DNA from: a virus | Lineage: Duplodnaviria > Heunggongvirae > Uroviricota > Caudoviricetes | Strand: one strand, 5' to 3' | Length of the DNA: 64,000 nucleotides | Virus record (IMG/VR): IMGVR_UViG_3300026472_000003 | Span: 82,851-146,850 of that record | Shown here: positions 1 to 64,000 of the stretch, piece by piece | How positions within the stretch are numbered: the stretch's first letter is position 1 | How the letters are laid out: every line of letters starts with the position of its first letter | Translations under genes and position numbers: made by a program | The notes under the pieces: generated by a model | Databases searched by the model: none | The model's input: the letters and a program-made list of their open reading frames with translations, nothing else | What the model was told of the DNA's origin: nothing

Positions 1-499
1 TTCTCGCGGTAAAGGCAAGTACGACCCAGCGGGTATCTCAACCGGACACGCGATAAACGTACTGGCTAACTTGCGGTTGGCCGGATTTAAAGGTGACCTT
101 GAAGAGGCAGGGAAGGTATCTCACGATGTGACTACCAAGCTGATCAAGGAGTTCTCCGATGCTGCTGGCAAGGACGAAGGTCAGTCTGTTGGTAATGCAG
201 TGAAATTCGCTGCGGTGACCATCGGTGTGAAAGGCAAGACAATTTCCCCAGAGGAATTAGAGGCCGCTGCACGAGAGGCCTACGCGCTCGCTGGTAAGCT
301 CAAGGGCTACATTGAGGCAAACACTCAGGGTGGCGCTCAGAACGCAGCACAGAGAGTCCCAGAGCCGTTAAAACAGGCATCACAGTCTATCGCTCCACCT
401 CCATCAACTTTTGAGCCACCGCTCGACTTCGATGACGATATTCCCTTTGCTCCAGTAGGGTTACAGCACGGAATCAGCTTGCTCCATGCAATGCCGTAA
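1..499 (+). CDS. hypothetical protein, C-terminal part (5' end lies upstream of window)
   Basis: Frame of the 71..499 ORF stays open back to nt 2, and the listed start at 71 is TTG. A convergent terminator follows. Confidence 0.45.
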   Translation, partial: SRGKGKYDPAGISTGHAINVLANLRLAGFKGDLEEAGKVSHDVTTKLIKEFSDAAGKDEGQSVGNAVKFAAVTIGVKGKTISPEELEAAAREAYALAGKLKGYIEANTQGGAQNAAQRVPEPLKQASQSIAPPPSTFEPPLDFDDDIPFAPVGLQHGISLLHAMP

Positions 500-505
500 G
501 ATACA

Positions 506-540
506 AAAACAAAAGGCACCCAATTGGGTGCCTTTTTTAT
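506..540. terminator. bidirectional rho-independent terminator
   Basis: Perfect 18-bp palindrome GGCACCCAATTGGGTGCC (515-532) with an A-run on one side and TTTTTT on the other, between convergent genes. Confidence 0.7.
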
Positions 541-545
541 GGGTG

Positions 546-2249
546 TTAAAGTCTTGCAACCCAGTCAAAACCAACCGCAGCCAGTTCAGCGGCTGAGAGA
601 TTGATAGTGAAAGTAGTAGAGGTTTTATTTGATACCCAAGCAGAAGATGTTAACTTAACGTTTGGGGATACCACTACGAACGGAGTTCCAGACAGTGTGT
701 GTGTTACCACTAGGGAAGTGTTCCCAGCGGGAATGGTCACCGACCCCCCTTTTGAGTAGGAATTTCCATTCAAAGAGGCAATCCACTCCTCCTCTGTCAG
801 AGGTGTCTGCCCACTGGGGACTGTTCCGACATACACAGCATACGCACTTGCCCCAACAAACCCACGATCTCCCGGTGGCCCTTGCTTGCCCTCAAACTCC
901 GTCCAAGCAGACCAAACGCCATCAACATTGTAGCGGATGTATAGGCTGTTGGTGCCGTTCTCAATAGCCAACATTGTGGCATTGTTGGAGGAGGCTGGGA
1001 GGTATACCCCTCTTCCTGCGGCTACAGTTGGGGCATTTTGAGCAGAGACATTGTAGCTAAACAAAGAGCCATAGACCACTAGGTCGAGGTTCTGGACGCT
1101 CTGTGTGGTTCTTCCTGCAACCCCATACTGACTAACAAAAGACCTTACCCCCGACGGAGATATGGCAACATCTGTCGCAGTTCCACTGTTGGAGACAGCC
1201 GCTGTGGCTATGGAATTTATCCATGCCCCCCATACACCTGAAACCATGTATCTTACCCAAGGCAGTTTACTAGCCTCTTGCCAAGCTATCTGGACAAGGT
1301 CGTTTGCGGATTCGGCAATAATCAGACCCTTTCCCTTAGACCCCATGACCGGGCTGTTAAGAGTAGAGGTAGTCCAGGAGAAATATCCATTTACCTTTTC
1401 CAAGTTTAAGTTTGTTGCTGGAATCAGGGTTGTTTTAACACCCACATTTGTAAGGTCTATGGTCTCTCCAGTCCCGAGGGTTAGGTCATTACCTGATAAC
1501 TTGAGTGTTCCTTTCAGAGTCGTGTTACCGCCAACCTCCAATGAGCCTGTAGTTTTAACAGAGGCAGGTGCTATATGCTCCCCATCTACAGAGGTCTGAA
1601 TGCCAATGACTGAGCCAGTTATCTCTAGGTCTTTTACCACCATTTTTTCTTCAACTGTCAAAGTTTTCACTTTCAGTTCGAAAATGGAAGCGTCCCCAGT
1701 GACTATGAGGGTGGTAGCCTCTGCATTTACCATGAGGATATTCGCAAGTATTTTGCTTATCAAACTGTTGACAAATTTTGTGGTTGCTATACTATCGCTG
1801 TTGTCATCTTCATTTACTGTGGGGGCCTCAGGCAAACCTGAGAAAATTGGGCTATCCTTTGTGGCAAACACATCAGAGATCGTTGCAGAGTCAACAATGA
1901 CTTTCCAGTTACCATCGAGGGAAGGATCGGCTGGTAAAAGAACGGGGTTTGTTGCTGTTGCACTAGGGGCATACCACCAAGAAACAGCCCCGGATATTGG
2001 ATTTGTGTAGGCGTATAGTTGGTTGAATACTTCTGTTGTTTCCCCCTCTTCCCAAGGGATGACCGGGGTTTGATAATACAGATTCTCCAGAAGGGCTTTT
2101 CTGAGGGTGGGGATTAAACTCCCATCCTCTACAGAAATAAACTCAAAATAGCTACCATTGATAACCTTATGCATTCTCCCTGCATCGACGATCAATTGGT
2201 CAATGGCGTCGGCAGTGTTTGTGGAAAATGCCATAGAGATGTCAGACAT
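546..2249 (-). CDS. tail fibre protein (contains collagen-like Gly-X-Y stretch GKQGPPGDRGFVG)
   Basis: 567 aa, S/T/G/N-rich, last gene of the tail-fibre block. Collagen-like motif seen in the translation. Confidence 0.55.
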   Translation of the reverse strand: MSDISMAFSTNTADAIDQLIVDAGRMHKVINGSYFEFISVEDGSLIPTLRKALLENLYYQTPVIPWEEGETTEVFNQLYAYTNPISGAVSWWYAPSATATNPVLLPADPSLDGNWKVIVDSATISDVFATKDSPIFSGLPEAPTVNEDDNSDSIATTKFVNSLISKILANILMVNAEATTLIVTGDASIFELKVKTLTVEEKMVVKDLEITGSVIGIQTSVDGEHIAPASVKTTGSLEVGGNTTLKGTLKLSGNDLTLGTGETIDLTNVGVKTTLIPATNLNLEKVNGYFSWTTSTLNSPVMGSKGKGLIIAESANDLVQIAWQEASKLPWVRYMVSGVWGAWINSIATAAVSNSGTATDVAISPSGVRSFVSQYGVAGRTTQSVQNLDLVVYGSLFSYNVSAQNAPTVAAGRGVYLPASSNNATMLAIENGTNSLYIRYNVDGVWSAWTEFEGKQGPPGDRGFVGASAYAVYVGTVPSGQTPLTEEEWIASLNGNSYSKGGSVTIPAGNTSLVVTHTLSGTPFVVVSPNVKLTSSAWVSNKTSTTFTINLSAAELAAVGFDWVARL

Positions 2250-2260
2250 GAGATATCCTC

Positions 2261-2527
2261 TTATTGATTTTCATCTTGTAAAGTTGATGGTTTGTGATGG
2301 TGCGGGTTGACCCCGTACCTCAGGGAGATCAACTTACTGATTAGGTGGGGGGCTGCTACAGTTGGGGCATAAACCCAGAGATACCATTCGGTAAGGGTTC
2401 CATTGAAACCCCAGTATAGGAATACTGCTGTCATTGCTGCCATACCGATGTTGCTCCACAGTTTCGTGTGCGAGGCTTTTTCTCCGTCGGCTTGAGACCT
2501 TACAAGGTCTTTTAGGAATTTTAACAT
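2261..2527 (-). CDS. small membrane protein
   Basis: 88 aa with one hydrophobic segment (MAAMTAVFLYWGF). Sits between tail-fibre genes. Confidence 0.35.
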   Translation of the reverse strand: MLKFLKDLVRSQADGEKASHTKLWSNIGMAAMTAVFLYWGFNGTLTEWYLWVYAPTVAAPHLISKLISLRYGVNPHHHKPSTLQDENQ

Positions 2528-2542
2528 AAACCCTCAGAAATT

Positions 2543-3016
2543 TCAACGGACTATAAGATGGATAAAGCGAGCTAGGATCAAGAGGCTTAGGATAGTCACT
2601 GTCTTCAACCACTCTCTTATCGTGGTGTCTTTAAGAGTCGCACACAGGATAACCACCTCCATCATAGATGGGTAAGCATCACTTATTGCAAAGGGAAGCA
2701 ACCAAGGAAGTATCAGTGGGTATTGCATTGCGGTCATCTGGACAAATAAGATGGGGATTGTCAGCGCCAGAGTAAACTTCTTGGCCCAGCCCTCTAACAC
2801 GCAAGCCGACGAGAATATCAACATTATGTCAAGAAACCAGCACCCAGTCAGGTATAAACTCAGGTCGAAGAAGATGGGGTTCGAAAGAAACCAATAGTAC
2901 AGCCCATTTTCAAAGATAATATGGGTCATGCCGAACAAGGCCACGTACCTCATATTTTTATCCACATTAAATAACAACACCGCAAAGCACAAAAAGTACA
3001 ATACGGTTATTATCAT
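2543..3016 (-). CDS. polytopic membrane protein (4-5 predicted TM helices)
   Basis: 157 aa, very hydrophobic. Overlaps the next gene by ATGA. Confidence 0.4.
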   Translation of the reverse strand: MIITVLYFLCFAVLLFNVDKNMRYVALFGMTHIIFENGLYYWFLSNPIFFDLSLYLTGCWFLDIMLIFSSACVLEGWAKKFTLALTIPILFVQMTAMQYPLILPWLLPFAISDAYPSMMEVVILCATLKDTTIREWLKTVTILSLLILARFIHLIVR

Positions 3017-3327
3017 CTCGTCTGGGCATCCATCAGGAGTCTGAACTGTCTGCTCAGATCTTGCTTCAAATCCACCACATCATCCTTGATGTCTTTCTTC
3101 AAATCTGAAACGTCGTCTCGGATCGTTTTCAATTTTTTGTCAAGAATATCGTCCAGTTTTTCTTTTGTGACCATTTCAGCTTTTATCCTGATAATGTCTT
3201 TATCCAATTCGTCAAGGCGGGTCTGGGTTTTTTTATAATCCGAGTAGACCACCCTCAGAACCCCGATGAGGGCAAAAGACACTACTGCCCATGCCGCCTT
3301 TAATACTGCAAAAAGGTCAATAGTCAT
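3013..3327 (-). CDS. membrane-anchored coiled-coil protein
   Basis: N-terminal TM segment followed by a K/D-rich heptad-like region. Confidence 0.4.
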   Translation of the reverse strand: MTIDLFAVLKAAWAVVSFALIGVLRVVYSDYKKTQTRLDELDKDIIRIKAEMVTKEKLDDILDKKLKTIRDDVSDLKKDIKDDVVDLKQDLSRQFRLLMDAQTR

Positions 3328-3719
3328 ACACCCTCACATTTTATTTTAGGTCTGAGGATCGAGAGGCACTCTCTTATCCCTTTTTCAACCTGGAGGTAAT
3401 CCTCCGCTATGTCTTTTTTGTTTTCGTTACCAAAAGACACGGAGAGTTCAAGAATATTCTTCTCTAAAAGAAGATCAGAAAGTCTCCTTTTCGCCGCAGA
3501 GACCCCCATCTCAGAGTTTATCTTTGGTTTTTTCCAAACTGCTTTTTTATCAGCCGATAACTCGATCTCAGAGCCACCTTTCTCCATGAAATCTTCATAC
3601 TCTTCTTGGGAGTAGGGGGTGTATGCCTCGGGCCAACTTCCGGCCTCCCTGTAGAGTTCTTCTAGGGAGGCCGGATAAAATCGGAGAGTCTTATGACAGA
3701 AAACATAGTCAGGTTTCAT
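3324..3719 (-). CDS. hypothetical protein
   Basis: 131-aa ORF, translationally coupled to its neighbours. Confidence 0.4.
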   Translation of the reverse strand: MKPDYVFCHKTLRFYPASLEELYREAGSWPEAYTPYSQEEYEDFMEKGGSEIELSADKKAVWKKPKINSEMGVSAAKRRLSDLLLEKNILELSVSFGNENKKDIAEDYLQVEKGIRECLSILRPKIKCEGV

Positions 3720-4751
3720 TTAGTGTCCTATTGCGAATATAACGCAGCGGATACCTGTGTCCCAAGTATTAGCTCCAGACCACTGAGTTTGAACTCTACA
3801 TCCATTTTTGTCAAACCCTGCAACAACCCCCCAAGCATCCGCACCAGAGGATTCTGCTTGTGTTTGGGTTCCAGTGTTGACGGAAAGGCAAGCATTGGGA
3901 AAGGCAATGGGGAACGAAACTGTCTCTAACCTCTCATCATTGTAAGACCTCCAAGAACCATAAGTCCATTGAAAGATCATCCCTGTGCTATTATCTCTCC
4001 ACCAACCCCTTGCATTTTTAGATGCTTCTGTGGTTGCAGGTAAAGTAATATCCCCATTAATATCCGCCTCATTACCATTCACAGACCTTGCTATATTTTT
4101 ACCTGCAACAGTGGCTGTCTCTTGGACAGTGAGGGTTTTGCTAGATGCTTCCCCAGACACCTCAGAACTTCCCGTCACCTCTAGTTTAGATGCACCCAAG
4201 GTTGCAGGAGATATGATAGACCCATCCGATTGGATATGTACCTTCCCAGACTCGACCCCTTGATCGTCAACGCTCTTGAATACAAAACCACCTGTACCCC
4301 GATTGATAAGGTAGGATGTCTTGGTACTCAGTGCATCAGACCAGAGGATAGACAACCCTTCGGAAGTGTCAATCTCAGTGTGTCCTCCTATTTTCAACCC
4401 CCCAGTCAAACTACCACCGGAAAGTTTTAAATACCTATCGTCTGACTCCTTCGTAGAATAAACTTCCAAGTTTAACCGGGCAGTAGGGATGTCTGAGAGA
4501 TCAGCTAATGCCCCATCCTTCTTCAAGAAATTCAGCCCCATAGAGGGGATTTCTTCCTCTTCTATGTATTTTAACCAACTGGAGAGCATAAACCAGACGT
4601 AATTCCAAGCCTGGCAATCTGGCTTCTGGCCTAAATCATAACCTTTTCGCCACAGGTCGGTTATAGGACGAACTTTGTTTTCTGTTAGTGCATTGGGGAG
4701 TTGGTAAGTTTCTTCTGCCCACACCTCTAACTCAATATCTGGCTTTGCCAT
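3720..4751 (-). CDS. tail fibre / receptor-binding protein
   Basis: 343 aa, G/S/T-rich, immediately downstream of the baseplate wedge genes. Confidence 0.45.
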   Translation of the reverse strand: MAKPDIELEVWAEETYQLPNALTENKVRPITDLWRKGYDLGQKPDCQAWNYVWFMLSSWLKYIEEEEIPSMGLNFLKKDGALADLSDIPTARLNLEVYSTKESDDRYLKLSGGSLTGGLKIGGHTEIDTSEGLSILWSDALSTKTSYLINRGTGGFVFKSVDDQGVESGKVHIQSDGSIISPATLGASKLEVTGSSEVSGEASSKTLTVQETATVAGKNIARSVNGNEADINGDITLPATTEASKNARGWWRDNSTGMIFQWTYGSWRSYNDERLETVSFPIAFPNACLSVNTGTQTQAESSGADAWGVVAGFDKNGCRVQTQWSGANTWDTGIRCVIFAIGH

Positions 4752-4767
4752 TCTTATCTCCGATTTA

Positions 4768-5394
4768 TTATTTTGTATTCATCATGTCTGAGGTGTATAC
4801 TAGACTTACCAACCCGCCTTGACGGGAAACTTCCTCGGGAGAGGCGACAGAAGAGAAACCAACAGAGTCGGAAGACCCACTGAAACCAAAAGACCTCCCA
4901 TATGACTCCACTAGTCTTAAATGAGTTGGCAAAGGAAGCATATCAGTTATCTCTTCTAGTAGGTCTTCTAACTTGAAACAGGTCGATTTGACATGTATGT
5001 CAAATCTATAATTTTCCCCTTTCCAAGTTTTGAAGTTCCCTTCTCCAAACAGTTGTGTTAAGGTTTGAATAACCTCAGGGCGAGTCCCATGATTTGAAGC
5101 ACTAGCTAAAAGAATAGTTATTTTTGCTCGGTAACTATCGTCATCCATGCCGTTTCTTTCAATGCTTAATTGCCGACCTATCTCATCCAGATTCTTATAC
5201 CCTGCGTTAGCAAGAAGACGACCCTCTGCGAGGTTTACGAGCATTTCGTCTACTCTTTTTAACCTCTCAAGATACACACTCAGAAATGTAACCAGGTTTT
5301 GTTTATCTTTTAAGAAATCCCCTGGGAGGTAATTAATCCCGCCTTCCACAAACTCATCCAGGGGATGGATATGATTAACATCTGTTAGACTCAT
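4768..5394 (-). CDS. baseplate wedge protein (P2 gpI / Mu gp48-like position)
   Basis: 208 aa, directly downstream of the baseplate-J-like gene. Confidence 0.3.
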   Translation of the reverse strand: MSLTDVNHIHPLDEFVEGGINYLPGDFLKDKQNLVTFLSVYLERLKRVDEMLVNLAEGRLLANAGYKNLDEIGRQLSIERNGMDDDSYRAKITILLASASNHGTRPEVIQTLTQLFGEGNFKTWKGENYRFDIHVKSTCFKLEDLLEEITDMLPLPTHLRLVESYGRSFGFSGSSDSVGFSSVASPEEVSRQGGLVSLVYTSDMMNTK

Positions 5395-5404
5395 TGTTAA
5401 CCTC

Positions 5405-6904
5405 TCAAATTATTTGTTGGAACAGAATATTGCCAACATCTAATGCAAACACCTCCCTCATGGAGAGGGTAAGATCCGACGTGGTGTACTCCGAGATGTC
5501 CTCACTGGTTTTTTTAACAGAGGCCACTAATTGAGTAAATCTCCCTGTGGGAACTGCTCCGGCTACGGCAGACACCAATTGAATATTGTAAAGTGTTCCA
5601 GCTACCGTGAGGCCATCCGTCAAGGACTTTATAGCTTGTCGGATACTATCCTGCTCCGTAGAGGACAAGGTTTTTCCTCTATAGCTGACCAAGACGTTAT
5701 AGTTTGTGGCTGTGGCCTTGCTGTGGTATATTCTTTCAAAACCGTCGTCTTCGGTGGGGACGTCATAGAAGGTATTTCCGAAAGTTGCATTTGACAGCGC
5801 CATTGTTTCGTAGATTGCCTTACTTACATCCTCAGTCACCCCCCCATAGACAACCGCTTCAAACTTATATGGAGGGATTCCATACTGGTCTACTACGTCG
5901 GTGTTGTTAGAGAATAGTCTCACTTTTTGAACTCCGTCAACTGCCCTGATTGCAGAGATTATGGCGGGACGGGTAGCTTTTGATGCTTGAGCTGTTATAT
6001 CAAGAGACCTGAGTTTATACTCGTTATCTGTTTCTACATCTGTTCCATCAGCAAAAGCAGAGAGGTTGGATAAGGAGATAAACCCACTTGGTGTAGGAGA
6101 GATCTGGGATACACTCCCCGCTTCCCTTGAAAGAACCCCGGCCTCCACTGCAACCACTTCCATCTGGAGTGTTCTTTGGCCCATGATAGGTGAAGATTGG
6201 AAATCCACCCTACTATTCAGCCCAACAATGGTTTTGTTATTGTCATACCCTATGTACAGGCCCCCGGCCTCGGAGTCAACAAAGACCAGATCTTCATTCA
6301 GGTCGCTGGTATTCTGGACAATAAAATTCTTTACACTGTACAAGAACTCATTAAGAACACTGCTGTTGGGGGTTTTGTCCCTTAATGTCAAGACAAGAGT
6401 TTTAGTCGCGTTATCTGTGGAGTTAACAATCTGGAATGTATATCTCCCTATCACAAGATCAGCGTTAAGCATTCTTTGCGCGATAAGTCTTCCAGCGACC
6501 GCTGTTGGGGCCGTCAATATGAAGGCCCCATTGTCAACAGTGAATGATTCTTGGTTGTAGATTAAGGAGTAGGGGACAGTGTTGTTCACTGTCATCTCTA
6601 CACTGCCTGTACTTTTTGTTTTCCCTCTCCGGTAGATACCCCTACGTCCTAGCAGCTCATCAAGGTATAATCCCTCGGCACCCGCAAGGGTGCCGGAGGA
6701 ATAGATAGATGATGCCAGCAAGATAAGCTGGTACTCTCTCTCGTTAAGAATTGTAGTGAGCTTATCAAGGACAGAGCTTGATTGTGTGTTGAAAGTCTCC
6801 CCGAAAGCGGAGATCAGAGCTTCCTTTGTCTCTTGCACCAAGGAATCAAGGGTTGGGAGAGTGAAGCCATACCCAGATAACCCATACTTTACGTTTGTTG
6901 ACAA
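5405..6904 (-). CDS. baseplate J-like protein
   Basis: 499 aa. N-terminus (FTLPTLDSLVQETKEALISAFGETF) resembles the Baseplate_J family start. Position fits the wedge module. Confidence 0.45.
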   Translation of the reverse strand: MSTNVKYGLSGYGFTLPTLDSLVQETKEALISAFGETFNTQSSSVLDKLTTILNEREYQLILLASSIYSSGTLAGAEGLYLDELLGRRGIYRRGKTKSTGSVEMTVNNTVPYSLIYNQESFTVDNGAFILTAPTAVAGRLIAQRMLNADLVIGRYTFQIVNSTDNATKTLVLTLRDKTPNSSVLNEFLYSVKNFIVQNTSDLNEDLVFVDSEAGGLYIGYDNNKTIVGLNSRVDFQSSPIMGQRTLQMEVVAVEAGVLSREAGSVSQISPTPSGFISLSNLSAFADGTDVETDNEYKLRSLDITAQASKATRPAIISAIRAVDGVQKVRLFSNNTDVVDQYGIPPYKFEAVVYGGVTEDVSKAIYETMALSNATFGNTFYDVPTEDDGFERIYHSKATATNYNVLVSYRGKTLSSTEQDSIRQAIKSLTDGLTVAGTLYNIQLVSAVAGAVPTGRFTQLVASVKKTSEDISEYTTSDLTLSMREVFALDVGNILFQQII

Positions 6905-6972
6905 GATGCCTCCTTTGTTAATCTATAATAACACGAATAAGAAAAAAACTCCAGCACGGAATGTTGACGGGG

Positions 6973-8109
6973 TTATTTGAGCTTATAAACTTTAATCTCA
7001 ACATGGGCTGAGATAAGAGAAACTAATTTGATAGCCACTTGAGCTGTACCCAAGACGCCAGAGCTTCCGAATATTGTTACTTGGTCTGTAGACCCAATCA
7101 ACTCAGTGTCCGCTCTACCTATGCCGGTGTTGAGGGTTATGGCTGTTCCTGTCCTTGTAGTTACCGCTATACCCTTTTGCCCAGTCAACTCGACTACGGT
7201 CACAGGGAATGTTGTAGAAAATACCCCAGAGGAGGAGGTAGAGGTAATAGAGAAAACATAGCTCCCTGTAGATGACACCTGCGTCCTATCTAAGGTCATG
7301 AGGTGACAAGCCGCGCCCGGCATCAAAGATCCTGACTGCTCTATGGATACATCTCCAGTAACCACAGCAGTCTGTGGAGAGATACCAAAACTACTTATAG
7401 ATTTAGAGGAGATTTCCAAAGAACCTATCAGGGGCGGTAGCGCATATCTATTTATCTCTTGGATATTAGGGCCTTTATTATTTCTAATCGCAACAGAACT
7501 GACGGAGCTACCTCCCGTGGTAGCTCCGGTAGTCCCCAGGCCTAAGAGATTTGTGTTTTCCGCGTTGATAGTGTTGTCCACTATAGATATACTGTTTTTT
7601 TCTGTATTAAGAGTGTTGATAGTACTATCAACCCCGTATACCGTTGCCCCAGGTGCATTTATTGTGTTTTTTGAAATACTTATGCTTTTTCCTTTTTTAC
7701 TAGAATCTGATATTCGGATTAAATCCAAAATCCCACCCGCCTTCTTGACCCCAAACTTGCTGTTCCTAACTTCTACGTTTTCCGCCGAATATCCATTACG
7801 ACGAGATGTTGGGAGAGCAATGACCTCAACAGTGCAGTTATCCATTACTAGGTTTGACATAGATTTTACATGGGCAGACAACAAGTGCTCTTGTGAAATA
7901 TGGTAGCTTGGGTAGTCGAAGGGGTCATATCCTAATGACTGCATCCTAGTTACAAAATCATCCTCATAAGTATGTTCGTGGTTTAAGATGGTAATGTTTG
8001 AAGACGTCTTTACTTTTAAAGCACAGTTACGGGAAGGTGTGGACATCTCCCTAAACATAAATTTATTAATACATTTGTTGTTATCCATGTGGGTATGCAC
8101 CGATGCCAT
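6973..8109 (-). CDS. tail fibre/spike-like protein with beta-helix-type repeats
   Basis: 378 aa with repeated N-T-I / S-I-S motifs. Confidence 0.35.
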   Translation of the reverse strand: MASVHTHMDNNKCINKFMFREMSTPSRNCALKVKTSSNITILNHEHTYEDDFVTRMQSLGYDPFDYPSYHISQEHLLSAHVKSMSNLVMDNCTVEVIALPTSRRNGYSAENVEVRNSKFGVKKAGGILDLIRISDSSKKGKSISISKNTINAPGATVYGVDSTINTLNTEKNSISIVDNTINAENTNLLGLGTTGATTGGSSVSSVAIRNNKGPNIQEINRYALPPLIGSLEISSKSISSFGISPQTAVVTGDVSIEQSGSLMPGAACHLMTLDRTQVSSTGSYVFSITSTSSSGVFSTTFPVTVVELTGQKGIAVTTRTGTAITLNTGIGRADTELIGSTDQVTIFGSSGVLGTAQVAIKLVSLISAHVEIKVYKLK

Positions 8110-8153
8110 ATAAATATCATAACAGCCATCCGTTGTTTGGGCAGTCCCTGGAT

Positions 8154-9470
8154 TTAGTACAAGAAGATTTTTACGAAGTTGTTCACATAGTTGATTCTGA
8201 AATTTTTTGCTACAACGAGAGCCACATAGCTGGTCTCTCTATTAGAAGGTGTGGCATCGTAGCCAAAGGGGTTAATAAGAGTATTACCATCAACAGTAGC
8301 TAGTTGTTTTGTCCCGACAACATCCCAGAAGTTAGTAGACTCGTTGACAACATTATCAAATAAGAAAGTACCTTTAGCATTAGAGAGGGTGTTACCTTTA
8401 ACACTCAAAGTGTCATAGGCAACGTTAATTAGCCGTACCATTGCATCATCGGTATTTTTATAGGTGTTGTTATCTATTTTAATAGTACTACACTTAGCCT
8501 CACCCGCCGAAGTTTGTGCAATGTTAGAGTTTGAATGTAAAACCACTCTTACATATCCATCAATGGTGTTACCACACTGGTACACTGAATTTATTTGAGT
8601 ATCTCTATTAAATTTAGTAGTAACTAAATGTGCTCCTCTATCAATCCCTGTGCAGGTGATGTTATTAGTGTCACAAGTGTAATTACCCATAGGGTTAACA
8701 GTAAAGTACTCTCCAGGAGTTAAATACAAAACTCCTTCTTTAGTACCTTTGATGATTAAATTGTCCAGAGCCATTGTGTTTGACCCGTATACTACAGGTG
8801 CAATGTATAGACTTTTATCCACTACTAAAGTTAGACTTTTACCCCCTTTGGCAATAAAACCAAGAATTAAATCCCTGTTACTTTCAGCTTTAGAAGCGTC
8901 ATTGTAAATAAGACCTAATGTCTTTGAGGTTTCATACATACCATAGGTTTTATCAGAAACACTTTGCAGGGTGTCCTCTAATTTATAGTAGCTGACCTTA
9001 GTCCAAAGAGACCCTGAATCCCTAGGGGAACTATTCATAGATACATGTACTGGGAACTCCCCAGTGTATCTGTACCATACTCCTTCGAAACAGACTATTT
9101 CATTAGAGTAGTGGCTAATGAACCCCCTCCTGAAGTCAAAGGATGTTTTTACATACTCCTCTCTTTCTACAGCTAACTCTGCCAAATTTAAAGTACCTAA
9201 AGAGTACGTAAGTACCCCTGTAGAACTAAGACCAGTCACAACACCTTCTATACCTTCTGGCAGCATAAAACTTCTTTGCCTAGAAGGATCATATAAAACT
9301 TTATACCCATTTAATGGGGTACTCTCTTGGGCATAGCAGATTTCTTTCTGCTTAATGCCAAAGTGACGGGCAATAGATTGTTTGTTGACACTCTTAGCCA
9401 CTGGACCTGTCGGTTGGTTCATTTGTTTCATCATAAGTGCAATCTCATGTTGTAGTTTTATAAAAGCCAT
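8154..9470 (-). CDS. tail fibre/spike protein
   Basis: 438 aa, N/T/G-rich, within the fibre block. Confidence 0.35.
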   Translation of the reverse strand: MAFIKLQHEIALMMKQMNQPTGPVAKSVNKQSIARHFGIKQKEICYAQESTPLNGYKVLYDPSRQRSFMLPEGIEGVVTGLSSTGVLTYSLGTLNLAELAVEREEYVKTSFDFRRGFISHYSNEIVCFEGVWYRYTGEFPVHVSMNSSPRDSGSLWTKVSYYKLEDTLQSVSDKTYGMYETSKTLGLIYNDASKAESNRDLILGFIAKGGKSLTLVVDKSLYIAPVVYGSNTMALDNLIIKGTKEGVLYLTPGEYFTVNPMGNYTCDTNNITCTGIDRGAHLVTTKFNRDTQINSVYQCGNTIDGYVRVVLHSNSNIAQTSAGEAKCSTIKIDNNTYKNTDDAMVRLINVAYDTLSVKGNTLSNAKGTFLFDNVVNESTNFWDVVGTKQLATVDGNTLINPFGYDATPSNRETSYVALVVAKNFRINYVNNFVKIFLY

Positions 9471-9487
9471 CCTTGGCGTTACTTAAC

Positions 9488-11665
9488 TTAAAAGGTAGGC
9501 CCCGTAGGGTTGATTGGGAGGTAATATGTCGCAACTTGCTGAGGGGGTGATATATTGTTACTAAATACAACTGAATTACCCGCCGGGGACTGGTTAAATC
9601 CTCCGCCATAGTTCCCTATAATCATGGCGTTGGTCAGCAAAGATGAAAGAGAAGACACACCTGAAAGTTGGTTATTTAAGAGGTAAACTTTACTATTGCT
9701 TTGCAGTCTGAGCGGTCTATTGCAAACACACCCTTGTAATTGAATACCTGTAGGTGTAGTCACCCCCCCTCCAGCAACACCTCCAACGAGCACGCTATAC
9801 TCATCTGACGAATATAGGTTACTGGATTTGACGACCAACTGCACATCAAAATTATCCGATGTAGCGATGGCCTCCACCGATACTGGTCTCTTAACTGTCG
9901 CTCTATCAGTCCTTAATTTATTGATGATAACGCCTTTCGCCTCTCTTGCTAACCTGACGCCAGACTCAGCAACTGTACCAACCAGGTCCATCTGGTTTAT
10001 ATTTACGCCGCTTGCCTTGCTGTCGATAGTAACTCCATACGTTATCACCCCGCCTTTAATATTAATTTGATCAAGTGTTACCCCGCCGGTGCCTTCGCCG
10101 ATGATATTTACTACGTATAACCCTGATGGGTTCACGCTATCAATTTTACCAACTGTTAGGTTTTGTGAGCCTAGATATACACCCAGGGCAGCAGGTGAAC
10201 CAGATGTACGGATCGATCCAACCTGCCAGTCATAATCTGATTTATAACTGGCATTTCCTAGACTTACAGCTACCTCACCACCGAAAGCCTCTACTGCGTC
10301 AATAATAACGCTGTGAGAGTTCATACCATGCCCGTTCAATGCATTTCCTGATGCCGTTGTCGAATTTAGAGTAACTGACCGTCCTTGCACAACGCTTGTA
10401 CCTGATGCCAGATCGCAAACATGTCTGTTATTCAGGCCATATGCTCGATTAAATTTAAAAACCGATACAGATTTTAGGACTAAAGTATTTCCCCGCCCAC
10501 TTGTAACATTCGATGGGGATAATCCAAGTATTCTGTCTGTTGTTATGTTAAATGAATCCTCTACAGTAACTGAGTTACCGCCGAACTTTTCAGACGTGAC
10601 CATCCCGTGATGATGACAATTCCTTGCCCTCATAATGAGTATCGTAGGAGATCTCAAGTCCCTTGATGTTTCATGTTTACATGTAAAATCCCCGTAGATA
10701 TTGGAGTTTTCACATGGAATTACCACTGTCACTTTAGCATTGTTATCGACCGTGTAATTATAGCACAATTCGGATTCAAGCGTTAAAGTGTCGCCACTCA
10801 CCTGTATAACCTTCAAAAGCTGACGCGCATAACTTGATGTGTCCATCACTGCAGCTACATCTTGAGATAGAATAATGCTGTCACCAGGCCTGAAAATAGC
10901 CCCGTTGTCTACAGTTAGAAATCGTGAAGATACGGCGGCATTAACAGCCAGTTTCGACTCCGTTGTAGTAGTGCTCCCTACCATCTCGAAGGCACCAATA
11001 TACTGTGAGCTAAATGACGTTGCTTCTCGCATTTCTGAATACAAGATGGTAGGGTTTCCGTAAATGTACAGATTTGTATTACTGGGAATCTGCACACCTT
11101 TCATCATGTTTAATGTTTCAATCCCTTTGATGTATATATTCTTTACGCCTTTATTAACGATAGCGTTAAGAATCACGCTCGCATCAGGTACTGACTCTAC
11201 CAACCCGAAGCCTCTGGCATCACCATCCTTTGCCAATTCGTCATTCAGCCATCCATCCCCTGGTACGCTTCCCGCCACCACAACCTTCGGAAACGACTTA
11301 GTCCAGCGGTACTCGATGCCGTTATACACCACGGTTTCCAGCCCGTGATAGACCGTAAAGCCTTTGACAAAGCTGTACTGAGACCTTTTCTGGAAATTTC
11401 CTCGTTCAACGTTGAACTGTGTGAGATTGAGGCTCTGTTTGTCCGTCACCAGCATTGGAGGGTTGAACGACATCACGATTTCGTCTGTAATAGTCGGGAT
11501 GAACCAGCTCATCGCTGTCCCGACGTGATGGATAACCTGAATATCGTTCAGGGACTTGACAGTGTCACTGAATGCGATAGCAGATGATGGCACTTTCAGC
11601 GCTTGACTCAGTGCTTGTATAAGAGCTGGTCTTGCGACCAGCCCGTTTGGGGTGTTTATTGGCAT
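9488..11665 (-). CDS. tailspike-like protein (probable right-handed beta-helix)
   Basis: 725 aa, long G/N/S/V-rich repeats. Confidence 0.4.
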   Translation of the reverse strand: MPINTPNGLVARPALIQALSQALKVPSSAIAFSDTVKSLNDIQVIHHVGTAMSWFIPTITDEIVMSFNPPMLVTDKQSLNLTQFNVERGNFQKRSQYSFVKGFTVYHGLETVVYNGIEYRWTKSFPKVVVAGSVPGDGWLNDELAKDGDARGFGLVESVPDASVILNAIVNKGVKNIYIKGIETLNMMKGVQIPSNTNLYIYGNPTILYSEMREATSFSSQYIGAFEMVGSTTTTESKLAVNAAVSSRFLTVDNGAIFRPGDSIILSQDVAAVMDTSSYARQLLKVIQVSGDTLTLESELCYNYTVDNNAKVTVVIPCENSNIYGDFTCKHETSRDLRSPTILIMRARNCHHHGMVTSEKFGGNSVTVEDSFNITTDRILGLSPSNVTSGRGNTLVLKSVSVFKFNRAYGLNNRHVCDLASGTSVVQGRSVTLNSTTASGNALNGHGMNSHSVIIDAVEAFGGEVAVSLGNASYKSDYDWQVGSIRTSGSPAALGVYLGSQNLTVGKIDSVNPSGLYVVNIIGEGTGGVTLDQINIKGGVITYGVTIDSKASGVNINQMDLVGTVAESGVRLAREAKGVIINKLRTDRATVKRPVSVEAIATSDNFDVQLVVKSSNLYSSDEYSVLVGGVAGGGVTTPTGIQLQGCVCNRPLRLQSNSKVYLLNNQLSGVSSLSSLLTNAMIIGNYGGGFNQSPAGNSVVFSNNISPPQQVATYYLPINPTGPTF

Positions 11666-11683
11666 TATTTGTTACCCTTATGA

Positions 11684-14338
11684 TTATACTGACGCCCATG
11701 CACCATTCTTCAAAACCCAGAATGCTGGTGTTGCTGTAACGGTACCCATATTCCAGACTACTGATCCAGGCTGATAAGATAAATCTGTTGGCCTTTCATA
11801 GCCCCTGCCATCAAGATGCGGGGTAGCTTTGACCTGCGATATTGTCACAGGCCCCTGAGGTATTGTTGTTGAGTTAATGATAACCAAGCCGTTATCGTAA
11901 TCGACATAGCGAATATATGTGCTTGAGCTGCCGACTATTAACGCATCACCACCATTGAACTTGTAGCATTCATCTTTTGTATCTAAAGTAATAACTCCAG
12001 AATTTGACAGGGTGCCAGATATGTTTGTTGCAGGCTCAACATAAAGCCGGAACTGATTAGTCCCGTTGTATGTTAAAACGCCCCTCCCACTAATTATCCT
12101 CGCCCCAAAGTAAGTTTCACCTGAAGCAGGTATTACATTCTGAACCCCGTCATATAGACCATGGGTAGACAGTGTTTTCGATGCGAACGGGTTTGTGCTT
12201 CTAGCTGCACGAACACCAGTGTGTACAGGCTTACCCTGCCAAAAAACCGTAGTGAGGCTATCGTTTTGTCTGTATATGTAGGAGTATATATCGGACACTA
12301 GATATAATGCACATTTTCGTATTCCAGCCCATGCATTACCTTCCATAATTATACCTGAAACGGCGTTGAAACATTTAACCACGTAGTCGTAATCTCTAGC
12401 AGTCGTATTTCTCATAGTGAATCCGCGCACACTACCTTCAAATGCACCACCTAACTCAATACAAACAGTTTTGCTTGATGGGCCTTTTTCGAAATAGCCT
12501 TCAAACTGTACGGCTATGACCCTATCAATCCTCATTGTCGTGCCGTCAAACCTTGGCTTCCCGGTAATATTAATACCATACCCGTGATACTGATTAGTAG
12601 GGATTGTAGTAGGGAATCTGTCGTCTCCGATGTCCAGTGAGTACCGGGAATTGTTAAACCAGTCACCCCCGTTTATTGAGAGGGTATTAATTTCTCGCTG
12701 AAAGCTAGGTGAGTATGCGCTAAGGCCAGTCTCACCATTAATCCCCTGACACTGATTTAATGTGCAAGAGTAGCTTGTTATCTGCCAGTTTATTGGGAAC
12801 TTTGTTGCAATCACCTGATTGCAAACCATTTCAGGAACGTCAACTCTTATACCAACAAGCAATCCGCTCGGTGAGTTTACTCGCAGGTCGTTCATGACCC
12901 TAAATCCACCAACCCCTATTCTATTCCTTGTTAGATTGACACAAGTTTCAGAAGGCCAGTGCAAGTCTGGTTCAACTAGTTTTGGTATTAAGCTAAAATC
13001 CTCACCTAGCACGCGAGAATTTAACGTCACCTCAGATGTGAAATAAAATGTCCCAGAACCCTTGAGTGTCAGACCTTCTGACACGCAGTATTCGTCAGCC
13101 ATTCTTATCCCCTCTGTTGCGTCACTTCTATCCGTGACGAAACCGAGGAGCTGCCCATTGATTCTAAGGTTGTAATTTTCAGTGCTGACGTATTCAAAAA
13201 CCCCTGAGGAAGTCGTAACATCCCATCCACCATGAGCGTTCTGTGTGATATCAGATACAACCCCTGATGGCTCGACACCCACCCAGGGCATAGCAGAGAA
13301 AGTCCCGCTGCTTGTGACAAGGGATACTTCATTTGAATAAGCGGCTAGCCTGCTACCTAAGGCCACGGTGCGCCTACCCAATGGACACCACCCCTCACCC
13401 ACTGGCTTATCGCCAGCATTGACGGTCTTCGGGTAAGCACCGGCCCAGAACCACCAGCTTTTAGTCTCTGGGTCGTAGATGTGGTCATTCACGGAACCCA
13501 GTCGAGCGCCAGCCTGGAAGCTGAACCCCTGCATGGCATTAGGAAGAAGCCCTTCTATACTTTTGAAAGCAACATGGAATACAAGAGTCTCACCACCTAA
13601 AGTAACTTCTCCATCCCTTAAAGTTACTGTCTTCGTGGTGGGGTTATAATCATAGTTCAGTCCGTCGTATTGGAGGGCCGAACCCAGCGACAAGGTTTTA
13701 ACCGATGTAGCGGGATATGGTACAACGAACGAGTTCAGACCCGCAGCAACAGGTTGGCCTCCGTTATAAGCAACAGCAAAAGTATCTGACCCCTCAGCCA
13801 CTTTATTGTCTAAATCTTTTAATTTCTCTTCGACGGTTGTCCCGAAGGAGGTTCCTACGTGGGAAGCCCCGCTACTGCTGGCGAGAATTGAAGTCAGGGA
13901 GGTTATGTCCGCACCTTCCACAGTCACGCACACTGCCTCCACTAAGATGAATCCCTCCTCAGTGTTGTCAATATCCTCTTGCGTTATTCTCTCTGCCAAT
14001 GTTATGGTAGAGGTAGTAGGGGAGTATGTATATCCATAATTCAATCCTTGGCGAGCGGACGCAACATACAAAGCAGGCACAGAGTAGACCTTCTCAGCCC
14101 CTGGGATAACTAGCGTAGAGGTTGGAATTCTGACCTCGAAGAATACAGACTTTGAAGAGAAATCGGCGTCCGTGCCCGTCTTAATGTTGAGGGATTTGAT
14201 CATCTCCCCTGCGTTTATTACTTTTGTTCCGGCTGCTTGGTCAATTACAATGTCGTCATCTTTAGACATAGTCTTGACTCTAGGTAAATCTTTTATCTTG
14301 ATAGGGATGAGCGCCATTGCATTTCCTTTTCTAGTCAT
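11684..14338 (-). CDS. large tail/baseplate structural protein
   Basis: 884 aa, downstream of the gp25-like gene. Confidence 0.35.
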   Translation of the reverse strand: MTRKGNAMALIPIKIKDLPRVKTMSKDDDIVIDQAAGTKVINAGEMIKSLNIKTGTDADFSSKSVFFEVRIPTSTLVIPGAEKVYSVPALYVASARQGLNYGYTYSPTTSTITLAERITQEDIDNTEEGFILVEAVCVTVEGADITSLTSILASSSGASHVGTSFGTTVEEKLKDLDNKVAEGSDTFAVAYNGGQPVAAGLNSFVVPYPATSVKTLSLGSALQYDGLNYDYNPTTKTVTLRDGEVTLGGETLVFHVAFKSIEGLLPNAMQGFSFQAGARLGSVNDHIYDPETKSWWFWAGAYPKTVNAGDKPVGEGWCPLGRRTVALGSRLAAYSNEVSLVTSSGTFSAMPWVGVEPSGVVSDITQNAHGGWDVTTSSGVFEYVSTENYNLRINGQLLGFVTDRSDATEGIRMADEYCVSEGLTLKGSGTFYFTSEVTLNSRVLGEDFSLIPKLVEPDLHWPSETCVNLTRNRIGVGGFRVMNDLRVNSPSGLLVGIRVDVPEMVCNQVIATKFPINWQITSYSCTLNQCQGINGETGLSAYSPSFQREINTLSINGGDWFNNSRYSLDIGDDRFPTTIPTNQYHGYGINITGKPRFDGTTMRIDRVIAVQFEGYFEKGPSSKTVCIELGGAFEGSVRGFTMRNTTARDYDYVVKCFNAVSGIIMEGNAWAGIRKCALYLVSDIYSYIYRQNDSLTTVFWQGKPVHTGVRAARSTNPFASKTLSTHGLYDGVQNVIPASGETYFGARIISGRGVLTYNGTNQFRLYVEPATNISGTLSNSGVITLDTKDECYKFNGGDALIVGSSSTYIRYVDYDNGLVIINSTTIPQGPVTISQVKATPHLDGRGYERPTDLSYQPGSVVWNMGTVTATPAFWVLKNGAWASV

Positions 14339-14354
14339 AAGGTAAGAGGTAAGA

Positions 14355-14978
14355 TTAACTTTTGTTATAATTTACCTTAATAGGTTCATTGTCCTGCGTT
14401 AATACCACCTCTCCAGAAGAAGTACCCAGAACGAGGTCTGGACGAGTGACTTCTCCTTGCCAGGTGTTATACCATGTGGAGTCACCTGGTCTTGGAAGCC
14501 TGAAATTCACAAGGTAGTATAGTTTATTAGACCAAACAATCCATCCATCATCCCCGCATAGGGAGGAGAGGGGTTTTCCGTTTCCGGGGTCAGGGTATGA
14601 GTAGTCCAGTGACCCTACGAAGGCTATTCTTACTATTTCTTGTTCCAAAGTCAGGACTTCAAAGTAAGCCTCGTAAGATCTACCTCTCCTGTCCATAAGA
14701 GAGGAGAAGTTGTTTACTGAAACAACATCTGGCTCTAGTCTTGTTGTTTCTTTTATCTTGTTGTCCAAGACAGCCTTCATCACTTTCTGGCCTAAGTACG
14801 TCCGGTAAGGGAACCCTAACGTCTCATCAAAATACCAATCACCCTGCCAAACGTTGAACCTCATCCAGAGTCGCTGCCTCAAGCTGACAACGTTGGACTC
14901 GATAAGTTGAAGACCGACTGAGACATCCAAGTCACCTGTGGTTGGGTCAATCAGTAGGTCGCTGTAAAAAGTTGCCAT
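14355..14978 (-). CDS. baseplate wedge protein (gp25/W-like)
   Basis: 207 aa, sits between the spike-like gene and the large structural gene. Confidence 0.3.
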   Translation of the reverse strand: MATFYSDLLIDPTTGDLDVSVGLQLIESNVVSLRQRLWMRFNVWQGDWYFDETLGFPYRTYLGQKVMKAVLDNKIKETTRLEPDVVSVNNFSSLMDRRGRSYEAYFEVLTLEQEIVRIAFVGSLDYSYPDPGNGKPLSSLCGDDGWIVWSNKLYYLVNFRLPRPGDSTWYNTWQGEVTRPDLVLGTSSGEVVLTQDNEPIKVNYNKS

Positions 14979-14987
14979 TGACCTTCC

Positions 14988-15692
14988 TTATTGTGCTGTT
15001 GGTGGGTTGGTGACGCCTTCCCCTGCCGGATCAGTCCATGTGTAAGGATGTCCATGCCGTTTGAACCATTGGAATAATTCATCTAAATTTGTCCCTTCCT
15101 TGGTTATCACATTTCCATTTGGGGTTATTTTAGCGCCATTAACATCGAAATAACCATCTGCTGTAACTGACATTTTAGCAGATCCATTGGAAAATGTCCA
15201 TACCCCAGCTTTGTTGATGGTCATCTCCGATCCCGGAGTCTTTAATGTATAATCCCCTTCTGGTGTCATGCTGAAATGGACTTGATCATTCCACAACTCC
15301 ACGTTTTCTGGATGAATGGCTGTGGCGTTGCCGTCAGAGAAAATCTGACTAACAGCCCAGCCTGCAAACAACCCGTGGGTAGACATATCATACTTGTCTC
15401 CGTCGTTTCTTTCAGAGAAAGAGAGACCTACCTTGTCACCTGCCTTGATAGGCATCGTGAGCCTAGCCTTACCCGCATTGCCAGAGGGCATCTGCAAGGG
15501 AACATCAAAGATTGCTGGGTAGCTATCGAATGTACCGTCAGAAAATTCTGTGCTCGCATCCGGCTGAACTGTGACAGAAGGGACACTGTAGTCAACATCC
15601 ACAACTGTCCCTCTTATGTTTGTATGGAAATCCCTGAGTGTTTTGTTAATAAACATCCCAAGGGCTGCATCCATTCTTTGAATTGCTGCCAT
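14988..15692 (-). CDS. baseplate spike / gpV-like protein
   Basis: 234 aa. Order matches a Mu/P2-type baseplate module. Confidence 0.3.
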   Translation of the reverse strand: MAAIQRMDAALGMFINKTLRDFHTNIRGTVVDVDYSVPSVTVQPDASTEFSDGTFDSYPAIFDVPLQMPSGNAGKARLTMPIKAGDKVGLSFSERNDGDKYDMSTHGLFAGWAVSQIFSDGNATAIHPENVELWNDQVHFSMTPEGDYTLKTPGSEMTINKAGVWTFSNGSAKMSVTADGYFDVNGAKITPNGNVITKEGTNLDELFQWFKRHGHPYTWTDPAGEGVTNPPTAQ

Positions 15693-16684
15693 TATTCCTC
15701 CACTACTCCGCCACGGGCCTCTGATAATCCAAGCTCAGTAACCCAGTCACTCCCCTCCAACTCACCTTTATGCGTCAGATAAACCACCTTGTAAAAGCCT
15801 GTGTACTTTAAACTCTTGAGGTAGATTGTGCTTTCAGGTATGATGGCCCCGTTAAGTTCAGTAGTTACTACCAAGCCAGCATCTTCCTTTATCTGAGCAG
15901 ACGTCCTTCTGGTGTCGGCATCCGCCTTTTTAGTCTTGGTTTTTTTATTTTTTTGTTTCTCCAATCTCCTCTTTGCTGGTTCAGGGTTCTGGGGTGTAGG
16001 GGAATCATGCATCCCTGTTTCAGCACTAATTTCAAAAACCGACTGTTTTAACCTTTTACCTTGCTTCGTCCAATACACCGCCCCATCTTGTACGCTGAAA
16101 GTTGAGCCTGTGTTGGTGGCGAGACGGTTCAGGTTATTGGCAGCGTTACCGGAGAAGGCCATGGCTTGTGTTGTTGTCTCAGCAACGAAAGGTACAACTC
16201 TACCATTTGGAAGAGAAAGGTCACTTATCAAGTCATTAAGGATGACATTTAAAGAGGTGCCTTTTCGATAAGACCGCGAAGTCTTGGCAGTAAGAAGATT
16301 TGTTGTGGCGTCACCAAGGATCATTTTTGTTTTTCTTGTGGGGCCTTCCCAAGAATCTTGGACAAACTCAATTGTACCTGAAAAGAGCATAGTATTTTGC
16401 CCATCAAACCCAGCTTCCAACATAACAGCCAAGGATTCCCTCTGATTAGCATCAAGGTAGTTGACTGTGTCCTCTGAGAGATTGTACACAGTAATATACC
16501 CCTTGTTAGGCTCTTTAGAGTTGTCCTTTTTTACCTCGAATTGAATATTAGCTTGCCCTACCTCATTGCTTATCACATATGCATTGCCGTCCCCAAGATG
16601 GTCTGCGATATTGGTGGCCTTGCTCCCTATATAGACGGGTCTACCGATAACCATACGGTAGGATCTCATCCTGTACTTAGCCAT
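15692..16684 (-). CDS. baseplate hub / tail protein
   Basis: 330 aa, K-rich C-terminus, follows the tape measure module. Confidence 0.3.
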   Translation of the reverse strand: MAKYRMRSYRMVIGRPVYIGSKATNIADHLGDGNAYVISNEVGQANIQFEVKKDNSKEPNKGYITVYNLSEDTVNYLDANQRESLAVMLEAGFDGQNTMLFSGTIEFVQDSWEGPTRKTKMILGDATTNLLTAKTSRSYRKGTSLNVILNDLISDLSLPNGRVVPFVAETTTQAMAFSGNAANNLNRLATNTGSTFSVQDGAVYWTKQGKRLKQSVFEISAETGMHDSPTPQNPEPAKRRLEKQKNKKTKTKKADADTRRTSAQIKEDAGLVVTTELNGAIIPESTIYLKSLKYTGFYKVVYLTHKGELEGSDWVTELGLSEARGGVVEE

Positions 16685-17031
16685 TATTCCTCCTCAAGGG
16701 CATCTTCCGGGGAGATATACACCAGTTGCAACTCGGACAAGAATCCGATATTATATCTCCCCACCCTTTTCTTATAGTTTTTGAATGAAATGACCATCAA
16801 CTCTCCTGATGGTATGTTCTCTAGGTACTGATAAGGAGCAAAGAAATCTACCATGGCTGAGAGCTTAAAGGAGATAGTAGGGTCTTCCCCCACCCCGCCA
16901 AAAGAGACAAGCCAAGACTCGTCTCTCTCGTTCCATTGGAACCTCATTTCATAGGTCTGACTATCCAAGACCACCCTCATTGTTTGGTCTGCGTAACCGT
17001 CAATATCCCAAGTGTGTGTGATTGTACCCAT
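16684..17031 (-). CDS. small tail protein
   Basis: 115-aa ORF with overlapping stop/start. Confidence 0.3.
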   Translation of the reverse strand: MGTITHTWDIDGYADQTMRVVLDSQTYEMRFQWNERDESWLVSFGGVGEDPTISFKLSAMVDFFAPYQYLENIPSGELMVISFKNYKKRVGRYNIGFLSELQLVYISPEDALEEE

Positions 17032-17049
17032 GAAGAATCCTTATATTTA

Positions 17050-17907
17050 TCAAGGCCTGTTTTCCGGCAGAATGTTCCCATTCAGGTCGGTTATCTTATT
17101 TGTCAAGGGGTCTAGTGTCCCACCTGGTTTATATGATGTTCCGCCCGGTATTTTCTCTGCCAAGGCATTGAGTGTGCTGTTCTTAGAGACTAAATTAGAT
17201 TGTTTCGTATACACAGTTATCTTCTCTTCCCCTGCTGTACTGTTTACAGCCCCTTTTTGTTTCGGTGTGGATTTTTTTGGGTCTGAATAGTTTGTCAATA
17301 CCGTCTTACCTAGAGTAAAGGTACGAAACTCTTCAAATTCCAAATTAAAAGAAAGAGAGTCTCCCTCCTCACTCTCCCTCACCGCCTCCATCGAGGTGCA
17401 GATATAATTCTCAAGGATCATATCCTCAGCCACCAAAGTGACCAACTCTCGTTGGTCAATCATCTGATTGAGAACTTCAAGAGCCTTCTGTGGTCTCTTC
17501 GACAATATCGGATTATTGGGGTCTGTATCCCTGTCAATGTAATTATTTTGAATCAGGTACATTGGAGAGCTGTTCACTCTTGCGGTGAAACTGAACTTAC
17601 CATCCGCTATCACAGCGTGGTCAGAAAACTTAACCTTATTTTCTGTGGCATATTGAGTCTTTTCCACTGACCTGTTATAACTGTGCTTCTCTACAACATC
17701 GAAGATGATGGCAAGGTCGGTGCTTGTGTTTTTGTTCTTTAGCTCAACATCCCTCCCTCCGTGATTAAGACCACTGGCAAACAGGGTGTATTGTTTTGCT
17801 GTCGCTGTTTTTTCTGCGGAGTCCCTTTTCTGGTTAACTCCTGCATCAAGTTTTTCAGTTGTAGCCATAAAAACCTCGTTATTTTTCCATCTTATCATGT
17901 ATGCCAA
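17050..17907 (-). CDS. tail-associated protein downstream of tape measure
   Basis: 285 aa. Confidence 0.3.
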   Translation of the reverse strand: MAYMIRWKNNEVFMATTEKLDAGVNQKRDSAEKTATAKQYTLFASGLNHGGRDVELKNKNTSTDLAIIFDVVEKHSYNRSVEKTQYATENKVKFSDHAVIADGKFSFTARVNSSPMYLIQNNYIDRDTDPNNPILSKRPQKALEVLNQMIDQRELVTLVAEDMILENYICTSMEAVRESEEGDSLSFNLEFEEFRTFTLGKTVLTNYSDPKKSTPKQKGAVNSTAGEEKITVYTKQSNLVSKNSTLNALAEKIPGGTSYKPGGTLDPLTNKITDLNGNILPENRP

Positions 17908-17941
17908 GATAGTACAATAAAAAGGGGCAAAGCCCCTCTTA

Positions 17942-20314
17942 TCAGAAGCTAGGAACGCCAGTGAGAAGATTTATATTCTCCGTTGCATAGGCCTCAAGTT
18001 TCTGGTCTATCAGATCATTAACAGCACTGTCATTGACAGTCGTGGTGACTTTTACCTCCACTTGCTGTGGGGCAATCGGGTATGGAGTTCCGTTTGCAGG
18101 GCTTGGTCTACCTAGCCCTGTCCGTGATAGGTAGTTCTCCCTAGCTTGGTCTTTACTTCCCATCAGCCCGTTCCACCATTGACCCAACATAGCTGATGAT
18201 ACCGCCATTAAATCTCCAGCACCACTGCTGTATGCATTTCCAAGGTCTCTCTGCTTCTCGTTTTTCTCTGCGTCAGACGAGAGGGTATAGTCGAGACCAT
18301 AGAGACCCGCGATGGCATAAGGGTTGATTGCAAGACCAAATAGGCCCCCTGGTTTTCTTGGATTACCATTTCCACCTGCTGCCCCTCCAGCAGCCCCAGC
18401 GGCTCCAGCCGTCGCGGCAGCACCAAATAACCATTTCAGAGACCCCTTGAGGCCTGCTATTTTGGTGAGGACTGTGAACAAACGCCTGACCACTAGAAAG
18501 AGAACCAGCCAACTTGCAATGCTTCCAGAGACGTCCCAAAACTTGTCAATTTCTTTTTTCTTAAGTCCAAGGGAGGCGAGACCCTCATCAATGATGAGAC
18601 CAATAAGGAAGAAAACATCATGCGTCACAGCAACAATCTCAGTGAGGTTGTTGATAAAACCTTGAGCAAACTTCCCGATGGCGCTGCTAGAACCAGTAGA
18701 ACCATGCAGAATTTTTGAGAATGTATTGAATAGGTTGGTCATAGCATCACCAAACCCCCCATCAAAAATCTCTGCTTGCCACACCTGCCAAGTCTGAGTT
18801 AATCTCTCCATGGCAACACGGTTAGATTTCATCTGTGCAGACAAGGCTCCGTTTTTTCTGGCTGTCTTGGCTAACTCATCCGCAACGTGAGGTAGGATAT
18901 CCTTAGCTAACAATTCCCCTTTTTGCATGAGATTCATCAACTCAGGAACCCCTATCTTGTCATCCTTGAAGTGGGTCTGAGCTGCCTTAACGAATGCTTG
19001 CAAGGCACCTGGTAATGCCTCTGCTAACTGTCCTTTCAATTCTTCCGCCATGATCTGGCCTTTACCAAGCATCTGCCCGATAGCCGTAATACCACGTTGG
19101 AATCTTACCGGGTCGGCACCAGAAGCGGTGGCGAACTCAGATAATGAAGTGAATAGCTTGTCGTTGTCGCCGTCAGATATGACTCCTTTGGAGTTTACCG
19201 CCATCTGGGCATAGCCTTTAGATGCCACTTTCAGGTCAAGACCTAACCTATAAGCCTCTGACTGAACAAACTTCATTTTCTTGCCTGCTTCCTCTGTTGA
19301 TTCAGATACCATCAACATTGTCGCTCTCGTACTCTCGAAGAATTGTCCGTTTTTAAGAACACTATTCCCTGCGCTGAACCCTGTATACGCAGCCGTCGCG
19401 GAAATAACACTGCTACGAAGGGAGTTCATACCCTGTGAGAGGCTTGTCGTGGCCTGCTGCCCAGCTCTTGCTTGGCGGATCATCTGCCCTATTTGGCTAT
19501 TGAACTCCGCAATATTACCAGACCTTAATTTAAAAGTCTCAGCCAATGTATCGAAACCGCGAGATTTCTTTCTCCAGTTCGCACCAAGAGCACCTTCCAA
19601 ACGCCTCTGGGCGTTAGCTACAACGATCTCTCTTCTCTTGAGAGCCTTTGCTGTGTCTGCTGTTTCTTTGTCTAGTGCTCTCTTTCTTCTCTCAGCGTCT
19701 TTGCTACTCCTCGCGGCCTCCCTCTCGTCTGCTTTCCTTTTCTGTTCAGCATAGCGATTCATCTCTGCAATCTGTCTCGCCACGACTTTTGGGTCTGGCG
19801 GGGTACGAGGCCCAAAACTATTAATTCCAGAGGGCTTATATCCACCAGGTAGGGGTTTTGCGGAGGAGATGGTGCGAGGAGGTCTATGAACCTCAGGGCC
19901 AAGTTGCCTTTGTAATTGCTTGAAGTGGTCTCTTAAGTTACCATACTCTGCTTTTGATTCTGGGGTGCGTCTTGAATAAATTCTACTGACAGCATCCTTT
20001 CTTCTCTGGTTCTCAACTCGATCTATTACTCTACGGGCTGCGGCTTCTTTCTTAGCCATCGCTATTGCATGTGCGGTGGTCTTAGCCGCCTCAGCTCTTT
20101 GTGTCTGGGCGAGGCGTTTGGAAACCAGCTTCGCTTGTGCAGAAGCACTTATAAGTTTTTGGGCGGGGTTGGCTTTCTTAGCCATCGCTTTATTGACACC
20201 TTCCCACTCTTTCTTTAGGGATTTTACTTGCTTTAGCGCCCTACCATATGCGGATTTGTCTACCTGCCACGTAACTTTGTTGACTGTGGTGGTGACGATA
20301 ATGTTACCTGCCAT
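17942..20314 (-). CDS. tail tape measure protein
   Basis: 790 aa, A/K/Q/R-rich coiled-coil N-terminal half, Gly-rich hydrophobic stretch (GAAGAAGGAAGG), placed after the chaperone pair. Confidence 0.7.
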   Translation of the reverse strand: MAGNIIVTTTVNKVTWQVDKSAYGRALKQVKSLKKEWEGVNKAMAKKANPAQKLISASAQAKLVSKRLAQTQRAEAAKTTAHAIAMAKKEAAARRVIDRVENQRRKDAVSRIYSRRTPESKAEYGNLRDHFKQLQRQLGPEVHRPPRTISSAKPLPGGYKPSGINSFGPRTPPDPKVVARQIAEMNRYAEQKRKADEREAARSSKDAERRKRALDKETADTAKALKRREIVVANAQRRLEGALGANWRKKSRGFDTLAETFKLRSGNIAEFNSQIGQMIRQARAGQQATTSLSQGMNSLRSSVISATAAYTGFSAGNSVLKNGQFFESTRATMLMVSESTEEAGKKMKFVQSEAYRLGLDLKVASKGYAQMAVNSKGVISDGDNDKLFTSLSEFATASGADPVRFQRGITAIGQMLGKGQIMAEELKGQLAEALPGALQAFVKAAQTHFKDDKIGVPELMNLMQKGELLAKDILPHVADELAKTARKNGALSAQMKSNRVAMERLTQTWQVWQAEIFDGGFGDAMTNLFNTFSKILHGSTGSSSAIGKFAQGFINNLTEIVAVTHDVFFLIGLIIDEGLASLGLKKKEIDKFWDVSGSIASWLVLFLVVRRLFTVLTKIAGLKGSLKWLFGAAATAGAAGAAGGAAGGNGNPRKPGGLFGLAINPYAIAGLYGLDYTLSSDAEKNEKQRDLGNAYSSGAGDLMAVSSAMLGQWWNGLMGSKDQARENYLSRTGLGRPSPANGTPYPIAPQQVEVKVTTTVNDSAVNDLIDQKLEAYATENINLLTGVPSF

Positions 20315-20391
20315 TGATTTCCTCTCATTAAAAAAGCCAGACTCCCGAAAAGGAATCTGGCTTGAGATTAACCTCTTCTGCCTGAACGCAC

Positions 20392-20643
20392 TTACCTGCG
20401 ACGGGTTGCTTTATTATTAGCCGCGTCAGCTTTCGCTTTAGCTTCACCGTCTCTGTCACTCGTCTCGGTGATAAAATCGTCGATGTCGAGGTATTCATTC
20501 AGTTTCAGAAGATAGGCCATGTCGGCGCTCTCAAGGGAAGAGAAGTTCTCTCCCTTGAAGCCTTTCAAGGCTCTACACCACAAATAATCGAACCATGACA
20601 GGGAGCTATTTTTCTGTGCATACTCAATAGCTCTTAAAACCAC
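20392..20643 (-). CDS. tail assembly chaperone -1 frameshift extension (G-T-like product)
   Basis: The -1 frame stays open from the slippery site T-TTT-TTC (20757-20763) through this ORF. Confidence 0.45.
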   Translation of the reverse strand: MVLRAIEYAQKNSSLSWFDYLWCRALKGFKGENFSSLESADMAYLLKLNEYLDIDDFITETSDRDGEAKAKADAANNKATRRR

Positions 20644-20663
20644 TTTCGATACTTTGGACGGTA

Positions 20664-21125
20664 TTAGTTCGCTTCCGGTTGATCCATCGTGTTCACTTGG
20701 TGAACCATCCCCATTTTGCCCATGAGTTCTTTTAGGCCTGCGAAACCGTCTTTCGTGAAAAAACAGCCGTAGTTAACCTCCAGAACTTTTGCAACAAGTT
20801 TCAACAGATCGAACACTTTGTCTTGGAACACTTCGTCCATGTTGACCTGTCCGCCGCCGTCTACCGCCACGTCTTCAAGGATCAATTCGAAGAGTTTATT
20901 CAGATCATCTTCTTCCATCTGTTCGAACAGATAAAGGATAGCCGTTGGCAAGGCCTCGGAGAGATTCTGCCCACCACTTGCCATAGATCCACCAATGGTA
21001 GCCATAGGTACGGCGACATAGCGACCAATCTTCGGCAGATTCTTCATTACCTTGGTAGGAGACCAGTGGGTGATCTCGAAGTTATGCCCTGCCAGGTCAA
21101 TCTCAGTTGTAGGTCTAAATTTCAT
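20664..21125 (-). CDS. tail assembly chaperone
   Basis: 153 aa, acidic, immediately upstream of the tape measure gene. Confidence 0.5.
   Translation of the reverse strand: MKFRPTTEIDLAGHNFEITHWSPTKVMKNLPKIGRYVAVPMATIGGSMASGGQNLSEALPTAILYLFEQMEEDDLNKLFELILEDVAVDGGGQVNMDEVFQDKVFDLLKLVAKVLEVNYGCFFTKDGFAGLKELMGKMGMVHQVNTMDQPEAN
20757..20763 (-). other. candidate -1 programmed ribosomal frameshift slippery heptamer UUUUUUC
   Basis: Heptamer is in X-XXY-YYZ register with the chaperone frame (codons ..TGT TTT TTC..). Confidence 0.45.
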
Positions 21126-21206
21126 TGTGTACGCTCCTGCGTCTTTGAATTAGTTTTTCCGTGCATGTGTTTGAAAGGCCACATCCTTGTGGCACACGAA
21201 ACGCTA

Positions 21207-21680
21207 TTAAACGATACCCGCCAAGCCTGCCAGACCAAAGCCTGATGCAGTCAGAGTATCTTTGCTTAACCATGCGTCCAAGATTCCGATTTCCCAGTCC
21301 ATCTGTCCTACTTCGGTGCCGTAGGTCAAGTCGGGTTGTTTCTGAATCCATCCGATAGTGGACAGACCAAGGCCTTGAGAGCCTTCCAGAATCACAGGGA
21401 AGAAAATTAGCCCAGTCATGGAAGCCTGTTTCTGCCAGTCGGAAAAGTATCCGTTCCACTTGGAGGTGTTCTGCAAGGAAACAGTGAGTACACCAGACTG
21501 GTTACGGGACAGTGCAGCCGACAGTTCACCATCGACCCCCATATGGGGGATGATGTTGTCTTCGTTGCGAGCAACGACGATCTTTGTATCAGCAGCAAAC
21601 CCCGTGACACGCTGAGTCATCAAAGACAGGCGTACTTTCTTAGGGTCATACGCATAGGGTGTTAGGATAGCTGTATCCAT
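21207..21680 (-). CDS. tail tube protein
   Basis: 157 aa, directly downstream of the sheath gene. Confidence 0.5.
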   Translation of the reverse strand: MDTAILTPYAYDPKKVRLSLMTQRVTGFAADTKIVVARNEDNIIPHMGVDGELSAALSRNQSGVLTVSLQNTSKWNGYFSDWQKQASMTGLIFFPVILEGSQGLGLSTIGWIQKQPDLTYGTEVGQMDWEIGILDAWLSKDTLTASGFGLAGLAGIV

Positions 21681-21695
21681 TATTTACTCCTGATA

Positions 21696-23120
21696 TTATA
21701 CGGCAGCAGTTGTAGCTTGTCCGTTGGATGCTGTTGAACCAGTCTTGTCAAGCAAGACAGTGATTCGGATCTTAACGAAGTGCAGAGCGCCGTTGTAAAC
21801 AACTTCAACCTTCACGTTGTTAAGTGTTCTGGTCGCCAGGTCATTAGAAGGGATGCTTCCACGACGTGGGATTGTAATCACTGGGTCATAAAACACATTG
21901 TTTTCCTGATCGAACCCTGTTAGGATAGCACCGTTGGTGATACCTGGGTTGATAGGGCTGTTCATCATGACAGAGCGAAGGTTCAGCAAGTCGTCGTCAC
22001 TCATCTTGAGGCTTTGACCAAGATTGGAGCGTCGTGACATGTATCCAAAGATTGACTCTTCTGTTCGGAACTTCATCCAGTGACCAAAACGGATTACGTC
22101 AACGTACTGACCGGAAGCAACTTTGCCTTCCCAATAAGCGCCAACACCGTTGATGGTGCGGTAGATGTTGACATTCTGCTCCCACACATTAGCTCTTTCT
22201 GTTAATCCTAATACCGGAGCTACTACGCCAGGCAAGGTTTTCAGATGGAGTGAGTCACCGAAGGATGGATCGTTGGAAGCCATTGCTCCAATAACCCCCG
22301 CCTCTGGGAACGTGGTGTCCGCAGTTGGGTCGTAAGTACCGAGGCTGTTGTCGTACGACAGAGCTTTCAGTTGAGCTGCAATGCTCGTGTCAGATGCGGT
22401 CTCGATGGTCTCATCTTGAGTTGAATACACATGTAGCTTGTAGTTGGCTGAGGCATATGCTGCTGCCGCCAAGATAGAAGCATTTGTGTGAGACTCAGTG
22501 CTCAGGAAGTACCAATCCTCTCCAGCCGCTGCAATGACAGGGAGGATAGAGGAGACAGTCTCAGGTGAGGTACTGACAATCTCATACTCGCCTTGGTCTT
22601 TCCCAAGACTGAACAGGCCATTGTCTTTGGAGACGATAGTCACCTTTCCAGCGTTCGCGGCTGTGCCAGCGGTTGCTGTTAGAACTGTTGCCAGAGTGGT
22701 GTCTGCGGTGATCGCTGCTGTCAATGCAGTTGCAATAGTCGCAGGGGTGGACGCCTCTGTTACCTGTACGATAACAGACTTAGAGTACCCACCGGAAACG
22801 ATGTTCAGGGACACAGGGGCAGTTGCATCCACGTTGGTTTTACCTGTGAAATCCACCACAGAATTGGTCAGGGCTTGACGCCCAATCCGAATGTACTGAG
22901 GTTTGAATTTTCCAGCAAAAGCCTTGGTGGCGAATGTGTGGGCCGGAGAGCCTACAGCAAATCCGTCTGCCACCATGGAGTCAGTGTCTCCATAAGTGCG
23001 TTGACGGGCAGCGAAGGCATTGTGGATTGAAACAAACAATGGTGTTTCAAATCCCACTGTGGTAATTGGCTGAGTACCCAGTTCGACTGTTACATCAACC
23101 ACTTTATCTTGATAAGCCAT
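21696..23120 (-). CDS. tail sheath protein
   Basis: 474 aa, upstream of tube, chaperone and tape measure. Confidence 0.55.
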   Translation of the reverse strand: MAYQDKVVDVTVELGTQPITTVGFETPLFVSIHNAFAARQRTYGDTDSMVADGFAVGSPAHTFATKAFAGKFKPQYIRIGRQALTNSVVDFTGKTNVDATAPVSLNIVSGGYSKSVIVQVTEASTPATIATALTAAITADTTLATVLTATAGTAANAGKVTIVSKDNGLFSLGKDQGEYEIVSTSPETVSSILPVIAAAGEDWYFLSTESHTNASILAAAAYASANYKLHVYSTQDETIETASDTSIAAQLKALSYDNSLGTYDPTADTTFPEAGVIGAMASNDPSFGDSLHLKTLPGVVAPVLGLTERANVWEQNVNIYRTINGVGAYWEGKVASGQYVDVIRFGHWMKFRTEESIFGYMSRRSNLGQSLKMSDDDLLNLRSVMMNSPINPGITNGAILTGFDQENNVFYDPVITIPRRGSIPSNDLATRTLNNVKVEVVYNGALHFVKIRITVLLDKTGSTASNGQATTAAV

Positions 23121-23151
23121 TGATTTCCTCTTTATTATATCTTACATGCAG

Positions 23152-23772
23152 TTATTGATCAGCACCGTTCAGTGCTACAGTTAGAGGTTCTCCCTCTTGT
23201 GTCACGATCAATGATGAGCCGGAACTTATCAACAACCGAGTGTTATCGGCTTGCGGGTATGAATAAACTATTTCCAAGTTTATTTTATCAATACTCTCAA
23301 ACGCGGTTTTGTCCACAGCGATGAACTTGACATTGAATGTCACGATTACCACAGCGCGGTTTTCATACTTCTGCATATTGACCGGAATCCTCAGCTTAGA
23401 TACAGAAGAGGACGAAGCGTATGCAAACGCAGAAGGTGTTGGGAAATATTTTTCGTAGAGGAAGGGAAGGTTGAATGCCTGGACAACCTTGTTCAGGTCA
23501 GAGAATGCTTTTCCTCTGTACGCTGTAAAGGTGTACGTGACCTCATAGTTATGAGACACGGCACTTATGCCCTCCTCATCTTCCCACTCATTATCTGCCC
23601 AATCGAGTTGTGTTGCGTCGGTCTGGGATACCATGATAAACTCATCATCCACTTTTGGAATTGTTTCATCATCGTCTAAGACGACCTTTCTTCCAGTCAC
23701 CTCTTTTATCATCCGACCAACAGTATTTGTCAGGAGGTCAAACACATAGTCAGTATTTACAAAACTCTCCAT
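23152..23772 (-). CDS. neck / tail-completion protein (hypothetical)
   Basis: 206-aa ORF between the head and tail modules. Confidence 0.35.
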   Translation of the reverse strand: MESFVNTDYVFDLLTNTVGRMIKEVTGRKVVLDDDETIPKVDDEFIMVSQTDATQLDWADNEWEDEEGISAVSHNYEVTYTFTAYRGKAFSDLNKVVQAFNLPFLYEKYFPTPSAFAYASSSSVSKLRIPVNMQKYENRAVVIVTFNVKFIAVDKTAFESIDKINLEIVYSYPQADNTRLLISSGSSLIVTQEGEPLTVALNGADQ

Positions 23773-24206
23773 TAAAGTCCTCCCTCTGTCCCAGCAGGAA
23801 CAGCCACAACGAAGGCTCGGAATCTCGCAACTCCAGAGCTAGGATATGGGTCGGACTTTATCACTGTGAACCAATCCATTTCACCATTTGATGTGGGAAG
23901 AAGGATCTGATCCGAGAGAGTGAGGGTTCCCTCTTTTGGCCCCTTTAAAGGGACTGAGGAATAAACAGTGAAAGCATCATACTGTTTGCCACCTTCAAGC
24001 ATTAATTGGGAGGTGTAATCTCTGGCGGCGCGTCCTGACATTGGTTGGACTACGCATTCCAAGACATCAAATGGCTCGTAGGCCATCTCAACCCCAACGT
24101 TCTCAAAGGGACTGTCATCAGTCTTTGTGTACTCTCTGCGACGACCTTGGTAAGTTGGTCTCGGTATGAGTCTGTTCTTACCTATTAACCTGTAGCCTAC
24201 TGCCAT
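23772..24206 (-). CDS. neck protein (hypothetical)
   Basis: 144-aa ORF, translationally coupled. Confidence 0.35.
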   Translation of the reverse strand: MAVGYRLIGKNRLIPRPTYQGRRREYTKTDDSPFENVGVEMAYEPFDVLECVVQPMSGRAARDYTSQLMLEGGKQYDAFTVYSSVPLKGPKEGTLTLSDQILLPTSNGEMDWFTVIKSDPYPSSGVARFRAFVVAVPAGTEGGL

Positions 24207-24682
24207 TAGACCCCCTTATCTTTTCCTTTTGTCACCCTGAAAGAAGCAGCGCTCTTTAAATCTCCATAATGAACCATTGCCTCTTTAAATCCTTTCACCC
24301 CCGCCCATTGATCAGAGACCGTTGGAAATGGGAACTTACCAGAGTCGATAACAAATTGTATCTTCTTGGCCCCAGCCTTCCCGAGCATGTTGAATATTGG
24401 GGTGGGGTCTTTTCCGCCTGCGGCAAAGTAGGTGAAGAGATCTTTTTGGAATCTATTCAATTGCTTTGAAAACATAATCGCGGAACTGGTAATAAAGGAA
24501 CGAGCTGGAAGCCCATTCCAACCTTGTTCATGAATCGCCGCGAGGGTCGCCATGTTCAGGCCGGAATAGTGCTTATCATTATAGAAGCCATAGGTAACTT
24601 GCCGATAATCAAGGATCTTGACAGCTTTGAAAAAGTTTTCAAATTGACTCAGATCTTGCTTACTTGTTAATTTAACTGACAT
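24206..24682 (-). CDS. neck protein (hypothetical)
   Basis: 158-aa ORF. Confidence 0.35.
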   Translation of the reverse strand: MSVKLTSKQDLSQFENFFKAVKILDYRQVTYGFYNDKHYSGLNMATLAAIHEQGWNGLPARSFITSSAIMFSKQLNRFQKDLFTYFAAGGKDPTPIFNMLGKAGAKKIQFVIDSGKFPFPTVSDQWAGVKGFKEAMVHYGDLKSAASFRVTKGKDKGV

Positions 24683-24736
24683 GATTCTATCCGTTTAGGT
24701 ATTTTACCACGTTACCTTAGCAAAATCAATGGGATT

Positions 24737-25261
24737 TTATCTATGGGGTGTCGGTATCGCGTGGCGAAGTGGATAACGGAGAGGGAAACCACAAACACCC
24801 GTCTGAGGTATGACTCCACCAACATCATAAAGACTCTTCGAATTAGGGTTATACTTGACCCTGTTGAACTCATCCCTGCGGACTCCACCTATAATAACAA
24901 GGCTGGAAACGGCATTCAATGATGGGTCAACATAATCAGGATTCATGAGTAGCCAATCAAGGAAATCCTTCCACGATTTGTATGAAGAGCCTCCTTTGAC
25001 TTGGATTGTCTCATCTCCAATTTTCTCTAAGCGTTCTGTAATGCTCGACTCCCCGCTAGCCACTTCTTGCATTATCAACCATCTGACGCAAGAAACCAAG
25101 GTATTATAAATCACCAATGGGAGTCTTTCTGGATACTTATCTAATTCCTGCCTCATCTTTTCCATGGGCAAGAATGTTTGGATTACTAAATCCGGTAGGG
25201 CCTCTTCCACGATGGAGCCAAGAAGGAGCCTAATGTAATCGATGATTTCTTGGTCTGTCAT
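24737..25261 (-). CDS. head-tail connector/adaptor-like protein (hypothetical)
   Basis: 174-aa ORF. Confidence 0.35.
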   Translation of the reverse strand: MTDQEIIDYIRLLLGSIVEEALPDLVIQTFLPMEKMRQELDKYPERLPLVIYNTLVSCVRWLIMQEVASGESSITERLEKIGDETIQVKGGSSYKSWKDFLDWLLMNPDYVDPSLNAVSSLVIIGGVRRDEFNRVKYNPNSKSLYDVGGVIPQTGVCGFPLRYPLRHAIPTPHR

Positions 25262-25269
25262 TGTGACCT

Positions 25270-25313
25270 CTCGAAATAAATAAAGCTCCGCTGAATTAAC
25301 GGCAGAGCTTTAT
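25270..25313 (-). terminator. putative rho-independent terminator
   Basis: Inverted repeat AGCTCcGC...GCaGAGCT with a U-rich tail on the minus strand, after the 25317..25733 gene. Confidence 0.4.
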
Positions 25314-25316
25314 AAG

Positions 25317-25733
25317 TTAGGTGTTGATAATTTTTGATGTTCTTAGTGCTGCAAGCAATGCATTTACTTTTGCGGTTAGTGCAGTGACTGCTGCCTGTGC
25401 TGATGTGGCGACTGCCGGAGCATCATCCCCGGCCACTGAGAGGGCAGTTTGGTCGGACACCGCCGCCCCCACTGCAAACTTATTCCCTGCCATGGCATTG
25501 GATGCGGCTGTCCCAATAGATAGATTAGAAGTCCCTGCCCCAATTGATAATCTTGCGGCTGCCTGGTCATCTCCCGCAGCGATAACAACGGGTTTTCCTT
25601 CTAAGTCGCCCCACTGTACTGCACCTCCTCCTGATGCAGAATCAAGCAGCTCCTTAATTGTCATTACCTTTCCTGTGGCGAGGTCTACAATCTCCCTTGC
25701 GTAGATGATCCCCATAGTTCCTGTAGTTGCCAT
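25317..25733 (-). CDS. Ala-rich hypothetical structural protein
   Basis: 138 aa. Confidence 0.35.
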   Translation of the reverse strand: MATTGTMGIIYAREIVDLATGKVMTIKELLDSASGGGAVQWGDLEGKPVVIAAGDDQAAARLSIGAGTSNLSIGTAASNAMAGNKFAVGAAVSDQTALSVAGDDAPAVATSAQAAVTALTAKVNALLAALRTSKIINT

Positions 25734-25757
25734 TATCCACTCCTTTTAATTATTTAT

Positions 25758-26273
25758 TTATTCTAATGAATCTTTGAAGTCAACAATTAGTTTTTCAAAA
25801 CCTTTATTACCTCTCAGCGTGACGCCGTGAGTCAATGCAAACTCGATAAGTTTGGCCTTGCTGCCTGCCTTATCTCCTTCATCGTTGAAGGCCTCGGCCT
25901 CTTTCAGAATTGCATCAATATCCACTTTTTGCCTTTCCTCTATTTGAGGAATATCCATTGTAAGCAGCGGTGTTTCAGGTGGTGCGTCCAGTTCTTTATT
26001 GAAGAACACAATGTATGTCCCCATTCTGAGAGTTGACGCCTTGGTATCCACATCCAAACCAGTCAGTTCAGCCAGTGCTGCGAAGAACTCAGGGTATGTC
26101 CTGAATGCCTTCATCTTGTTGCCGATAGCTAAACCATTCAGGGGTAGCCTGGCGCTGGCGCTGACGTTGATAGTCTCGTTGTATTTACCGAAGAATTTGA
26201 AAAGTTCCACCTTATTGGGGAAGACTTTATACTCTTGCTTTGCCATGTTTGTCTCCATCTTTTGCCCTAACAA
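25758..26273 (-). CDS. hypothetical head-associated protein
   Basis: 171 aa, immediately downstream of the capsid terminator. Confidence 0.35.
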   Translation of the reverse strand: MLGQKMETNMAKQEYKVFPNKVELFKFFGKYNETINVSASARLPLNGLAIGNKMKAFRTYPEFFAALAELTGLDVDTKASTLRMGTYIVFFNKELDAPPETPLLTMDIPQIEERQKVDIDAILKEAEAFNDEGDKAGSKAKLIEFALTHGVTLRGNKGFEKLIVDFKDSLE

Positions 26274-26315
26274 ACCCTTGACTTATTTGTAGGAGAGTTT
26301 ATCATGGGCCTTAAC

Positions 26316-26350
26316 GTGAAAAAAGGGAGAAGTGAAAAATCACCTCTCCC
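26316..26350 (-). terminator. rho-independent terminator after major capsid gene
   Basis: Stem GGGAGAAGTGA/TCACcTCTCCC with U6 on the minus strand. Confidence 0.55.
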
Positions 26351-26363
26351 TTTAGAGGTACTA

Positions 26364-27374
26364 TTAGAAAGTACCAGTTGAGCGAACTACCAGTTCAGGA
26401 CGGCAGTTAACCGTCAGGAAGGAAGTCTCAGATTCAACTTTTTGCTCACGGTGGTAAGCAGACTCTTTGTACCACAGGTACAGTTCTTCCGCCGGAGTGT
26501 TCGCTTCATGGACATCGTCCGCTGGAGCATAGTGGATCTGGAACATGTCCGAAATGCCGCGAGGCAGAACGTATGCTTCCCCGTCTGGGATGTAACCAGA
26601 GATGTCCTCAATGAAGGTGAAACCTTTGTGGACAAACTTACGGTTGTTGCTGTTTTCAGCACCATCGCCTTGACGACGACGTAGCGGCTCAGATGTGCTG
26701 CTGTAGAACTGGTAAGCGTTCATGATCAGCGGGTGGCTGATTAGAGCGGTAAACCACTTACGAGAAGCAAGAACCACGATGTCGTAGTTATCACCGTTAT
26801 CGCCAGCTTCGTCGATGATGAATCCACGAGCATCAGCTTCCAAGATATCAATCGGGTCGATAGCTACATCGGTGAAGTCCAGATTTGCAGTGTGCTGTGA
26901 AACACCCCACTCCTGGAAGTAGTTGTACTGAGCGGTCGGGTCTTGTGGAGACCAAGATTTACCCATTACTGCGGACAGCATGGCTTTCTCTTTCAGTTGC
27001 TCATGACTTGTGCGGATACGACGAACCACGCGAGCGATAACGTCCTGCACAGTCTTAGGTGCGTTGTCAGTGAAATACTTACGGAAGTTCTGAACGTCCG
27101 CTGCTGTGATCTGGCGATCCAGTGGGAAGAACGGAATGTTGAAGTTTTTCAGTTGGGCTTTTTCTGTTCCCACGTAGCTACGTTCACCTTGACGACGACG
27201 AGCTGGGAAGTCAGTTACGACTTCATCAACACGCTCAACCTGAGCCACTGTGGTCTCACCGTGGTAAGCGGTGAACAGGTTCATGTCGGTGATCAGACGA
27301 TACTGACGTGGAACAATTTCCAGGGTAGCGCCAAGGTTGACGATCTGGAAATCATTACTGCGTACTACTGCCAT
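26364..27374 (-). CDS. major capsid protein
   Basis: 336 aa, follows the decoration-like and scaffold genes and is followed by a strong terminator. Confidence 0.55.
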   Translation of the reverse strand: MAVVRSNDFQIVNLGATLEIVPRQYRLITDMNLFTAYHGETTVAQVERVDEVVTDFPARRRQGERSYVGTEKAQLKNFNIPFFPLDRQITAADVQNFRKYFTDNAPKTVQDVIARVVRRIRTSHEQLKEKAMLSAVMGKSWSPQDPTAQYNYFQEWGVSQHTANLDFTDVAIDPIDILEADARGFIIDEAGDNGDNYDIVVLASRKWFTALISHPLIMNAYQFYSSTSEPLRRRQGDGAENSNNRKFVHKGFTFIEDISGYIPDGEAYVLPRGISDMFQIHYAPADDVHEANTPAEELYLWYKESAYHREQKVESETSFLTVNCRPELVVRSTGTF

Positions 27375-27396
27375 GTTTTGGTCTCCTTAAAGAGAA

Positions 27397-27816
27397 TTAG
27401 ATAGACGTTACCGGAATCTCAACGGAGCCGTCGTAATATTTGTCAGTGATCTTGAGACCGCGAGCTTCCAAGGCAGTCTTAGCAGCAGCGTTGATCGCTG
27501 TGGTGCCGTCTGCGAAGAAGATTTTTCTTTGGTTCAGAGTCAGGCCACGAACACCAACAACTAGGTTGTAAGAAGTACCAACAGTAAACCCACGAGTTGG
27601 GGTGTACGCAGGATACAGGTCACGGTCGGTGATAACACCATATGCGGTTGCAGCGTCAGCTACGGCTACCGGAGCACCAGAAGCGTTCACAATAGTACCA
27701 GCTTTGACATTGGCACCAAACACAATAGCCATTTCAGCGAAAGAGTTACCTTGGTCGGAGGAGTCAACCTTACCAAGAACTAGGTCACTGTAGTAGCCTT
27801 CAATAGGATTTGCCAT
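27397..27816 (-). CDS. head decoration-like protein
   Basis: 139 aa, G/A/V-rich, between scaffold and capsid genes (lambda gpD-like position). Confidence 0.35.
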   Translation of the reverse strand: MANPIEGYYSDLVLGKVDSSDQGNSFAEMAIVFGANVKAGTIVNASGAPVAVADAATAYGVITDRDLYPAYTPTRGFTVGTSYNLVVGVRGLTLNQRKIFFADGTTAINAAAKTALEARGLKITDKYYDGSVEIPVTSI

Positions 27817-27834
27817 TTAGAGATTTCTCCTCAA

Positions 27835-28836
27835 TTAGTTGGCAGCGTTAGCTTCACGAGCCTTCGCAAGAGCTTTTTCAACGTTAGCTTTGATGATGTC
27901 TTCTGCGGACTTATTAAGGTCGCTAGCAGTGGCTTCTCCATCTAAACCGTGTTCTTTCTCACCGAACTCTTTCTTGACGTCAGCAACTTCGGTTTCCAGT
28001 TCAGCAATTCGTGCCTGAGCTTTTTCCAGAAGAGCAACGACAGGAGCGTTTTCAGATTTCAGAATGAAAGCAGCAACATCACCACGAGCAGCTTCATCTA
28101 CGAAAGATAAAGTGGACGCTTTGGCAACAGCGGCAGTGGTCTGAACTTGAATGTTCGCCTTGATGATTTCATCAGCAGCAGCTTCTTTCGCTCTAGCAGC
28201 TTCAAGTTGCTTAACCAAATCAAGATATTCTTGACTCTTAGTTACATCAACAGTATTATCGGACACAGAGGTCTCCTTGTTTTCATTTTTCTTTTCAACT
28301 GGCACTGTAGAAACTACAGTTTCCGTGGCGACCCCAGTTCCCTGAGTGTCTTTAGTGTCAAACGTGACACCGTGTTCAGCAACACCTTTTTCAAACATCT
28401 GTTGAAGTTTGATAAGTTCGTATTGCTTCATGAGACCCAATTCTTCACCTGCCTCGGCGGCTTTGGCGATAGTGATGGATTCCATACGTGCTGTGAGCGA
28501 TTCCTGACGTTCTAAGTTCCAGGCTTGTAACCACTCGTCAGTTGGGTTCTCTGCTGCATCGTTCTCAAGTTGAGTTTCAAACCCAAGAAGTTTAGTCAGC
28601 AATTCTGCGTCGGAATGCCACATATCGAAGAAACGACGAAGGAACTCTTCGAAGCTCAATTCAACTGTGACTTGACGGAGGGCCTTAAGTACATCACCTG
28701 TGATCTGCTCTGGCTTTAAGTCTGACTTCATCAGAAGACTGACTGGGCGTAAGTTAGCAGAAAAGCCTTGACTCTCGTGGCAAAGGGCGATACCTTTGTC
28801 TTTAATAGTTTTGGCCTTGTTTACGACTTCACTCAT
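27835..28836 (-). CDS. scaffolding protein
   Basis: 333 aa, highly acidic and alpha-helical (E/A/K-rich), upstream of the capsid gene. Confidence 0.5.
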   Translation of the reverse strand: MSEVVNKAKTIKDKGIALCHESQGFSANLRPVSLLMKSDLKPEQITGDVLKALRQVTVELSFEEFLRRFFDMWHSDAELLTKLLGFETQLENDAAENPTDEWLQAWNLERQESLTARMESITIAKAAEAGEELGLMKQYELIKLQQMFEKGVAEHGVTFDTKDTQGTGVATETVVSTVPVEKKNENKETSVSDNTVDVTKSQEYLDLVKQLEAARAKEAAADEIIKANIQVQTTAAVAKASTLSFVDEAARGDVAAFILKSENAPVVALLEKAQARIAELETEVADVKKEFGEKEHGLDGEATASDLNKSAEDIIKANVEKALAKAREANAAN

Positions 28837-29432
28837 TCGTTTTCCTCGGCAAGTTCAATCCCGAAGTCGAGATCGGTTATTTCACCCGTCTCTGTATCGG
28901 TAACACCGGAACATTGAATGCTCAGGCCACCGACCGCATTGGCCTTCTTCAAGAGCCACAACTCAGGATCATTATATTTTACTTTGGCTACCCAGGTTCC
29001 AGCTTTGATTACTTGCTGACTCTCAATAACCACCACACCAAATTCTTCTTGTATCCAAGTTTTCTCAATGGTGAAAGAATCTGTTTCTGCCATGTGAAAT
29101 AAGTTCTCTTTCACTAGGCCAGCGGCTCTCGCTGCATCGAAACTATCCTTGCCTTTTCTGATGGTCTCGGCTGTCATCCACTCTCCGTGGGCATCCTTAA
29201 CATCTGGCTCATAGATAACTTCGTAGGAGATCATCTCCTCTACTGCATCTTTCTGGATCGCTTCTTTGACGACGCTCATATTGAAAATATCTTTCGATGC
29301 TTTCTCTACCGCATTATCTGGAGATAGGCCTGAGGTAATCAGGCCGTTGGCGATTTTCAGTATCTTGCTCTTCTGAATGAGAGACAGACTGGACACTGAT
29401 GCAGGAAGGTCAGCAATACTTTTGTATTTCAT
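28833..29432 (-). CDS. putative prohead protease
   Basis: 199 aa between portal and scaffold. Assignment is by position only. Confidence 0.3.
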   Translation of the reverse strand: MKYKSIADLPASVSSLSLIQKSKILKIANGLITSGLSPDNAVEKASKDIFNMSVVKEAIQKDAVEEMISYEVIYEPDVKDAHGEWMTAETIRKGKDSFDAARAAGLVKENLFHMAETDSFTIEKTWIQEEFGVVVIESQQVIKAGTWVAKVKYNDPELWLLKKANAVGGLSIQCSGVTDTETGEITDLDFGIELAEENE

Positions 29433-29500
29433 CGTTTTCCCTCGTTGTTAGTATTTTAGCACTCTTCAATTTCTTTTGCAAGCATTTTCAGGTGGTTGAA

Positions 29501-31057
29501 TTAGTTCTCATTGTTGCTGACGGAATTGTCTCTAGCCGCTGAGTTTTTACCTGTACCATTGCCAGATGTTCCAGGTTCCATGCCTTCACCTGCGCCAGAA
29601 TCATTTTGTCCAAGGATTTCAAGTAAATCCTCTTGCGTCATGGATTCATCAATGACATAATCAAAACCACCAACTTCAAGGATCTTGTTAATTACTTCCC
29701 TTGTCTTAGGAAGGTAACCAACCGCACCAATACGCTGAACAAATTTTGAGAATCCTTCCATGTCCACTTCTTGAATAAGCCCTGGCTTAAACTTGGGCAT
29801 ATCTTCGTCTGAGAGCCGGATGTCATTCATCGCAAGGAGCTGCTGAATCATGAGGTTCAGGGCTGCGACTATGATGTCAATATCTCTCTGAACAAAATGC
29901 CCGTGTATTGTTTGCTTAGATTCTGATAGGTTGTAGGAACCTGGGCCGTCATTACCTAAGTTGATAAAACCTGCACCAAATCTATCCAGGATAGCTCTCT
30001 TTCTCTCGTGAATGAGGTCTTTTGTGCTATACTGCTTCCCAGCACCGTCTATCCCTTTAAGGGACATTTTGTACTGCTCTCCGCCTTTTTCGTTAAAGTC
30101 AGAGGGTAAGATAAAGAAGGCTTGCTCTCCAGCATGTGCGTTAGCTGCGTCAGCCATGAGGCCTTGCACCATGATTGCTTCTGCTGAGTTAGGGTCGATG
30201 TTTGCTTTGTTGAGAATCTGCGATGGAATCTTCAACTCGATGATACCGCCTAAATCTTTCCCTGCACCGATGACCTCTAAGTTCTCGATGAGGATTTTCT
30301 CACGGAAAGCTCGGTAACAACCAACAAGAGGAGACACCCCCGCAGGGCTGGACTCCGTACCGCCCAACGTCATCAGCATCAACTTGTTGGCAGGAATAAA
30401 CAACTCTCCCGCTCTGCGTCCGCCTACGTTCAGTTCAATGGACGTATTCAGGGAGGCCAAATTGCCATCGATATTGACAAAGGCTTTTGGACTCTGCCAC
30501 AAACCTGTGAAGGTTCTACCTGCATCCTCAAACTGGAACGGTCTCCAACGTGACAAGCTGGCCTGAGGCCTGAATGCCAATTTCTTAAGGACTGTCTTGC
30601 CCATAAACTTAGCGTTAGTCTTTTCTGTTCTGTACACCTTCTCAAAGGCAGAGAAACCGTACTCATTGAACGTCACGGCACTTCTGGCAAAATCTCGTAG
30701 CGTTTGACCTTCCATGTTTTTAAGTGCAAAGTCAATAAGTTCAGCCGCTTCTTTGGAAGCAGCGCTCTCACGATTGTACAGAATCTTAAAATCATTGAAC
30801 GCTTTGGTCACAAACACGTACTTAGTGTCGAGTGCGGTAGAGACTGTGTGGTCTTGTTTCATTGCCTCCACAGTGCTCAAGAAGAAGGGCCAACGGAGTT
30901 CCGTAACCATCATCCTTTCTGAGTCAGCCCTGATCTGAGATAAAGCCCCAGACCCCAGCTCGCCCAAGCGCATACGACTTACAGACAGAGCTTCATTCCC
31001 TGCCTTTTCAACAGTGACTTTATTCACTGTCTTTCTTTTTCTTCTTGACACGAGCAT
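29501..31057 (-). CDS. portal protein
   Basis: 518 aa, immediately downstream of large terminase with overlapping stop/start. Confidence 0.6.
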   Translation of the reverse strand: MLVSRRKRKTVNKVTVEKAGNEALSVSRMRLGELGSGALSQIRADSERMMVTELRWPFFLSTVEAMKQDHTVSTALDTKYVFVTKAFNDFKILYNRESAASKEAAELIDFALKNMEGQTLRDFARSAVTFNEYGFSAFEKVYRTEKTNAKFMGKTVLKKLAFRPQASLSRWRPFQFEDAGRTFTGLWQSPKAFVNIDGNLASLNTSIELNVGGRRAGELFIPANKLMLMTLGGTESSPAGVSPLVGCYRAFREKILIENLEVIGAGKDLGGIIELKIPSQILNKANIDPNSAEAIMVQGLMADAANAHAGEQAFFILPSDFNEKGGEQYKMSLKGIDGAGKQYSTKDLIHERKRAILDRFGAGFINLGNDGPGSYNLSESKQTIHGHFVQRDIDIIVAALNLMIQQLLAMNDIRLSDEDMPKFKPGLIQEVDMEGFSKFVQRIGAVGYLPKTREVINKILEVGGFDYVIDESMTQEDLLEILGQNDSGAGEGMEPGTSGNGTGKNSAARDNSVSNNEN

Positions 31058-31066
31058 TCCCCTTTG

Positions 31067-32602
31067 TTATCGTCTCTTATACAAGGTCGGTGCATTAACC
31101 CTTGGAATGGTGACGGCTCTAATAATTTCTGTTTTCTCCAAGTAGTTAACACCAGAGGATATTGCATCCACCCAGTCATCCTTGCGGGAGACTGTGGAGC
31201 GTTCTCCGTTAAAGGACTCAAGCTCTTTCATCAAGGCTTCGTATGTGTGTGAATCAAAACTTGATCTCACGATGTACACAAAACCTTGCTGGGCTAGTTG
31301 AGCAAAAGGAGAGAACCTTGTAATTTTAGCCTTGTTTCCAGGTGTCGGGTCTTTCTCCACAACATACCCTTCTGCAAGCAACGCTCTTGAGGAGGTGACA
31401 AACTCACTGATACCCGCTTGACCTGGGTCAACTGAGAATATGATGGTTACATCATCTCCGTCATGGATTGCTTGCTTTTTAATGATGAGGTCTCTTTCCC
31501 CTGCCTTTTTACAAAAGCGACCTTCTGTTTGAGTTGAGTAAAGTCCATCATCTATGAACTCAGGGCAGTAATCTCCAGACAGATAATAGAATCCATCCTC
31601 GTCCTTACTGACCTTGATACCTGCTGTAAAGTCAGGTGTCTTATTCCCTGATGTTCTCTCTGTGCCAGCCTTGTCATAAGATCTTACAGATTTTGCGTTC
31701 AACGGAACTTTGTCAGCATCTTTAAGGTAGCTTCTTAAGAAATAGTTTGCACCCTCTGGGCGAGCATTCCAGTTACCGTAGAGAAGCTGTGCTTTCTCAA
31801 CCTCAGGAAGACCTTTAAGAAACGCAAGGTATTCCTTGTTGTTTTCAAGCATAGGAGGGTTATCGTAGATGTTAGCAGAAATAAAGGAAAAGGTCAAAGC
31901 ATCTTCTCCGTCCTCTTCTCCGTACTTCTCAATCAACTCTTCTTTAGTTTCTGCCCACAAGAAATTACCATCTTTACGAATAAACCAACGAATAACCCCA
32001 TCCCGCTCTGGCATAGGGTAGCCTTCATCATCGAGATACCACTCAATCAACTCTTTTATTTTGTGGTCTGGGTCAGGGTTACAGGAGATAACCATACGAC
32101 TTGGGTATTTTGATTCAGAACGAAGACGAGAAATCAGGTAGTCGATTTGATCCCACTCGAACTGGCATCCCTCGTCAAACCCAACAAAGGTGTACTGCAA
32201 GCCCTGATGGTTAAGTTTATCTTTCACGTATTCCATGTGTGACCATTTCACTTTGGCACCAGTTGGGAATATCGCCTCAAGATCCTTCTCTCTAAAGCGT
32301 GGCTTCCACTTCTTATCCAACTCGTTATAAATCCCACGAGCGGTATCGAAAAGACCACCTTGACCTTTTAATTGTGGGGTTGTTCTACGGAACATGATGC
32401 AGCTTGTTTTTGGGTCATCAATCAACGCCAGAGGCATCAATTGAAGTAGATATGATTTTCCTGAACCAGCCGCCCCACCGATGATAAGGATCTGAGCTTT
32501 GTTCTCCAGGATCATCTTTTGTTTTGGACTGGCAGGCCCGAATGTTTTACTCACGGAACCTCCAATGTTTGAGGGTAGCCCTCGATACATTGATTTTACC
32601 AT
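31067..32602 (-). CDS. terminase large subunit
   Basis: 511 aa, N-terminal Walker A (ILIIGGAAGSGKS), nuclease-like C-terminal half. Confidence 0.8.
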   Translation of the reverse strand: MVKSMYRGLPSNIGGSVSKTFGPASPKQKMILENKAQILIIGGAAGSGKSYLLQLMPLALIDDPKTSCIMFRRTTPQLKGQGGLFDTARGIYNELDKKWKPRFREKDLEAIFPTGAKVKWSHMEYVKDKLNHQGLQYTFVGFDEGCQFEWDQIDYLISRLRSESKYPSRMVISCNPDPDHKIKELIEWYLDDEGYPMPERDGVIRWFIRKDGNFLWAETKEELIEKYGEEDGEDALTFSFISANIYDNPPMLENNKEYLAFLKGLPEVEKAQLLYGNWNARPEGANYFLRSYLKDADKVPLNAKSVRSYDKAGTERTSGNKTPDFTAGIKVSKDEDGFYYLSGDYCPEFIDDGLYSTQTEGRFCKKAGERDLIIKKQAIHDGDDVTIIFSVDPGQAGISEFVTSSRALLAEGYVVEKDPTPGNKAKITRFSPFAQLAQQGFVYIVRSSFDSHTYEALMKELESFNGERSTVSRKDDWVDAISSGVNYLEKTEIIRAVTIPRVNAPTLYKRR

Positions 32603-32651
32603 GAAAGACTATAAAAATAAAGCCCTTAACTTATTGCAAGGGCTTTGTCAA

Positions 32652-32945
32652 TCATTTATTGTCTGCAAAGATGTTGTTTATGTACTTCTGCAACACCTTC
32701 AGACTCTCTCTTGCCCTCATGGCTTCAAGGTTGTTTTGCCTCATTACGGACGTGTTGCCGGAGGTGGTATCTCCCTTCTTCATAAGGATTGGCTCCTTAG
32801 GCTCTATCATTGCATCCGCTGGCGGTTTGGCTAAGAGGTCTGAAATCTTAGGTTTCTCCACAACAGGGACTACAGTTGGCGGGGGAGGGGTTGACCCACA
32901 ACCCACCAGTACAGCCGCCAGTAGAATCACGACCAGTTTATTCAC
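32652..32945 (-). CDS. o-spanin (outer-membrane lipoprotein, Rz1-like)
   Basis: Signal peptide plus lipobox LVGC, Pro-rich mature part. Start overlaps the i-spanin end. Confidence 0.6.
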   Translation of the reverse strand: MNKLVVILLAAVLVGCGSTPPPPTVVPVVEKPKISDLLAKPPADAMIEPKEPILMKKGDTTSGNTSVMRQNNLEAMRARESLKVLQKYINNIFADNK

Positions 32946-33348
32946 GTTTCACCCCCAAGCTCTGGTTGTAGATCTCAACAGCCTTGTCATCAAGGCCCGT
33001 CTTCTTGCCATTATCTGAGTTGGCATATTCCTCTTGGCTCTTACCCGATTCCTCCGCTAACAAGGCGTTCTTTAGTCGCTCTTCTGCAAGTTGCTTTTGG
33101 AGGTCATCTGCGTAGGCCTGCTGTCCTTTTCTGAACTCTTCCTGAGTCTTATCATTCTCAACCATAGCCTTCGTCCATTTTGCATCTGCGTCTTTCACTC
33201 CCTGGGTGTACTGAGAGGACAATTGATTTTCATACCACGAGTTAACCTTCATACCTCCAAAGATTAACAGACCAACCAGCAAAATTGAAAGTAGCAGCAC
33301 CTTGTATTTTTTAACGAAGGCCAGCGCACCCTTTATCCAGATAATCAT
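32938..33348 (-). CDS. i-spanin (Rz-like)
   Basis: N-terminal TM helix followed by a periplasmic coiled-coil. Overlaps o-spanin by 8 nt. Confidence 0.55.
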   Translation of the reverse strand: MIIWIKGALAFVKKYKVLLLSILLVGLLIFGGMKVNSWYENQLSSQYTQGVKDADAKWTKAMVENDKTQEEFRKGQQAYADDLQKQLAEERLKNALLAEESGKSQEEYANSDNGKKTGLDDKAVEIYNQSLGVKRE

Positions 33349-34799
33349 GAGAAGTCTCCGTTACTTGAAACGTACTTGGTCACCACGGCACACACAGGGT
33401 GGTCTTTTTCTTCACCCTCACCATTCTGCATTAAAACTGTCACCTGATCACAACCAGAAGACCTCAACCTTTTGACATCAAGGACTTCCACCTCTAAGAG
33501 AACACGACCTTCTTTCTCGTTGTGGTTGTAAGTTGATAAGGCATCATCTTTGTCACAATAAAGTTCCAGCTTACCCCAAGATGGGTGTTTATTATCCATA
33601 CCCTTGTGGATCACCTGAGAGGAGTTCTCCGGCTCCAACAGATAGAAATGTTTACTCTTACAAACACCCCAGATCTTTTTAAAATAAGGGCGACCTGTAT
33701 TCTTACGCAAGAGGTTTATGACCTGGAAGTATTCCATCTTCTTGAGGGTGATGTGATTCACCTTCTCTCTATCTGCCTTTTCTTTGTCGGTGGCGATCTG
33801 CGTAATTGTCTTGTCACCCGCGTTGTCCAGCTTATCAAACAAGAGTTCAAAGGAAAAATCTCTGTCTTCCTTAAACAAAGTTTCAACGTTGGTGCCATAC
33901 ATCCCGCTGAGGTGCGCCTTGGCATCTTCCCATGAGCGCATTTCCAGGCGGGAAGCAGACAGGGCCAGTTTCATTGTCTCACGACGAGAGATTGTGTAAC
34001 CACGGGCCTCATACTTCCCCGCTCTCAACAAGGAGATGATCGGGTACTCAGTATTAGGATTAACAACCAAAACCTTCTGGGCAATATGCTTCAAGAAGCC
34101 TTTATCGAAGAACCACTCCCCAGTTTTAAAGCAGAAGGCCCCCATGTTGATCGTGAAGTCAAACTTATCAAAGATTGCTTGTGGGCTATCAAACACATTG
34201 AAGGCAATCACCTGCATGACAGGGGCGCGTTGGTTTGTGTACATCACGCTCTTGTCAGTCATCCCAACATTACTGATAAAGCTGGCTGTCTTCACTTGAG
34301 GGGAGTCATCAGTCTCAGCCTCAGATAAAAGCTCACGAAGTTTCTCCATAGCAGACCGCTTTTCCAAAGCACGAGTCATCTCTTGTAGTTGTTCAGATGT
34401 CATTGGTCTACGGTGTACTGCATCTGGGTCGGGAGTCACCATGACCTTGGCCTGGATGTTTTCCAAACTGAAACCGTCAAGTTTCTTAAATCGACGATAG
34501 TTTCTTTTTGTCTCATTCCAACCATTCGTGTTATTGGTCAGGTCGTGCTTGCCAGCACGAAGATCCCTGTCGTGCATGTAGGAGATGAACACCTCCATAT
34601 CATCCCATGAACGGAAGTAAAGGTCGAGGTCATTGACATCTCGGTTAGAAAAGAGGGATGTGAGTGTCCCACCTGCGACCATTACGTCTAGCAGGGAGAG
34701 GAGGTTGTAGACGTCCTCGTCAAACAAACTCTTTAAGATGCTAGCTTCTCGTTGGAAGTCTTCGCGGGGATAAGTGTGCATTATTTTCTCCTGTATCAT
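33345..34799 (-). CDS. Pol-beta superfamily nucleotidyltransferase-like protein
   Basis: N-terminal AGGTLTSLFSNRDVNDLDL has the same GG-x12-DxD spacing as the CCA-adding/poly(A) polymerase head motif GGxVRDxLLGx4DxD. Confidence 0.35.
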   Translation of the reverse strand: MIQEKIMHTYPREDFQREASILKSLFDEDVYNLLSLLDVMVAGGTLTSLFSNRDVNDLDLYFRSWDDMEVFISYMHDRDLRAGKHDLTNNTNGWNETKRNYRRFKKLDGFSLENIQAKVMVTPDPDAVHRRPMTSEQLQEMTRALEKRSAMEKLRELLSEAETDDSPQVKTASFISNVGMTDKSVMYTNQRAPVMQVIAFNVFDSPQAIFDKFDFTINMGAFCFKTGEWFFDKGFLKHIAQKVLVVNPNTEYPIISLLRAGKYEARGYTISRRETMKLALSASRLEMRSWEDAKAHLSGMYGTNVETLFKEDRDFSFELLFDKLDNAGDKTITQIATDKEKADREKVNHITLKKMEYFQVINLLRKNTGRPYFKKIWGVCKSKHFYLLEPENSSQVIHKGMDNKHPSWGKLELYCDKDDALSTYNHNEKEGRVLLEVEVLDVKRLRSSGCDQVTVLMQNGEGEEKDHPVCAVVTKYVSSNGDFS

Positions 34800-34818
34800 T
34801 TAGAATTACAGGATAGCA

Positions 34819-34847
34819 GAAAAAGAAAAGCCCCGCAATAGCGGGGC
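34819..34847 (-). terminator. rho-independent terminator ending the tRNA array transcript
   Basis: GCCCCGC-AATA-GCGGGGC stem with UUUUCUUUUU on the minus strand. Confidence 0.6.
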
Positions 34848-34951
34848 GAGGCAAAGGAGAGGAGATAAGTTTTATTTTTATTAGTATTTGGTTGGGTGTT
34901 CCCTTAATGAGGGACGCTTACGGTGCAGGGCTGTTCTTGGATACCCAATTC

Positions 34952-35027
34952 TGGTAGCGGGTAGCAGACTCGAACTGCTCTTCATTCGGCGTATGAAACC
35001 GATGACCTCCCCGAGGTCTAACCCGCA
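34952..35027 (-). tRNA. tRNA-Met(CAU), initiator-like
   Basis: Acceptor UGCGGGU/ACCCGCU with 1-72 U.U mismatch. D-arm GACC/GGUC, anticodon stem UCGGU/GCCGA with loop UUCAUAC, T-arm AGCAG-UUCGAGU-CUGCU, CCA encoded. 5' end overlaps the last 10 nt of the HNH ORF. Confidence 0.55.
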
Positions 35028-35545
35028 ATTATTTTGTAATTGAACACAGCAGCCAGGAACTTTTCATCTTCCCTTGTTGAGTGCTCTAGGATATGGCAAT
35101 TTGCACAAAGAAGCTCACACTTTTCTATCTCAGAAAGAAGAATGTCCCAAGACCTGTTTGAAAATCTTCCTATTTCAAAATCTTTGTCTCTCAGATGGTG
35201 GAACTGGAGAGCAGTGGGATTATCATAACCACAACGATTACAACAACCTCCTAAATGGCTTATCGCCTTGAGCTTATTCCTATGTCTTCTTATTTTTGTA
35301 ACGCAAGTGGGGCAGGTGTGTCTTCTTTTACACTCTTTACCACAAACCTTACAGACATTGGTGGAATTTTTCTTATTGTTCGGAAGATTTAGAGTCTTTA
35401 GCTTTAGGGAGACAAGACGAGACTTCATTGTTGAAGTGGGTATGCCATAATGCCTTGCTAGCATACTGACAGAGTGTCCTTGGGCAATAAGATCTTCTAT
35501 TCCTTCCATACATCCTCTAATTGGTGCAGAGGGAAGGTATCGCAC
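35018..35545 (-). CDS. HNH homing endonuclease
   Basis: Cys-rich zinc-finger region and C-terminal ..LLCANCHILEH.. HNH motif, located inside the tRNA array. Confidence 0.65.
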   Translation of the reverse strand: MRYLPSAPIRGCMEGIEDLIAQGHSVSMLARHYGIPTSTMKSRLVSLKLKTLNLPNNKKNSTNVCKVCGKECKRRHTCPTCVTKIRRHRNKLKAISHLGGCCNRCGYDNPTALQFHHLRDKDFEIGRFSNRSWDILLSEIEKCELLCANCHILEHSTREDEKFLAAVFNYKIIAG

Positions 35546-35602
35546 CTTCCTCTAAAGCTCTTCAGGCAATCGCTAATCTCTCTCAGCTACCTCTGCAAAA
35601 CT

Positions 35603-35680
35603 TGGTGGGTAATCTCGGACTCGAACCGAGAAGCTCCTGTTTCTAAAACAGGAAGGTATACCAATTCCCTTCAACTACCC
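35603..35680 (-). tRNA. tRNA with anticodon UAG (Leu by code, but type-I architecture)
   Basis: Acceptor GGGUAGU/AUUACCC, anticodon stem CCUGU/ACAGG with loop UUUAGAA, 5-nt variable loop, T-arm CUCGG-UUCGAGU-CCGAG, CCA encoded. Confidence 0.5.
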
Positions 35681-35785
35681 TGAATATTGCCTCATTAACC
35701 AGGCGCGACCTGAGAAGTTCACCACCGGAGCGATGCTTGAGGACTCCTGTGAAACGAGGAGGCTCTGATTTCCTCTTCGTTAAAT

Positions 35786-35863
35786 TGGTCGGAATTGAAG
35801 GACTCGAACCTTCGACCTCTTAGTCCCAAACTAAGCGCTGCTACCAGACTGAGCTAAACTCCG
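35786..35863 (-). tRNA. tRNA-Pro(UGG)
   Basis: Acceptor CGGAGUU/AAUUCCG, anticodon loop UUUGGGA, T-arm GAAGG-UUCGAGU-CCUUC, CCA encoded. Confidence 0.7.
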
Positions 35864-36089
35864 ATGTATTGCTTTTTAATTGTCCCAGAAGCACTTTCAG
35901 AAAACTGGTATCGCTGGCTAGCGAGTTCATGCCCCCGAAGGGTACAATTTGTTCGCAATGAGCAGGTATCACACCTACTGTCCTCCCCCACCGCTGGGGG
36001 TGCTCGTTACTGAGCTACATTGGCGATTGGTTTGATATGTCGAACTCTTTTTGAGTGCCTTCCGACAATTTACATCAACATATCAAATT

Positions 36090-36165
36090 TGGCGAGGATA
36101 ACGGGATTCGAACCCGTGACTCCGGCGTGACAGGCCAGTATGTTTACCGCTAATACCATATCCCC
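36090..36165 (-). tRNA. tRNA-Asp(GUC)
   Basis: Acceptor GGGGAUA/UAUCCUC, anticodon loop CUGUCAC, T-arm ACGGG-UUCGAAU-CCCGU, CCA encoded. Confidence 0.7.
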
Positions 36166-36170
36166 AGATT

Positions 36171-36256
36171 TGGCGACGAGAGAGGGACTCGAACCCCCAT
36201 AGAGCTTTCGCTCACGGATTAACAGTCCGCCGTTCTACCGAATGAACCATCTCGTC
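36171..36256 (-). tRNA. tRNA-Asn(GUU) with a 15-nt extended variable arm
   Basis: D-arm and anticodon arm (GUUC..GAAC G GCGGA CUGUUAA UCCGU) match the E. coli tRNA-Asn pattern, but the variable region is GAGCGAAAGCUCUAU with its own stem. Acceptor GACGAGA/UCUCGUC is perfect. Confidence 0.55.
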
Positions 36257-36426
36257 ATATTTTTTTTTTAACTTCACACTTAACGGTAGTGACTCACCTT
36301 ACTTTGTATTCGTCGGCCTGCATCTTTCAGCGTCACAGGGAGAGTGCCGTCTCTTTATCCCTATCGAGTAATTACTTTATCAGTGAAAACAACCTTCTGC
36401 AAGAATTATTTTCACTTTTTTCAATT

Positions 36427-36513
36427 TGGTGGGTCGGGTGGGATTCGAACCCAACGATCCCTCGATTAAAAGTCGAGTGCCTTAGTCATACGACGCCGCT
36501 TGGCTACAAACCC
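36427..36513 (-). tRNA. tRNA-Lys(UUU) candidate with enlarged D-loop (possible pseudogene)
   Basis: 3' half is canonical (CUCGA-CUUUUAA-UCGAG, T-arm, CCGACCC-A-CCA). The only 5' partner found (GGGUUUG) leaves a 20-nt D-loop carrying an inserted hairpin. Confidence 0.35.
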
Positions 36514-36659
36514 AGATAGTTGGCAGCTTAGGAGAGTCCTGAGACTTGTCCCGCTGTCTGGTCGAGGCGCTTGCATAGCAGAGGGGCTTCTCAACCTATA
36601 CGGCTTATGTGGGAGATCATCATCGTTCGAGACGAGAGGGGAACTTCCCACTACCTGTT

Positions 36660-36748
36660 TGGAGGAGGGTGACAGAATCGAACTGTCGCCGTATCTCTAC
36701 GACGGGACTGGGTTCAAACCAGATTACGCACCATGCGTCCCACCCTCC
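36660..36748 (-). tRNA. tRNA-Ser(UGA)
   Basis: Class II tRNA, acceptor GGAGGGU/ACCCUCC, anticodon loop UUUGAAC, long variable arm, T-arm GACAG-UUCGAUU-CUGUC. Confidence 0.65.
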
Positions 36749-36827
36749 GAAAATTCGGCATCTAAGCCAGTTAGTGTTTCCCTGGATTTATACACGCTGG
36801 TTCACTAACTCCACGCTCGTGTCGAAT

Positions 36828-36917
36828 TGGCGGAGAAAGAAGGATTTGAACCTTCGGGCCACCTTGGTGACCCCTCCCTTAGCAGGGGAGTGCCTTAAAC
36901 CACTCAGCCATTTCTCC
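36828..36917 (-). tRNA. tRNA-Ser(GCU)
   Basis: Class II tRNA, acceptor GGAGAAA/UUUCUCC, anticodon arm CUCCC-CUGCUAA-GGGAG, long variable arm. Confidence 0.7.
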
Positions 36918-37063
36918 ATTGATTTCTTTTCGAAGATCACGCTTCTCTTTGTTTCTTCCGACGGCTATTGATTGAATCCCCGCAGAGACTCCGCAATTAC
37001 TGCCGTGTAAACGGCACCGACCAAAAACTTTCTTGCAACCCAATAACTTTTGCATATGATCTC

Positions 37064-37471
37064 CTATTTACCTGTTCTGCCGTACTGAGACTTTCTTCTT
37101 TCTGGGCAGTAGTTAGAGGAACTGTACACACGCCTAGCTTCCTTACACAAGTCACAACGGCAATTGTGAGAAGTGTATCTACTAAGTGTCCCATGCTCTG
37201 CAACTGGGCGTCGAGCATCAGCCACATTACAGGAGAGGTGGCTGAAAGAAATATTATTTAAATCAAAGTATAATCCAACAGGGTCTTCGCTGTCCAACCA
37301 AGGAACCAAGTGTTCAATAGAAAATGTATCTCTCGTCATTTTCTCATGACACTTGCAGCAAGTATCCTTACTGGTTTCTATCAGCAAGCCCCAGAGAATG
37401 TCTTTTGTCAACCTTCCTGATGCCGTGCTTGGATTCATACTTAGTTGTTCTTTTTTCTTATCACTCATCAA
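37064..37471 (-). CDS. HNH-like endonuclease (zinc-finger)
   Basis: 135 aa with multiple C-x2-C/H pairs (CCKCHEK.., SHLSCNVA.., CRCDLC), inside the tRNA array. Confidence 0.45.
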   Translation of the reverse strand: MMSDKKKEQLSMNPSTASGRLTKDILWGLLIETSKDTCCKCHEKMTRDTFSIEHLVPWLDSEDPVGLYFDLNNISFSHLSCNVADARRPVAEHGTLSRYTSHNCRCDLCKEARRVYSSSNYCPERRKSQYGRTGK

Positions 37472-37493
37472 CTCTCCTGCGAGGTTAGATTTT

Positions 37494-37587
37494 TGGTGGT
37501 AGAGGAGAGATTCGAACTCTCGGAGCCAGGGTTAACTGGCCCGTCACCTTTCCAAGATGATGTCTTAAGCCTCTCGACCACTCTACC
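37494..37587 (-). tRNA. tRNA-Ser(GGA)
   Basis: Class II tRNA, D-arm like E. coli Ser(GGA) (UGGUCGAGAGGCUUAAG), anticodon loop UUGGAAA, acceptor GGUAGAG/CUCUACC. Confidence 0.65.
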
Positions 37588-37670
37588 GTTTCGCTTTGCC
37601 CTTGGACTCTCACCGTGGTATGCCTTGTAGAACAGATTAACTGGGAACATAGGTCATACGGGCCATCAGG

Positions 37671-37743
37671 GGTGACCTGTGGGTCTCGAACCCACCACCT
37701 CTTAGATCACAACCAAGGGTTCTACCAGATGAACTAAGGCCAC
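37671..37743 (-). tRNA. tRNA-His(GUG)
   Basis: Anticodon arm CUUGG-UUGUGAU-CUAAG, T-arm GUGGG-UUCGAGA-CCCAC. CCA not encoded. 5' G consistent with the G-1 feature. Confidence 0.6.
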
Positions 37744-37814
37744 GTCAAAACATTCTCCCAGCTTCTGAGTGTATTCAAGAGCGGCAGGCCTACCACTTGA
37801 AGAATGTTTTAAGA

Positions 37815-37890
37815 TGGCAAGGGATCGTGGATTCGAACCACGGAATGCTGATATCAAAGACCAGTGCCTTAACCGCTTGGCTAATCCCTT
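37815..37890 (-). tRNA. tRNA-Gln(UUG)
   Basis: Acceptor AAGGGAU/AUCCCUU, anticodon loop CUUUGAU, T-arm CGUGG-UUCGAAU-CCACG. Confidence 0.65.
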
Positions 37891-37891
37891 A

Positions 37892-37978
37892 TGGCAGGAA
37901 GAACAGGATTCGAACCTGTAGTGGGGTTTCCCCGACGGATTTGGAATCCGTTGCGTTCAGCCATTTCGCTACCTCCCT
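37892..37978 (-). tRNA. tRNA-Trp(CCA) with extended variable arm
   Basis: Acceptor AGGGAGG/UCUUCCU-G (Trp-like 5' A and discriminator G), anticodon arm ACGGA-UUCCAAA-UCCGU, variable region CGGGGAAACCCCACU (hairpin), T-arm ACAGG-UUCGAAU-CCUGU. Confidence 0.5.
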
Positions 37979-37980
37979 AT

Positions 37981-38148
37981 TTACAGCGTATAAAGACGAT
38001 TCAAGAACTCTGCTGTTGGTCGCATACTCTCAGCTTGAGCCAAGAATTGTTTATCCAATGCTTCGAGACGGGCTTTGATTCTTGCCACGTCTTCATCAGT
38101 GAAGACCACGGGCCTTGAAGCAATATCAAGAAGCTCTTCTATTGTCAT
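37981..38148 (-). CDS. small hypothetical protein embedded in tRNA array
   Basis: Coding-like composition. Start chosen at the internal ATG (38148) with GAGGU RBS, because the longer ORF (to 38175) would overlap tRNA-Glu. Confidence 0.35.
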   Translation of the reverse strand: MTIEELLDIASRPVVFTDEDVARIKARLEALDKQFLAQAESMRPTAEFLNRLYTL

Positions 38149-38163
38149 CTTTACCTCGTTGTT

Positions 38164-38239
38164 TGGTACTCTCAACGGGATTCGAACCCGTGTTGTCTGC
38201 GTGAAAGGCAGGTGTCCTGATCCTCTAGACGATAAGAGC
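38164..38239 (-). tRNA. tRNA-Glu(UUC)
   Basis: GUCUAGAGG..CAGGACACC..CCUUUCAC pattern as in E. coli tRNA-Glu. T-arm ACGGG-UUCGAAU-CCCGU. Confidence 0.7.
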
Positions 38240-38453
38240 GTTGTGTTCCACAGGCTTCGGGTCTTTCGGGGTTACTCGTTTGTCTACGCTACTATTAACC
38301 CTTATTTGCGTTTGTGATTTCTCACATGGAGACCTATACAGGTCTGTAGACCTAAGAGCGTTTCTGCCTGAAAATCTTGACTGGATTATTCTCAACGATG
38401 AAGACCAGCCTCAAGCATCGTATAGCAAACATACGGGTTTGCAACCTAAGAGT

Positions 38454-38527
38454 TGGAGCGATTAGGGAGATTCGAACTCCACTCTGCGAGGCTTGGAAGG
38501 CCTGCGACACACCTCGTGCTTAATCGC
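38454..38527 (-). tRNA. tRNA-Gly(UCC)
   Basis: Acceptor GCGAUUA/UAAUCGC perfect, anticodon region GCCUUCCAAGC, ends CGCUCCA, 74 nt. Confidence 0.6.
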
Positions 38528-38533
38528 TGAAAC

Positions 38534-38609
38534 TGGTGGGAGTAGGTGGGTTCGAACCACCGACCTGACGCTTATCGAGCGCCTGCTCTACCGACTGAGC
38601 TATACTCCC
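38534..38609 (-). tRNA. tRNA-Ile(GAU)
   Basis: Canonical tRNA: GGGAGUA UA GCUC AGUCGGUA GAGC A GGCGC UCGAUAA GCGUC .. GGUGG UUCGAAC CCACC UACUCCC A CCA. Confidence 0.8.
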
Positions 38610-38620
38610 TCTGTGTTTGT

Positions 38621-38689
38621 TGCATGAATCAGGACTCGAACCTGAACGGGGGCTTTGCAGTCGTCCCCTGACCCTATTGTCGCTTACGC
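38621..38689 (-). ncRNA. tRNA-like element / degenerate tRNA (no canonical D or anticodon arm)
   Basis: Good T-arm UCAGG-UUCGAGU-CCUGA and a 6/7 acceptor pairing GCGUAAG/UUCAUGC, but the centre is a GGGG-N12-CCCC hairpin and no CCA. Confidence 0.3.
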
Positions 38690-38734
38690 TATCGTCGGCT
38701 CTACGTCTACCCATTCCGTCATTCACACGTCATT

Positions 38735-38816
38735 TGGTGGGGCCACCTGGATTCGAACCAGGGCGTGGTATACCGAATTTACAGTCCGGCGCGTTCGGCC
38801 TCTCCGCCATGTCCCC
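38735..38816 (-). tRNA. tRNA-Tyr(GUA)
   Basis: Class II tRNA, anticodon arm CCGGA-CUGUAAA-UUCGG, T-arm CCUGG-UUCGAAU-CCAGG, acceptor GGGGACA/UGGCCCC. Confidence 0.6.
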
Positions 38817-38823
38817 TTTAACC

Positions 38824-39177
38824 TTATTTGGCGCTTGAGATAGATATGATATCTGTTGTGAACGGCATTACTGCCTTTTCATTCTCAGACGCTTTACCTG
38901 TCTCAGCCACTCTTTCATTCTCTTCTGCGTCATCTTCCGCGTTGTATTGAATGTTGAGTTCTTCGCCTTTCTCAATAACATACTTAGCAATCGCTGCACG
39001 GATGTTATCTTTAGTGCCTGTCGCCATCAACAGATCCTTTATGACTCTGTAGGCATCGGGCATAAGAGCAATCATGTTTGTGTTACCATCCAAAACTGCC
39101 TTCTCTACTGCAATCGCGTTAGACTCTTCTTTGAGTGGTCTACCACGACGTCTTTTAATTGGTGGTTTAACTGCCAT
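38824..39177 (-). CDS. small basic protein (AT-hook-like KRRRGRP N-terminus)
   Basis: 117-aa ORF with GAGG RBS, embedded in the tRNA array. Confidence 0.45.
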   Translation of the reverse strand: MAVKPPIKRRRGRPLKEESNAIAVEKAVLDGNTNMIALMPDAYRVIKDLLMATGTKDNIRAAIAKYVIEKGEELNIQYNAEDDAEENERVAETGKASENEKAVMPFTTDIISISSAK

Positions 39178-39199
39178 ATCCTACCTCTCAATATAAGGA

Positions 39200-39228
39200 A
39201 GATTATCATCTATAATCTTGTTCGTCAA
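39200..39228 (-). promoter_or_regulatory. putative sigma70-like promoter (TTGACG-N17-TAATCT) for the 38824..39177 gene
   Basis: Read on the minus strand: -35 at 39223-39228, -10 at 39200-39205. Confidence 0.3.
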
Positions 39229-39266
39229 GAGGTATTTTATCACAAAACCTTTAAAATTTCAAACTT

Positions 39267-39343
39267 TGGAGCAGGGCATCGGATTTGAACCGATAAACAT
39301 CTCGTTTGCGGCGAGAGCCGTTACCTGATTCCGGCAACCCTGC
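39267..39343 (-). tRNA. tRNA-Cys(GCA) (C33 in anticodon loop)
   Basis: Anticodon arm UCUCG-CCGCAAA-CGAGA, T-arm AUCGG-UUCAAAU-CCGAU, acceptor GCAGGGU/GCCCUGC. Confidence 0.5.
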
Positions 39344-39348
39344 ATGTT

Positions 39349-39425
<77 letters not shown>

Positions 39426-39429
39426 TGTC

Positions 39430-39518
39430 TGGTGCGTCCGGTGGGGGTCGAACCCACAATCCCCGTCAGGGGAGGGAGATTTTAAGTCTCCTGTATATAC
39501 CAATTTCACCACAGACGC
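39430..39518 (-). tRNA. tRNA-Leu(UAA)
   Basis: Class II tRNA, anticodon arm GGAGA-CUUAAAA-UCUCC, long variable arm, acceptor GCGUCUG/CGGACGC. Confidence 0.7.
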
Positions 39519-39964
39519 TAATCATCATTTCTGAAATACTCGACAACAATATTATTCTCTGGTAAACGATCTACCTTGTTGTTTTGGACAGATGCCCCAT
39601 AAGTTCCTGCACATGACCTGCTGCAAAAAGGGCCTGCCTTCTTTCGTGACCTGTTTCTAACCTGCGTCACAGACAATTTGAAAAATGTTCCGCAAAACAC
39701 ACAGTTAGAATGCACATCTTTTCTACGCAGAGCGCTCTTCTCAGAGTTCTCCACTACAGATAGGATTTGAAGATTATCCTCATCTTCGTTGAGGAGGTTT
39801 CTGTCCACATGGTCTACCGTTTCATCGTCAGATAGTTCTCTTCCTAGTTTACTCTCCATCAACTGCCGAGGGTAACTCTTGGTGGTTCTCGAACCATCTT
39901 CCTTAGATAGTACCAATATCCTTCTTCCATCTTTCCTTGTGTACGGCCCGTAAATCTTTTTCAA
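39518..39964 (-). CDS. HNH homing endonuclease
   Basis: 148 aa with ..DHVDRNLLNEDEDNLQILSVVENSEK.. (H-N-N/HNH signature). Abuts the tRNA-Leu 5' end. Confidence 0.6.
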   Translation of the reverse strand: MKKIYGPYTRKDGRRILVLSKEDGSRTTKSYPRQLMESKLGRELSDDETVDHVDRNLLNEDEDNLQILSVVENSEKSALRRKDVHSNCVFCGTFFKLSVTQVRNRSRKKAGPFCSRSCAGTYGASVQNNKVDRLPENNIVVEYFRNDD

Positions 39965-40257
39965 TTGAGCCTCCTACAAAACTCTTAGGTCGGAGGCACC
40001 TGACCACCTTGTCGAAGATTTGATTAAGTGATTCATGAGGTCACCTTGGTCATTTCTCCTATCCCGCTCCCTTCAAGACAGTTTGCAACCTGTCAAGATC
40101 TTCGCTGGAAAGTGCGATACCCCGAACTAAGAGTTCTTTCTGTTTGGAGCCGAGTGGTGGAATCTAACCACCTATGTATGGGCAATGACACTATGGTCGT
40201 TTAACCTTTTTCAGGCCTGGATGGGCCTCGCGGTTGACAAACCGCCTACTCGGCAAT

Positions 40258-40333
40258 TGGAGCTGGTTGCAGGACTTGAACCCGCCACCCCCTGCTTACA
40301 AGGCAGGTGCTCTACCATATGAGCTAAACCAGC
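40258..40333 (-). tRNA. tRNA-Thr(UGU)
   Basis: GCUGGUU UA GCUC AUAUGGUA GAGC A CCUGC CUUGUAA GCAGG .. UUCAAGU .. AACCAGC U CCA. Confidence 0.75.
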
Positions 40334-40740
40334 ATGACATGTTGTCTCCGATAGACGCCTGGAGGTGTGGAGCGGCATATCTTATGACCGACCAGCCTGT
40401 AACCCAGGGTTTGAAGGAACTTTGTTTTTTAAGGCTTCACGTTTGAACTGCTAAACTTTAACCTTTCACACTTGAGGGGAGTTCACAGCCTCCTAAGAGC
40501 CGAAGCGAACTTAACCCGATGAACTTTGAGACATGAACTTTGAAGGTTTTTTCGAATGTATTCGAAACATCTTACGGTTATCATATCAGATAATCACCAT
40601 TATGTGTGTTGAGGTAGTTTAACCTCCAACCTCGATAGAGGTAAGATGTAACCACATCGTGATACCGAAAACAACATGTAAAACTTTAACAGCTTTATTA
40701 AGGAATCACAAGAGGTTATTCAAGGATTCCGTAAATTTTG

Positions 40741-41391
40741 TTACTCTGCCTTAGCAGGTTCCACTTCAATCTCTGTACGAGCGTTAGACTCGGAGAGAGC
40801 GAAGTCAACTTCGGTTAAGAAGTCGTCGATTTCTGTTTCCAGAGCTTCGATAACTGCTGCAAGCCCTGTTGGATCGTACAACGCTGGTTCACCACGTTGA
40901 CGGAGAGGTACAGCGATACCCTCTACTTCATCGCCTTTAGTGGCACGGTCACGACCTAACAGTGTATCCAACTTGCTAGACAAAGCCGCGTCAAATTCAC
41001 TGGAACGCTTGCTGAACTGGATCATCCCCATGTTATACAGCGCTTTCATCTTAGCTAAGAGGCCCTGACGAAGCACAACGCTACGCTTCTGCTCAATTGC
41101 TTGGGCTACAGTGGTCTCTTTACCACCAATGGTGACCAAGGTCACAGCATTTGACTGGATAATCCCAGCTTTCAGCAAGTCACGCATTGTCAGCATATCC
41201 GTAATAGACTGCAATTGAGACTGGGCCTTAGTGGCGAAATCAGTGGCGGTGACGGTTTTACCCGTGAGTTTCAGATAAGTACCTTGTCCTTCGGTCACTG
41301 CGACCAAGTCAAGACGCTCAGTTTGTTTAAGCAGCTTTGCGTCGAGGGACTTCAAAGTTGCCAGAGCACGGGTAATAGACATCTTAGCCAT
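40741..41391 (-). CDS. hypothetical protein
   Basis: 216-aa ORF with GGAG-type RBS, between the two tRNA clusters. Confidence 0.45.
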   Translation of the reverse strand: MAKMSITRALATLKSLDAKLLKQTERLDLVAVTEGQGTYLKLTGKTVTATDFATKAQSQLQSITDMLTMRDLLKAGIIQSNAVTLVTIGGKETTVAQAIEQKRSVVLRQGLLAKMKALYNMGMIQFSKRSSEFDAALSSKLDTLLGRDRATKGDEVEGIAVPLRQRGEPALYDPTGLAAVIEALETEIDDFLTEVDFALSESNARTEIEVEPAKAE

Positions 41392-41468
41392 TGTATTTCT
41401 CCTCTATGGATTTTAATTTTGAGTTTTAAGTTTAGTTCTTGCCGACATCCTTGTCAGCTTTGCAGTTA

Positions 41469-42080
41469 TTACTGCTTGCCAGTCTGAACAACTACCGCAG
41501 CGCGGTTGGCGTCAGCTTTAGCGATTTCCAGACGAGTGTCACGTTCTGCCTTGATCTGGTCACGCAGTTCTGCTACCTGAGCTTCAAGGTCTTTGATTCG
41601 GCTGTCTTTTGCAGTGTTACCCGCGTTCAGTTCAGCAATCGCAATCTTGTGCGTGGATTCCTGTGAGGACAGGCGAGCTTGCAGCTCACGAGCGCTTGAG
41701 GACTGTGCAGCGGCGACAGCAGAGGTAACTGCGTCTTCGTTACTGTCCAGAGCGTTGCTCAGGTCGTTACGGAGCTGAGAAACTTCTTCCGGCTTGATGC
41801 TAACCAGGCCACGAGCTTTCAGAATCGAGTTCACAACTGCGTCTTCGTTTTCCAGCGTCTTGATTTTCAGCACAGATTTAGCTTCTGCAAGTTTTTCGTC
41901 GTACTGAGTTTCGATCTGAGACAGTTCTTTCTGCTTGAACTGGATTTCCTGAGAAATCTGCTCAGATCCTTCTGCCAAGCCCTGTAGCTCAAGGACAACC
42001 TTACTCAGGTTACCTGATGCAGCAGCTACAGCTTTGGTTGCACGTTCGGTTACGGACACTACAGTTTTTACGTCAGACAT
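41469..42080 (-). CDS. coiled-coil hypothetical protein
   Basis: 203 aa, E/Q/A/K-rich heptad character, GAGGGG RBS. Confidence 0.45.
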   Translation of the reverse strand: MSDVKTVVSVTERATKAVAAASGNLSKVVLELQGLAEGSEQISQEIQFKQKELSQIETQYDEKLAEAKSVLKIKTLENEDAVVNSILKARGLVSIKPEEVSQLRNDLSNALDSNEDAVTSAVAAAQSSSARELQARLSSQESTHKIAIAELNAGNTAKDSRIKDLEAQVAELRDQIKAERDTRLEIAKADANRAAVVVQTGKQ

Positions 42081-42107
42081 GTTATTTTCCCCTCTCTAGG
42101 ATTTAAG

Positions 42108-42254
42108 TTAAACGTCCAAGTCGTATTTACGACGGGACTCTTCAATAATTTCTTTGGTAGTCATGGTGTTCTCTTGACCTATCCAGTAATACCAAAGAAA
42201 GATTACTACACTCAATACTGTCATTACCCCGAAGGACACTAACGGCGAAGGCAT
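42108..42254 (-). CDS. small hydrophobic protein (48 aa, not in ORF track)
   Basis: ATG at 42254 preceded by AGGAG. Translation MPSPLVSFGVMTVLSVVIFLWYYWIGQENTMTTKEIIEESRRKYDLDV. Confidence 0.35.
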   Translation of the reverse strand: MPSPLVSFGVMTVLSVVIFLWYYWIGQENTMTTKEIIEESRRKYDLDV

Positions 42255-42339
42255 ATGCACTCCTATTTGTTTTCACGTAAAGCACTTTCGTCCATTTAAG
42301 CTATCACCCTGTGCCATTACGCGAGCCGGGTCAGCAAGA

Positions 42340-42420
42340 CTGGGAGTCGAACCCAGATCTCTCTACATGAAAATTGGCAGTGTACCTCGGGTTCGAACCA
42401 AGACGCTACGAGGAGCTACC
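42340..42420 (-). ncRNA. tRNA-like degenerate element with two T-arm-like motifs
   Basis: Contains CUGGG-UUCGACU-CCCAG and CUUGG-UUCGAAC-CCGAG followed by GUACACU-G-CCA, but no matching 5' acceptor or anticodon arm was found. Confidence 0.25.
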
Positions 42421-42530
42421 TCGTCTGCTGTTGACCTTCGTCCTGCTTTGCCTTTCACCGCATTCCTGCCGCTCGTCAGCCACAATGTTTCGGCTTCCAG
42501 CAAAGAGACTCTTCAACATACACCATAACT

Positions 42531-42606
42531 TGGTGGGATGTACAGGCTTCGAACCTGTGACCTACGGATTAAGAATCCGCCGCTCTACCTACTGGGCTAA
42601 CATCCC
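42531..42606 (-). tRNA. tRNA-Lys(CUU)
   Basis: GGGAUGU UA GCCC AGUAGGUA GAGC G GCGGA UUCUUAA UCCGU .. ACAGG UUCGAAG CCUGU ACAUCCC A CCA. Confidence 0.75.
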
Positions 42607-42777
42607 AAATTTGTGCCAGACCAGTATTTTAAGTCCCCTGTCTGGCGTGAGGGAGACTATCTGCCATTGAGAGGTGACACCTTACTACGACCCTAACGAC
42701 CTGCAACTCCTTCCAATGGTTGGCTCATGCACTCGTTAGCGCCGATTCAGGACAATCCTTCTCGACAGCAAATCAGG

Positions 42778-43119
42778 TTACTTTTTCTTTTTGGAAGAAC
42801 CTTTAGATTCTACCGCCTTCGCTTCGACCTTAGTCTCACGAGACTTACTCAGGCGCTCACGCTTAGTTTTGCCTGTTCGGATACGATGAGAAACAGAAAT
42901 TACCTGACCACCTTCAACACTTGTCTTCGACTCCCAGAGGTAAACTACGTTACCGTCTTCGTCACGTCCTTTCTTGCGAACAGAAACCGTCTTGGTTGTA
43001 CCGCCAAGACGAAGGTCTTTAGCAGGTGAAGAAGTCTGTGTTGACTTCGAGTCAAAAGAGAAAGGCTGCTTAATCGCGTCGATTGCAGAGACTTTCTTAG
43101 CAGTGTTTTTCTTAGCCAT
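42778..43119 (-). CDS. small lysine-rich basic protein
   Basis: 113 aa, K/S/T-rich with a KKKK C-terminus, AGGAGA RBS. Confidence 0.45.
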   Translation of the reverse strand: MAKKNTAKKVSAIDAIKQPFSFDSKSTQTSSPAKDLRLGGTTKTVSVRKKGRDEDGNVVYLWESKTSVEGGQVISVSHRIRTGKTKRERLSKSRETKVEAKAVESKGSSKKKK

Positions 43120-43241
43120 CTTATGTTTCTCCTATTTGGATTATTTTATCTAACGTTTTGTTTTCTTTGTGTCTTTCAATGTCGGTAAGAGTAATCTCTT
43201 TTCTTCTCATTGTCAACACTTATTTTAAATCTTTTTTTGTT

Positions 43242-43318
43242 TGGTGGCCCATGCCGGACTCGAACCGACAACCGAGCGATTATGAGTCGCTTGCTCTAAC
43301 CAATTGAGCTAAAGGGCC
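43242..43318 (-). tRNA. tRNA-Met(CAU), elongator or Ile2-type
   Basis: GGCCCUU UA GCUC AAUUGGUUA GAGC A AGCGA CUCAUAA UCGCU .. UCGG-UUCGAGU-CCGGC AUGGGCC A CCA. Confidence 0.65.
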
Positions 43319-43345
43319 AATGCCTGTCTCGTCTTGATGTGGTGT

Positions 43346-43374
43346 ATACTACATAAGGCCCTTCCCTTTGTCAA
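43346..43374 (-). promoter_or_regulatory. sigma70-like promoter TTGACA-N17-TAGTAT reading toward tRNA-Met
   Basis: On the minus strand, -35 TTGACA at 43369-43374 and -10 TAGTAT at 43346-43351. Confidence 0.5.
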
Positions 43375-43637
43375 ACACTTACTTAGATTATTTCAATTAT
43401 ATTCATCATCCCTCCCCGAATCCAGTCCTAATAAGATTAGGCCTTTCATCAAATAAATCAACATCCTCCGTCTGGGAGATACCTTCGCCGTAGCCAATTT
43501 CATTGCAACCAGAATTAAACTTTTTCATATTCATCCTCAAAATAAGCGTTGGAGAAAGTTATAATTTTATTTTTCATTTCTTGATTCCTTTTTTGGAGCG
43601 AAGCACCGCTGCCTCTGCTCTACGCTGTTTCCGATTC

Positions 43638-43895
43638 TTATGCAGAGATTCGGTAAATCCTAATGGCATATCTGTTAGAGAAATCCCCCTCGTTGGGGTA
43701 GTAGCAGTAGAGACCTCCTTCTTCACCAAAGGAGGCGAGGCAGACCCAGGTTTCGAGGTTAAAGCCAGTATTATCAAAAGCGATTTCATTAGCTTCTTCA
43801 ATGGCCTCGTCAATCGTGCTATGACTTGATTCATGTTCTATATACTCCCCATCTGATGAATTGTCTGATTTATATACAAGTTTTAGTTTAAACAT
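43638..43895 (-). CDS. acidic hypothetical protein
   Basis: 85-aa ORF. The overlapping + ORF and alternative - ORF were judged less coding-like. Confidence 0.35.
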   Translation of the reverse strand: MFKLKLVYKSDNSSDGEYIEHESSHSTIDEAIEEANEIAFDNTGFNLETWVCLASFGEEGGLYCYYPNEGDFSNRYAIRIYRISA

Positions 43896-43978
43896 AGTAC
43901 CTACTATTAAGTTATTTATCGAAGTTATTTATTAACCTCGATCTTATCAGTGGTTACTTGTTTTGTCAATTTCAGCAA

Positions 43979-44212
43979 TCAGGTATTGACTTCATCTGGC
44001 AATTCTAGTAGACGGAGTGCTTCGGTGGAAACAGGTGCCGAAGCGCCCCGTAGACTATTGAGAAGAGAGTCAACCTCTTCTTTATTTTCCTGGTAAAACT
44101 TATCCATCTCCCACTCCGACAACCCGTCTTCTGCATCCGGTGCCAAATCCTTCTTGCGATCCGTATGCACTGAGGCCCTATTGTGGTCGTTCTTTGCAAC
44201 CCAATTTCTCAT
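43979..44212 (-). CDS. hypothetical protein
   Basis: 77-aa ORF. Confidence 0.35.
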   Translation of the reverse strand: MRNWVAKNDHNRASVHTDRKKDLAPDAEDGLSEWEMDKFYQENKEEVDSLLNSLRGASAPVSTEALRLLELPDEVNT

Positions 44213-44383
44213 CAGTCATGCTCCGAGATAACACTACGAATGTTGACAATCTCAATATCATCCATGTCAAGTTCTTCGATGTGCTCTATGTACTCAGAAA
44301 ATTCTCCCGAGCGGGTAAGTTCGATAATAGCGATTTCTGTCACAGTTCTTGTGACCTTGGCCCTAACCCTGCGTGGTTGATTC
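44210..44383 (-). CDS. small hypothetical protein (57 aa, not in ORF track)
   Basis: ATG at 44383 preceded by GGAGGAAAUCC. Translation MNQPRRVRAKVTRTVTEIAIIELTRSGEFSEYIEHIEELDMDDIEIVNIRSVISEHD. Confidence 0.4.
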
Positions 44384-44578
44384 ATGGATTTCCTCCAAAT
44401 CTACAATTCCAGTATCATTATTTTTCCATATTGTTTTCCCTTTAGTGCCGGACATGGTGTGTCCGCAGGAAAAATCAATGATGCAAATACCTGGCCCGTG
44501 GGCGACGAGATCAGCCTCTACGTCCTCTTTACAAGCCTTGCACTCCATAATTACAGTTCCAAACATAAAGCCTCCCAT
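44363..44578 (-). CDS. small Cys-containing hypothetical protein
   Basis: ATG at 44578 (MGGFMFG..). The track's longer version starts at TTG inside the terminator. Confidence 0.35.
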   Translation of the reverse strand: MGGFMFGTVIMECKACKEDVEADLVAHGPGICIIDFSCGHTMSGTKGKTIWKNNDTGIVDLEEIHESTTQG

Positions 44579-44582
44579 GAAG

Positions 44583-44615
44583 AAAAGCCCCAAGAAGGGG
44601 CTTTATTTATTTTTC
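44583..44615. terminator. bidirectional rho-independent terminator after the NAMPT-like gene
   Basis: GCCCC-AAGAA-GGGGC stem flanked by T-runs on both strands. Confidence 0.55.
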
Positions 44616-44620
44616 AAAAA

Positions 44621-46384
44621 TTATTTCAGTAATCGTTCACGAATGGCTGTCAACGTTGTCTGATTAAACAACTTACCATTACGGAAGATTATTTGCAACT
44701 GATTATCCTCATCAGCCACCTCATGGAGGCCAAGCCCATCAATCAGTTGGTACACACCATCCGCCCCGAGAACAACCTTCAAGAAACCATTCGCAGATTT
44801 TTTCTTCATGTCTGTTTTCGGTTCTTTTGTCACCAGGATTTCATCACCACCGATGATGGAGCCAGTTGCTTTACATGCGAAACCTAAACTGTCGCGGGTG
44901 CTGTAGTTGTAGGTATAAGACCCGATGCCGAAAACGATGTTGCTTGAAGCATAACCACGTTCTTTCAGGCGAATCAGAATGTCTTCCGCACGTTGCAGCG
45001 TGATGCTGTCACCGTAGATCAGGCCGATATGTGAATCCAGAACACGGAAGCCTTTGCTGTTAACAGTTCCGCCGAAGGTTTCCCATAGGCATTCGATTGT
45101 GCCAAGAACTTCGTGACGTTTCAAGCTAGTGGCTTCACCCTTCTCACCGTAATAAACCCCATCTTCTTCAATGAGTTCCGCACCGCTGACCTTGAAGATG
45201 GTTTCAATATCACTTGGCGTGAAGTCAGAAACTTTTTCAATCTCTTCAATGTCCGCAAGATTTGACTCAAGAACCTCTGCCCAGCCGAGACGCCCTTCTT
45301 CGTACTCTGCACGGAGGTACGCTTTAGCAGCTTCAACTGAAATGACACGGTAGCCTGCAATGATACGCACTGGGTCACCAGAATCTGGACGAATAACCAG
45401 CTTGCCTTCACGGGCCATGATTTCATCTTTCAGTTCCGGCAACATTGCCAGGATAACTGCCCAGTAATCATAACTGTCTGAAACATATGAGCAATATCCG
45501 TCAGGATAAATTTCAGTCGCATACTTCTCCAGGAATACCAGCTCTGCTGCATAACGAAGCTCATCCAGAGTGGCATCTTTAAATCCTGGGTCTTTCAGAA
45601 GATTTTTAATAATCTTTCCGATATTCGTCGTCGCAACACTGTGTTCTGATGCTGGAATTGAACCCGCAACGAATTTATGAGCCATCCCATAGTAACGACG
45701 AGCATAACGGATTGCCGGAATGGTGTCCGTGCCGTAGAACGAAGTTAAATGTGCAATACCGTTTTTGTATGCATCAGCAATGCCAGACAATCCACGGAAA
45801 CTGAAATCATGACACTGGAACATTAAGTGGTCTAATGCATCACAGGTCTGATCCGCAAAATCACGGCACAGTTTGTAATACTGGTGTGCGATTGTTGCAT
45901 TGTTCATGACCTTCCAGGTTTCAGCCGACAGCGCCGTCTCAAAATAGTTTGTCAACCAGAAGAAACGAGAATCTGTGTTGTGGATAGTATAAACAGGAAC
46001 CTGAACTGGGGCCAATGAACCCTCCGGCAGGCAACGCATTTCTAAAGGTAAATAACCCAAGTCATGCAGAGCTTCGATATGCTCAGTGCGGATTTTTTCC
46101 TGAGGGATGCCCAAAGACAACCACAACTCTTCAACGTATTCACCGATAACCTGTTCTTTCGGTTGAGCGAAGAATTGCTCATTCCAATACTCAACTAAAA
46201 AGTTGATTGCAACACCCTGGACGCCAGCGACCACAACACGATGGTCTGAACCATAGAAGTGAGGGAAAAGTTTTTCAGATCGCGGGGTGAAGTTAGAGAA
46301 AATAACTTCACTTGCTTGGTTGTACTGATCAGCATGTGATGGTTTGTAGAAATCGGTTGCGAACAGCGGGTTCATCTTGATCAT
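44621..46384 (-). CDS. nicotinamide phosphoribosyltransferase (NAMPT/NadV)-like protein
   Basis: 587 aa. N-terminus NPLFATDFYKPSHADQY matches the NAMPT start (NILLATDSYKVTHYKQY). Confidence 0.65.
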   Translation of the reverse strand: MIKMNPLFATDFYKPSHADQYNQASEVIFSNFTPRSEKLFPHFYGSDHRVVVAGVQGVAINFLVEYWNEQFFAQPKEQVIGEYVEELWLSLGIPQEKIRTEHIEALHDLGYLPLEMRCLPEGSLAPVQVPVYTIHNTDSRFFWLTNYFETALSAETWKVMNNATIAHQYYKLCRDFADQTCDALDHLMFQCHDFSFRGLSGIADAYKNGIAHLTSFYGTDTIPAIRYARRYYGMAHKFVAGSIPASEHSVATTNIGKIIKNLLKDPGFKDATLDELRYAAELVFLEKYATEIYPDGYCSYVSDSYDYWAVILAMLPELKDEIMAREGKLVIRPDSGDPVRIIAGYRVISVEAAKAYLRAEYEEGRLGWAEVLESNLADIEEIEKVSDFTPSDIETIFKVSGAELIEEDGVYYGEKGEATSLKRHEVLGTIECLWETFGGTVNSKGFRVLDSHIGLIYGDSITLQRAEDILIRLKERGYASSNIVFGIGSYTYNYSTRDSLGFACKATGSIIGGDEILVTKEPKTDMKKKSANGFLKVVLGADGVYQLIDGLGLHEVADEDNQLQIIFRNGKLFNQTTLTAIRERLLK

Positions 46385-46441
46385 TTAAAATCTCTCCTGG
46401 TTATTTTGTGGGGTGATTGTACACCCCGTTTTATTTTGATG

Positions 46442-46969
46442 TCAAGAACAAAGTTCTAAACTGCTTGATGTCTCAACGATTGTTTTTGTTTCTGTTACCA
46501 ATCTGCAACCCTTGACAACAATGGTGCTCTCTTCTTTTGACCAAGAGCGCGGTCTCTTTTTGAAAGACTTTGCACGAAAAATCAAGAAATTAATCACGTT
46601 GTCTGGTGGCGTTTCGGAGAAGAAGATCGCCACACTCTCATAAGCAGGGCATTTAAAAGGCATCTCTTCGGTAACATCGTAATGCAGACCGCGACCATTG
46701 TTAGACCTTCCAGGCGTGGGCCAAATGGTTGTTGGTCGGTCGCACCCACCGTCTGACTGCTGCAATGTGAAATTATCTAACCAATCACAGATGGCATCGA
46801 TGTCAGAGTCAGGATATTCCTTCTTCAAATCTTCCCGTTCAGGAATGTACTCTTTTCCAGCCTCACACTCACCAATCTGCCCAGTGATGTGAGCACACAT
46901 CTCCCGTTCAAAGTTGCCTGAGTAAGAATCTGTGTCAACAACAAAGATAATACGCTTTGATTCAGTCAT
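46442..46969 (-). CDS. hypothetical protein between the PRS-like and NAMPT-like genes
   Basis: 175 aa, Cys/Asp-rich N-terminus. Confidence 0.4.
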   Translation of the reverse strand: MTESKRIIFVVDTDSYSGNFEREMCAHITGQIGECEAGKEYIPEREDLKKEYPDSDIDAICDWLDNFTLQQSDGGCDRPTTIWPTPGRSNNGRGLHYDVTEEMPFKCPAYESVAIFFSETPPDNVINFLIFRAKSFKKRPRSWSKEESTIVVKGCRLVTETKTIVETSSSLELCS

Positions 46970-47805
46970 TAAAAATTCTCCGTCCAGTCATGGTAAGCAT
47001 AAATTTCATCCACACCACCGTCGAGGATAACTTGTTTCCCAAAGGAGAAAATCCCGTGGGTAACATACAGTATTACACGTTTTGCACCTTTGGCTTTCAG
47101 CGCTTGGGCCAGTGCGATAAAGGTACGACCACCGTCACAGATATCATCCACGATAAGGCACTCTTTACCTTCGACATCACCAAACACCGCAGTGCCTGTG
47201 ATTTCACCTGTAGCCAGGTCACGGATTTTTCCTGCCTCAACAATTGGAAGTCGGTTGCTGTCTGCTACACCTTGTGCCTTCTTACGAGCGCCAGCGTCCG
47301 GTGCAACAACAACGACATCACGAGCGAAGAGGCCGACACCGAGGGTTGGACTGTTTTTAACAATCAGACTATTCAGCTCACGAACCAATTCCTTCTGCCC
47401 ACGGATTCGGATTTTGTTGATAAGGGCCTCTGACACATGGCTGTGTGGGTCATCAACAACAACTTTATCAAAGCCGAGGGAGTTGATGATATTCGCAAAA
47501 ACTTTAATGGATAAGGATTCACCTGGTTGCATCACTCGGTCTTGTCGAGCATAAGGGATGTACGGGAGGTTCAGAACGAACTCCGCGTTGGTGTCCAGAT
47601 TCTCCAGACGTGAACATGCATCAACCAGCAATGCTAGTGTCATAACGTCAACAGATGTCTTGATTTTGGCTGTGATTTCCACAAAACCGATACGCCCGTG
47701 CGGCGCATGTGCCAAGTCAATCTTAACCTGCTCTTCTCCACCCTTGAAAGTGAAGTGCTCAACTGGAACCACGAGATTGTTCAGTTGTAATTTTACGTTA
47801 CTCAT
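46969..47805 (-). CDS. ribose-phosphate pyrophosphokinase (PRPP synthetase)-like protein
   Basis: PYIPYARQDR and DDICDGGRT motifs of the Prs family. Confidence 0.7.
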   Translation of the reverse strand: MSNVKLQLNNLVVPVEHFTFKGGEEQVKIDLAHAPHGRIGFVEITAKIKTSVDVMTLALLVDACSRLENLDTNAEFVLNLPYIPYARQDRVMQPGESLSIKVFANIINSLGFDKVVVDDPHSHVSEALINKIRIRGQKELVRELNSLIVKNSPTLGVGLFARDVVVVAPDAGARKKAQGVADSNRLPIVEAGKIRDLATGEITGTAVFGDVEGKECLIVDDICDGGRTFIALAQALKAKGAKRVILYVTHGIFSFGKQVILDGGVDEIYAYHDWTENF

Positions 47806-48191
47806 TTTGAGTCTCCTCTGTTCATGATTATAAAGTGCCGTGGCTTCGCGTTCCCGCTGGAATCAACAAAGCCCGACTTGATTCTTGTAATGTAGCCAAA
47901 ATCTTCCATTTTCTTTAAGAACTCAGAAACCTTCGGCTGTAGCTTCTCACTCAGACCAAACAGTTGGCAAAGAGATTTCTGTGATGGGAAAAACACATAG
48001 TCACCTGCGTCCTTGTTGATACTCTTGAAGTAATCATATCGCCACCAAAGTTTCATGAGCCTCTGCAAGTCCAAAGGAGTGAGTCGGCTATCAAACACCC
48101 AAGAAGTGGGAACAGTAAGGTATGACCCTTCCCGCACCGACACGGTGCTTTCTCCCAGTTTGATCTCCACCACTTTCTCCCCTTGGTTCAC
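47802..48191 (-). CDS. putative winged-helix DNA-binding protein (first gene of minus-strand operon)
   Basis: C-terminal LSEKLQPKVSEFLKKMEDFGYITRIK resembles a wHTH. GTG start, close to a TTGACA-N18-TAGTAT promoter. Confidence 0.35.
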   Translation of the reverse strand: MNQGEKVVEIKLGESTVSVREGSYLTVPTSWVFDSRLTPLDLQRLMKLWWRYDYFKSINKDAGDYVFFPSQKSLCQLFGLSEKLQPKVSEFLKKMEDFGYITRIKSGFVDSSGNAKPRHFIIMNRGDSK

Positions 48192-48201
48192 AATGTGGAG
48201 G

Positions 48202-48231
48202 ATACTAACCCACCCAAATCCTTCTTGTCAA
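48202..48231 (-). promoter_or_regulatory. sigma70-like promoter TTGACA-N18-TAGTAT for the minus-strand operon
   Basis: -35 revcomp at 48226-48231, -10 revcomp at 48202-48207. Confidence 0.4.
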
Positions 48232-48240
48232 CACCTCTCC

Positions 48241-48285
48241 TAATTATACCCAAAAAAGTATGTCTAATTATACCCAAAAAAGTAT
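48241..48285. repeat. two perfect 21-bp direct repeats TAATTATACCCAAAAAAGTAT (24-bp period)
   Basis: Copies at 48241-48261 and 48265-48285, just upstream of the -35 of the leftward promoter. Confidence 0.8.
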
Positions 48286-48331
48286 ACAATACTAACTTAT
48301 GATCTAAACTAACTTATAAAACATAAAAACA

Positions 48332-48349
48332 AAAGATCTAAAGATCTTT
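48332..48349. promoter_or_regulatory. palindrome AAAGATCTAAAGATCTTT (tandem AGATCT)
   Basis: Within the divergent intergenic region. Confidence 0.5.
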
Positions 48350-48390
48350 AAGACCTTATAGGGGTATTTGATTTTTCTTTTGATTGGTTG

Positions 48391-48418
48391 TTGACTCCTC
48401 CTGTCAGACTGGTATGAT
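48391..48418 (+). promoter_or_regulatory. sigma70-like promoter TTGACT-N16-TATGAT for the plus-strand early genes
   Basis: About 30 nt upstream of the AGGAGA RBS of the 48448 gene. Confidence 0.5.
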
Positions 48419-48447
48419 GGTGCCATTGAATACAGGAGAAAGCAACC

Positions 48448-48723
48448 ATGAAAGATAAGAAACGACCTGCATCAGAGATAGAGGTCTCCCGTTTGGAGTT
48501 GGTACGTGAAGTCTTCCGTGAGTGCGGAAGAGAGAAAACCGTTTGTGTTGTGATCCCTGATGGTGTTACAATCCGTAATGTGTTTGGCATCTTCTACGAC
48601 GCTGTCGTAATCCGGTTGACCAAGTCAAAGGCACTGGTCGTGCCTGTTGGGGATCTGACAGAAAGTCATATCGATGACTTTGAATGTGTGTTGGATCTCT
48701 CGTGTATTCCAATTCCTGCGTAG
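48448..48723 (+). CDS. hypothetical protein
   Basis: 91 aa, strong RBS. Confidence 0.5.
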   Translation: MKDKKRPASEIEVSRLELVREVFRECGREKTVCVVIPDGVTIRNVFGIFYDAVVIRLTKSKALVVPVGDLTESHIDDFECVLDLSCIPIPA

Positions 48724-48821
48724 GAAGCCCGTAGACGGGTTCTACTGTGTGTGCAGTACACTTGGGTTGGTTGGGTGTAGATAACGCAGGAGAGAGCGTC
48801 TGGTGAGCTTCCTGAGGCTAT

Positions 48822-49142
48822 GTGGAGGTGATTTTGAAATCTAAATCTTTAGGAGGCACCTCCGTGTACGGGGAGGCCTATAAAAAGCTCGAAGAGATTA
48901 TCTCAGAGAGTGAGAAGAAGTATAACTGTAAGCTGTACATTGACTCCGCTGTTGGTTCAATGCAAAACTGGTTGCAGGTGAGTGTGTTCATACACGGTGA
49001 CAGGAACGTGGTCAACATTGTGGCTATCAAGATCATGAGCTGGCAACATAACCACCTGGCAGCGTGGGAGAACCACTACGTGTATGTTTATCCTGCGGAG
49101 GATATGGAAAAGTATGAAGAAATCAATAAAAAAGCCTACTAA
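48822..49142 (+). CDS. hypothetical protein (possible internal GTG start at 48864 with AGGAGG RBS)
   Basis: ORF track start is GTG at 48822. Confidence 0.4.
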   Translation: MEVILKSKSLGGTSVYGEAYKKLEEIISESEKKYNCKLYIDSAVGSMQNWLQVSVFIHGDRNVVNIVAIKIMSWQHNHLAAWENHYVYVYPAEDMEKYEEINKKAY

Positions 49143-49428
49143 ATCAACATTCGACAAGGATGCTTTTGTCTTTAGTACGGATGTGGAAAGATTGGAGCAG
49201 GCCATCAAGGAACGCTTGGAGGAGCTGGAAGACCTGAGAGAATACCAGCAACCTGACGCGGATCAAAGAAAAAGGATAAACGATCTTTGTTACTGGATTG
49301 GTGTTTGGGAGATAGGACTACCTGAGGCGAAGCGCCGTGGCATGAAAACTGTCCCGACCAGCGCCAGGGAGAATGCGATATTGGGATTGTTTGATAAACC
49401 GAAACCAACGAGGGCCAAAAAGAAATGA
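49084..49428 (+). CDS. hypothetical basic protein (alternative start 49114)
   Basis: Overlaps the previous ORF. K/R-rich termini. Confidence 0.35.
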   Translation: MFILRRIWKSMKKSIKKPTKSTFDKDAFVFSTDVERLEQAIKERLEELEDLREYQQPDADQRKRINDLCYWIGVWEIGLPEAKRRGMKTVPTSARENAILGLFDKPKPTRAKKK

Positions 49429-49667
49429 AAAGCCTGAATAAATTATACCGTCGGTACAACAAGTTAAAAGCAAAACGGGCTGGTGTCGTTCAAGCATTCG
49501 TTGTTAGTAAAGAGGCAATGAAGCAAAATCGAATAACCCCTTGCCAGAGAGACTTGATACGCAAGTGGTTGGGGCCTTCTGTTGAAGAAATGGACGCAGA
49601 GATAAGAAATCTGAAAGGAAAAATCTCTGTAAAATTAGGAGAAATACATGCTTCATATAACATCTGA
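49425..49667 (+). CDS. hypothetical protein
   Basis: 80 aa. Confidence 0.4.
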   Translation: MKSLNKLYRRYNKLKAKRAGVVQAFVVSKEAMKQNRITPCQRDLIRKWLGPSVEEMDAEIRNLKGKISVKLGEIHASYNI

Positions 49668-50223
49668 CACCCACGATTCACATAAGAACATCCTGGGTTT
49701 CCCTTCCTGCAACAAGTTCCGTTATGACCTGTATGGGCCGAAGGAAGACCCTGAGAGTGTTGTCCGAATGAACGAAGGGATAGTTAAAATCTGGAACCAG
49801 CACGTCTCCCCACAAGATACTGTGTATCACTTGGGGGATGTGAGTTTGGCCTATGGCAAGAAGTCCATTGAGGCTCTCCATCGGTTTTTAAGTTCTGTGA
49901 ATGGAAAGATAACCCTCCTTCGGGGGAATCACGACCATAAAGAAACACGGAAGATGTTTGAAATGTTTGGTCACGAGGTTAAGGACTACCTTGAGATTGA
50001 GTTTGAGAAAGTCAAGGTGTGTATGTCCCACTACCCATTTGCGTCGTGGAATAAAGCTCACCACGGGTCGGTGATGTTGCATGGGCATAGCCACGGGTCT
50101 TACACGGCACCAGGCGGCAGAATATTGGATGTTGGTTGGGATGTTCATGGAAGACCATTAACCATGAAAGAGGCAGTTGACATCTGCCTGAAAAAGCCTG
50201 TATTCTCTACTGACCATCACTAA
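49648..50223 (+). CDS. calcineurin-like metallophosphoesterase
   Basis: Motifs DTHDSH, GDVSLAYG, GNHDHKE, HGHSHG. AGGAGA RBS. Confidence 0.65.
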   Translation: MLHITSDTHDSHKNILGFPSCNKFRYDLYGPKEDPESVVRMNEGIVKIWNQHVSPQDTVYHLGDVSLAYGKKSIEALHRFLSSVNGKITLLRGNHDHKETRKMFEMFGHEVKDYLEIEFEKVKVCMSHYPFASWNKAHHGSVMLHGHSHGSYTAPGGRILDVGWDVHGRPLTMKEAVDICLKKPVFSTDHH

Positions 50224-50235
50224 ATAAGGATTATC

Positions 50236-51162
50236 GTGGAAAAGTTCAATGTAGATGACTTAATAGCCAAAGGCCTTGTTCGTGCAAAGACTTACACCGA
50301 GGGCCAGTTCTCTGGCTTACGTGTGTTGAAGTATCACGGGCGTGTTTTTTGGGACAATATGTGGAAGCAAGACCCGCGATTGAAGGAGTGTCGTGGGATT
50401 GTTGTTGACCAAGATGATAACGTAATACTGCACCCGTTCACCAAAATCTTCAACCGTGGTGAAAACAAAACGGATCTTGCAATGGATCGCGTTGTTATCG
50501 AAGTGGAGAAGATAAACGGCTTCATGGCTGGGGCCACTGTATACAAAGGGAAGTGGTTAGTTTCGACGACTGGTACATTGGATTCTGACTATGCACGACT
50601 GGCGGAGGAAGTTATCCAGTTCTATAATCCATATCCGTCTCTTGACATTGGTTATACGCAAGAAGGGGCGATGTGGCGATCTTTGGATTTAATGTTTGAG
50701 ATTTGTCATCCATCAGACCCACACATCGTTGAGCAAGAGCCGGGGGCCTATTTGATAGGCGCTCGGTGCAGAGGTACAGGGAGAATGCTCTCTGAATCAG
50801 CACTGGACGGTATCTGCCCTGTTGGATGGAAACGTCCAGCTTGGCGCAAGTGTCTCTTTGCAGACACCGTAGAGGCCGCTAAATCATGCAAACATGAAGG
50901 CTTCGTGGTTCGTGATGTTGATTCTGGTGAACTTCTGCTGAAAATAAAGTCACCACACTACTTGGCGAAGAAATTCTTCATGCGTGGTGGGATTAAGAAG
51001 TGCGACTTAATCTGGGATACGGATCGTGTGAAGAAGTCGGTGGATGAAGAATACTACCCACTTCTCGACTACATCCGAGCAAATTATACAAAAGAGGCCT
51101 GGCTGGCCCTGCAAGAGCAGGAGCGCCGCCTGAAAATAGAGGCTTATTTGGAGGGAGATTGA
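50236..51162 (+). CDS. RNA ligase-like nucleotidyltransferase
   Basis: Motif I EKINGF (KxNG), motif IV EGFVV, motif V LLKIKSP. Confidence 0.5.
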   Translation: MEKFNVDDLIAKGLVRAKTYTEGQFSGLRVLKYHGRVFWDNMWKQDPRLKECRGIVVDQDDNVILHPFTKIFNRGENKTDLAMDRVVIEVEKINGFMAGATVYKGKWLVSTTGTLDSDYARLAEEVIQFYNPYPSLDIGYTQEGAMWRSLDLMFEICHPSDPHIVEQEPGAYLIGARCRGTGRMLSESALDGICPVGWKRPAWRKCLFADTVEAAKSCKHEGFVVRDVDSGELLLKIKSPHYLAKKFFMRGGIKKCDLIWDTDRVKKSVDEEYYPLLDYIRANYTKEAWLALQEQERRLKIEAYLEGD

Positions 51163-51584
51163 CACAACAAATTTACCTTGGGACGCTGTACATAATTCGG
51201 GGCTGCTCCGGCTCCGGTAAATCTACCTTCTCGAAAGAGCTGGCAGAGGTTACCGGAGGAATCCGTTATGAGGCGGACATGTACATGTATGATGAAGATG
51301 GTCATTATGACTGGCAGGCGGGCAAGCTGAAAGCCGCCCACCGCTGGGTGTATGAAGGGATAAGGGGCTGCATGATAAATGCAAAAGGCCCTTTGATCAT
51401 CGCTGACACGAACGTTAAGATCCGAGATTTGCAACTTTACCTTGACTTGGCTGCGGAGTATAACTATCGTGTTATCTCCTTGGTCTTAGAGAACAGGCAC
51501 GGGAACAAGTCCATCCATGACGTTCCTGACAAGACTATGCGCCGACAGGAGTCAGCGTTGCGTCAATCCCTCAAATTGGTGTGA
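51159..51584 (+). CDS. polynucleotide 5'-kinase (P-loop, T4 Pnk-like)
   Basis: Walker A GCSGSGKST in LYIIRGCSGSGKSTFSKEL, similar to T4 Pnkp ILTIGCPGSGKSTWAREF. Confidence 0.55.
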   Translation: MTQQIYLGTLYIIRGCSGSGKSTFSKELAEVTGGIRYEADMYMYDEDGHYDWQAGKLKAAHRWVYEGIRGCMINAKGPLIIADTNVKIRDLQLYLDLAAEYNYRVISLVLENRHGNKSIHDVPDKTMRRQESALRQSLKLV

Positions 51585-52069
51585 CCATGAGAACTCCTTT
51601 AGGTGATGGTGTTGACCACATCAATATCTACACGAAGGGGAGAACTCTCTTGGGGCGGATGCTGACCAACCTGTATGATTGTCAGTTCACCGTCCCTGGG
51701 TATGGCACATTCCAGAGCCTTGAGGGGTTCTGGTATTACTACCTAACTGGTTGCCAGTTTGAAGAGTTCAAATCTAAACGTGGTTTTGATGCCAAAAAAG
51801 CGGGAAAAACGAAAAGGGATTCGCGGATAGACAAGGATGGGTTGACCGAAGGTCAGAAATCTGTCATTCTGGAGGCGATCCGGTGCAAACTAAGGCAAAA
51901 TAAGGATATTCTCCTCGCTTTGGCGAGGTCTGACCTACCATTTGCACACTATTATTTCTACGGAGAACCTGAGAACGCCAAGGTCATAGAGCTACCACAG
52001 TTCGATTGGATGATTGAGGAGTTTACAAGGCTTCGCGGCTTATTGAAGGATATTGGATATGGCATTTGA
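51581..52069 (+). CDS. NADAR (YbiA/DUF1768-like) domain protein
   Basis: INIYTKGRTLLGRMLTNLYDCQFTVPGYGTFQSLEGFWYY fits the F..LSNF..F..G..F.S.EH.YQ core pattern. Confidence 0.45.
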   Translation: MTMRTPLGDGVDHINIYTKGRTLLGRMLTNLYDCQFTVPGYGTFQSLEGFWYYYLTGCQFEEFKSKRGFDAKKAGKTKRDSRIDKDGLTEGQKSVILEAIRCKLRQNKDILLALARSDLPFAHYYFYGEPENAKVIELPQFDWMIEEFTRLRGLLKDIGYGI

Positions 52070-52280
52070 TAGCGGATTGAGCGAGCTGGGGAAGGCTTTC
52101 ATAAGAGATAACCCACCACTCCTTTCCCTTCTTTACGATGCAAACATACTGCCGGAGGTGGTTGTGACTTTACAGAACCCTGCAAGACGTGCAACTCTGC
52201 TGGTGGCTGTTGTGGCATATGCACTCGGGAAGGGGCATGAAGACCCGAACACATTACTTAAACCTCAGGAGACAGCTTAA
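52053..52280 (+). CDS. hypothetical protein
   Basis: 75 aa. Confidence 0.35.
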   Translation: MDMAFDSGLSELGKAFIRDNPPLLSLLYDANILPEVVVTLQNPARRATLLVAVVAYALGKGHEDPNTLLKPQETA

Positions 52281-53128
52281 TGCGTCGATTAATAGTTATC
52301 TCTGGTGCTGGTCTGTCCGCTGAAAGCGGGATCAGAACCTTCCGCACTGACGAAGTGTCAGGGAAATCATTGTGGGACGAGTACAACCTTGAAGAGGTTT
52401 GTAACGTTCACGGGTTTAATACTGGTTACACATACCGTAATGACCCATTCCCTCCGCTGGCAGCACTGTCCGAGGAGACTGAGACATCACCATCTCAGAA
52501 TCTTTATCGTCTGACGCATGATTTTTATAATAAACGGCGGGTTGAGTTGCAGACTGTTGAACCGAATGCAGCACACAACGCAATCGCTGATTGGCACCGC
52601 CGTTTCCCTGGTAAGGTGATTAACCTGACCACAAACGTGGATGACCTTCTCGAACGTGCAGGGGTTGACCGTGATGATGTAATCCACGTTCACGGATACC
52701 TGCCAGAGGTGAAAATTCAGGAAAAAGAAGGCGGGAGTAAAAAGACAATCGATATTGGTTATTCTGAGATCAACCCTGACGATCATCACTGGGCCAAGCC
52801 AAATGTTGTATTCTTCCACGAGAATGCACCGCTGTATGCTGACCTGTATGACCTTATTGATTCTTTGACGAGTCAAGACTTGGTTATCATTGTTGGTTGC
52901 TCGAATATTGTAATCGATTTTGACCGTTTACTTTATTCCCCAATCATGAAAGGGACGAAGTGTATTGTTGTGAACCCACGAATCAGTGAGGCCGATACGA
53001 CATTGTACACCTCTTACGGGATTGCATATTTCCAGACAGGGGCGGTCAGCGCCTTTAGCAATCCAAACCTTGTCAAGGTGGTTGAGGATCACTTAGAGGG
53101 CCTGACATGTCTCCAAGCGAAATCTTAA
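52280..53128 (+). CDS. Sir2-like (sirtuin-fold) protein lacking the zinc ribbon
   Basis: GAGLSAESGIRTFR (NAD-binding GAGISxxSGIPxFR), TTNVDDLLERAG, catalytic HG in IHVHGYL. No CxxC pairs. Confidence 0.7.
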   Translation: MRRLIVISGAGLSAESGIRTFRTDEVSGKSLWDEYNLEEVCNVHGFNTGYTYRNDPFPPLAALSEETETSPSQNLYRLTHDFYNKRRVELQTVEPNAAHNAIADWHRRFPGKVINLTTNVDDLLERAGVDRDDVIHVHGYLPEVKIQEKEGGSKKTIDIGYSEINPDDHHWAKPNVVFFHENAPLYADLYDLIDSLTSQDLVIIVGCSNIVIDFDRLLYSPIMKGTKCIVVNPRISEADTTLYTSYGIAYFQTGAVSAFSNPNLVKVVEDHLEGLTCLQAKS

Positions 53129-53142
53129 AACAAGAGGTCACA

Positions 53143-53310
53143 ATGACCCGTCTTGAACTTATCACCGTCATGGAGGATGCCTTTATTGATGGTTGGAACA
53201 AGAAAGATTGTGACTGGTACAATCCTCAGGACTTCCTTGAGGCACACAAACAATACGGCGAAAGCTCTGAAACAACTATCGCTATTGATAACCTGAAAGA
53301 GGGCCATTAA
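53143..53310 (+). CDS. small hypothetical protein
   Basis: ATG at 53143 with AAGAGG RBS. The track's 53107 start overlaps the Sir2-like gene. Confidence 0.35.
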   Translation: MTRLELITVMEDAFIDGWNKKDCDWYNPQDFLEAHKQYGESSETTIAIDNLKEGH

Positions 53311-53313
53311 CGT

Positions 53314-54621
53314 ATGAGTATCAGCTTAGACACTCCGGTGCTTTTTGCATTGAACAAAGATGCATCCTTCCAGAAATGGAAGGTGTTCACGGAGGGGGAT
53401 GAGGTTGTTGTCGAGTTCGGTAAGCTCGGCGGAAAAATGCAACAAAAACGCACCAAATGTGAGATGAAGAATGTCGGTCGGGCTAACCAGACGGATGCCG
53501 ACTTCCAAGCTCTGTTAGAAGCTCGATCTAAATGGGAAAAACAGGTTCGTCTTGGCTATCGGGAAAGTGTTGAGCTGTTAACGCTGGAGGAGAATCTCTC
53601 CACGATGCTGGCCCATGATTACCTGAAAAAACCGAATGCCATTGTTCTACCTTGCTATACTCAACCAAAACTAGATGGTGTCCGTGCTCTGGTTCTGTAT
53701 ACGGACGGTGTTCCAGTATTTAATAGTCGTGGCAATAAGACATATCCTGTCCAGGGTAAACTTATTTCTCAAATGACTCGCTTGGCAAACGAAACAGGGT
53801 TTGACAAATTCGATGGGGAGCTGTACATTCATGGCTTGAGTTTGCAGAAGATTTCTGCCCTGGCGAAGAAGTGGCGGAGCCACGAGATGATTGCGGAAGA
53901 AATCCAGAAGGATTACGAAGCAGACATCAAGCGCCGGAACAAGGCAATAGCCGCAGGGGAAGAGAAATACAAAAACTTCGACGACGTTCTGTTCAGCGTG
54001 GATGTTGAGCCAGTTAAAGATGTTGACCGCTACAAAGGTTATTGCAGCTTCGACTTGCAGTTCCACATCTTTGATATTCCAGTGAACAAAAATAGTGTCT
54101 GGTGTGATAATGAAAAAGCTCCAGCATTCTGCCGCCTAGCGGACTTGATTGAAGTGGACACCGTGGTGGGTGTTAAAGAATCAGGGTATAGCCACATCCA
54201 TACTGTACTGGGTAGTTTTTGCCATACTCTGGAAGAAGTGAAGACCACCGTTGGTGTTAACATGCAAAGCGGCTACGAAGGATCGATGATTCGAAACTTC
54301 AAGGGTGTTTATGAGTTCGGACAGCGGTCTTCTGACCTTCTGAAATGGAAGATATTCCAGACAGCAGAGGCCAAAGTGAAGGACTCAAAAGAGGATAAGA
54401 ACGGTGAAGGTGTTCTGGACTGCGTGGAGCAAGACGGGACTGAGTTTAGCTGTAAGATGAAAGGGACTCATGCTGAGAGAACCCAGTCAAACATGCTGAA
54501 ACTCAAAGGCCAGTTCATTACCTTTAGTTTCCAAGCGCGTACCGATGCGGGTGTTCCGCAGTTCCCAGTGGGGATTTGTGTACGTGAAGTTAATCCAACA
54601 ACATGGGAGCCTATTTACTAA
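53314..54621 (+). CDS. ATP-dependent DNA ligase
   Basis: Motif I PKLDGVRAL (KxDG). Confidence 0.7.
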   Translation: MSISLDTPVLFALNKDASFQKWKVFTEGDEVVVEFGKLGGKMQQKRTKCEMKNVGRANQTDADFQALLEARSKWEKQVRLGYRESVELLTLEENLSTMLAHDYLKKPNAIVLPCYTQPKLDGVRALVLYTDGVPVFNSRGNKTYPVQGKLISQMTRLANETGFDKFDGELYIHGLSLQKISALAKKWRSHEMIAEEIQKDYEADIKRRNKAIAAGEEKYKNFDDVLFSVDVEPVKDVDRYKGYCSFDLQFHIFDIPVNKNSVWCDNEKAPAFCRLADLIEVDTVVGVKESGYSHIHTVLGSFCHTLEEVKTTVGVNMQSGYEGSMIRNFKGVYEFGQRSSDLLKWKIFQTAEAKVKDSKEDKNGEGVLDCVEQDGTEFSCKMKGTHAERTQSNMLKLKGQFITFSFQARTDAGVPQFPVGICVREVNPTTWEPIY

Positions 54622-55085
54622 TGGCACAATACGTTAAAAAGCCAGTGATCATCGAAGCGCACCAGTTCCAAGGGAGCACAACCTCCGCAAACCAGATTAA
54701 GAACTGGATTGAAACAGGTAAGTGGCGTGATGCAGAAATCCACACACGGGATATCCGAACGCTAGAGATCCCAACTCTCGAAGGTGTTATGGTTGCCACT
54801 GCGGGAGACTACATCATCAAAGGCGTCCAAGGTGAGTTTTATCCTTGCAAACCGGAAATCTTCTCTATGACTTATGACCTAGTCTCAGAGGGCGATGAGC
54901 TTAAACCTGGTGATCACAAGGCAAATACTCTGACCGCTGGTGTTCGTATCTCTTATTGTGGTAAGGAATATGACATCACCAAAGTAGAGAACTACCACGA
55001 AGAGACAAAGCTGACTCTTTCCGACAACACGACCATTAAAGTTCGTCCTTGGACTGAGCTGACCGTCGTCCTGAAAGGGGAATAA
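54621..55085 (+). CDS. hypothetical protein
   Basis: ATG overlapping the ligase stop (TAATG). The track start at 54603 lies in the ligase frame region. Confidence 0.4.
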   Translation: MAQYVKKPVIIEAHQFQGSTTSANQIKNWIETGKWRDAEIHTRDIRTLEIPTLEGVMVATAGDYIIKGVQGEFYPCKPEIFSMTYDLVSEGDELKPGDHKANTLTAGVRISYCGKEYDITKVENYHEETKLTLSDNTTIKVRPWTELTVVLKGE

Positions 55086-55088
55086 TAC

Positions 55089-55448
55089 ATGATCTGGTAC
55101 GTGCTTGCTCTGCTGAGTGCGACCATCCTTCTTGTTGGCGGTGTTTTCACCGCCTTCTATTTCCGAAAGGATAAGATGGATGATTTCATCGAGTGGACAG
55201 AGGGTAAACGAAAAACTATCGGAAAAATTTGGGTAGGCCTCTTGCTTCTTGTGACTGTGCTGCTGATCAAGCCGTTATGGAACACAATGACGTGCCAGTT
55301 TGATGGAGTGGCATACAAAGCAACCACGACCTACTCATGGTACAAGAATGGGGCCTATGAAGATAAGTGCCTGTTCCAAAGTAAAAACGGAACATTGCTA
55401 CCGTTAAAAATAAATCGTGACCAGCCGGAAGGCTCAGACAACCATTAA
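55089..55448 (+). CDS. membrane protein (two N-terminal TM helices)
   Basis: 119 aa. Confidence 0.45.
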   Translation: MIWYVLALLSATILLVGGVFTAFYFRKDKMDDFIEWTEGKRKTIGKIWVGLLLLVTVLLIKPLWNTMTCQFDGVAYKATTTYSWYKNGAYEDKCLFQSKNGTLLPLKINRDQPEGSDNH

Positions 55449-55462
55449 TTTGAGGAGAATCA

Positions 55463-56182
55463 ATGAGTAAGATTCGTGCAACACTGAAAACCATGACCCG
55501 CAAACCAACCTTGATCGATCAAGCCATGCATGTTGTGACATGGAACAGTGTAGCAGTTTCAGCCCGAGGCGGCGCATTCACACCGCTGAACAAGCAGTTC
55601 GACTTCTTAGAGGAAGAATACGACGAGACTATTAAAGCCTTGGCGGAAGGTGATATGGTGGAAGTAGTAGACGGGGTTTGTGACATGTTTGTCGTTGCTT
55701 CTTATGCTTTCTGGTTGACACTAAAAGGAAATAAAGATCACGTTGACGATGACTCCATCAAAAGCCTGATCAGCTTGTGTAAATACAACCCAGGGGTCAG
55801 TTTCAGCTTAGTAGAGCTGGAGATGGCTATCGCTGAGGAGCGGAAGGCGTATAAAGCGTTGGAGCAAGTGATTGCCCTAGCCTACAGCCTCGACATCAAT
55901 CTCGGATACAACCTCAACGAGGTTCTTGCTTCGAATGATAGTAAGTACCCGACCATGGCAGAGTTACGTGCTGAGTTAGACAAGCAATGGGCGAATATTA
56001 AAACGTTGAGTGATGACGAGGTTCTGGCACACGAGGCAAAACAAATTGAGGCCCGTGAAGGCGGTAAATACTCTGGCGTCTATGCGGTTCTTAACGAAGC
56101 CACAGGCCAATATGTGTTCCTCACAGATGCAGGAAAAATTGTTAAACCAATTACTTTCAGAAAACCGAAAATAATCGTTTGA
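55463..56182 (+). CDS. MazG-like nucleotide pyrophosphohydrolase (tentative)
   Basis: FDFLEEEYDETIKAL (EExxE-like) and DGVCDMFVV acidic motifs. Confidence 0.35.
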   Translation: MSKIRATLKTMTRKPTLIDQAMHVVTWNSVAVSARGGAFTPLNKQFDFLEEEYDETIKALAEGDMVEVVDGVCDMFVVASYAFWLTLKGNKDHVDDDSIKSLISLCKYNPGVSFSLVELEMAIAEERKAYKALEQVIALAYSLDINLGYNLNEVLASNDSKYPTMAELRAELDKQWANIKTLSDDEVLAHEAKQIEAREGGKYSGVYAVLNEATGQYVFLTDAGKIVKPITFRKPKIIV

Positions 56183-56207
56183 CAAAAGATACGGGGTCAC
56201 TCATAAT
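56179..56207 (+). promoter_or_regulatory. sigma70 promoter TTGACA-N17-CATAAT
   Basis: Near-consensus spacing. The ORF track's TTG start at 56179 is actually the -35 element. Confidence 0.55.
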
Positions 56208-56232
56208 GACCCCATCGAAACAAAACGAGGAA

Positions 56233-56493
56233 ATGACCGTGGAAATGTCCGCAGCAGAGCAGTACAAAAACAAAGTTCGCACCGAAATGATTCAGGTACG
56301 AAATCTCTCAGACATTTATGGTTTTGTTGTGGCTCCAATGCCGTCCTCAGGCCAGCGTATGCTGCTTTGTGGTCAGAAACGTAAGTGGGGCAACTCCTAC
56401 AAACGTTATGCAGTCCCAGTTCATGAGTCTGAGCTTCTCAAGGCCATCATGAAGGTGCTTGGAAGTGGTGGAAAAGTTTTCGAAGTTAAATAA
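56233..56493 (+). CDS. hypothetical protein (start reassigned downstream of promoter)
   Basis: ATG at 56233 with ACGAGGAA RBS, downstream of the predicted TSS. Confidence 0.4.
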   Translation: MTVEMSAAEQYKNKVRTEMIQVRNLSDIYGFVVAPMPSSGQRMLLCGQKRKWGNSYKRYAVPVHESELLKAIMKVLGSGGKVFEVK

Positions 56494-56501
56494 ATAACTC
56501 G

Positions 56502-56529
56502 TTGACAAAGCAGTGAAATAAAGTATACT
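56502..56529 (+). promoter_or_regulatory. sigma70 promoter TTGACA-N16-TATACT
   Basis: 34 nt upstream of the 56563 ATG. Confidence 0.55.
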
Positions 56530-56562
56530 GAGCAAAATAACCCAAAACGGAGAACTAAAATT

Positions 56563-56940
56563 ATGGCACGTCAACCTAAAATCAAAATCGACCTGATCAC
56601 TTCTTTACCGTCTGATCCGGTACAGCGCGACCGCCTTAAAGGCAGCGTGACAGAAATCGTTGATTTGCAGCGCCAGATTGCTGACCTGAAAAGCCAGATT
56701 AAGGACATCCGCGATACTGAGAAAGCAACTCACAACATCGCGCCGAAATTCCTCAACTCTCTGGCGAAGCGTGAATATGACGTTCGATTCGAAGCAGAGA
56801 AGAAATCTGCTGCGCTGGATGCCGAGCAGGAAGTATTTACCGAAGCAGACATCTTATTCGGGCGAGGCAAAGCTCCAAATGCGGAGCAAACCGAAGAGGA
56901 TGATGGTGGTGAAGCAGGCCTGATGTGTGGTACGCTATGA
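56563..56940 (+). CDS. hypothetical protein
   Basis: 125 aa, acidic C-terminus. Confidence 0.5.
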   Translation: MARQPKIKIDLITSLPSDPVQRDRLKGSVTEIVDLQRQIADLKSQIKDIRDTEKATHNIAPKFLNSLAKREYDVRFEAEKKSAALDAEQEVFTEADILFGRGKAPNAEQTEEDDGGEAGLMCGTL

Positions 56941-57146
56941 AATATTACTTAAACGCCATTGGGCTGTTTATCTTCCTTGCTGCATCACTGGGGGTCGGCA
57001 TTCCGACCCTGGTGTCAGCGAAGGACTCAATTTTGGTTCTACTCGGGTTTTTATGGTTGTTTGCGATTCCATGTGTCGTGTGGCCTTGGGTTAGAGTCGC
57101 CTTCATTAATCCGATGAAGAAAGCTAAACTAAAAAGAGGGGAATGA
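56937..57146 (+). CDS. small membrane protein
   Basis: ATG at 56937 (MKYYLNAIGLFIF..), two TM segments. Confidence 0.4.
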   Translation: MKYYLNAIGLFIFLAASLGVGIPTLVSAKDSILVLLGFLWLFAIPCVVWPWVRVAFINPMKKAKLKRGE

Positions 57147-57147
57147 T

Positions 57148-57312
57148 ATGCTGCTGAACTTTCGGGCCGAAACGTACAGCAAGCTAAAATACCTGGCCCA
57201 AAATGCTGACAAATCAATAGCTGCTTACGTGGCAGCTTTATGTGACGAACATGTTGAGCAGAACGTCTCAACTAACTACACCTTAAAAGAGGAAAAAGAA
57301 ACCAATGATTAA
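57148..57312 (+). CDS. small ribbon-helix-helix-like protein (54 aa, not in ORF track)
   Basis: AGAGGGGA RBS. MLLNFRAETYSKLKYLAQNADKSIAAYVAALCDEH.. Its stop overlaps the next start. Confidence 0.35.
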   Translation: MLLNFRAETYSKLKYLAQNADKSIAAYVAALCDEHVEQNVSTNYTLKEEKETND

Positions 57313-58195
57313 GAATATCAAACGTATCCTGTTCGCTGCTGCATTGTCCCTGGCTGCTATTGGCCTTACCGGATGTGAACGTGCGACTGTCCCCGCTGGC
57401 TATGTCGGCGTTAAAGTAGACCTGTATGGCGATGAAAAAGGCGTACAGCAGCAGGAAGTTGGTGTTGGTAAGTATTGGTTGACTTGGAACGAAGAAATTT
57501 ATCAGTTCCCAACATTCAACCAGTTGAACAACTATCCGAAACCGTTCAACTTCCAGACCAAAGACTCCATGACGGTTGGGGCGCTTATCGGGGTTGAATA
57601 CTATGTTGACCCAAGCAAGGTAACTAAGATTTTCCAGACGTACCGTAAAGGCGTCCAAGAGATCACCGACATCAACATCCGCCAGAACATCTCGGATGCT
57701 CTGATTAAGGAAGCTGGTTATCTGGACATTGGTACACTGGCGGGTGATGGTAAAGCGAAGCTGCTAGACCATGTTACTCAAACTGTGAAGGCGAAGTTAG
57801 ACCCTATTGGTATCATCATTGTTAAGCTGTCCTACATTGATGAGTTAGAATATCCACCACAGGTTAAAGCGTCAATCAACGCCAAGATCGAAGCTACACA
57901 GAAAGCCCTGCTGCGTGAGAATGAGATCCAGCAGACTAAGGCCGAGGCTCAGAAACAAATTGAGGCAGCTCGCGGTGAAGCGGAATCTCGTCGCCTTGAA
58001 GCTCAAGGCCAGGCAGATGCAAAAGTGGCATTAGCTAAGGGTGAAGCAGAGTCAATCAACCTTCGTGGTGATTCTCTCCGTAAAAACCCAGAGATCATGC
58101 AGTTGGAAGCCATCAACAAATGGGACGGTAAAACACCTACCATTATGGGCGGAAACGGTGCAGTACCTTTCGTAAACTTGCCAGCAGGTAAGTAA
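57305..58195 (+). CDS. SPFH/band-7 (HflK/C-prohibitin-like) lipoprotein
   Basis: Lipoprotein signal with LTGC lipobox, then an SPFH-like core and a C-terminal E/A/Q-rich coiled-coil. Confidence 0.55.
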   Translation: MIKNIKRILFAAALSLAAIGLTGCERATVPAGYVGVKVDLYGDEKGVQQQEVGVGKYWLTWNEEIYQFPTFNQLNNYPKPFNFQTKDSMTVGALIGVEYYVDPSKVTKIFQTYRKGVQEITDINIRQNISDALIKEAGYLDIGTLAGDGKAKLLDHVTQTVKAKLDPIGIIIVKLSYIDELEYPPQVKASINAKIEATQKALLRENEIQQTKAEAQKQIEAARGEAESRRLEAQGQADAKVALAKGEAESINLRGDSLRKNPEIMQLEAINKWDGKTPTIMGGNGAVPFVNLPAGK

Positions 58196-58241
58196 GTTAA
58201 TAAGCCCCAGTTCGCTGGGGCAGTTATCAAAGGAGAACATA

Positions 58242-58436
58242 ATGTTACTCAAATCTTTAGCTCTAATCTCTCTCTTCGTTTGTTCACAAGCACTGGCAAC
58301 AGTCAATACTATGGAATTAGTAGGTGAGTATCCGAACGGTTCTAAAAAGATGTGCGTCTACAGTAATGGTCACCGTACTGAGACAATTGAACACAGCGCC
58401 GCTTCCGCTTGCCCTTCTGTTAAAACATTCCACTAA
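58242..58436 (+). CDS. small secreted protein
   Basis: Signal peptide MLLKSLALISLFVCSQALA, AAAGGAGAA RBS. Confidence 0.45.
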   Translation: MLLKSLALISLFVCSQALATVNTMELVGEYPNGSKKMCVYSNGHRTETIEHSAASACPSVKTFH

Positions 58437-58446
58437 GGTATTGACA

Positions 58447-58707
58447 ATGAAAAAATCTCTCGGCTACAAGGTGATTCAGTGGGTCTTATGTTACATTTGT
58501 GTTTACCTTTTCTTTATTGCCTCTCTTGTTCTCGGGTATGCATTCGCTTGTTTCCTTACTTGGGATATTATAGAGTTCTTCCCTGGCGCTGTTCTCCGCA
58601 TTGCAGCACTCTTGGCTATGTTGGTTACCGTTTTGGCTCCTTGGGATAAAGTTTTAAAAGATAAGGGGGAAGCAGAAGAGGAGAAAAAGAATGAAGCTGG
58701 AAATTGA
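58447..58707 (+). CDS. small membrane protein
   Basis: ATG at 58447 (MKKSLGYKVIQWVLCYICVYLFF..), two or three TM segments. The track's 58324 start overlaps the previous gene. Confidence 0.4.
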   Translation: MKKSLGYKVIQWVLCYICVYLFFIASLVLGYAFACFLTWDIIEFFPGAVLRIAALLAMLVTVLAPWDKVLKDKGEAEEEKKNEAGN

Positions 58708-59125
58708 GTTAGTCCCGAAGACGGCTTGGTTCACAAACCTCCGGTCTGATCTGACAAAGGCTCAGTGGGATGTTGTAAGAAAGAAGTGTTACCGCGAGGC
58801 AGGCTACAAATGTGAGATCTGCGGTGGCGTCGGCACCAAACATCCGGTGGAGTGCCACGAGAAGTGGGACTTTGAGGATGGAAAGATAACACTGCTGGGG
58901 CTAATTGCTTTGTGTCCTTCGTGTCACGAGTGTAAGCATATTGGTCTGGCAGGCATAAGGGGTCGAGGAGAGATAGCTCTTCGTCACTTTATGAAAGTGA
59001 ATGGAATTGGACGGGCAGAAGCTGAGGCCTATGTGAAAGCAGCTTTCAAGCTGTATCATGAGCGGAGTCAAAGGGATTCTTGGGAATTGGATACCAAGTA
59101 TCTATCGGAGTATTTAAAAAGTTAA
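58691..59125 (+). CDS. Cys/His-rich zinc-binding protein (possible HNH-variant)
   Basis: CEICGG..HPVECHEKWDF..CPSCHECKH. Confidence 0.35.
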   Translation: MKLEIELVPKTAWFTNLRSDLTKAQWDVVRKKCYREAGYKCEICGGVGTKHPVECHEKWDFEDGKITLLGLIALCPSCHECKHIGLAGIRGRGEIALRHFMKVNGIGRAEAEAYVKAAFKLYHERSQRDSWELDTKYLSEYLKS

Positions 59126-60255
59126 GAGGGGGAGTATTGGCATACCCGTACAATGAGAATTGGAAGGAAAAAGTAACTGACGATTGTGTTGTGGTTTTGG
59201 ATTTAGACCAAACTTGTTTTGTGTCTGCTGCTGGTTCTGAGAAAAGAACCATCAAAGCAACCCACAAGGCGTCAGGGCGTGAGAAGACCTTTAAGAACAG
59301 AACTGAGTTCTACGGAGCGCAACGAAAGGTTGTTGGTGGCTGGCTTAAAGATCAAAATATGAATATGGAGGCGAAGGCAAAGGCCGCAGGCCGAGACTTC
59401 GTTCCCTGGGGCCGAGATGACTTCACTATTGAGGACATTCAAACCCCAGAGCCAGTTGAATACTGCCTCCATCTTCTCAAGATGAAAATAAACTCCATTT
59501 TCGAGCATTTGGAGATGCCGGACAATGTGGGGCTAGGTGTCTTGGGCGGTAGCGGGAACTTCCGCCTGATGCTTCCGGCACCTGAGATTTACAAGGGTAA
59601 CCGTGAGGACACATTACGACCGCTTCTCCTGCAAGAGACGCGAGATTATGTCCAGCGCCGTTATAATGCACGGGTGATCGACAACATGGAAGCGGATGAC
59701 TACCTGTCCATTCTTGCCTTTGAAGGTTGGGAACACTACCAGAAAACAGGTAAGTTCAACCGGATTGTTGTTTCTTTCGATAAAGACCAGAAAGGAACAC
59801 CAGGGCTTCTGTTCGACTCTATGCGTGACAACGAAGAGAGGACGTGGAAACACCCAATCCCGATGATCATTGACGATTCAATGGGCGGAATCTGGATGGA
59901 AGGCAGCAAAGTCAAGGGCTGGGGCAAGAAATTCTTCGGTTACCAGATGCTTTGTGGTGATAGCTCAGATAACATCAAGCCATATCAGAGCTTTGATGTG
60001 GGTCGTTTCGGTGACACAGCCGCTTTCAACCTTATTGGTCACTTGACTGACGAGAAAGAGATGTGGGTTGTGATTGTAGACCAGTATAAGAAGTGGTTCC
60101 CTGACGGGGTTAAGTTCACGTCTTGGGATGGCACTCAGAAAGAGATGTCAGCCGGACAATGGGCATCCATCATCTTCCAAATGGTGTACATGAAGCGAAC
60201 TCCTAATGACAGGACTACGCTGACAAGCGAGCTGAAAAGATTGGGGGTATTTTGA
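59080..60255 (+). CDS. HAD-like hydrolase-fold protein (probable start TTG 59134)
   Basis: VVVLDLDQTCF resembles HAD motif I (hhhhDxDxT), and GDSSDN resembles motif IV. Confidence 0.35.
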   Translation: MGIGYQVSIGVFKKLRGGVLAYPYNENWKEKVTDDCVVVLDLDQTCFVSAAGSEKRTIKATHKASGREKTFKNRTEFYGAQRKVVGGWLKDQNMNMEAKAKAAGRDFVPWGRDDFTIEDIQTPEPVEYCLHLLKMKINSIFEHLEMPDNVGLGVLGGSGNFRLMLPAPEIYKGNREDTLRPLLLQETRDYVQRRYNARVIDNMEADDYLSILAFEGWEHYQKTGKFNRIVVSFDKDQKGTPGLLFDSMRDNEERTWKHPIPMIIDDSMGGIWMEGSKVKGWGKKFFGYQMLCGDSSDNIKPYQSFDVGRFGDTAAFNLIGHLTDEKEMWVVIVDQYKKWFPDGVKFTSWDGTQKEMSAGQWASIIFQMVYMKRTPNDRTTLTSELKRLGVF

Positions 60256-60575
60256 GCATTGACACAATTATCATGAACGCTGTGATGAGTGACGAGCAGG
60301 CGGCGGGGGTTTCCTCCTTCCGTCATAACTACATCGTCATGACAGGGTGTTGGCGTATGATTGACGGGGATGATGGCGTCCCTCACATATTGGCAACTGA
60401 CAACTACAGCTCCCCCGAGAATGTCTTGGATGTGGTACTGGCGGATGATTGCGAGGTTATCGACGGAGAGGTTCTCCTAATGTACACGAGAGTTCTTTTA
60501 GATGACCGCGAGTTTTCACTGGTGGTTATTAAGAGTCAAGTGTATGCACCTGGAGAGACGGCGGAGGCAGAATGA
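60252..60575 (+). CDS. hypothetical protein
   Basis: 107 aa. Confidence 0.4.
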   Translation: MSIDTIIMNAVMSDEQAAGVSSFRHNYIVMTGCWRMIDGDDGVPHILATDNYSSPENVLDVVLADDCEVIDGEVLLMYTRVLLDDREFSLVVIKSQVYAPGETAEAE

Positions 60576-61192
60576 AGCTGATGTCTGTAGACCAATCTCT
60601 CAGTCATTGTGCTGTTGTGGTCTGGGAGGGTGATAAACCCTCTTCAAAACACATGATATGTACAGGGTCAACCCGTAGTAAAGGAAAGCAGAAACCAAAT
60701 GTGGCCTATTTTGATAGCGTCACAGAACAGATCCTCTACATTGCAGAGAAAATCCTGCATTTGTCTAAGGAGCATGGTTGCGATACCTACGTGATGGAGG
60801 AACTCAGCTTTGGGTCTCTCGGTAATGCCACCCGAGACTTAGCTGGGTTATTTTATTGTATCCAGATGCTGTTCATGTTGAATGAGGACTCCGGTGGGCC
60901 AACCTCTTATCTCAATTGCATCCCGCCCACTTCGGTTAAATCTTTCGCAAGAGAGTTCTTACCGGAGGAAGAAAGGGTTGTGATGAATAAAAGGGTTGAC
61001 AAAAAGACTGGCAAGACAGTATACTCGAAGGGCAAACTGGTGATGAAAAAGCCGGAGATGGTTAGGGCTGTTGAGTGTGCAGAGCCTGGGTTCTTGGATG
61101 GAATAACTCTTACCGCCGGAAAGGCTGACTATGCGGATGCATATCTTATCGGGAAGGCCTACATAGAGAGACAGGGGGTTTCATCACCGTAA
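60572..61192 (+). CDS. RuvC-like Holliday junction resolvase
   Basis: N-terminal Asp in MSVDQSLSHCAVVVWEG, YVMEELSFG, and C-terminal KADYADAYLIG (RuvC DxxD-like). Confidence 0.45.
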   Translation: MKLMSVDQSLSHCAVVVWEGDKPSSKHMICTGSTRSKGKQKPNVAYFDSVTEQILYIAEKILHLSKEHGCDTYVMEELSFGSLGNATRDLAGLFYCIQMLFMLNEDSGGPTSYLNCIPPTSVKSFAREFLPEEERVVMNKRVDKKTGKTVYSKGKLVMKKPEMVRAVECAEPGFLDGITLTAGKADYADAYLIGKAYIERQGVSSP

Positions 61193-61323
61193 GGAGAAAG
61201 AGAAAGGTCACGAAGAAGCGGCCTTTCGTCTCTAAGGAAAAAGTAGCTGGGAGAATAACCGTCCCCTATACGAAGGAGCTGTGGGTAAAAACCTCCAAGC
61301 AGATAGCAGACTACCGAGAGGTC

Positions 61324-61764
61324 GTGATAAAACAGCAAGGCGGCAGAGACCCTATAACAGGAGACCTGCTGCAAAAACCTTGTCTCGATCATGACCACTT
61401 TGACGGGCGGTGTCGTGGGGTTCTTAGCCAGAATGTAAACACCTTTGAAGGGCAAATCCTCAAAGCCTGGATGAAGTATGTGTCTGAATACACAGAAACA
61501 TCTCTCTCAACAGCCCTGAGAAACTTGGCTGATTACTTAGAGACGGACTTGAGTGGCAACAAAATCCACGGGTCTTACTTGGCGGATATGACTAAGTTCT
61601 TGAAAAGATTGGCTAACGAGACAATCCGACGCAGGGCGCTTCAAGATTTAGCTCTTACCATACCGGAAGACAAAACAAAAACGGAGGCAGTTGAGATGTA
61701 TCTCACTGAGTTCGTTATCCAAACGGAGGCCTATAAGTGGCAAACGCACAACTGCCCGTCTTAA
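61324..61764 (+). CDS. endonuclease VII-like (recombination endonuclease VII family)
   Basis: CLDHDHFDGRCRGVLSQNVNTFEG matches T4 EndoVII HVDHDH..G.VRGLLC..CN. GTG start. The frame is open 195 nt further upstream. Confidence 0.55.
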   Translation: MIKQQGGRDPITGDLLQKPCLDHDHFDGRCRGVLSQNVNTFEGQILKAWMKYVSEYTETSLSTALRNLADYLETDLSGNKIHGSYLADMTKFLKRLANETIRRRALQDLALTIPEDKTKTEAVEMYLTEFVIQTEAYKWQTHNCPS

Positions 61765-61940
61765 AGTTCTACTACAAAAACTACCGAGGTGAACAAGGAG
61801 TGAGGTCTGTACAAGACCCCAAGTGGCGCTACGGTTCAACCGAATATCATCCAACACCGCAATGGTTAATCGACGGATTTGACTTAGAGAAGCAAGACTT
61901 CCGGTCATACGCCGCAAAAGACATTGTGGAAATTTACTGA
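61737..61940 (+). CDS. hypothetical protein
   Basis: 67 aa. Confidence 0.35.
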   Translation: MANAQLPVLKFYYKNYRGEQGVRSVQDPKWRYGSTEYHPTPQWLIDGFDLEKQDFRSYAAKDIVEIY

Positions 61941-61948
61941 GAGGTGTA

Positions 61949-62902
61949 ATGACTTTATCTGTAGACCAGATTTTGAAAATGAAAGAAGAAGGGAAAAGCA
62001 ACCGATGGATTGCCCGTGAGCACCTCGGTGCCGACTCAAAAGAGTCAACCATCCGTTCTATCCTGGCGCGTCACGGGATTGAGAAGGTAGTGAAGCAAGT
62101 GGTGAAGGAAAACCCACGAGCCAAGATCTTCTTGGGCGATGTGGAAGTGTCTCCAACGCTGGCATGGGCCTTTAATCGCTTTAAGGCTTTCATTACACCG
62201 TCGCACGTTGAACAAGAGCCTTACATGCTGACTTGGGCAGGCAAGTGGTTAGGTAACCCTGCGATTATAAGCCGGAAGCTGCCAGACTACACCTTGTTTG
62301 AAACAGACCCGAAGAATGACCTCATGCTGGTGCGAGAATTATGGCACATTTTGGACGAATGTGACATTTTTATAGCACACAACGCACGGTTCGACAGAGG
62401 ATGGGCCAACCAACGATTTGCATTCCACGGGATGCAGCCACCGTCTCCTTATGTGGTTATTGACACCTTGTCAGCAAGCAAAGAAGCATTTTCGTTGCCA
62501 TCTAACTCCTTAGAGGCTGCGACCAACTACTTTATGCTGGAAAGAAAGCGCCACCACGAGGGTATCACTCTGTGGATTCGTTGTTGCAAGGGTGAAGTGG
62601 AAGCGTTCGAAGAGATGGAGTATTACAATATCGGTGATATCCCCACTCTGGAAGGCCTGTACTTGAAAGTGCGTCCTTACATGAAGAAACACCCTAACGT
62701 CAATCTCTATGACGAAGACACCACCATGCGGTGTGTCCGTTGTGGAAGTGAGGACATCGAGGAGATGCCAGGAAAGGTTGGGACGACTTACCTGTCTAAG
62801 TTTCAAGCGTACCGCTGTAATGGCTGTGGGTCGGTGATGAGAGACCGCCGCAACATTAGAAGCAAGGAAGAGATGCAAGTAACGTTGGCAAACATTATCT
62901 AA
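61949..62902 (+). CDS. hypothetical protein with C-terminal zinc ribbon
   Basis: CVRCGS..CNGCGS. Confidence 0.45.
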   Translation: MTLSVDQILKMKEEGKSNRWIAREHLGADSKESTIRSILARHGIEKVVKQVVKENPRAKIFLGDVEVSPTLAWAFNRFKAFITPSHVEQEPYMLTWAGKWLGNPAIISRKLPDYTLFETDPKNDLMLVRELWHILDECDIFIAHNARFDRGWANQRFAFHGMQPPSPYVVIDTLSASKEAFSLPSNSLEAATNYFMLERKRHHEGITLWIRCCKGEVEAFEEMEYYNIGDIPTLEGLYLKVRPYMKKHPNVNLYDEDTTMRCVRCGSEDIEEMPGKVGTTYLSKFQAYRCNGCGSVMRDRRNIRSKEEMQVTLANII

Positions 62903-62929
62903 GGGCTTCGGCCCTTTTGAGGAGGCAGA

Positions 62930-63115
62930 GTGGGAAGAGTTCTTATGGTTGACATTCCAAGTCACAACGATGATGATTGGCTCAGAGAACGGCTGAGAGA
63001 TCTGGACAAGCGACTTGAAGATTTGGTTGAAAACGCAGAGACTGAGGAGATTTTCAATGACCTCGGAGCTTGTCTCGATATTGTCAATGCTATGCAGCAA
63101 TACGCTGGGTATTAG
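62930..63115 (+). CDS. hypothetical protein
   Basis: 61 aa, acidic. Confidence 0.35.
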   Translation: MGRVLMVDIPSHNDDDWLRERLRDLDKRLEDLVENAETEEIFNDLGACLDIVNAMQQYAGY

Positions 63116-63123
63116 GAGATAAA

Positions 63124-63330
63124 ATGTCAGTGCCTATTGACGAGCACGGTAATCTAATCTTACCGGAGAATAAAAACACAGAGTGGGAAAAGACTGTCCT
63201 GAGAGAACTACTCTCTCGATTAGATGTTCTTGAAGACTCGGTGGACGAGTCAGGATACGAACCGCACGGCGAGTGTCAGATGATTGTGAGAGGACTTTTG
63301 GAATATCATGGGGGGATGTTTGAAGGTTAG
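63124..63330 (+). CDS. hypothetical protein
   Basis: ATG at 63124 with UAGGAGAUAAA RBS. Confidence 0.35.
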   Translation: MSVPIDEHGNLILPENKNTEWEKTVLRELLSRLDVLEDSVDESGYEPHGECQMIVRGLLEYHGGMFEG

Positions 63331-63838
63331 TCAGGAAGACTTGGAATACTTGAACAGGATGTTCTTGTACGATGAGGAGAAAGGAACTTTAACTTACAAA
63401 TGGTTACCTTTAAAGAAATCATTAGTAGGCAAGACTATCTCCCCTAAGCCATCTCATTATGGGTACAGGCATGTGAGTGTTAACAACAAACTCTTCTACC
63501 ATCATGTCATTTGTTTTTGCTTAGGCAGACAGTGTACATTGGGGGAAGAGGAGGAAGTTGATCACAGAGACCGCTGTAAGACAAACGACATCCTCCGTAA
63601 TTTGAGGTTGGCCAGTAAGTCGGATAACTGCAAAAACCGAAGTTGTTTTTCTAATAATAAGCTAGGTTATAAATGCATCCATCAAAGGAGAAATGGGAGT
63701 TTCAGAGTAGACATCTCCTCCAACAACAAAAGAACCTATGTTGGAGATTTTATTCTCCTTGATGATGCAATAAAGGCTCGTGACGAGGCGCTAGTAGTCT
63801 TGCATGGTGAGTTCAACTATAAGGATAATACTCTTTGA
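63308..63838 (+). CDS. HNH homing endonuclease
   Basis: VDHRDRCKTNDILRNLRLASKSDNCKNR (HNH). Confidence 0.6.
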   Translation: MGGCLKVSQEDLEYLNRMFLYDEEKGTLTYKWLPLKKSLVGKTISPKPSHYGYRHVSVNNKLFYHHVICFCLGRQCTLGEEEEVDHRDRCKTNDILRNLRLASKSDNCKNRSCFSNNKLGYKCIHQRRNGSFRVDISSNNKRTYVGDFILLDDAIKARDEALVVLHGEFNYKDNTL

Positions 63839-64000
63839 AAATTTTAATTTTGAACGCCCCCCCACAAAGTGGAAAGGACGAAATAGCAGAGTACCTCTCT
63901 GAGAACTACGGTGCAGTCCACATGGAAGTAAAAGAGCTTCTATTCCAAGTGGCTGTCAGGGCGGCGGGGATCTCCCGCCCACTGTGGGACGCTCTTTATC
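63835..64000 (+). CDS. dNMP kinase-like P-loop protein, N-terminal part (runs past window end)
   Basis: LKILILNAPPQSGKDEIAEY resembles T4 gp1 FLSGVKRSGKDT. TTG start overlaps the previous stop. Confidence 0.35.
   Translation, partial: MKILILNAPPQSGKDEIAEYLSENYGAVHMEVKELLFQVAVRAAGISRPLWDALY

What the first reader, a model, noticed from the sequence alone, without database searches (positions are those of the whole stretch)
49648..51584. Three-gene RNA healing-and-sealing cassette (metallophosphoesterase, RNA ligase-like, polynucleotide kinase)
Three consecutive, translationally coupled genes encode a calcineurin-like phosphoesterase (DxH, GDxxxxG, GNHD, HGHSHG motifs), a nucleotidyltransferase with RNA-ligase motifs I/IV/V (KxNG, EGxV, KxK), and a T4 Pnk-like P-loop kinase (GCSGSGKST). 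Functionally this mirrors T4 Pnkp + Rnl1, which repair host anticodon-nuclease (PrrC) cleavage of tRNA. The domain set kinase + calcineurin-type phosphoesterase + ligase is the bacterial Pnkp-type combination, here split into three ORFs. In a phage with ~23 tRNAs of its own this points to defence against tRNA-targeting immunity (PrrC, RloC, Cap4-like, retron/toxin tRNases).
Basis: partly seen in the sequence, partly recalled or inferred. Interest (0 to 1): 0.65.

Follow-up and report, generated by a model that had tools for sequence, protein, structure and literature searches.

The report
Phage RNA break-repair gene trio
Three adjacent phage genes encode a phosphoesterase, a T4-type RNA ligase and a small polynucleotide-kinase-like enzyme that most likely repair cut RNA such as tRNA; the same trio occurs in hundreds of sequenced phages and has been predicted in print, so it is real but ordinary.

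Summary
Three same-strand, tightly packed ORFs encode:
- a metallophosphoesterase (49648-50223) with all metal-binding motifs;
- an Rnl1-type RNA ligase (50236-51162);
- a 141-aa Pnk-like P-loop kinase (51159-51584).

All three pass Pfam cut-offs. The ligase profile and AlphaFold model match T4 Rnl1 and fungal Trl1-LIG, not DNA ligases. The kinase profile matches the C. thermocellum and T4 polynucleotide kinases.

Of 81 IMG/VR loci with a ligase homologue (36 clusters at 60% identity), 64 carry the phosphoesterase and 72 the kinase within 6 kb. They occur in two main gene orders, and one lineage has a kinase-ligase fusion.

An RNA end-healing and sealing role is therefore well supported by inference. 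It is not shown biochemically.

The "split bacterial Pnkp" reading is only an analogy. The phosphoesterase is aq_1665-type, not lambda-phosphatase/Pnkp-type, and the ligase is not Pnkp-type.

The neighbourhood also includes a NADAR-like gene, Sir2, a DNA ligase and MazG. It was already described computationally for phage V5-like genomes (Iyer et al. 2022).

The window is from a Henunavirus-like, ~147-kb phage.

One open lead: invariant ligase residues N94, H163, K246 and R250 sit at the offsets of the 2'-phosphate site of Trl1.

The parts
49648..50223 (+). Calcineurin-like metallophosphoesterase (191 aa), aq_1665/COG4186-type. Predicted healer of RNA 3' ends (2',3'-cyclic phosphodiesterase and/or 2'/3' phosphatase).
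50236..51162 (+). ATP-dependent RNA ligase (308 aa). It has an Rnl1-like adenylyltransferase domain with nucleophile K92, plus a short (about 68 aa) helical C-terminal domain.
51159..51584 (+). Stand-alone Pnk-like P-loop kinase (141 aa, TTG start overlapping the ligase stop). Predicted RNA 5'-OH kinase. It has no phosphatase domain.
   Evidence: Pfam AAA_33 scores 3.2e-10. PHROG 2071 scores 3e-40 and PHROG 505 (polynucleotide kinase) 1.6e-7. Profile A2 aligns end to end with the C. thermocellum Pnk kinase (1.6e-7), T4 Pnk (1e-6), PSTK and Pnkp1. The kinase is within 6 kb of the ligase in 72 of 81 loci and fused to it in 11.
51581..52069 (+). Divergent NADAR-like protein (162 aa); its start overlaps the kinase stop. 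A lineage-specific accessory, possibly processing ADP-ribose derivatives. Not part of the conserved core.
   Evidence: No Pfam hit. The family has about 1,400 members. Members are fused to Macro, YAcAr/SLOG and DUF4326 domains. Profile A5 hits a NADAR structure, 8bau, at 1.6e-4 and YbiA at 0.018. Found in only 3 of 81 ligase loci.
52280..53128 (+). Sir2-family protein (282 aa) without a CxxC zinc module. A neighbour that Iyer et al. 2022 proposed acts like KptA/Tpt1 on RNA 2'-phosphate. That role is speculative.
   Evidence: Pfam SIR2 scores 1.6e-21 and PHROG 2162 scores 3.6e-94. Present in 11 of 81 ligase loci. Literature.
48391..48418 (+). Candidate sigma-70-type promoter at the strand-switch region, upstream of the plus-strand gene block that contains the cassette. 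Weak evidence.
   Evidence: TTGACT-16-TATGAT with an extended TG, 10 of 12 matches. The number of promoter-like sites in the region does not exceed the shuffled controls. The GC-skew sign changes near 48 kb.

Best explanation
The three genes form an RNA end-healing and end-sealing module of a Vequintavirinae-like (Henunavirus-related) phage of about 147 kb.

Proposed mechanism:
1. [quoted passage not shown]
2. The metallophosphoesterase opens and/or removes the 2',3' phosphate to give a ligatable 3'-OH.
3. The small Pnk-like kinase phosphorylates the 5'-OH.
4. The Rnl1-type ligase is adenylylated on K92, transfers AMP to the 5'-phosphate and seals the break.

This is the job done in T4 by Pnkp plus Rnl1. 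Here the HAD-type 3'-phosphatase domain of T4 Pnkp is replaced by a separate, non-homologous aq_1665-type metallophosphoesterase.

What is shown: family membership, intact catalytic motifs and strong conserved linkage.

What is inferred: the substrates (RNA, and specifically tRNA), the chemistry of the phosphoesterase step, and the anti-defence role.
For: (1) Ligase identity.
- The Pfam hit is above cut-off.
- The profile hits T4 Rnl1 over motifs I-V at E 4e-11, with counterparts of T4 R54, K75, F77, K99, G102, E159, E227, G228, K240 and K242 conserved.

(2) Kinase identity.
- The best full-length structural relatives are RNA/polynucleotide kinases: C. thermocellum Pnk, T4 Pnk, PSTK and Pnkp1.
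- The general-base Asp (D40) and the lid Arg (R113) align with theirs.

(3) Phosphoesterase. The full dinuclear-metal motif set is invariant.

(4) Linkage.
- In the 6-kb flanks of 81 ligase loci (36 clusters at 60% identity), the phosphoesterase (64 loci) and kinase (72 loci) are by far the most frequent neighbour families. The next are PRPP synthetase (32) and DNA ligase (42 in two clusters).
- Of the 59 loci with at least 3 kb on both sides, 51 have the phosphoesterase, 56 the kinase and 48 both.
- Linkage survives rearrangement: phosphoesterase-ligase-kinase in 36 loci, kinase-ligase-phosphoesterase in 20, and divergent in rV5-like phages.

(5) Fusion. Kinase-ligase polypeptides of 421-432 aa carry AAA_33 plus RNA_lig_T4_1. 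This parallels the ligase-kinase fusion in Trl1.

(6) Context. The cassette lies beside a 20-tRNA array and an NAD+ salvage gene pair.

(7) Independent published predictions exist for homologous genes (PMC9503650, PMC7824862, PMC12846349).
Against: - No biochemical or genetic data turned up for any member of this cassette in the literature searches.
- The phosphoesterase family is wider than the cassette. Only 35 of the 80 best phosphoesterase loci carry the ligase.
- The kinase lacks the Arg at D+3 (T4 R38, C. thermocellum R41) that contacts the polynucleotide in the characterised enzymes. That position is variable in the family.
- Iyer et al. call the kinase only 'a nucleotide kinase'.
- The ligase lacks the 120-aa C-domain that gives T4 Rnl1 its tRNA specificity (PMC6379707), so tRNA as the substrate is not established.
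- The fused kinase-ligase lineage has no phosphoesterase within 6 kb.
Confidence: 0.7

Rival explanations
1. A yeast-type (Trl1-like) pathway. The phosphoesterase acts as a cyclic phosphodiesterase and leaves 3'-OH/2'-PO4. The ligase requires or prefers that 2'-phosphate. The junction 2'-phosphate is then removed in an NAD+-dependent way, by the adjacent Sir2 or by host KptA. The NADAR-like protein clears the resulting ADP-ribose product.
For: - Ligase motif I is KxNG, as in Trl1, not KxDG as in T4.
- Invariant H163 (E155+8), K246 (K238+8) and R250 (K238+12) sit at nearly the same offsets as the Trl1 sulfate/2'-PO4 ligands His227 (E218+9), Arg334 (K325+9) and Arg337 (K325+12).
- The C-domain, about 68 aa, is nearer in size to the Trl1 CTD, which starts right after motif V (the Trl1 ΔCTD construct stops at E328).
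- Sir2 and a NADAR-like gene follow directly in the same gene block.
- Iyer et al. proposed a KptA-like role for these sirtuins.
Against: - The residue correspondence rests on offsets from the motifs, not on a superposition. No coordinates were available.
- The sequence profile finds T4 Rnl1 but no Trl1 even at E 10.
- Sir2 is present in only 11 and the NADAR-like gene in only 3 of 81 ligase loci, so they are not core partners.
- No sirtuin is known to dephosphorylate RNA.
- The plant ligase needs a 2'-phosphate yet lacks these arginines, so they are not a general signature of 2'-phosphate dependence.
Confidence: 0.12
2. Only the kinase and ligase repair RNA. The phosphoesterase is a general phage phosphodiesterase with another job, such as destroying cyclic-nucleotide immune signals or nucleotide or ADP-ribose derivatives. 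It lies nearby because it shares the early anti-defence gene block.
For: - The phosphoesterase family occurs without the ligase in 45 of its 80 best loci, with no consistent partner.
- The fused kinase-ligase lineage lacks it.
- The neighbourhood is rich in NAD+/nucleotide enzymes: NAMPT, PRPP synthetase, Sir2, a NADAR-like protein and MazG.
- The median phosphoesterase-ligase gap (153 nt) is larger than the kinase-ligase gap (-4 nt).
Against: - The phosphoesterase is the most frequent neighbour family of the ligase (64 of 81 loci). That is well above the synteny background, where the next non-kinase family is in 32 loci.
- It stays next to the ligase in both main gene orders across about 30 ligase clusters.
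- A ligase that needs a 3'-OH requires some 3' end healer, and this kinase has no phosphatase domain.
Confidence: 0.13
3. The module heals and seals DNA ends, processing 3'-phosphate/5'-OH nicks together with the nearby ATP-dependent DNA ligase, rather than RNA.
For: - An ATP-dependent DNA ligase lies 2 kb downstream, and one is within 6 kb in 42 of 81 loci.
- T4 Pnkp also acts on DNA ends in vitro (general knowledge).
Against: - The ligase is clearly in the RNA-ligase clades.
- The phage already has a separate DNA ligase.
- The PdeM similarity is far below cut-off.
- The kinase-ligase fusion mirrors RNA-repair enzymes.
Confidence: 0.04

Closest known systems
Bacteriophage T4 Pnkp + Rnl1 tRNA repair pathway (counter to the PrrC anticodon nuclease)
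   Same: - The same three chemistries are predicted: 5' kinase, 3' end healing and ATP-dependent sealing.
- The ligase shares the Rnl1 adenylyltransferase fold and the Rnl1-specific N-subdomain residues (R53, K70, F72).
- The kinase is of the same P-loop Pnk clade.
- The setting is also a phage that carries its own tRNAs.
   Different: - The kinase is a stand-alone 141-aa protein with no DxDxT (HAD) phosphatase domain.
- 3' healing is assigned to a separate, non-homologous metallophosphoesterase.
- Ligase motif I is KxNG, not KxDG.
- The position of T4 K119 is an invariant Thr.
- The C-terminal domain is about 68 aa instead of about 120 aa.
- The kinase lacks a counterpart of T4 R38.
Phage V5 / Mydo-type sirtuin-centred RNA-repair gene neighbourhood (Iyer, Burroughs, Anantharaman, Aravind, Viruses 2022, PMC9503650, section 3.7.3)
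   Same: The gene set is essentially the same and is in related phages (Vequintavirinae): a T4-like tRNA ligase, a nucleotide kinase, a sirtuin, MazG and a calcineurin-like phosphoesterase. The window is a further instance.
   Different: - The window lacks the cREC gene. In rV5-like phages cREC lies between the ligase and Sir2 (Murica gp204, PF20274); here a NADAR-like gene occupies that position.
- The paper calls the phosphoesterase 'occasional'. Here it is the most constant partner of the ligase (64 of 81 loci).
Bacterial Pnkp-Hen1 RNA repair system (Clostridium thermocellum Pnkp)
   Same: The superfamily composition is the same: a P-loop Pnk kinase, a binuclear metallophosphoesterase and an ATP-dependent RNA ligase. 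The kinase profile aligns end to end with the C. thermocellum Pnk domain.
   Different: - Three separate proteins rather than one polypeptide.
- No Hen1 methyltransferase was seen in the block.
Fungal/plant tRNA ligase Trl1 (LIG-KIN-CPD; Rnl6 clade)
   Same: - Motif I is KxNG.
- The C-domain is short and helical.
- Kinase-ligase fusions exist in related phages.
- Candidate counterparts of the 2'-phosphate-site residues are present.
   Different: - No sequence-profile match.
- The order of the fused domains is kinase-ligase, not ligase-kinase.
- The end healer is a metallophosphoesterase, not a 2H cyclic phosphodiesterase.
- Dependence on a 2'-phosphate is unknown.

Membership tests
Rnl1-family ATP-dependent RNA ligase (T4 Rnl1 type) | Covalent nucleotidyltransferase motifs I (KxxG lysine nucleophile), III, IV and V, in order | tested here: met
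   K92-x-N-G95, E155, E221-G222 and K236-x-K238 are invariant in 82 sequences. Pfam PF09511 is above cut-off.
Rnl1-family ATP-dependent RNA ligase (T4 Rnl1 type) | Rnl1-like N-terminal subdomain with ATP gamma-phosphate/adenine contacts (T4 R54, K75, F77) | tested here: met
   R53, K70 and F72 align with T4 R54, K75 and F77 in the profile alignment. They are invariant, apart from F/Y at 72.
Rnl1-family ATP-dependent RNA ligase (T4 Rnl1 type) | T4 Rnl1-type C-terminal domain (about 120 aa) that confers specificity for the tRNA anticodon loop | tested here: not met
   [not shown]
Rnl1-family ATP-dependent RNA ligase (T4 Rnl1 type) | Ligase-AMP formation and sealing of 3'-OH/5'-PO4 RNA | not testable with these tools
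   Requires purified protein.
Trl1-LIG / Rnl6 clade | Distinct C-terminal domain carrying the basic residues of the 2'-PO4 site (RxxR after motif V), plus His after motif III and Asn in motif I | tested here: inconclusive
   [not shown]
Bacterial Pnkp (Pnkp-Hen1 system) | Single kinase-phosphatase-ligase polypeptide matching the equivalog model | tested here: not met
   There are three separate ORFs. TIGR04075 scores 19 bits against a cut-off of 750, and on the kinase only.
Bacterial Pnkp (Pnkp-Hen1 system) | Lambda-phosphatase-like metallophosphoesterase module | tested here: not met
   [not shown]
Bacterial Pnkp (Pnkp-Hen1 system) | Pnkp-type (Rnl4) ligase module with a Hen1 partner | tested here: not met
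   [not shown]
T4-type polynucleotide kinase-phosphatase (Pnkp) | P-loop kinase with a general-base Asp and a lid Arg | tested here: met
   G15-x-x-G-x-G-K21-S/T, D40 and R113 are invariant. They align with C. thermocellum Pnk D38 and with the Arg of its QERNKNR lid segment.
T4-type polynucleotide kinase-phosphatase (Pnkp) | Arg three residues after the catalytic Asp (T4 R38, C. thermocellum R41) that binds the 5'-terminal nucleotide | tested here: not met
   C. thermocellum R41 aligns with window Y44. By plain D+3 counting, T4 R38 falls at M43. Neither column is an Arg and both vary in the family.
T4-type polynucleotide kinase-phosphatase (Pnkp) | Fused C-terminal DxDxT (HAD) 3'-phosphatase domain | tested here: not met
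   The protein is 141 aa and consists of the kinase domain only.
Calcineurin-like metallophosphoesterase superfamily, aq_1665/COG4186-like subfamily | DxH, GD, GNH(D/E), H and GHxH metal-ligand motifs, and closest similarity to aq_1665 | tested here: met
   [not shown]
Sirtuin-centred phage RNA-repair neighbourhood, V5/Mydo type (Iyer et al. 2022) | Sirtuin linked to a T4-like ligase, a kinase and MazG, with a cREC protein and sometimes a calcineurin-like phosphoesterase | tested here: met
   Ligase, kinase, Sir2 and phosphoesterase are all present. A MazG-like ORF lies at 55463-56182; its Pfam hit is weak, but the gene is syntenic with the Hena1 pyrophosphohydrolase. The cREC component is absent from the window.
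NADAR superfamily (gene at 51581-52069) | Sequence-profile match to NADAR/YbiA proteins | tested here: inconclusive
   There is no Pfam hit even at E 10. The family profile hits NADAR 8bau at 1.6e-4 and YbiA at 0.018. Fusion partners are Macro, SLOG and DUF4326 domains.

The most novel reading that the evidence does not exclude
The ligase is a phage counterpart of the eukaryotic Trl1 (Rnl6) ligases. It would recognise a 3'-OH/2'-phosphate end through N94, H163, K246 and R250. The block phosphoesterase-ligase-kinase-NADAR-Sir2 would then be a bacterial-virus version of the yeast 'heal, seal and remove the 2'-phosphate' pathway. A zinc-less sirtuin, rather than Tpt1/KptA, would perform the NAD+-dependent removal of the 2'-phosphate, and the NADAR-like enzyme would dispose of the ADP-ribose product.
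Probability: 0.1. Interest if true: 0.75.

Novelty: new member of a known kind. Interest (0 to 1): 0.3.

Why it matters
tRNA- and mRNA-cutting defences are now recognised as widespread: PrrC, RloC, PARIS, retron and toxin RNases, Cas13 and OLD.

The only phage repair pathway worked out experimentally, as far as I know, is T4 Pnkp plus Rnl1.

This cassette is a much more common solution than the T4 one. The ligase alone is found in 697 deposited phage genomes, across Escherichia, Klebsiella, Pseudomonas, Vibrio, Acinetobacter and Streptomyces phages.

It uses a different 3' end-healing enzyme whose subfamily has no known function. Testing it would:
- assign a function to the aq_1665-type phosphoesterases;
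- show which host nucleases these therapeutic-candidate phages (Vequintavirinae, Pakpunavirus) can neutralise;
- settle whether the ligase is T4-like or Trl1-like in its end requirements.

For the scan itself, this finding is a correct but already annotated and already predicted gene set.

Tried and rejected
- Single-sequence PDB searches were uninformative for the ligase and weak for the kinase. Family profiles were needed.
- Repeating the ligase profile search at E 10 to obtain an alignment to Trl1 found nothing new.
- No model coordinates are exposed to the sandbox. I could not check whether N94, H163, K246 and R250 cluster in space.
- I first suspected that the gene after the kinase was the 'cREC' of the published neighbourhood. 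It is not. cREC (PF20274) is a different 116-aa protein, present in rV5-like and Klebsiella phages and absent from the window. The window gene is NADAR-like.
- The 'DNA ligase or capping enzyme' alternative for the ligase is rejected.
- The 'fission of a bacterial Pnkp gene' idea is rejected.
- I looked for cellular contexts of the phosphoesterase family. The two NCBI contigs examined also look phage- or prophage-like and gave no consistent partner.
- Phosphoesterase loci without the ligase have no recurrent neighbour family.
- Burroughs and Aravind 2016 (NAR 44:8525) is not held in the library, so I could not check what it says about this gene combination.
- Promoter and terminator scans did not exceed the shuffled controls.
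Full report
**1. What is in the sequence**

The region 49648-51584 holds three plus-strand ORFs at exactly the reported coordinates:
- a 191-aa protein (49648-50223, ATG);
- a 308-aa protein (50236-51162, GTG);
- a 141-aa protein (51159-51584, TTG).

The junctions were read directly:
- An AGGAG site precedes the first ATG.
- A 12-nt spacer with AAGGA separates genes 1 and 2.
- The gene 2 stop overlaps the gene 3 TTG start (TTGA), behind GGAGGGAGA.
- The gene 3 stop overlaps the GTG start of a fourth gene (GTGA).

The block lies just after a strand switch and a GC-skew sign change near 48.2 kb. It is part of a run of same-strand genes that continues through a Sir2, an ATP-dependent DNA ligase and a MazG-like gene.

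The nearest deposited genomes are Erwinia phages Hena1 and pEp_SNUABM_01 (Vequintavirinae, Henunavirus), at about 74% nucleotide identity. They have the same gene order and are annotated 'phosphoesterase / RNA ligase / ATPase (polynucleotide kinase)'. Proteins 100% identical to two of the three occur on a 146,864-bp metagenomic contig.

**2. The three proteins**

*Phosphoesterase.*
- Pfam Metallophos and Metallophos_2 score above their cut-offs, and PHROG 547 scores 1e-50.
- In 35 homologues down to 33% identity, D7, H9, H12, G63, D64, G93, H95, H128, G146, H147 and H149 are invariant, and N94 and D96 nearly so. The dinuclear metal site is therefore intact.
- The family profile hits one solved structure strongly: Aquifex aq_1665 (1xm7, E 1.1e-24), a protein of unknown function.

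*Ligase.*
- Pfam RNA_lig_T4_1 is above cut-off.
- A 24-sequence profile hits T4 Rnl1 (2c5u, 9do4) at E 4e-11 from the N-subdomain through motif V.
- Counterparts of the T4 residues R54, K75, F77, K99, G102, E159, E227, G228, K240 and K242 are invariant in 82 sequences.
- T4 D101 is replaced by an invariant Asn, and T4 K119 by an invariant Thr.
- About 68 helical residues follow motif V. This is much shorter than the 120-aa tRNA-specificity domain of T4 Rnl1.

*Kinase.*
- Pfam AAA_33 is above cut-off. PHROG 2071 is the main hit, with a weaker hit to the polynucleotide-kinase PHROG 505.
- The 29-sequence profile aligns end to end with the kinase domain of C. thermocellum Pnkp (E 1.6e-7). It also hits T4 Pnk (1e-6), PSTK and Capnocytophaga Pnkp1.
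- The P-loop, D40 (aligned to the general base D38 of the Clostridium enzyme) and R113 in an invariant ENRHG motif are conserved.
- The Arg three residues after the catalytic Asp (T4 R38, C. thermocellum R41) has no counterpart.
- There is no phosphatase domain.

**3. Are the three genes a unit?**

I fetched 80 IMG/VR loci that encode a ligase homologue at 40-76% identity and added Hena1. I then searched their six-frame ORFs with iterated profiles.
- The phosphoesterase is within 6 kb in 64 of the 81 loci, and the kinase in 72.
- Of the 59 loci with at least 3 kb on both sides, 51 have the phosphoesterase, 56 the kinase and 48 both.
- All-against-all clustering of every ORF in the flanks shows these two are by far the most frequent neighbour families. 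Next are PRPP synthetase (32 loci), DNA ligase (30 + 12) and NAMPT (27). The association is therefore above background synteny.
- The ligases fall into 36 clusters at 60% identity.
- The order is phosphoesterase-ligase-kinase in 36 loci and kinase-ligase-phosphoesterase in 20. It is divergent in rV5-like coliphages. One lineage has kinase and ligase fused in a single 421-432-aa protein (AAA_33 at 16-115, RNA_lig_T4_1 at 184-367).
- The median kinase-ligase gap is -4 nt.

Linkage that survives rearrangement, together with a fusion, is strong comparative evidence for a shared pathway.

The reverse test is weaker. Of the 80 best phosphoesterase loci, 35 carry the ligase and 35 the kinase, and the rest have no recurrent partner. 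The phosphoesterase family therefore has uses beyond this cassette.

**4. Most likely mechanism**

1. The phosphoesterase produces a 3'-OH.
2. The kinase produces a 5'-phosphate.
3. The ligase, through lysyl-AMP on K92, seals the break.

Family membership, intact active sites and linkage are shown. RNA as the substrate, tRNA specifically, the product of the phosphoesterase step and the anti-defence role are inferred from the T4 Pnkp/Rnl1 paradigm and from the context. That context includes 20 tRNA genes at 34952-43318 and NAD+ salvage genes at 44621-47805. My confidence in the general RNA-repair reading is about 0.7.

**5. Wider neighbourhood and prior art**

*The gene after the kinase (51581-52069).*
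- It has no Pfam hit.
- It belongs to a family of about 1,400 proteins.
- Members are fused to Macro, YAcAr/SLOG and DUF4326 domains.
- Its profile hits a NADAR structure (8bau, E 1.6e-4) and YbiA. It is a divergent NADAR-like domain.

*The rest of the block.* A 75-aa ORF and a Sir2 without a zinc module follow (52280-53128).

*Published descriptions.*
- Iyer et al. [quoted passage not shown] They propose that the sirtuin acts like KptA on RNA 2'-phosphates.
- In rV5-like phage Murica, the gene between the ligase and Sir2 is a cREC_REC protein. The window has none; the NADAR-like gene sits in that place.
- A 2025 genome paper on Pakpunavirus Adele also reads the homologous kinase and ligase as tRNA repair, and notes the missing phosphatase domain (PMC12846349).

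*How common it is.* The ligase occurs in 697 deposited phage genomes and is usually annotated as an RNA ligase.

*Experimental evidence.* I found no experimental work on any member.

**6. Comparison with known systems**

- The cassette works like T4 Pnkp plus Rnl1. It is not a T4-type system in its 3' healing component or in the ligase C-domain.
- It has the superfamily composition of bacterial Pnkp but fails every specific membership test: architecture, phosphoesterase subfamily, ligase clade and the NCBIfam model. 'Split Pnkp' is an analogy, not ancestry.

**7. An open lead**

- Trl1-LIG binds a sulfate, taken as the 2'-phosphate mimic, through Asn150 (motif I), His227 (nine residues after motif III) and Arg334/Arg337 (nine and twelve residues after motif V). 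Mutating the arginines lowers the preference for 2'-phosphate ends (PMC6379707, PMC12440814).
- T4 Rnl1 does not join 2'-phosphate ends.
- The window ligase family has invariant N94, H163 (E155+8), K246 (K238+8) and R250 (K238+12). T4 has Asp at the motif I position. I could not align T4 beyond motif V.
- This leaves a Trl1-like, 2'-phosphate-dependent mechanism open, with Sir2 and NADAR as downstream partners.
- However, the correspondence rests on offsets only, no Trl1 sequence match exists, and Sir2 and NADAR accompany the ligase in only 11 and 3 of the 81 loci. I give this reading about 0.1.

**8. Verdict**

It is wrong in its evolutionary framing as a split bacterial Pnkp. It is untested as to its target.
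- The cassette is a further member of a widespread, already annotated and computationally described phage gene set. It has not been characterised biochemically.
- Interest is modest (0.3). It would rise only if the Trl1-like or sirtuin reading proved true.

Noticed in passing
window 51581-52069 (+): A 162-aa protein with no Pfam hit. It is a divergent NADAR-like domain (family profile hits NADAR 8bau at E 1.6e-4). The family has about 1,400 members, often fused to Macro, YAcAr/SLOG and DUF4326 domains. Its GTG start overlaps the kinase stop.
   Followed up: yes
window 52280-53128 (+): A Sir2-family protein (282 aa) with the GAGxS and HG motifs but no CxxC zinc-ribbon cysteines. It belongs to the phage sirtuin clade that Iyer et al. 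2022 proposed acts on RNA 2'-phosphates.
   Followed up: partly
window 44621-46384 (-) and 46969-47805 (-): A NAMPT-like phosphoribosyltransferase and a PRPP synthetase (an NAD+ salvage pair), transcribed divergently from the repair block. The same pair lies beside the ligase and kinase in Pseudomonas phage JG004, and in 27-32 of the 81 metagenomic ligase loci.
   Followed up: partly
It includes two Met, three Ser and two Leu genes, and Lys(CTT) but no Lys(TTT).
   Followed up: no
window 53314-54621 (+), 55463-56182 (+), 57305-58195 (+): An ATP-dependent DNA ligase, a MazG-like pyrophosphohydrolase (weak PRA-PH hit, syntenic with the Hena1 annotation) and an SPFH/Band-7 protein lie downstream on the same strand. 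A terminator-like hairpin is at 55137-55154.
   Followed up: partly
L047:5530-6828 (also L040, L041, L044, L052, L053, L055, L056, L059, L060): One metagenomic phage lineage encodes kinase and ligase as a single 421-432-aa fusion protein (AAA_33 N-terminal, RNA_lig_T4_1 C-terminal). It has no phosphoesterase within 6 kb, so its 3' end healer is unknown.
   Followed up: partly
L083:4412-4762 (Escherichia phage Murica gp204); 13 of the 81 loci, e.g. L006:7148-7492: A 116-aa cREC_REC (PF20274) gene sits directly after the ligase in rV5-like and Klebsiella phage lineages. It is absent from the window, where the NADAR-like gene occupies that position. This may be a functional replacement.
   Followed up: partly
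window ~48200: A strand switch with a GC-skew sign change (negative before about 48 kb, positive after) and a divergent promoter-like pair. It marks a boundary between two transcription modules, or possibly a replication-related switch.
   Followed up: no
L128:10694-11905 and two other phosphoesterase loci without the Rnl1-like ligase: Some homologues of the phosphoesterase lie near a 403-aa protein whose N-terminus looks like the OB domain of DraRnl/Rnl5-type RNA ligases. I judged this by eye only.
   Followed up: no

Follow-up and report, generated by a model that had tools for sequence, protein, structure and literature searches.

A sirtuin and a divergent NADAR-fold protein are encoded side by side in a phage genome of ~147 kb, and we see an even chance that they are two independent NAD/ADP-ribose enzymes, the sirtuin linked to RNA repair and the NADAR-like protein serving a separate counter-defence function, with no two-gene system between them. 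Both belong to kinds of gene already known from phages. They lie in the 64,000-nucleotide stretch analysed here (the window), where ORFs of 162 and 282 aa were called on the same strand (Table 1); an independent gene caller run on the source contig agrees with both. The original prediction had described these genes as adjacent members of a second NAD/ADP-ribose-processing module. Their placement stood, but an ORF of 73–75 aa lies between them.

Table 1 Genes of the locus, with positions in the window and the matches that identify them
Feature	Position	Strand	Matches and remarks
NAD-salvage genes: NadV; 175-aa ORF; PRPP synthetase	44621-46384; 46442-46969; 46969-47805	-	Pfam NAPRTase E=2.6e-34; Pribosyltran, Pribosyl_synth, Pribosyltran_N
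Calcineurin-like metallophosphoesterase, candidate RNA 3'-end healing enzyme; first in conserved block	49648..50223	+	Pfam Metallophos_2 E=9.9e-7, Metallophos E=5.6e-6; phrog_547 phosphoesterase E=1.2e-50
T4 Rnl1-like RNA ligase	50236..51162	+	Pfam RNA_lig_T4_1 E=4.5e-8; phrog_562 E=2e-59; syntenic in related phages
P-loop (AAA_33) polynucleotide-kinase-like kinase	51159..51584	+	Pfam AAA_33 E=3.2e-10; phrog_2071 E=3e-40; phrog_505 polynucleotide kinase E=1.6e-7
Divergent His-type NADAR-fold protein, probable ADP-ribosyl N-glycohydrolase; accessory insertion in block	51581..52069	+	
Small ORF, 73-75 aa, between NADAR-like gene and Sir2	52053/52059..52280	+	73 aa as called on source contig
Zn-less phage-clade sirtuin, class-III-like, full NAD+/His catalytic set	52280..53128	+	
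Small ORF, 55-67 aa, between Sir2 and DNA ligase	53143..53310	+	phrog_14200 E=6.3e-23; 55 aa on source contig
ATP-dependent DNA ligase, conserved neighbour downstream of Sir2	53314..54621	+	Pfam DNA_ligase_A_M E=6.7e-9, DNA_ligase_OB_2 E=5.7e-7; phrog_114 E=6.1e-73
MazG-like nucleotide pyrophosphohydrolase, block end; syntenic	55463..56182	+	Pfam PRA-PH E=6e-4 (just under curated cut-off); phrog_671 E=2.5e-21; phrog_12019 MazG-like

In Vequintavirinae-like phages the sirtuin gene is a constant member of a conserved block that runs phosphoesterase, Rnl1-like RNA ligase, kinase, Sir2, DNA ligase and MazG. Henunavirus and most Mydovirus-type loci retain the order from phosphoesterase to DNA ligase, with the metallophosphoesterase gene in the identical position in both, and in almost every Vequintavirinae-like locus with both genes detected the DNA ligase comes after Sir2, either directly or with one or two small genes between. 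In the window the order is phosphoesterase, RNA ligase, kinase, the NADAR-like gene with the first small ORF, Sir2, the second small ORF, DNA ligase and, further on, MazG. The stop codon of the kinase gene overlaps the start of the NADAR-like gene, while the sequence TAATG combines the stop of the first small ORF with the start of Sir2, upstream of which stands AGGAG. This first small ORF has no match in Pfam, PHROG, PADLOC or NCBIfam. It accompanies the NADAR-like insertion, with ~80% identity in Hena1 and pEp_SNUABM_01, and is missing from Mydovirus-type loci, where the kinase runs directly into Sir2; the second (phrog_14200) is restricted to Henunavirus-type loci. A scan of 47.8–56.6 kb for promoters and terminators gave about as many as expected by chance, and operon boundaries could not be drawn from it. 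Early-region timing of both genes is plausible.

Judged by its sequence, the 282-aa protein is a true sirtuin of a phage-specific, zinc-less, class-III-like clade. It matches Pfam SIR2 (PF02146; E=1.6e-21, 77.5 bits against a cut-off of 24) and phrog_2162 (E=3.6e-94). The GAGxSxxSGIxxFR NAD-binding loop, the xNxD motif and the catalytic His are all present, as is every Sir2 motif quoted in the original prediction (GAGLSAESGIRTFR, residues 9–22; TTNVDDLLERAG, 117–128; HVHG, 135–139). Residues G9, A10, G11, S13, S16, G17, F21, R22, F82, Y83, R86, R87, N119, D121, H138 and G139 are shared by all 50 family members, so that the class-III Y-x-x-R motif (Y83-x-x-R86) is invariant. The zinc ribbon, said from the outset to be missing, is indeed absent, with no CxxC or Cys4 site. 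The segment of 29–35 residues between HG and KPNVVFF contains no Cys in 27 members, the window protein among them, one in 22 and two in a single member, and a Cys-free three-stranded sheet is predicted where the zinc site would be. The FF-x-E substrate loop is retained, although its middle residue varies (G in 39/50), and many members carry an insertion of 26–30 residues after residue 47. The family is acidic, with a median pI of 5.1. The window sirtuin is 53–60% identical to Sir2 proteins of Mydovirus, Henunavirus and phi92-like phages, and the clade is very common: of about 50,700 deposited phage genomes, 980 have it, T5-like and rV5-like phages among them. Our literature search returned no experimental work on it.

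The zinc-less architecture had led to the proposal that the protein is a defence-type NADase, or a toxin-like ADP-ribosyltransferase, serving superinfection exclusion or host shut-off. We consider this extremely unlikely. Defence SIR2 NADases (ThsA, DSR1/2, SIR2-HerA, SPARSA, Avs5) do share the SIR2 Rossmann core and the absent zinc ribbon with the phage sirtuin, and the NAD-salvage genes of the phage could offset a loss of NAD+. However, the phage protein matches deacylase sirtuins best in both sequence and fold, the closest fold match not being to the defence SIR2 domains (ThsA, DSR, SIR2-HerA, pAgo-SIR2), and the invariant His138, N119/D121 and Y83-x-x-R86 point the same way. The best PADLOC match is not significant (E=0.0014 over 39 residues). 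The protein has a single domain, with no sensor or partner (HerA, SLOG, TIR, pAgo, STAND) fused or adjacent to it, its neighbours being the kinase, the NADAR-like gene, small ORFs and the DNA ligase, and its gene is part of the conserved core of strictly lytic phage lineages (980 records). Nor does it have the Macro-domain operon partner of SirTM, the macrodomain-linked ADP-ribosylating sirtuins.

The phage carries 20 tRNA genes, which fits a link with RNA repair. An RNA-end-processing gene lies within 10 kb in 42 of 80 Sir2-anchored IMG/VR loci, compared with 5 of 80 NADAR-anchored ones, and in HdH2, a T5-like phage, Sir2 is followed after one small ORF by a HAD_SAK_2 gene (PF18143, E=4e-20). 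The conserved block, together with this 'Swiss-army-knife' RNA-repair HAD phosphatase as a neighbour, suggests that the role of the sirtuin is most likely in RNA or tRNA end healing. Iyer, Burroughs, Anantharaman and Aravind (2022; PMC9503650, section 3.7.3) described the same neighbourhood and predicted a KptA/Tpt1-like RNA-repair role for it. Their phage sirtuin clade (Escherichia phage V5/Proteus phage Mydo type) is the same protein family as the window sirtuin, and the loci share the T4-like RNA ligase, nucleotide kinase, calcineurin-like phosphoesterase and MazG. They differ in that the window lineage carries the NADAR-like gene and two small ORFs inserted around the sirtuin, and the cREC gene of the published neighbourhood was not identified at this locus. 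The published function, KptA-like 2'-phosphate removal, is itself a prediction.

We infer, tentatively and with somewhat less than even confidence, that the sirtuin removes RNA 2'-phosphates in the manner of Tpt1/KptA during the healing of broken RNA or tRNA ends. In the Tpt1 reaction (see PMC11417386) an anionic oxygen attacks C1'' of NAD+, nicotinamide leaves and the ribose 2''-OH then attacks. The sirtuin would similarly bind NAD+ and release nicotinamide, with Tyr83 and Arg86 holding the anionic oxygen nucleophile and His138 driving ADP-ribosyl transfer to it from NAD+. The likeness is one of proposed chemistry and of the ligase/kinase/phosphoesterase setting; Tpt1/KptA enzymes have an ART fold unrelated to the sirtuin Rossmann fold, and the sirtuin is not a member of their family. 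Several observations weigh against this role. With the metallophosphoesterase, kinase and ligase the phage could have a full T4-type heal-and-seal pathway that never passes through a 2'-phosphate, so a Tpt1-like step is not obviously needed, and an acidic family is unlike typical RNA-binding enzymes. The synteny comes from only 2–3 phage lineages and could reflect inherited early-gene order, not shared function. If the clade does act on RNA 2'-phosphates, sirtuin chemistry would extend from proteins to RNA and a conserved phage gene would be explained.

A near-equal alternative, likewise short of even, is protein-lysine deacylation (deacetylation, desuccinylation or demalonylation) of the CobB kind, by which the sirtuin would reset host or phage protein acylation early in infection; its place in the RNA-repair/ligase block would then be inherited gene order only. 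E. coli CobB is its best PDB sequence match (E=1.6e-19), other class III sirtuins also match, and its best NCBIfam family is 'NAD-dependent protein deacylase'. Its FYNKRR aligns to FYNARR of CobB, in which, as in SIRT5, the Y-x-x-R motif (CobB Y92/R95) binds acidic acyl groups. Every residue needed for protein deacylation is retained, including the invariant His138, N119, D121 and Y83-x-x-R86 and the FF-x-E loop, and the acidic pI of the family also favours this reading. On the other hand, scores fall far under every CobB equivalog cut-off (106 vs 243, 87.5 vs 318 and 86.1 vs 320 bits; NCBIfam NF040867, NF001755 and related). Compared with CobB and class III/U sirtuins (SIRT5, A. fulgidus Sir2-Af1), the phage protein lacks the Cys4 zinc module, and TQNID has become TTNVD, with Gln replaced by Thr in all 50 members. 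The Pro of the GTSxxVxP substrate-staple motif, to our knowledge near-universal in sirtuins, aligns with Asp or Asn in the phage clade. The association with RNA-end-processing genes, moreover, recurs in an unrelated T5-like lineage.

For the 162-aa protein, fold, profile and hhalign results agree with the initial assignment as NADAR-like. It has no match in Pfam (even at E<=10, with both NADAR, PF08719, and Phage_30_3, PF08010, unmatched), NCBIfam, PADLOC or a single-sequence PDB search, and fold prediction and profile methods were needed to place it. The predicted structure is a NADAR fold with a helical core and two small flanking beta-hairpins, and profile-level matches were obtained to 8bau (E=6.3e-5), gp30.3 (E=6e-8) and YbiA (E=2e-4). 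Residue E48 is invariant in 53/53 family members, lines up with the Glu of 8bau, YbiA and gp30.3 and is the predicted catalytic Glu of the first core helix (PnNADAR E43, E. coli C7 E88, AdfN E36). H123 is also invariant and in the sequence alignment coincides with the His of gp30.3 'LKHS'. The charged residue of the last strand is His in phage NADARs, replacing an otherwise conserved Glu (PMC11125620, PMC11543638); elsewhere this catalytic residue is Glu in YbiA and Asp in BC4488.

The gene encodes a divergent His-type phage NADAR, a remote relative of T4 AdfN (gp30.3). The two share a NADAR fold without the DarG1 N-terminal extension, E48 corresponding to AdfN E36 and H123 also aligned (hhalign 94.7%, E=6e-8), but pairwise BLAST finds no similarity between them, and four residues, WYYY, are inserted behind the catalytic Glu in the window protein. 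The phosphate-coordinating Lys seven residues past the Glu (PnNADAR K50, C7 K95, AdfN K43) falls at Leu55 or Gln59 depending on the alignment, AdfN K43 pairing with Gln59; this alignment column varies across the family, K/R occurring in only some displayed members. As this Lys is not conserved, activity or substrate may differ. The NADAR fold starts at about residue 13, leaving no N-terminal extension, and the DarG1-type features of DarTG1, a basic N-terminal extension and an ART-like neighbour or adjacent DarT1 gene, are absent. Searches of the window with YbiA, gp30.3 and PnNADAR fragment queries (tblastn and phmmer) found no second, canonical NADAR. The family comprises 2,063 cluster representatives and is present in 566 phage genomes. 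Its profile matches (E=1e-41 to 1e-67) include many fusion proteins, one being the 'DprA-like protein' of Erwinia phage RAY. The family escapes current Pfam NADAR models, and wherever the gene is annotated among ~40 sampled records it is labelled 'hypothetical protein'.

The activity that we infer for this protein from its aligned residues is, most likely, hydrolysis of an N-glycosidic ADP-ribose linkage, for which Glu48 and His123 would be used. The target may be a nucleobase to which a DarT1-like toxin has attached ADP-ribose, or a small molecule derived from ADP-ribose, and the protein would work as a counter-defence enzyme that does not require the sirtuin. AdfN is a proven anti-DarTG1 enzyme, the E36A variant of which rescues more weakly from DarTG1 and no longer removes ADP-ribose from DNA in vitro (PMC11825919). 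The anti-DarT-type role put forward originally is a reasonable lead given the remote homology to AdfN (PMC11825919), and the His-type link makes the family a counter-defence candidate in Ackermannviridae, jumbo phages and Henunaviruses. That the protein acts on small ADP-ribose-derived molecules and not on DNA adducts, for example on immune signals or toxic metabolites such as cyclic ADPR isomers or ADPr-cyclic phosphate, seems rather unlikely. Such a role would suit the missing phosphate-coordinating Lys of DNA-active NADARs and the fusion partners seen among the best 150 cluster representatives, namely DUF4326 (phosphatase-like) in 40, SLOG/YAcAr (a cADPR-type ligand sensor) in 41 and Macro in 6. 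Viral NADARs of the same domain family fused to DUF4326, YpsA-like SLOG and Macro have been read in this way before (PMC9503650, section 3.7.4). In the window the domain stands alone, and none of the genes around it was identified as DUF4326, SLOG or Macro. All phage NADARs tested so far (AdfN of T4, Bas32 and Bas60) strip ADP-ribose from guanine in DNA (PMC11825919, PMC11125620), and the basic pI of the family (median 8.4) fits nucleic-acid binding.

Whether the two genes work together can be judged from how often they meet. They lie within 10 kb of each other in only 2 of 80 Sir2-anchored and 3 of 80 NADAR-anchored loci, and among the loci examined this co-occurrence is confined to Henunavirus-like phages. 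These counts speak against the NAD/ADP-ribose module first proposed, as does the finding that the conserved partners of Sir2 are RNA-end-healing and ligase genes (PMC9503650). On the reading we prefer, of two independent enzymes, the NADAR-like gene and the first small ORF would have been inserted between kinase and Sir2 in the Henunavirus-like lineage only, and the annotation of the window is corrected from a 'second NAD module' to a juxtaposition. A functional pair could take the form of a writer and eraser, the sirtuin ADP-ribosylating and the NADAR-like protein reversing it (compare DarT-NADAR and SirTM-Macro), or of a pipeline in which the NADAR-like protein degrades the ADP-ribose product of the sirtuin. 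Such a pair is quite improbable in our estimation, even though the genes share a strand with 211 bp between them, show overlap or coupling of stops and starts, and keep this arrangement in Hena1 and pEp_SNUABM_01, and even though NADARs have been proposed to process the ADP-ribose products of RNA repair (PMC9503650). In most phages with Sir2 (T5-like, Mydovirus-type) a NADAR-like gene is missing from the vicinity. In the one Ackermannviridae locus examined the NADAR-like gene stands beside MazG with no Sir2 nearby, and genomes of ~155–160 kb, the Ackermannviridae range, are absent among the 40 of 980 Sir2 matches listed. Recurrent fusion partners of the NADAR-like family are DUF4326, SLOG and Macro, never Sir2, among the best 150 representatives. 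Finally, the sirtuin shares only 53–54% identity with its orthologue in Henunavirus, against 70–80% for the NADAR-like gene and the flanks, which suggests separate histories.

The insertion sits exactly between the RNA-repair genes and Sir2 and, taken with the published proposal for NADARs in RNA repair, this may mean some functional coupling within the lineage. At its fullest, such coupling would be a yeast/plant-style NAD+-dependent tRNA repair pathway in a phage, an idea we hold to be improbable: the phosphoesterase and kinase would heal, the Rnl1-like ligase would seal, the sirtuin, replacing Tpt1/KptA, would transfer the junction 2'-phosphate to ADP-ribose, and the NADAR-like protein would clear the ADP-ribose derivative. 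If true, this would be the first sirtuin shown acting on RNA.

Two resemblances to other loci were considered and set aside. The T4 order 30.3 (NADAR), 30.2, 30.1 and 30 (ligase) recalls that of the NADAR-like gene, first small ORF, Sir2, second small ORF and ligase, but gp30.2 is no sirtuin, and neither the 30.x proteins nor the ligase of T4 have a match among the window ORFs at E<=1. NARP3 (PMC13464706) is a NadR/PnuC pair and unrelated.

The NAD-rebuilding genes said to lie near the pair were borne out by Pfam for NadV and the PRPP synthetase. The 175-aa ORF between these two was rejected as the missing NMNAT, having no Pfam match and, on reading its sequence, no HxGH motif. The arrangement of these NAD-salvage genes is shared by Henunavirus and Mydovirus loci.

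Both open reading frames of the original prediction, encoding a sirtuin and a NADAR-like protein, lie exactly where it placed them, and the genes called on the metagenome contig of origin (ENA ERZ23216721, 146,778 bp) include the same two. They sit among densely packed genes, all on the plus strand, across 49.6–56.2 kb of the window. The pair had been described as adjacent; they are near neighbours, but a small ORF (o75) intervenes. The stop codon of o75 overlaps the ATG of the sirtuin gene (TAATG), and this overlap couples the two genes translationally. AGGAG precedes the ATG. The upstream kinase gene overlaps the start of the NADAR-like ORF. A scan for promoters and terminators (47.8–56.6 kb) returned counts at chance level. 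o75 and a second small ORF, which flank the sirtuin gene, are both confined to Henunavirus-type loci. Gene order is shared with the cultured Erwinia phages Hena1 and pEp_SNUABM_01, and the source phage is an uncultivated relative of these Henunaviruses (Vequintavirinae).

Features of the sirtuin region and its surroundings, in window coordinates
Feature	Coordinates	Strand	Size	Family
tRNA genes (20, for 17 amino acids)	34952-43318	-		
NadV, 175-aa ORF, PRPP synthetase	44621-48191	-	587, 175 and 278 aa	175-aa ORF: phrog_23621
Metallophosphoesterase	49648-50223	+		
Rnl1-like RNA ligase	50236-51162	+		
AAA_33 kinase	51159-51584	+		
NADAR-like gene	51581-52069	+	162 aa	
Small ORF o75	52053/52059-52280	+	73-75 aa	
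Sirtuin gene	52280-53128	+	282 aa	phrog_2162
Second small ORF	53143-53310	+	55-67 aa	phrog_14200
DNA ligase	53314-54621	+		
Conserved 160-aa and 119-aa genes	54603-55448	+	160 and 119 aa	phrog_419 and related families; phrog_8041
MazG-like protein	55463-56182	+		
SPFH/Band_7-family protein	57305-58195		296 aa	phrog_200; PF01145 on source contig

The sirtuin matches Pfam SIR2 (E=1.6e-21) and phrog_2162 (E=3.6e-94), and every Sir2 motif quoted in the original prediction is found in its sequence. Across 50 aligned homologues there is no variation in the NAD loop, N119, D121, H138 or F82-Y83-x-x-R86-R87. Canonical motifs are altered in the phage clade: TQNID becomes TTNVD, and the Pro of GTSxxVxP becomes Asp or Asn. 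The missing zinc ribbon was correctly recognised. Its position is taken by a segment of 29–35 residues that never holds more than two cysteines in the 50 homologues; the absence is thus real and shared by the clade as a whole. AlphaFold (pLDDT 92.8) folds this stretch into a small predicted sheet of three strands. The protein has all that it would need for cleavage of NAD+ and transfer of ADP-ribose onto an anionic oxygen; His138 would activate the hydroxyl of the ribose. The original prediction had likened this zinc-less, NAD-binding protein to the Sir2 domains of defence systems; we consider that mistaken, and a defence-type NADase very improbable.

The conserved neighbours of the sirtuin gene encode a calcineurin-like phosphoesterase, an Rnl1-like RNA ligase, an AAA_33 kinase, an ATP-dependent DNA ligase and a MazG-like protein. 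This neighbourhood has been described for phages V5 and Mydo by Iyer et al. 2022 (PMC9503650), who predict KptA/Tpt1-like removal of RNA 2′-phosphates by the phage sirtuin; our literature search turned up no experiment that addresses it. Published work and genome annotations already cover the sirtuin, the missing zinc site and the gene's surroundings. In the unrelated, T5-like Escherichia phage HdH2, a HAD_SAK_2 “Swiss-army-knife RNA repair” phosphatase gene lies one small ORF after the sirtuin gene (E=4e-20). Using iterated local profiles, we found at least one HAD_SAK, RNA ligase, kinase or phosphoesterase gene within 10 kb in 42 of 80 Sir2-anchored loci versus 5 of 80 NADAR-anchored loci, counts uncorrected for phylogeny. 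We tentatively favour a role in RNA-end healing, in which the sirtuin would remove 2′-phosphates in the manner of Tpt1, with the phosphate held by Y83 and R86. Against this, repair by the phosphoesterase, kinase and ligase could run to completion with no 2′-phosphate formed at any stage, and the sirtuin family is acidic (pI 5.1). CobB-like protein deacylation is a plausible, if slightly less probable, alternative. The family occurs in 980 deposited phage genomes, usually labelled “Sir2 (NAD-dependent deacetylase)” among the matches listed; the window protein misses all CobB equivalog cut-offs by a wide margin and is not a CobB orthologue.

In HdH2, two paralogous DUF7415 genes (6494–7324 of the locus; E=5e-36 and 9e-31) directly follow the sirtuin and HAD_SAK_2 genes, and this pair may belong to the same block in T5-like phages. 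In most related phage loci that we compared, as in the window, the DNA ligase gene is followed by the 160-aa and 119-aa genes. Either could be the “cREC” of the published neighbourhood; the 160-aa sequence has no Rossmann-like look on reading. The tRNA cluster, which includes two tRNA-Met, three tRNA-Ser and two tRNA-Leu genes, lies approximately 6–15 kb upstream of the RNA-repair block.

The two genes had been proposed to form a dedicated NAD/ADP-ribose module. In 80 IMG/VR loci per family anchor, with 10 kb flanks, a sirtuin gene occurred in only 3 NADAR-anchored loci and a NADAR-like gene in only 2 Sir2-anchored loci; those holding both are Henunaviruses, and the proposal does not stand. 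Mydovirus-type loci run phosphoesterase, RNA ligase, kinase, sirtuin, DNA ligase, 160-aa gene, 119-aa gene, MazG, with the kinase gene abutting the sirtuin gene; it is between these two that the Henunavirus-like lineage carries its insertion, the NADAR-like gene plus o75. In one Ackermannviridae locus the NADAR-like gene adjoins genes for MazG and topoisomerase and has no Sir2 gene in its vicinity, and no genome of Ackermannviridae size class was among 40 sampled from the 980 Sir2 matches. The window sirtuin is 53–54% identical to its Hena1 and pEp_SNUABM_01 orthologues, whereas the RNA ligase, kinase, NADAR-like protein, o75 and DNA ligase share 69–80% identity with their counterparts. The sirtuins closest to it (59–60% identity) come from contigs of ~153 kb. 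This pattern suggests allele replacement or mosaicism at the sirtuin gene. Taken together, the rare co-occurrence, the Mydovirus order lacking the insertion, the Ackermannviridae locus lacking Sir2 and the identity gap establish the pairing as lineage-specific and recent. Functional coupling of the two enzymes is improbable. One of two new points is an uncultured, Henunavirus-like member of these lineages.

The fold assignments, sirtuin and NADAR, were right. The best profile match of the NADAR-like family is T4 gp30.3/AdfN (94.7% probability, E=6e-8), followed by the PnNADAR structure 8bau (E=6.3e-5) and YbiA (E=2e-4). In these alignments invariant E48 corresponds to the catalytic Glu (PnE43, AdfN E36). 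Invariant H123 aligns with the His that is a phage-NADAR-specific replacement for the last-strand Glu/Asp (PMC11543638, PMC11125620). The Lys that coordinates phosphate (PnK50, AdfN K43) is not kept, Gln59 or Leu55 taking its place. The family comprises 2,063 cluster representatives (E≤1e-3) and occurs in 566 phage records, labelled “hypothetical” wherever sampled records annotate the gene. Phage NADARs and their fusions are already known; new is the explicit placement of this large family, missed by current Pfam NADAR models, as His-type NADARs related to AdfN.

Hydrolysis of an N-glycosidic bond to ADP-ribose is the most likely activity of the NADAR-like enzyme. Every phage NADAR tested to date removes ADP-ribose from guanine in DNA and counters DarTG1 (PMC11825919), and the family is basic (median pI 8.4). 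Nucleic-acid adducts have close to an even chance of being the target, and the suggested anti-DarT role holds as a lead, given the remote profile relation to AdfN. Fusion partners in the best 150 of the 2,063 representatives (DUF4326 in 40, YpsA-like SLOG in 41, Macro in 6), which are architectures for viral ADP-ribose processing treated in PMC9503650 (section 3.7.4), are just as indicative of small molecules derived from ADP-ribose, a target we consider less likely. In T4 (127205–128765), the NADAR gene 30.3 (adfN) likewise precedes DNA ligase gene 30 by a few genes; those in between share no homology with their counterparts in the window, so the positional likeness appears coincidental.

On the opposite strand, NadV and PRPP synthetase genes flank a 175-aa ORF with no Pfam match and, on reading, no HxGH nucleotidyltransferase motif. 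Pfam scanning of genes at 44.6–56.5 kb revealed no NMNAT; a complete NARP2-type pathway is therefore not demonstrated. Downstream of the block lies a Band_7-family gene that is also present in pEp_SNUABM_01.
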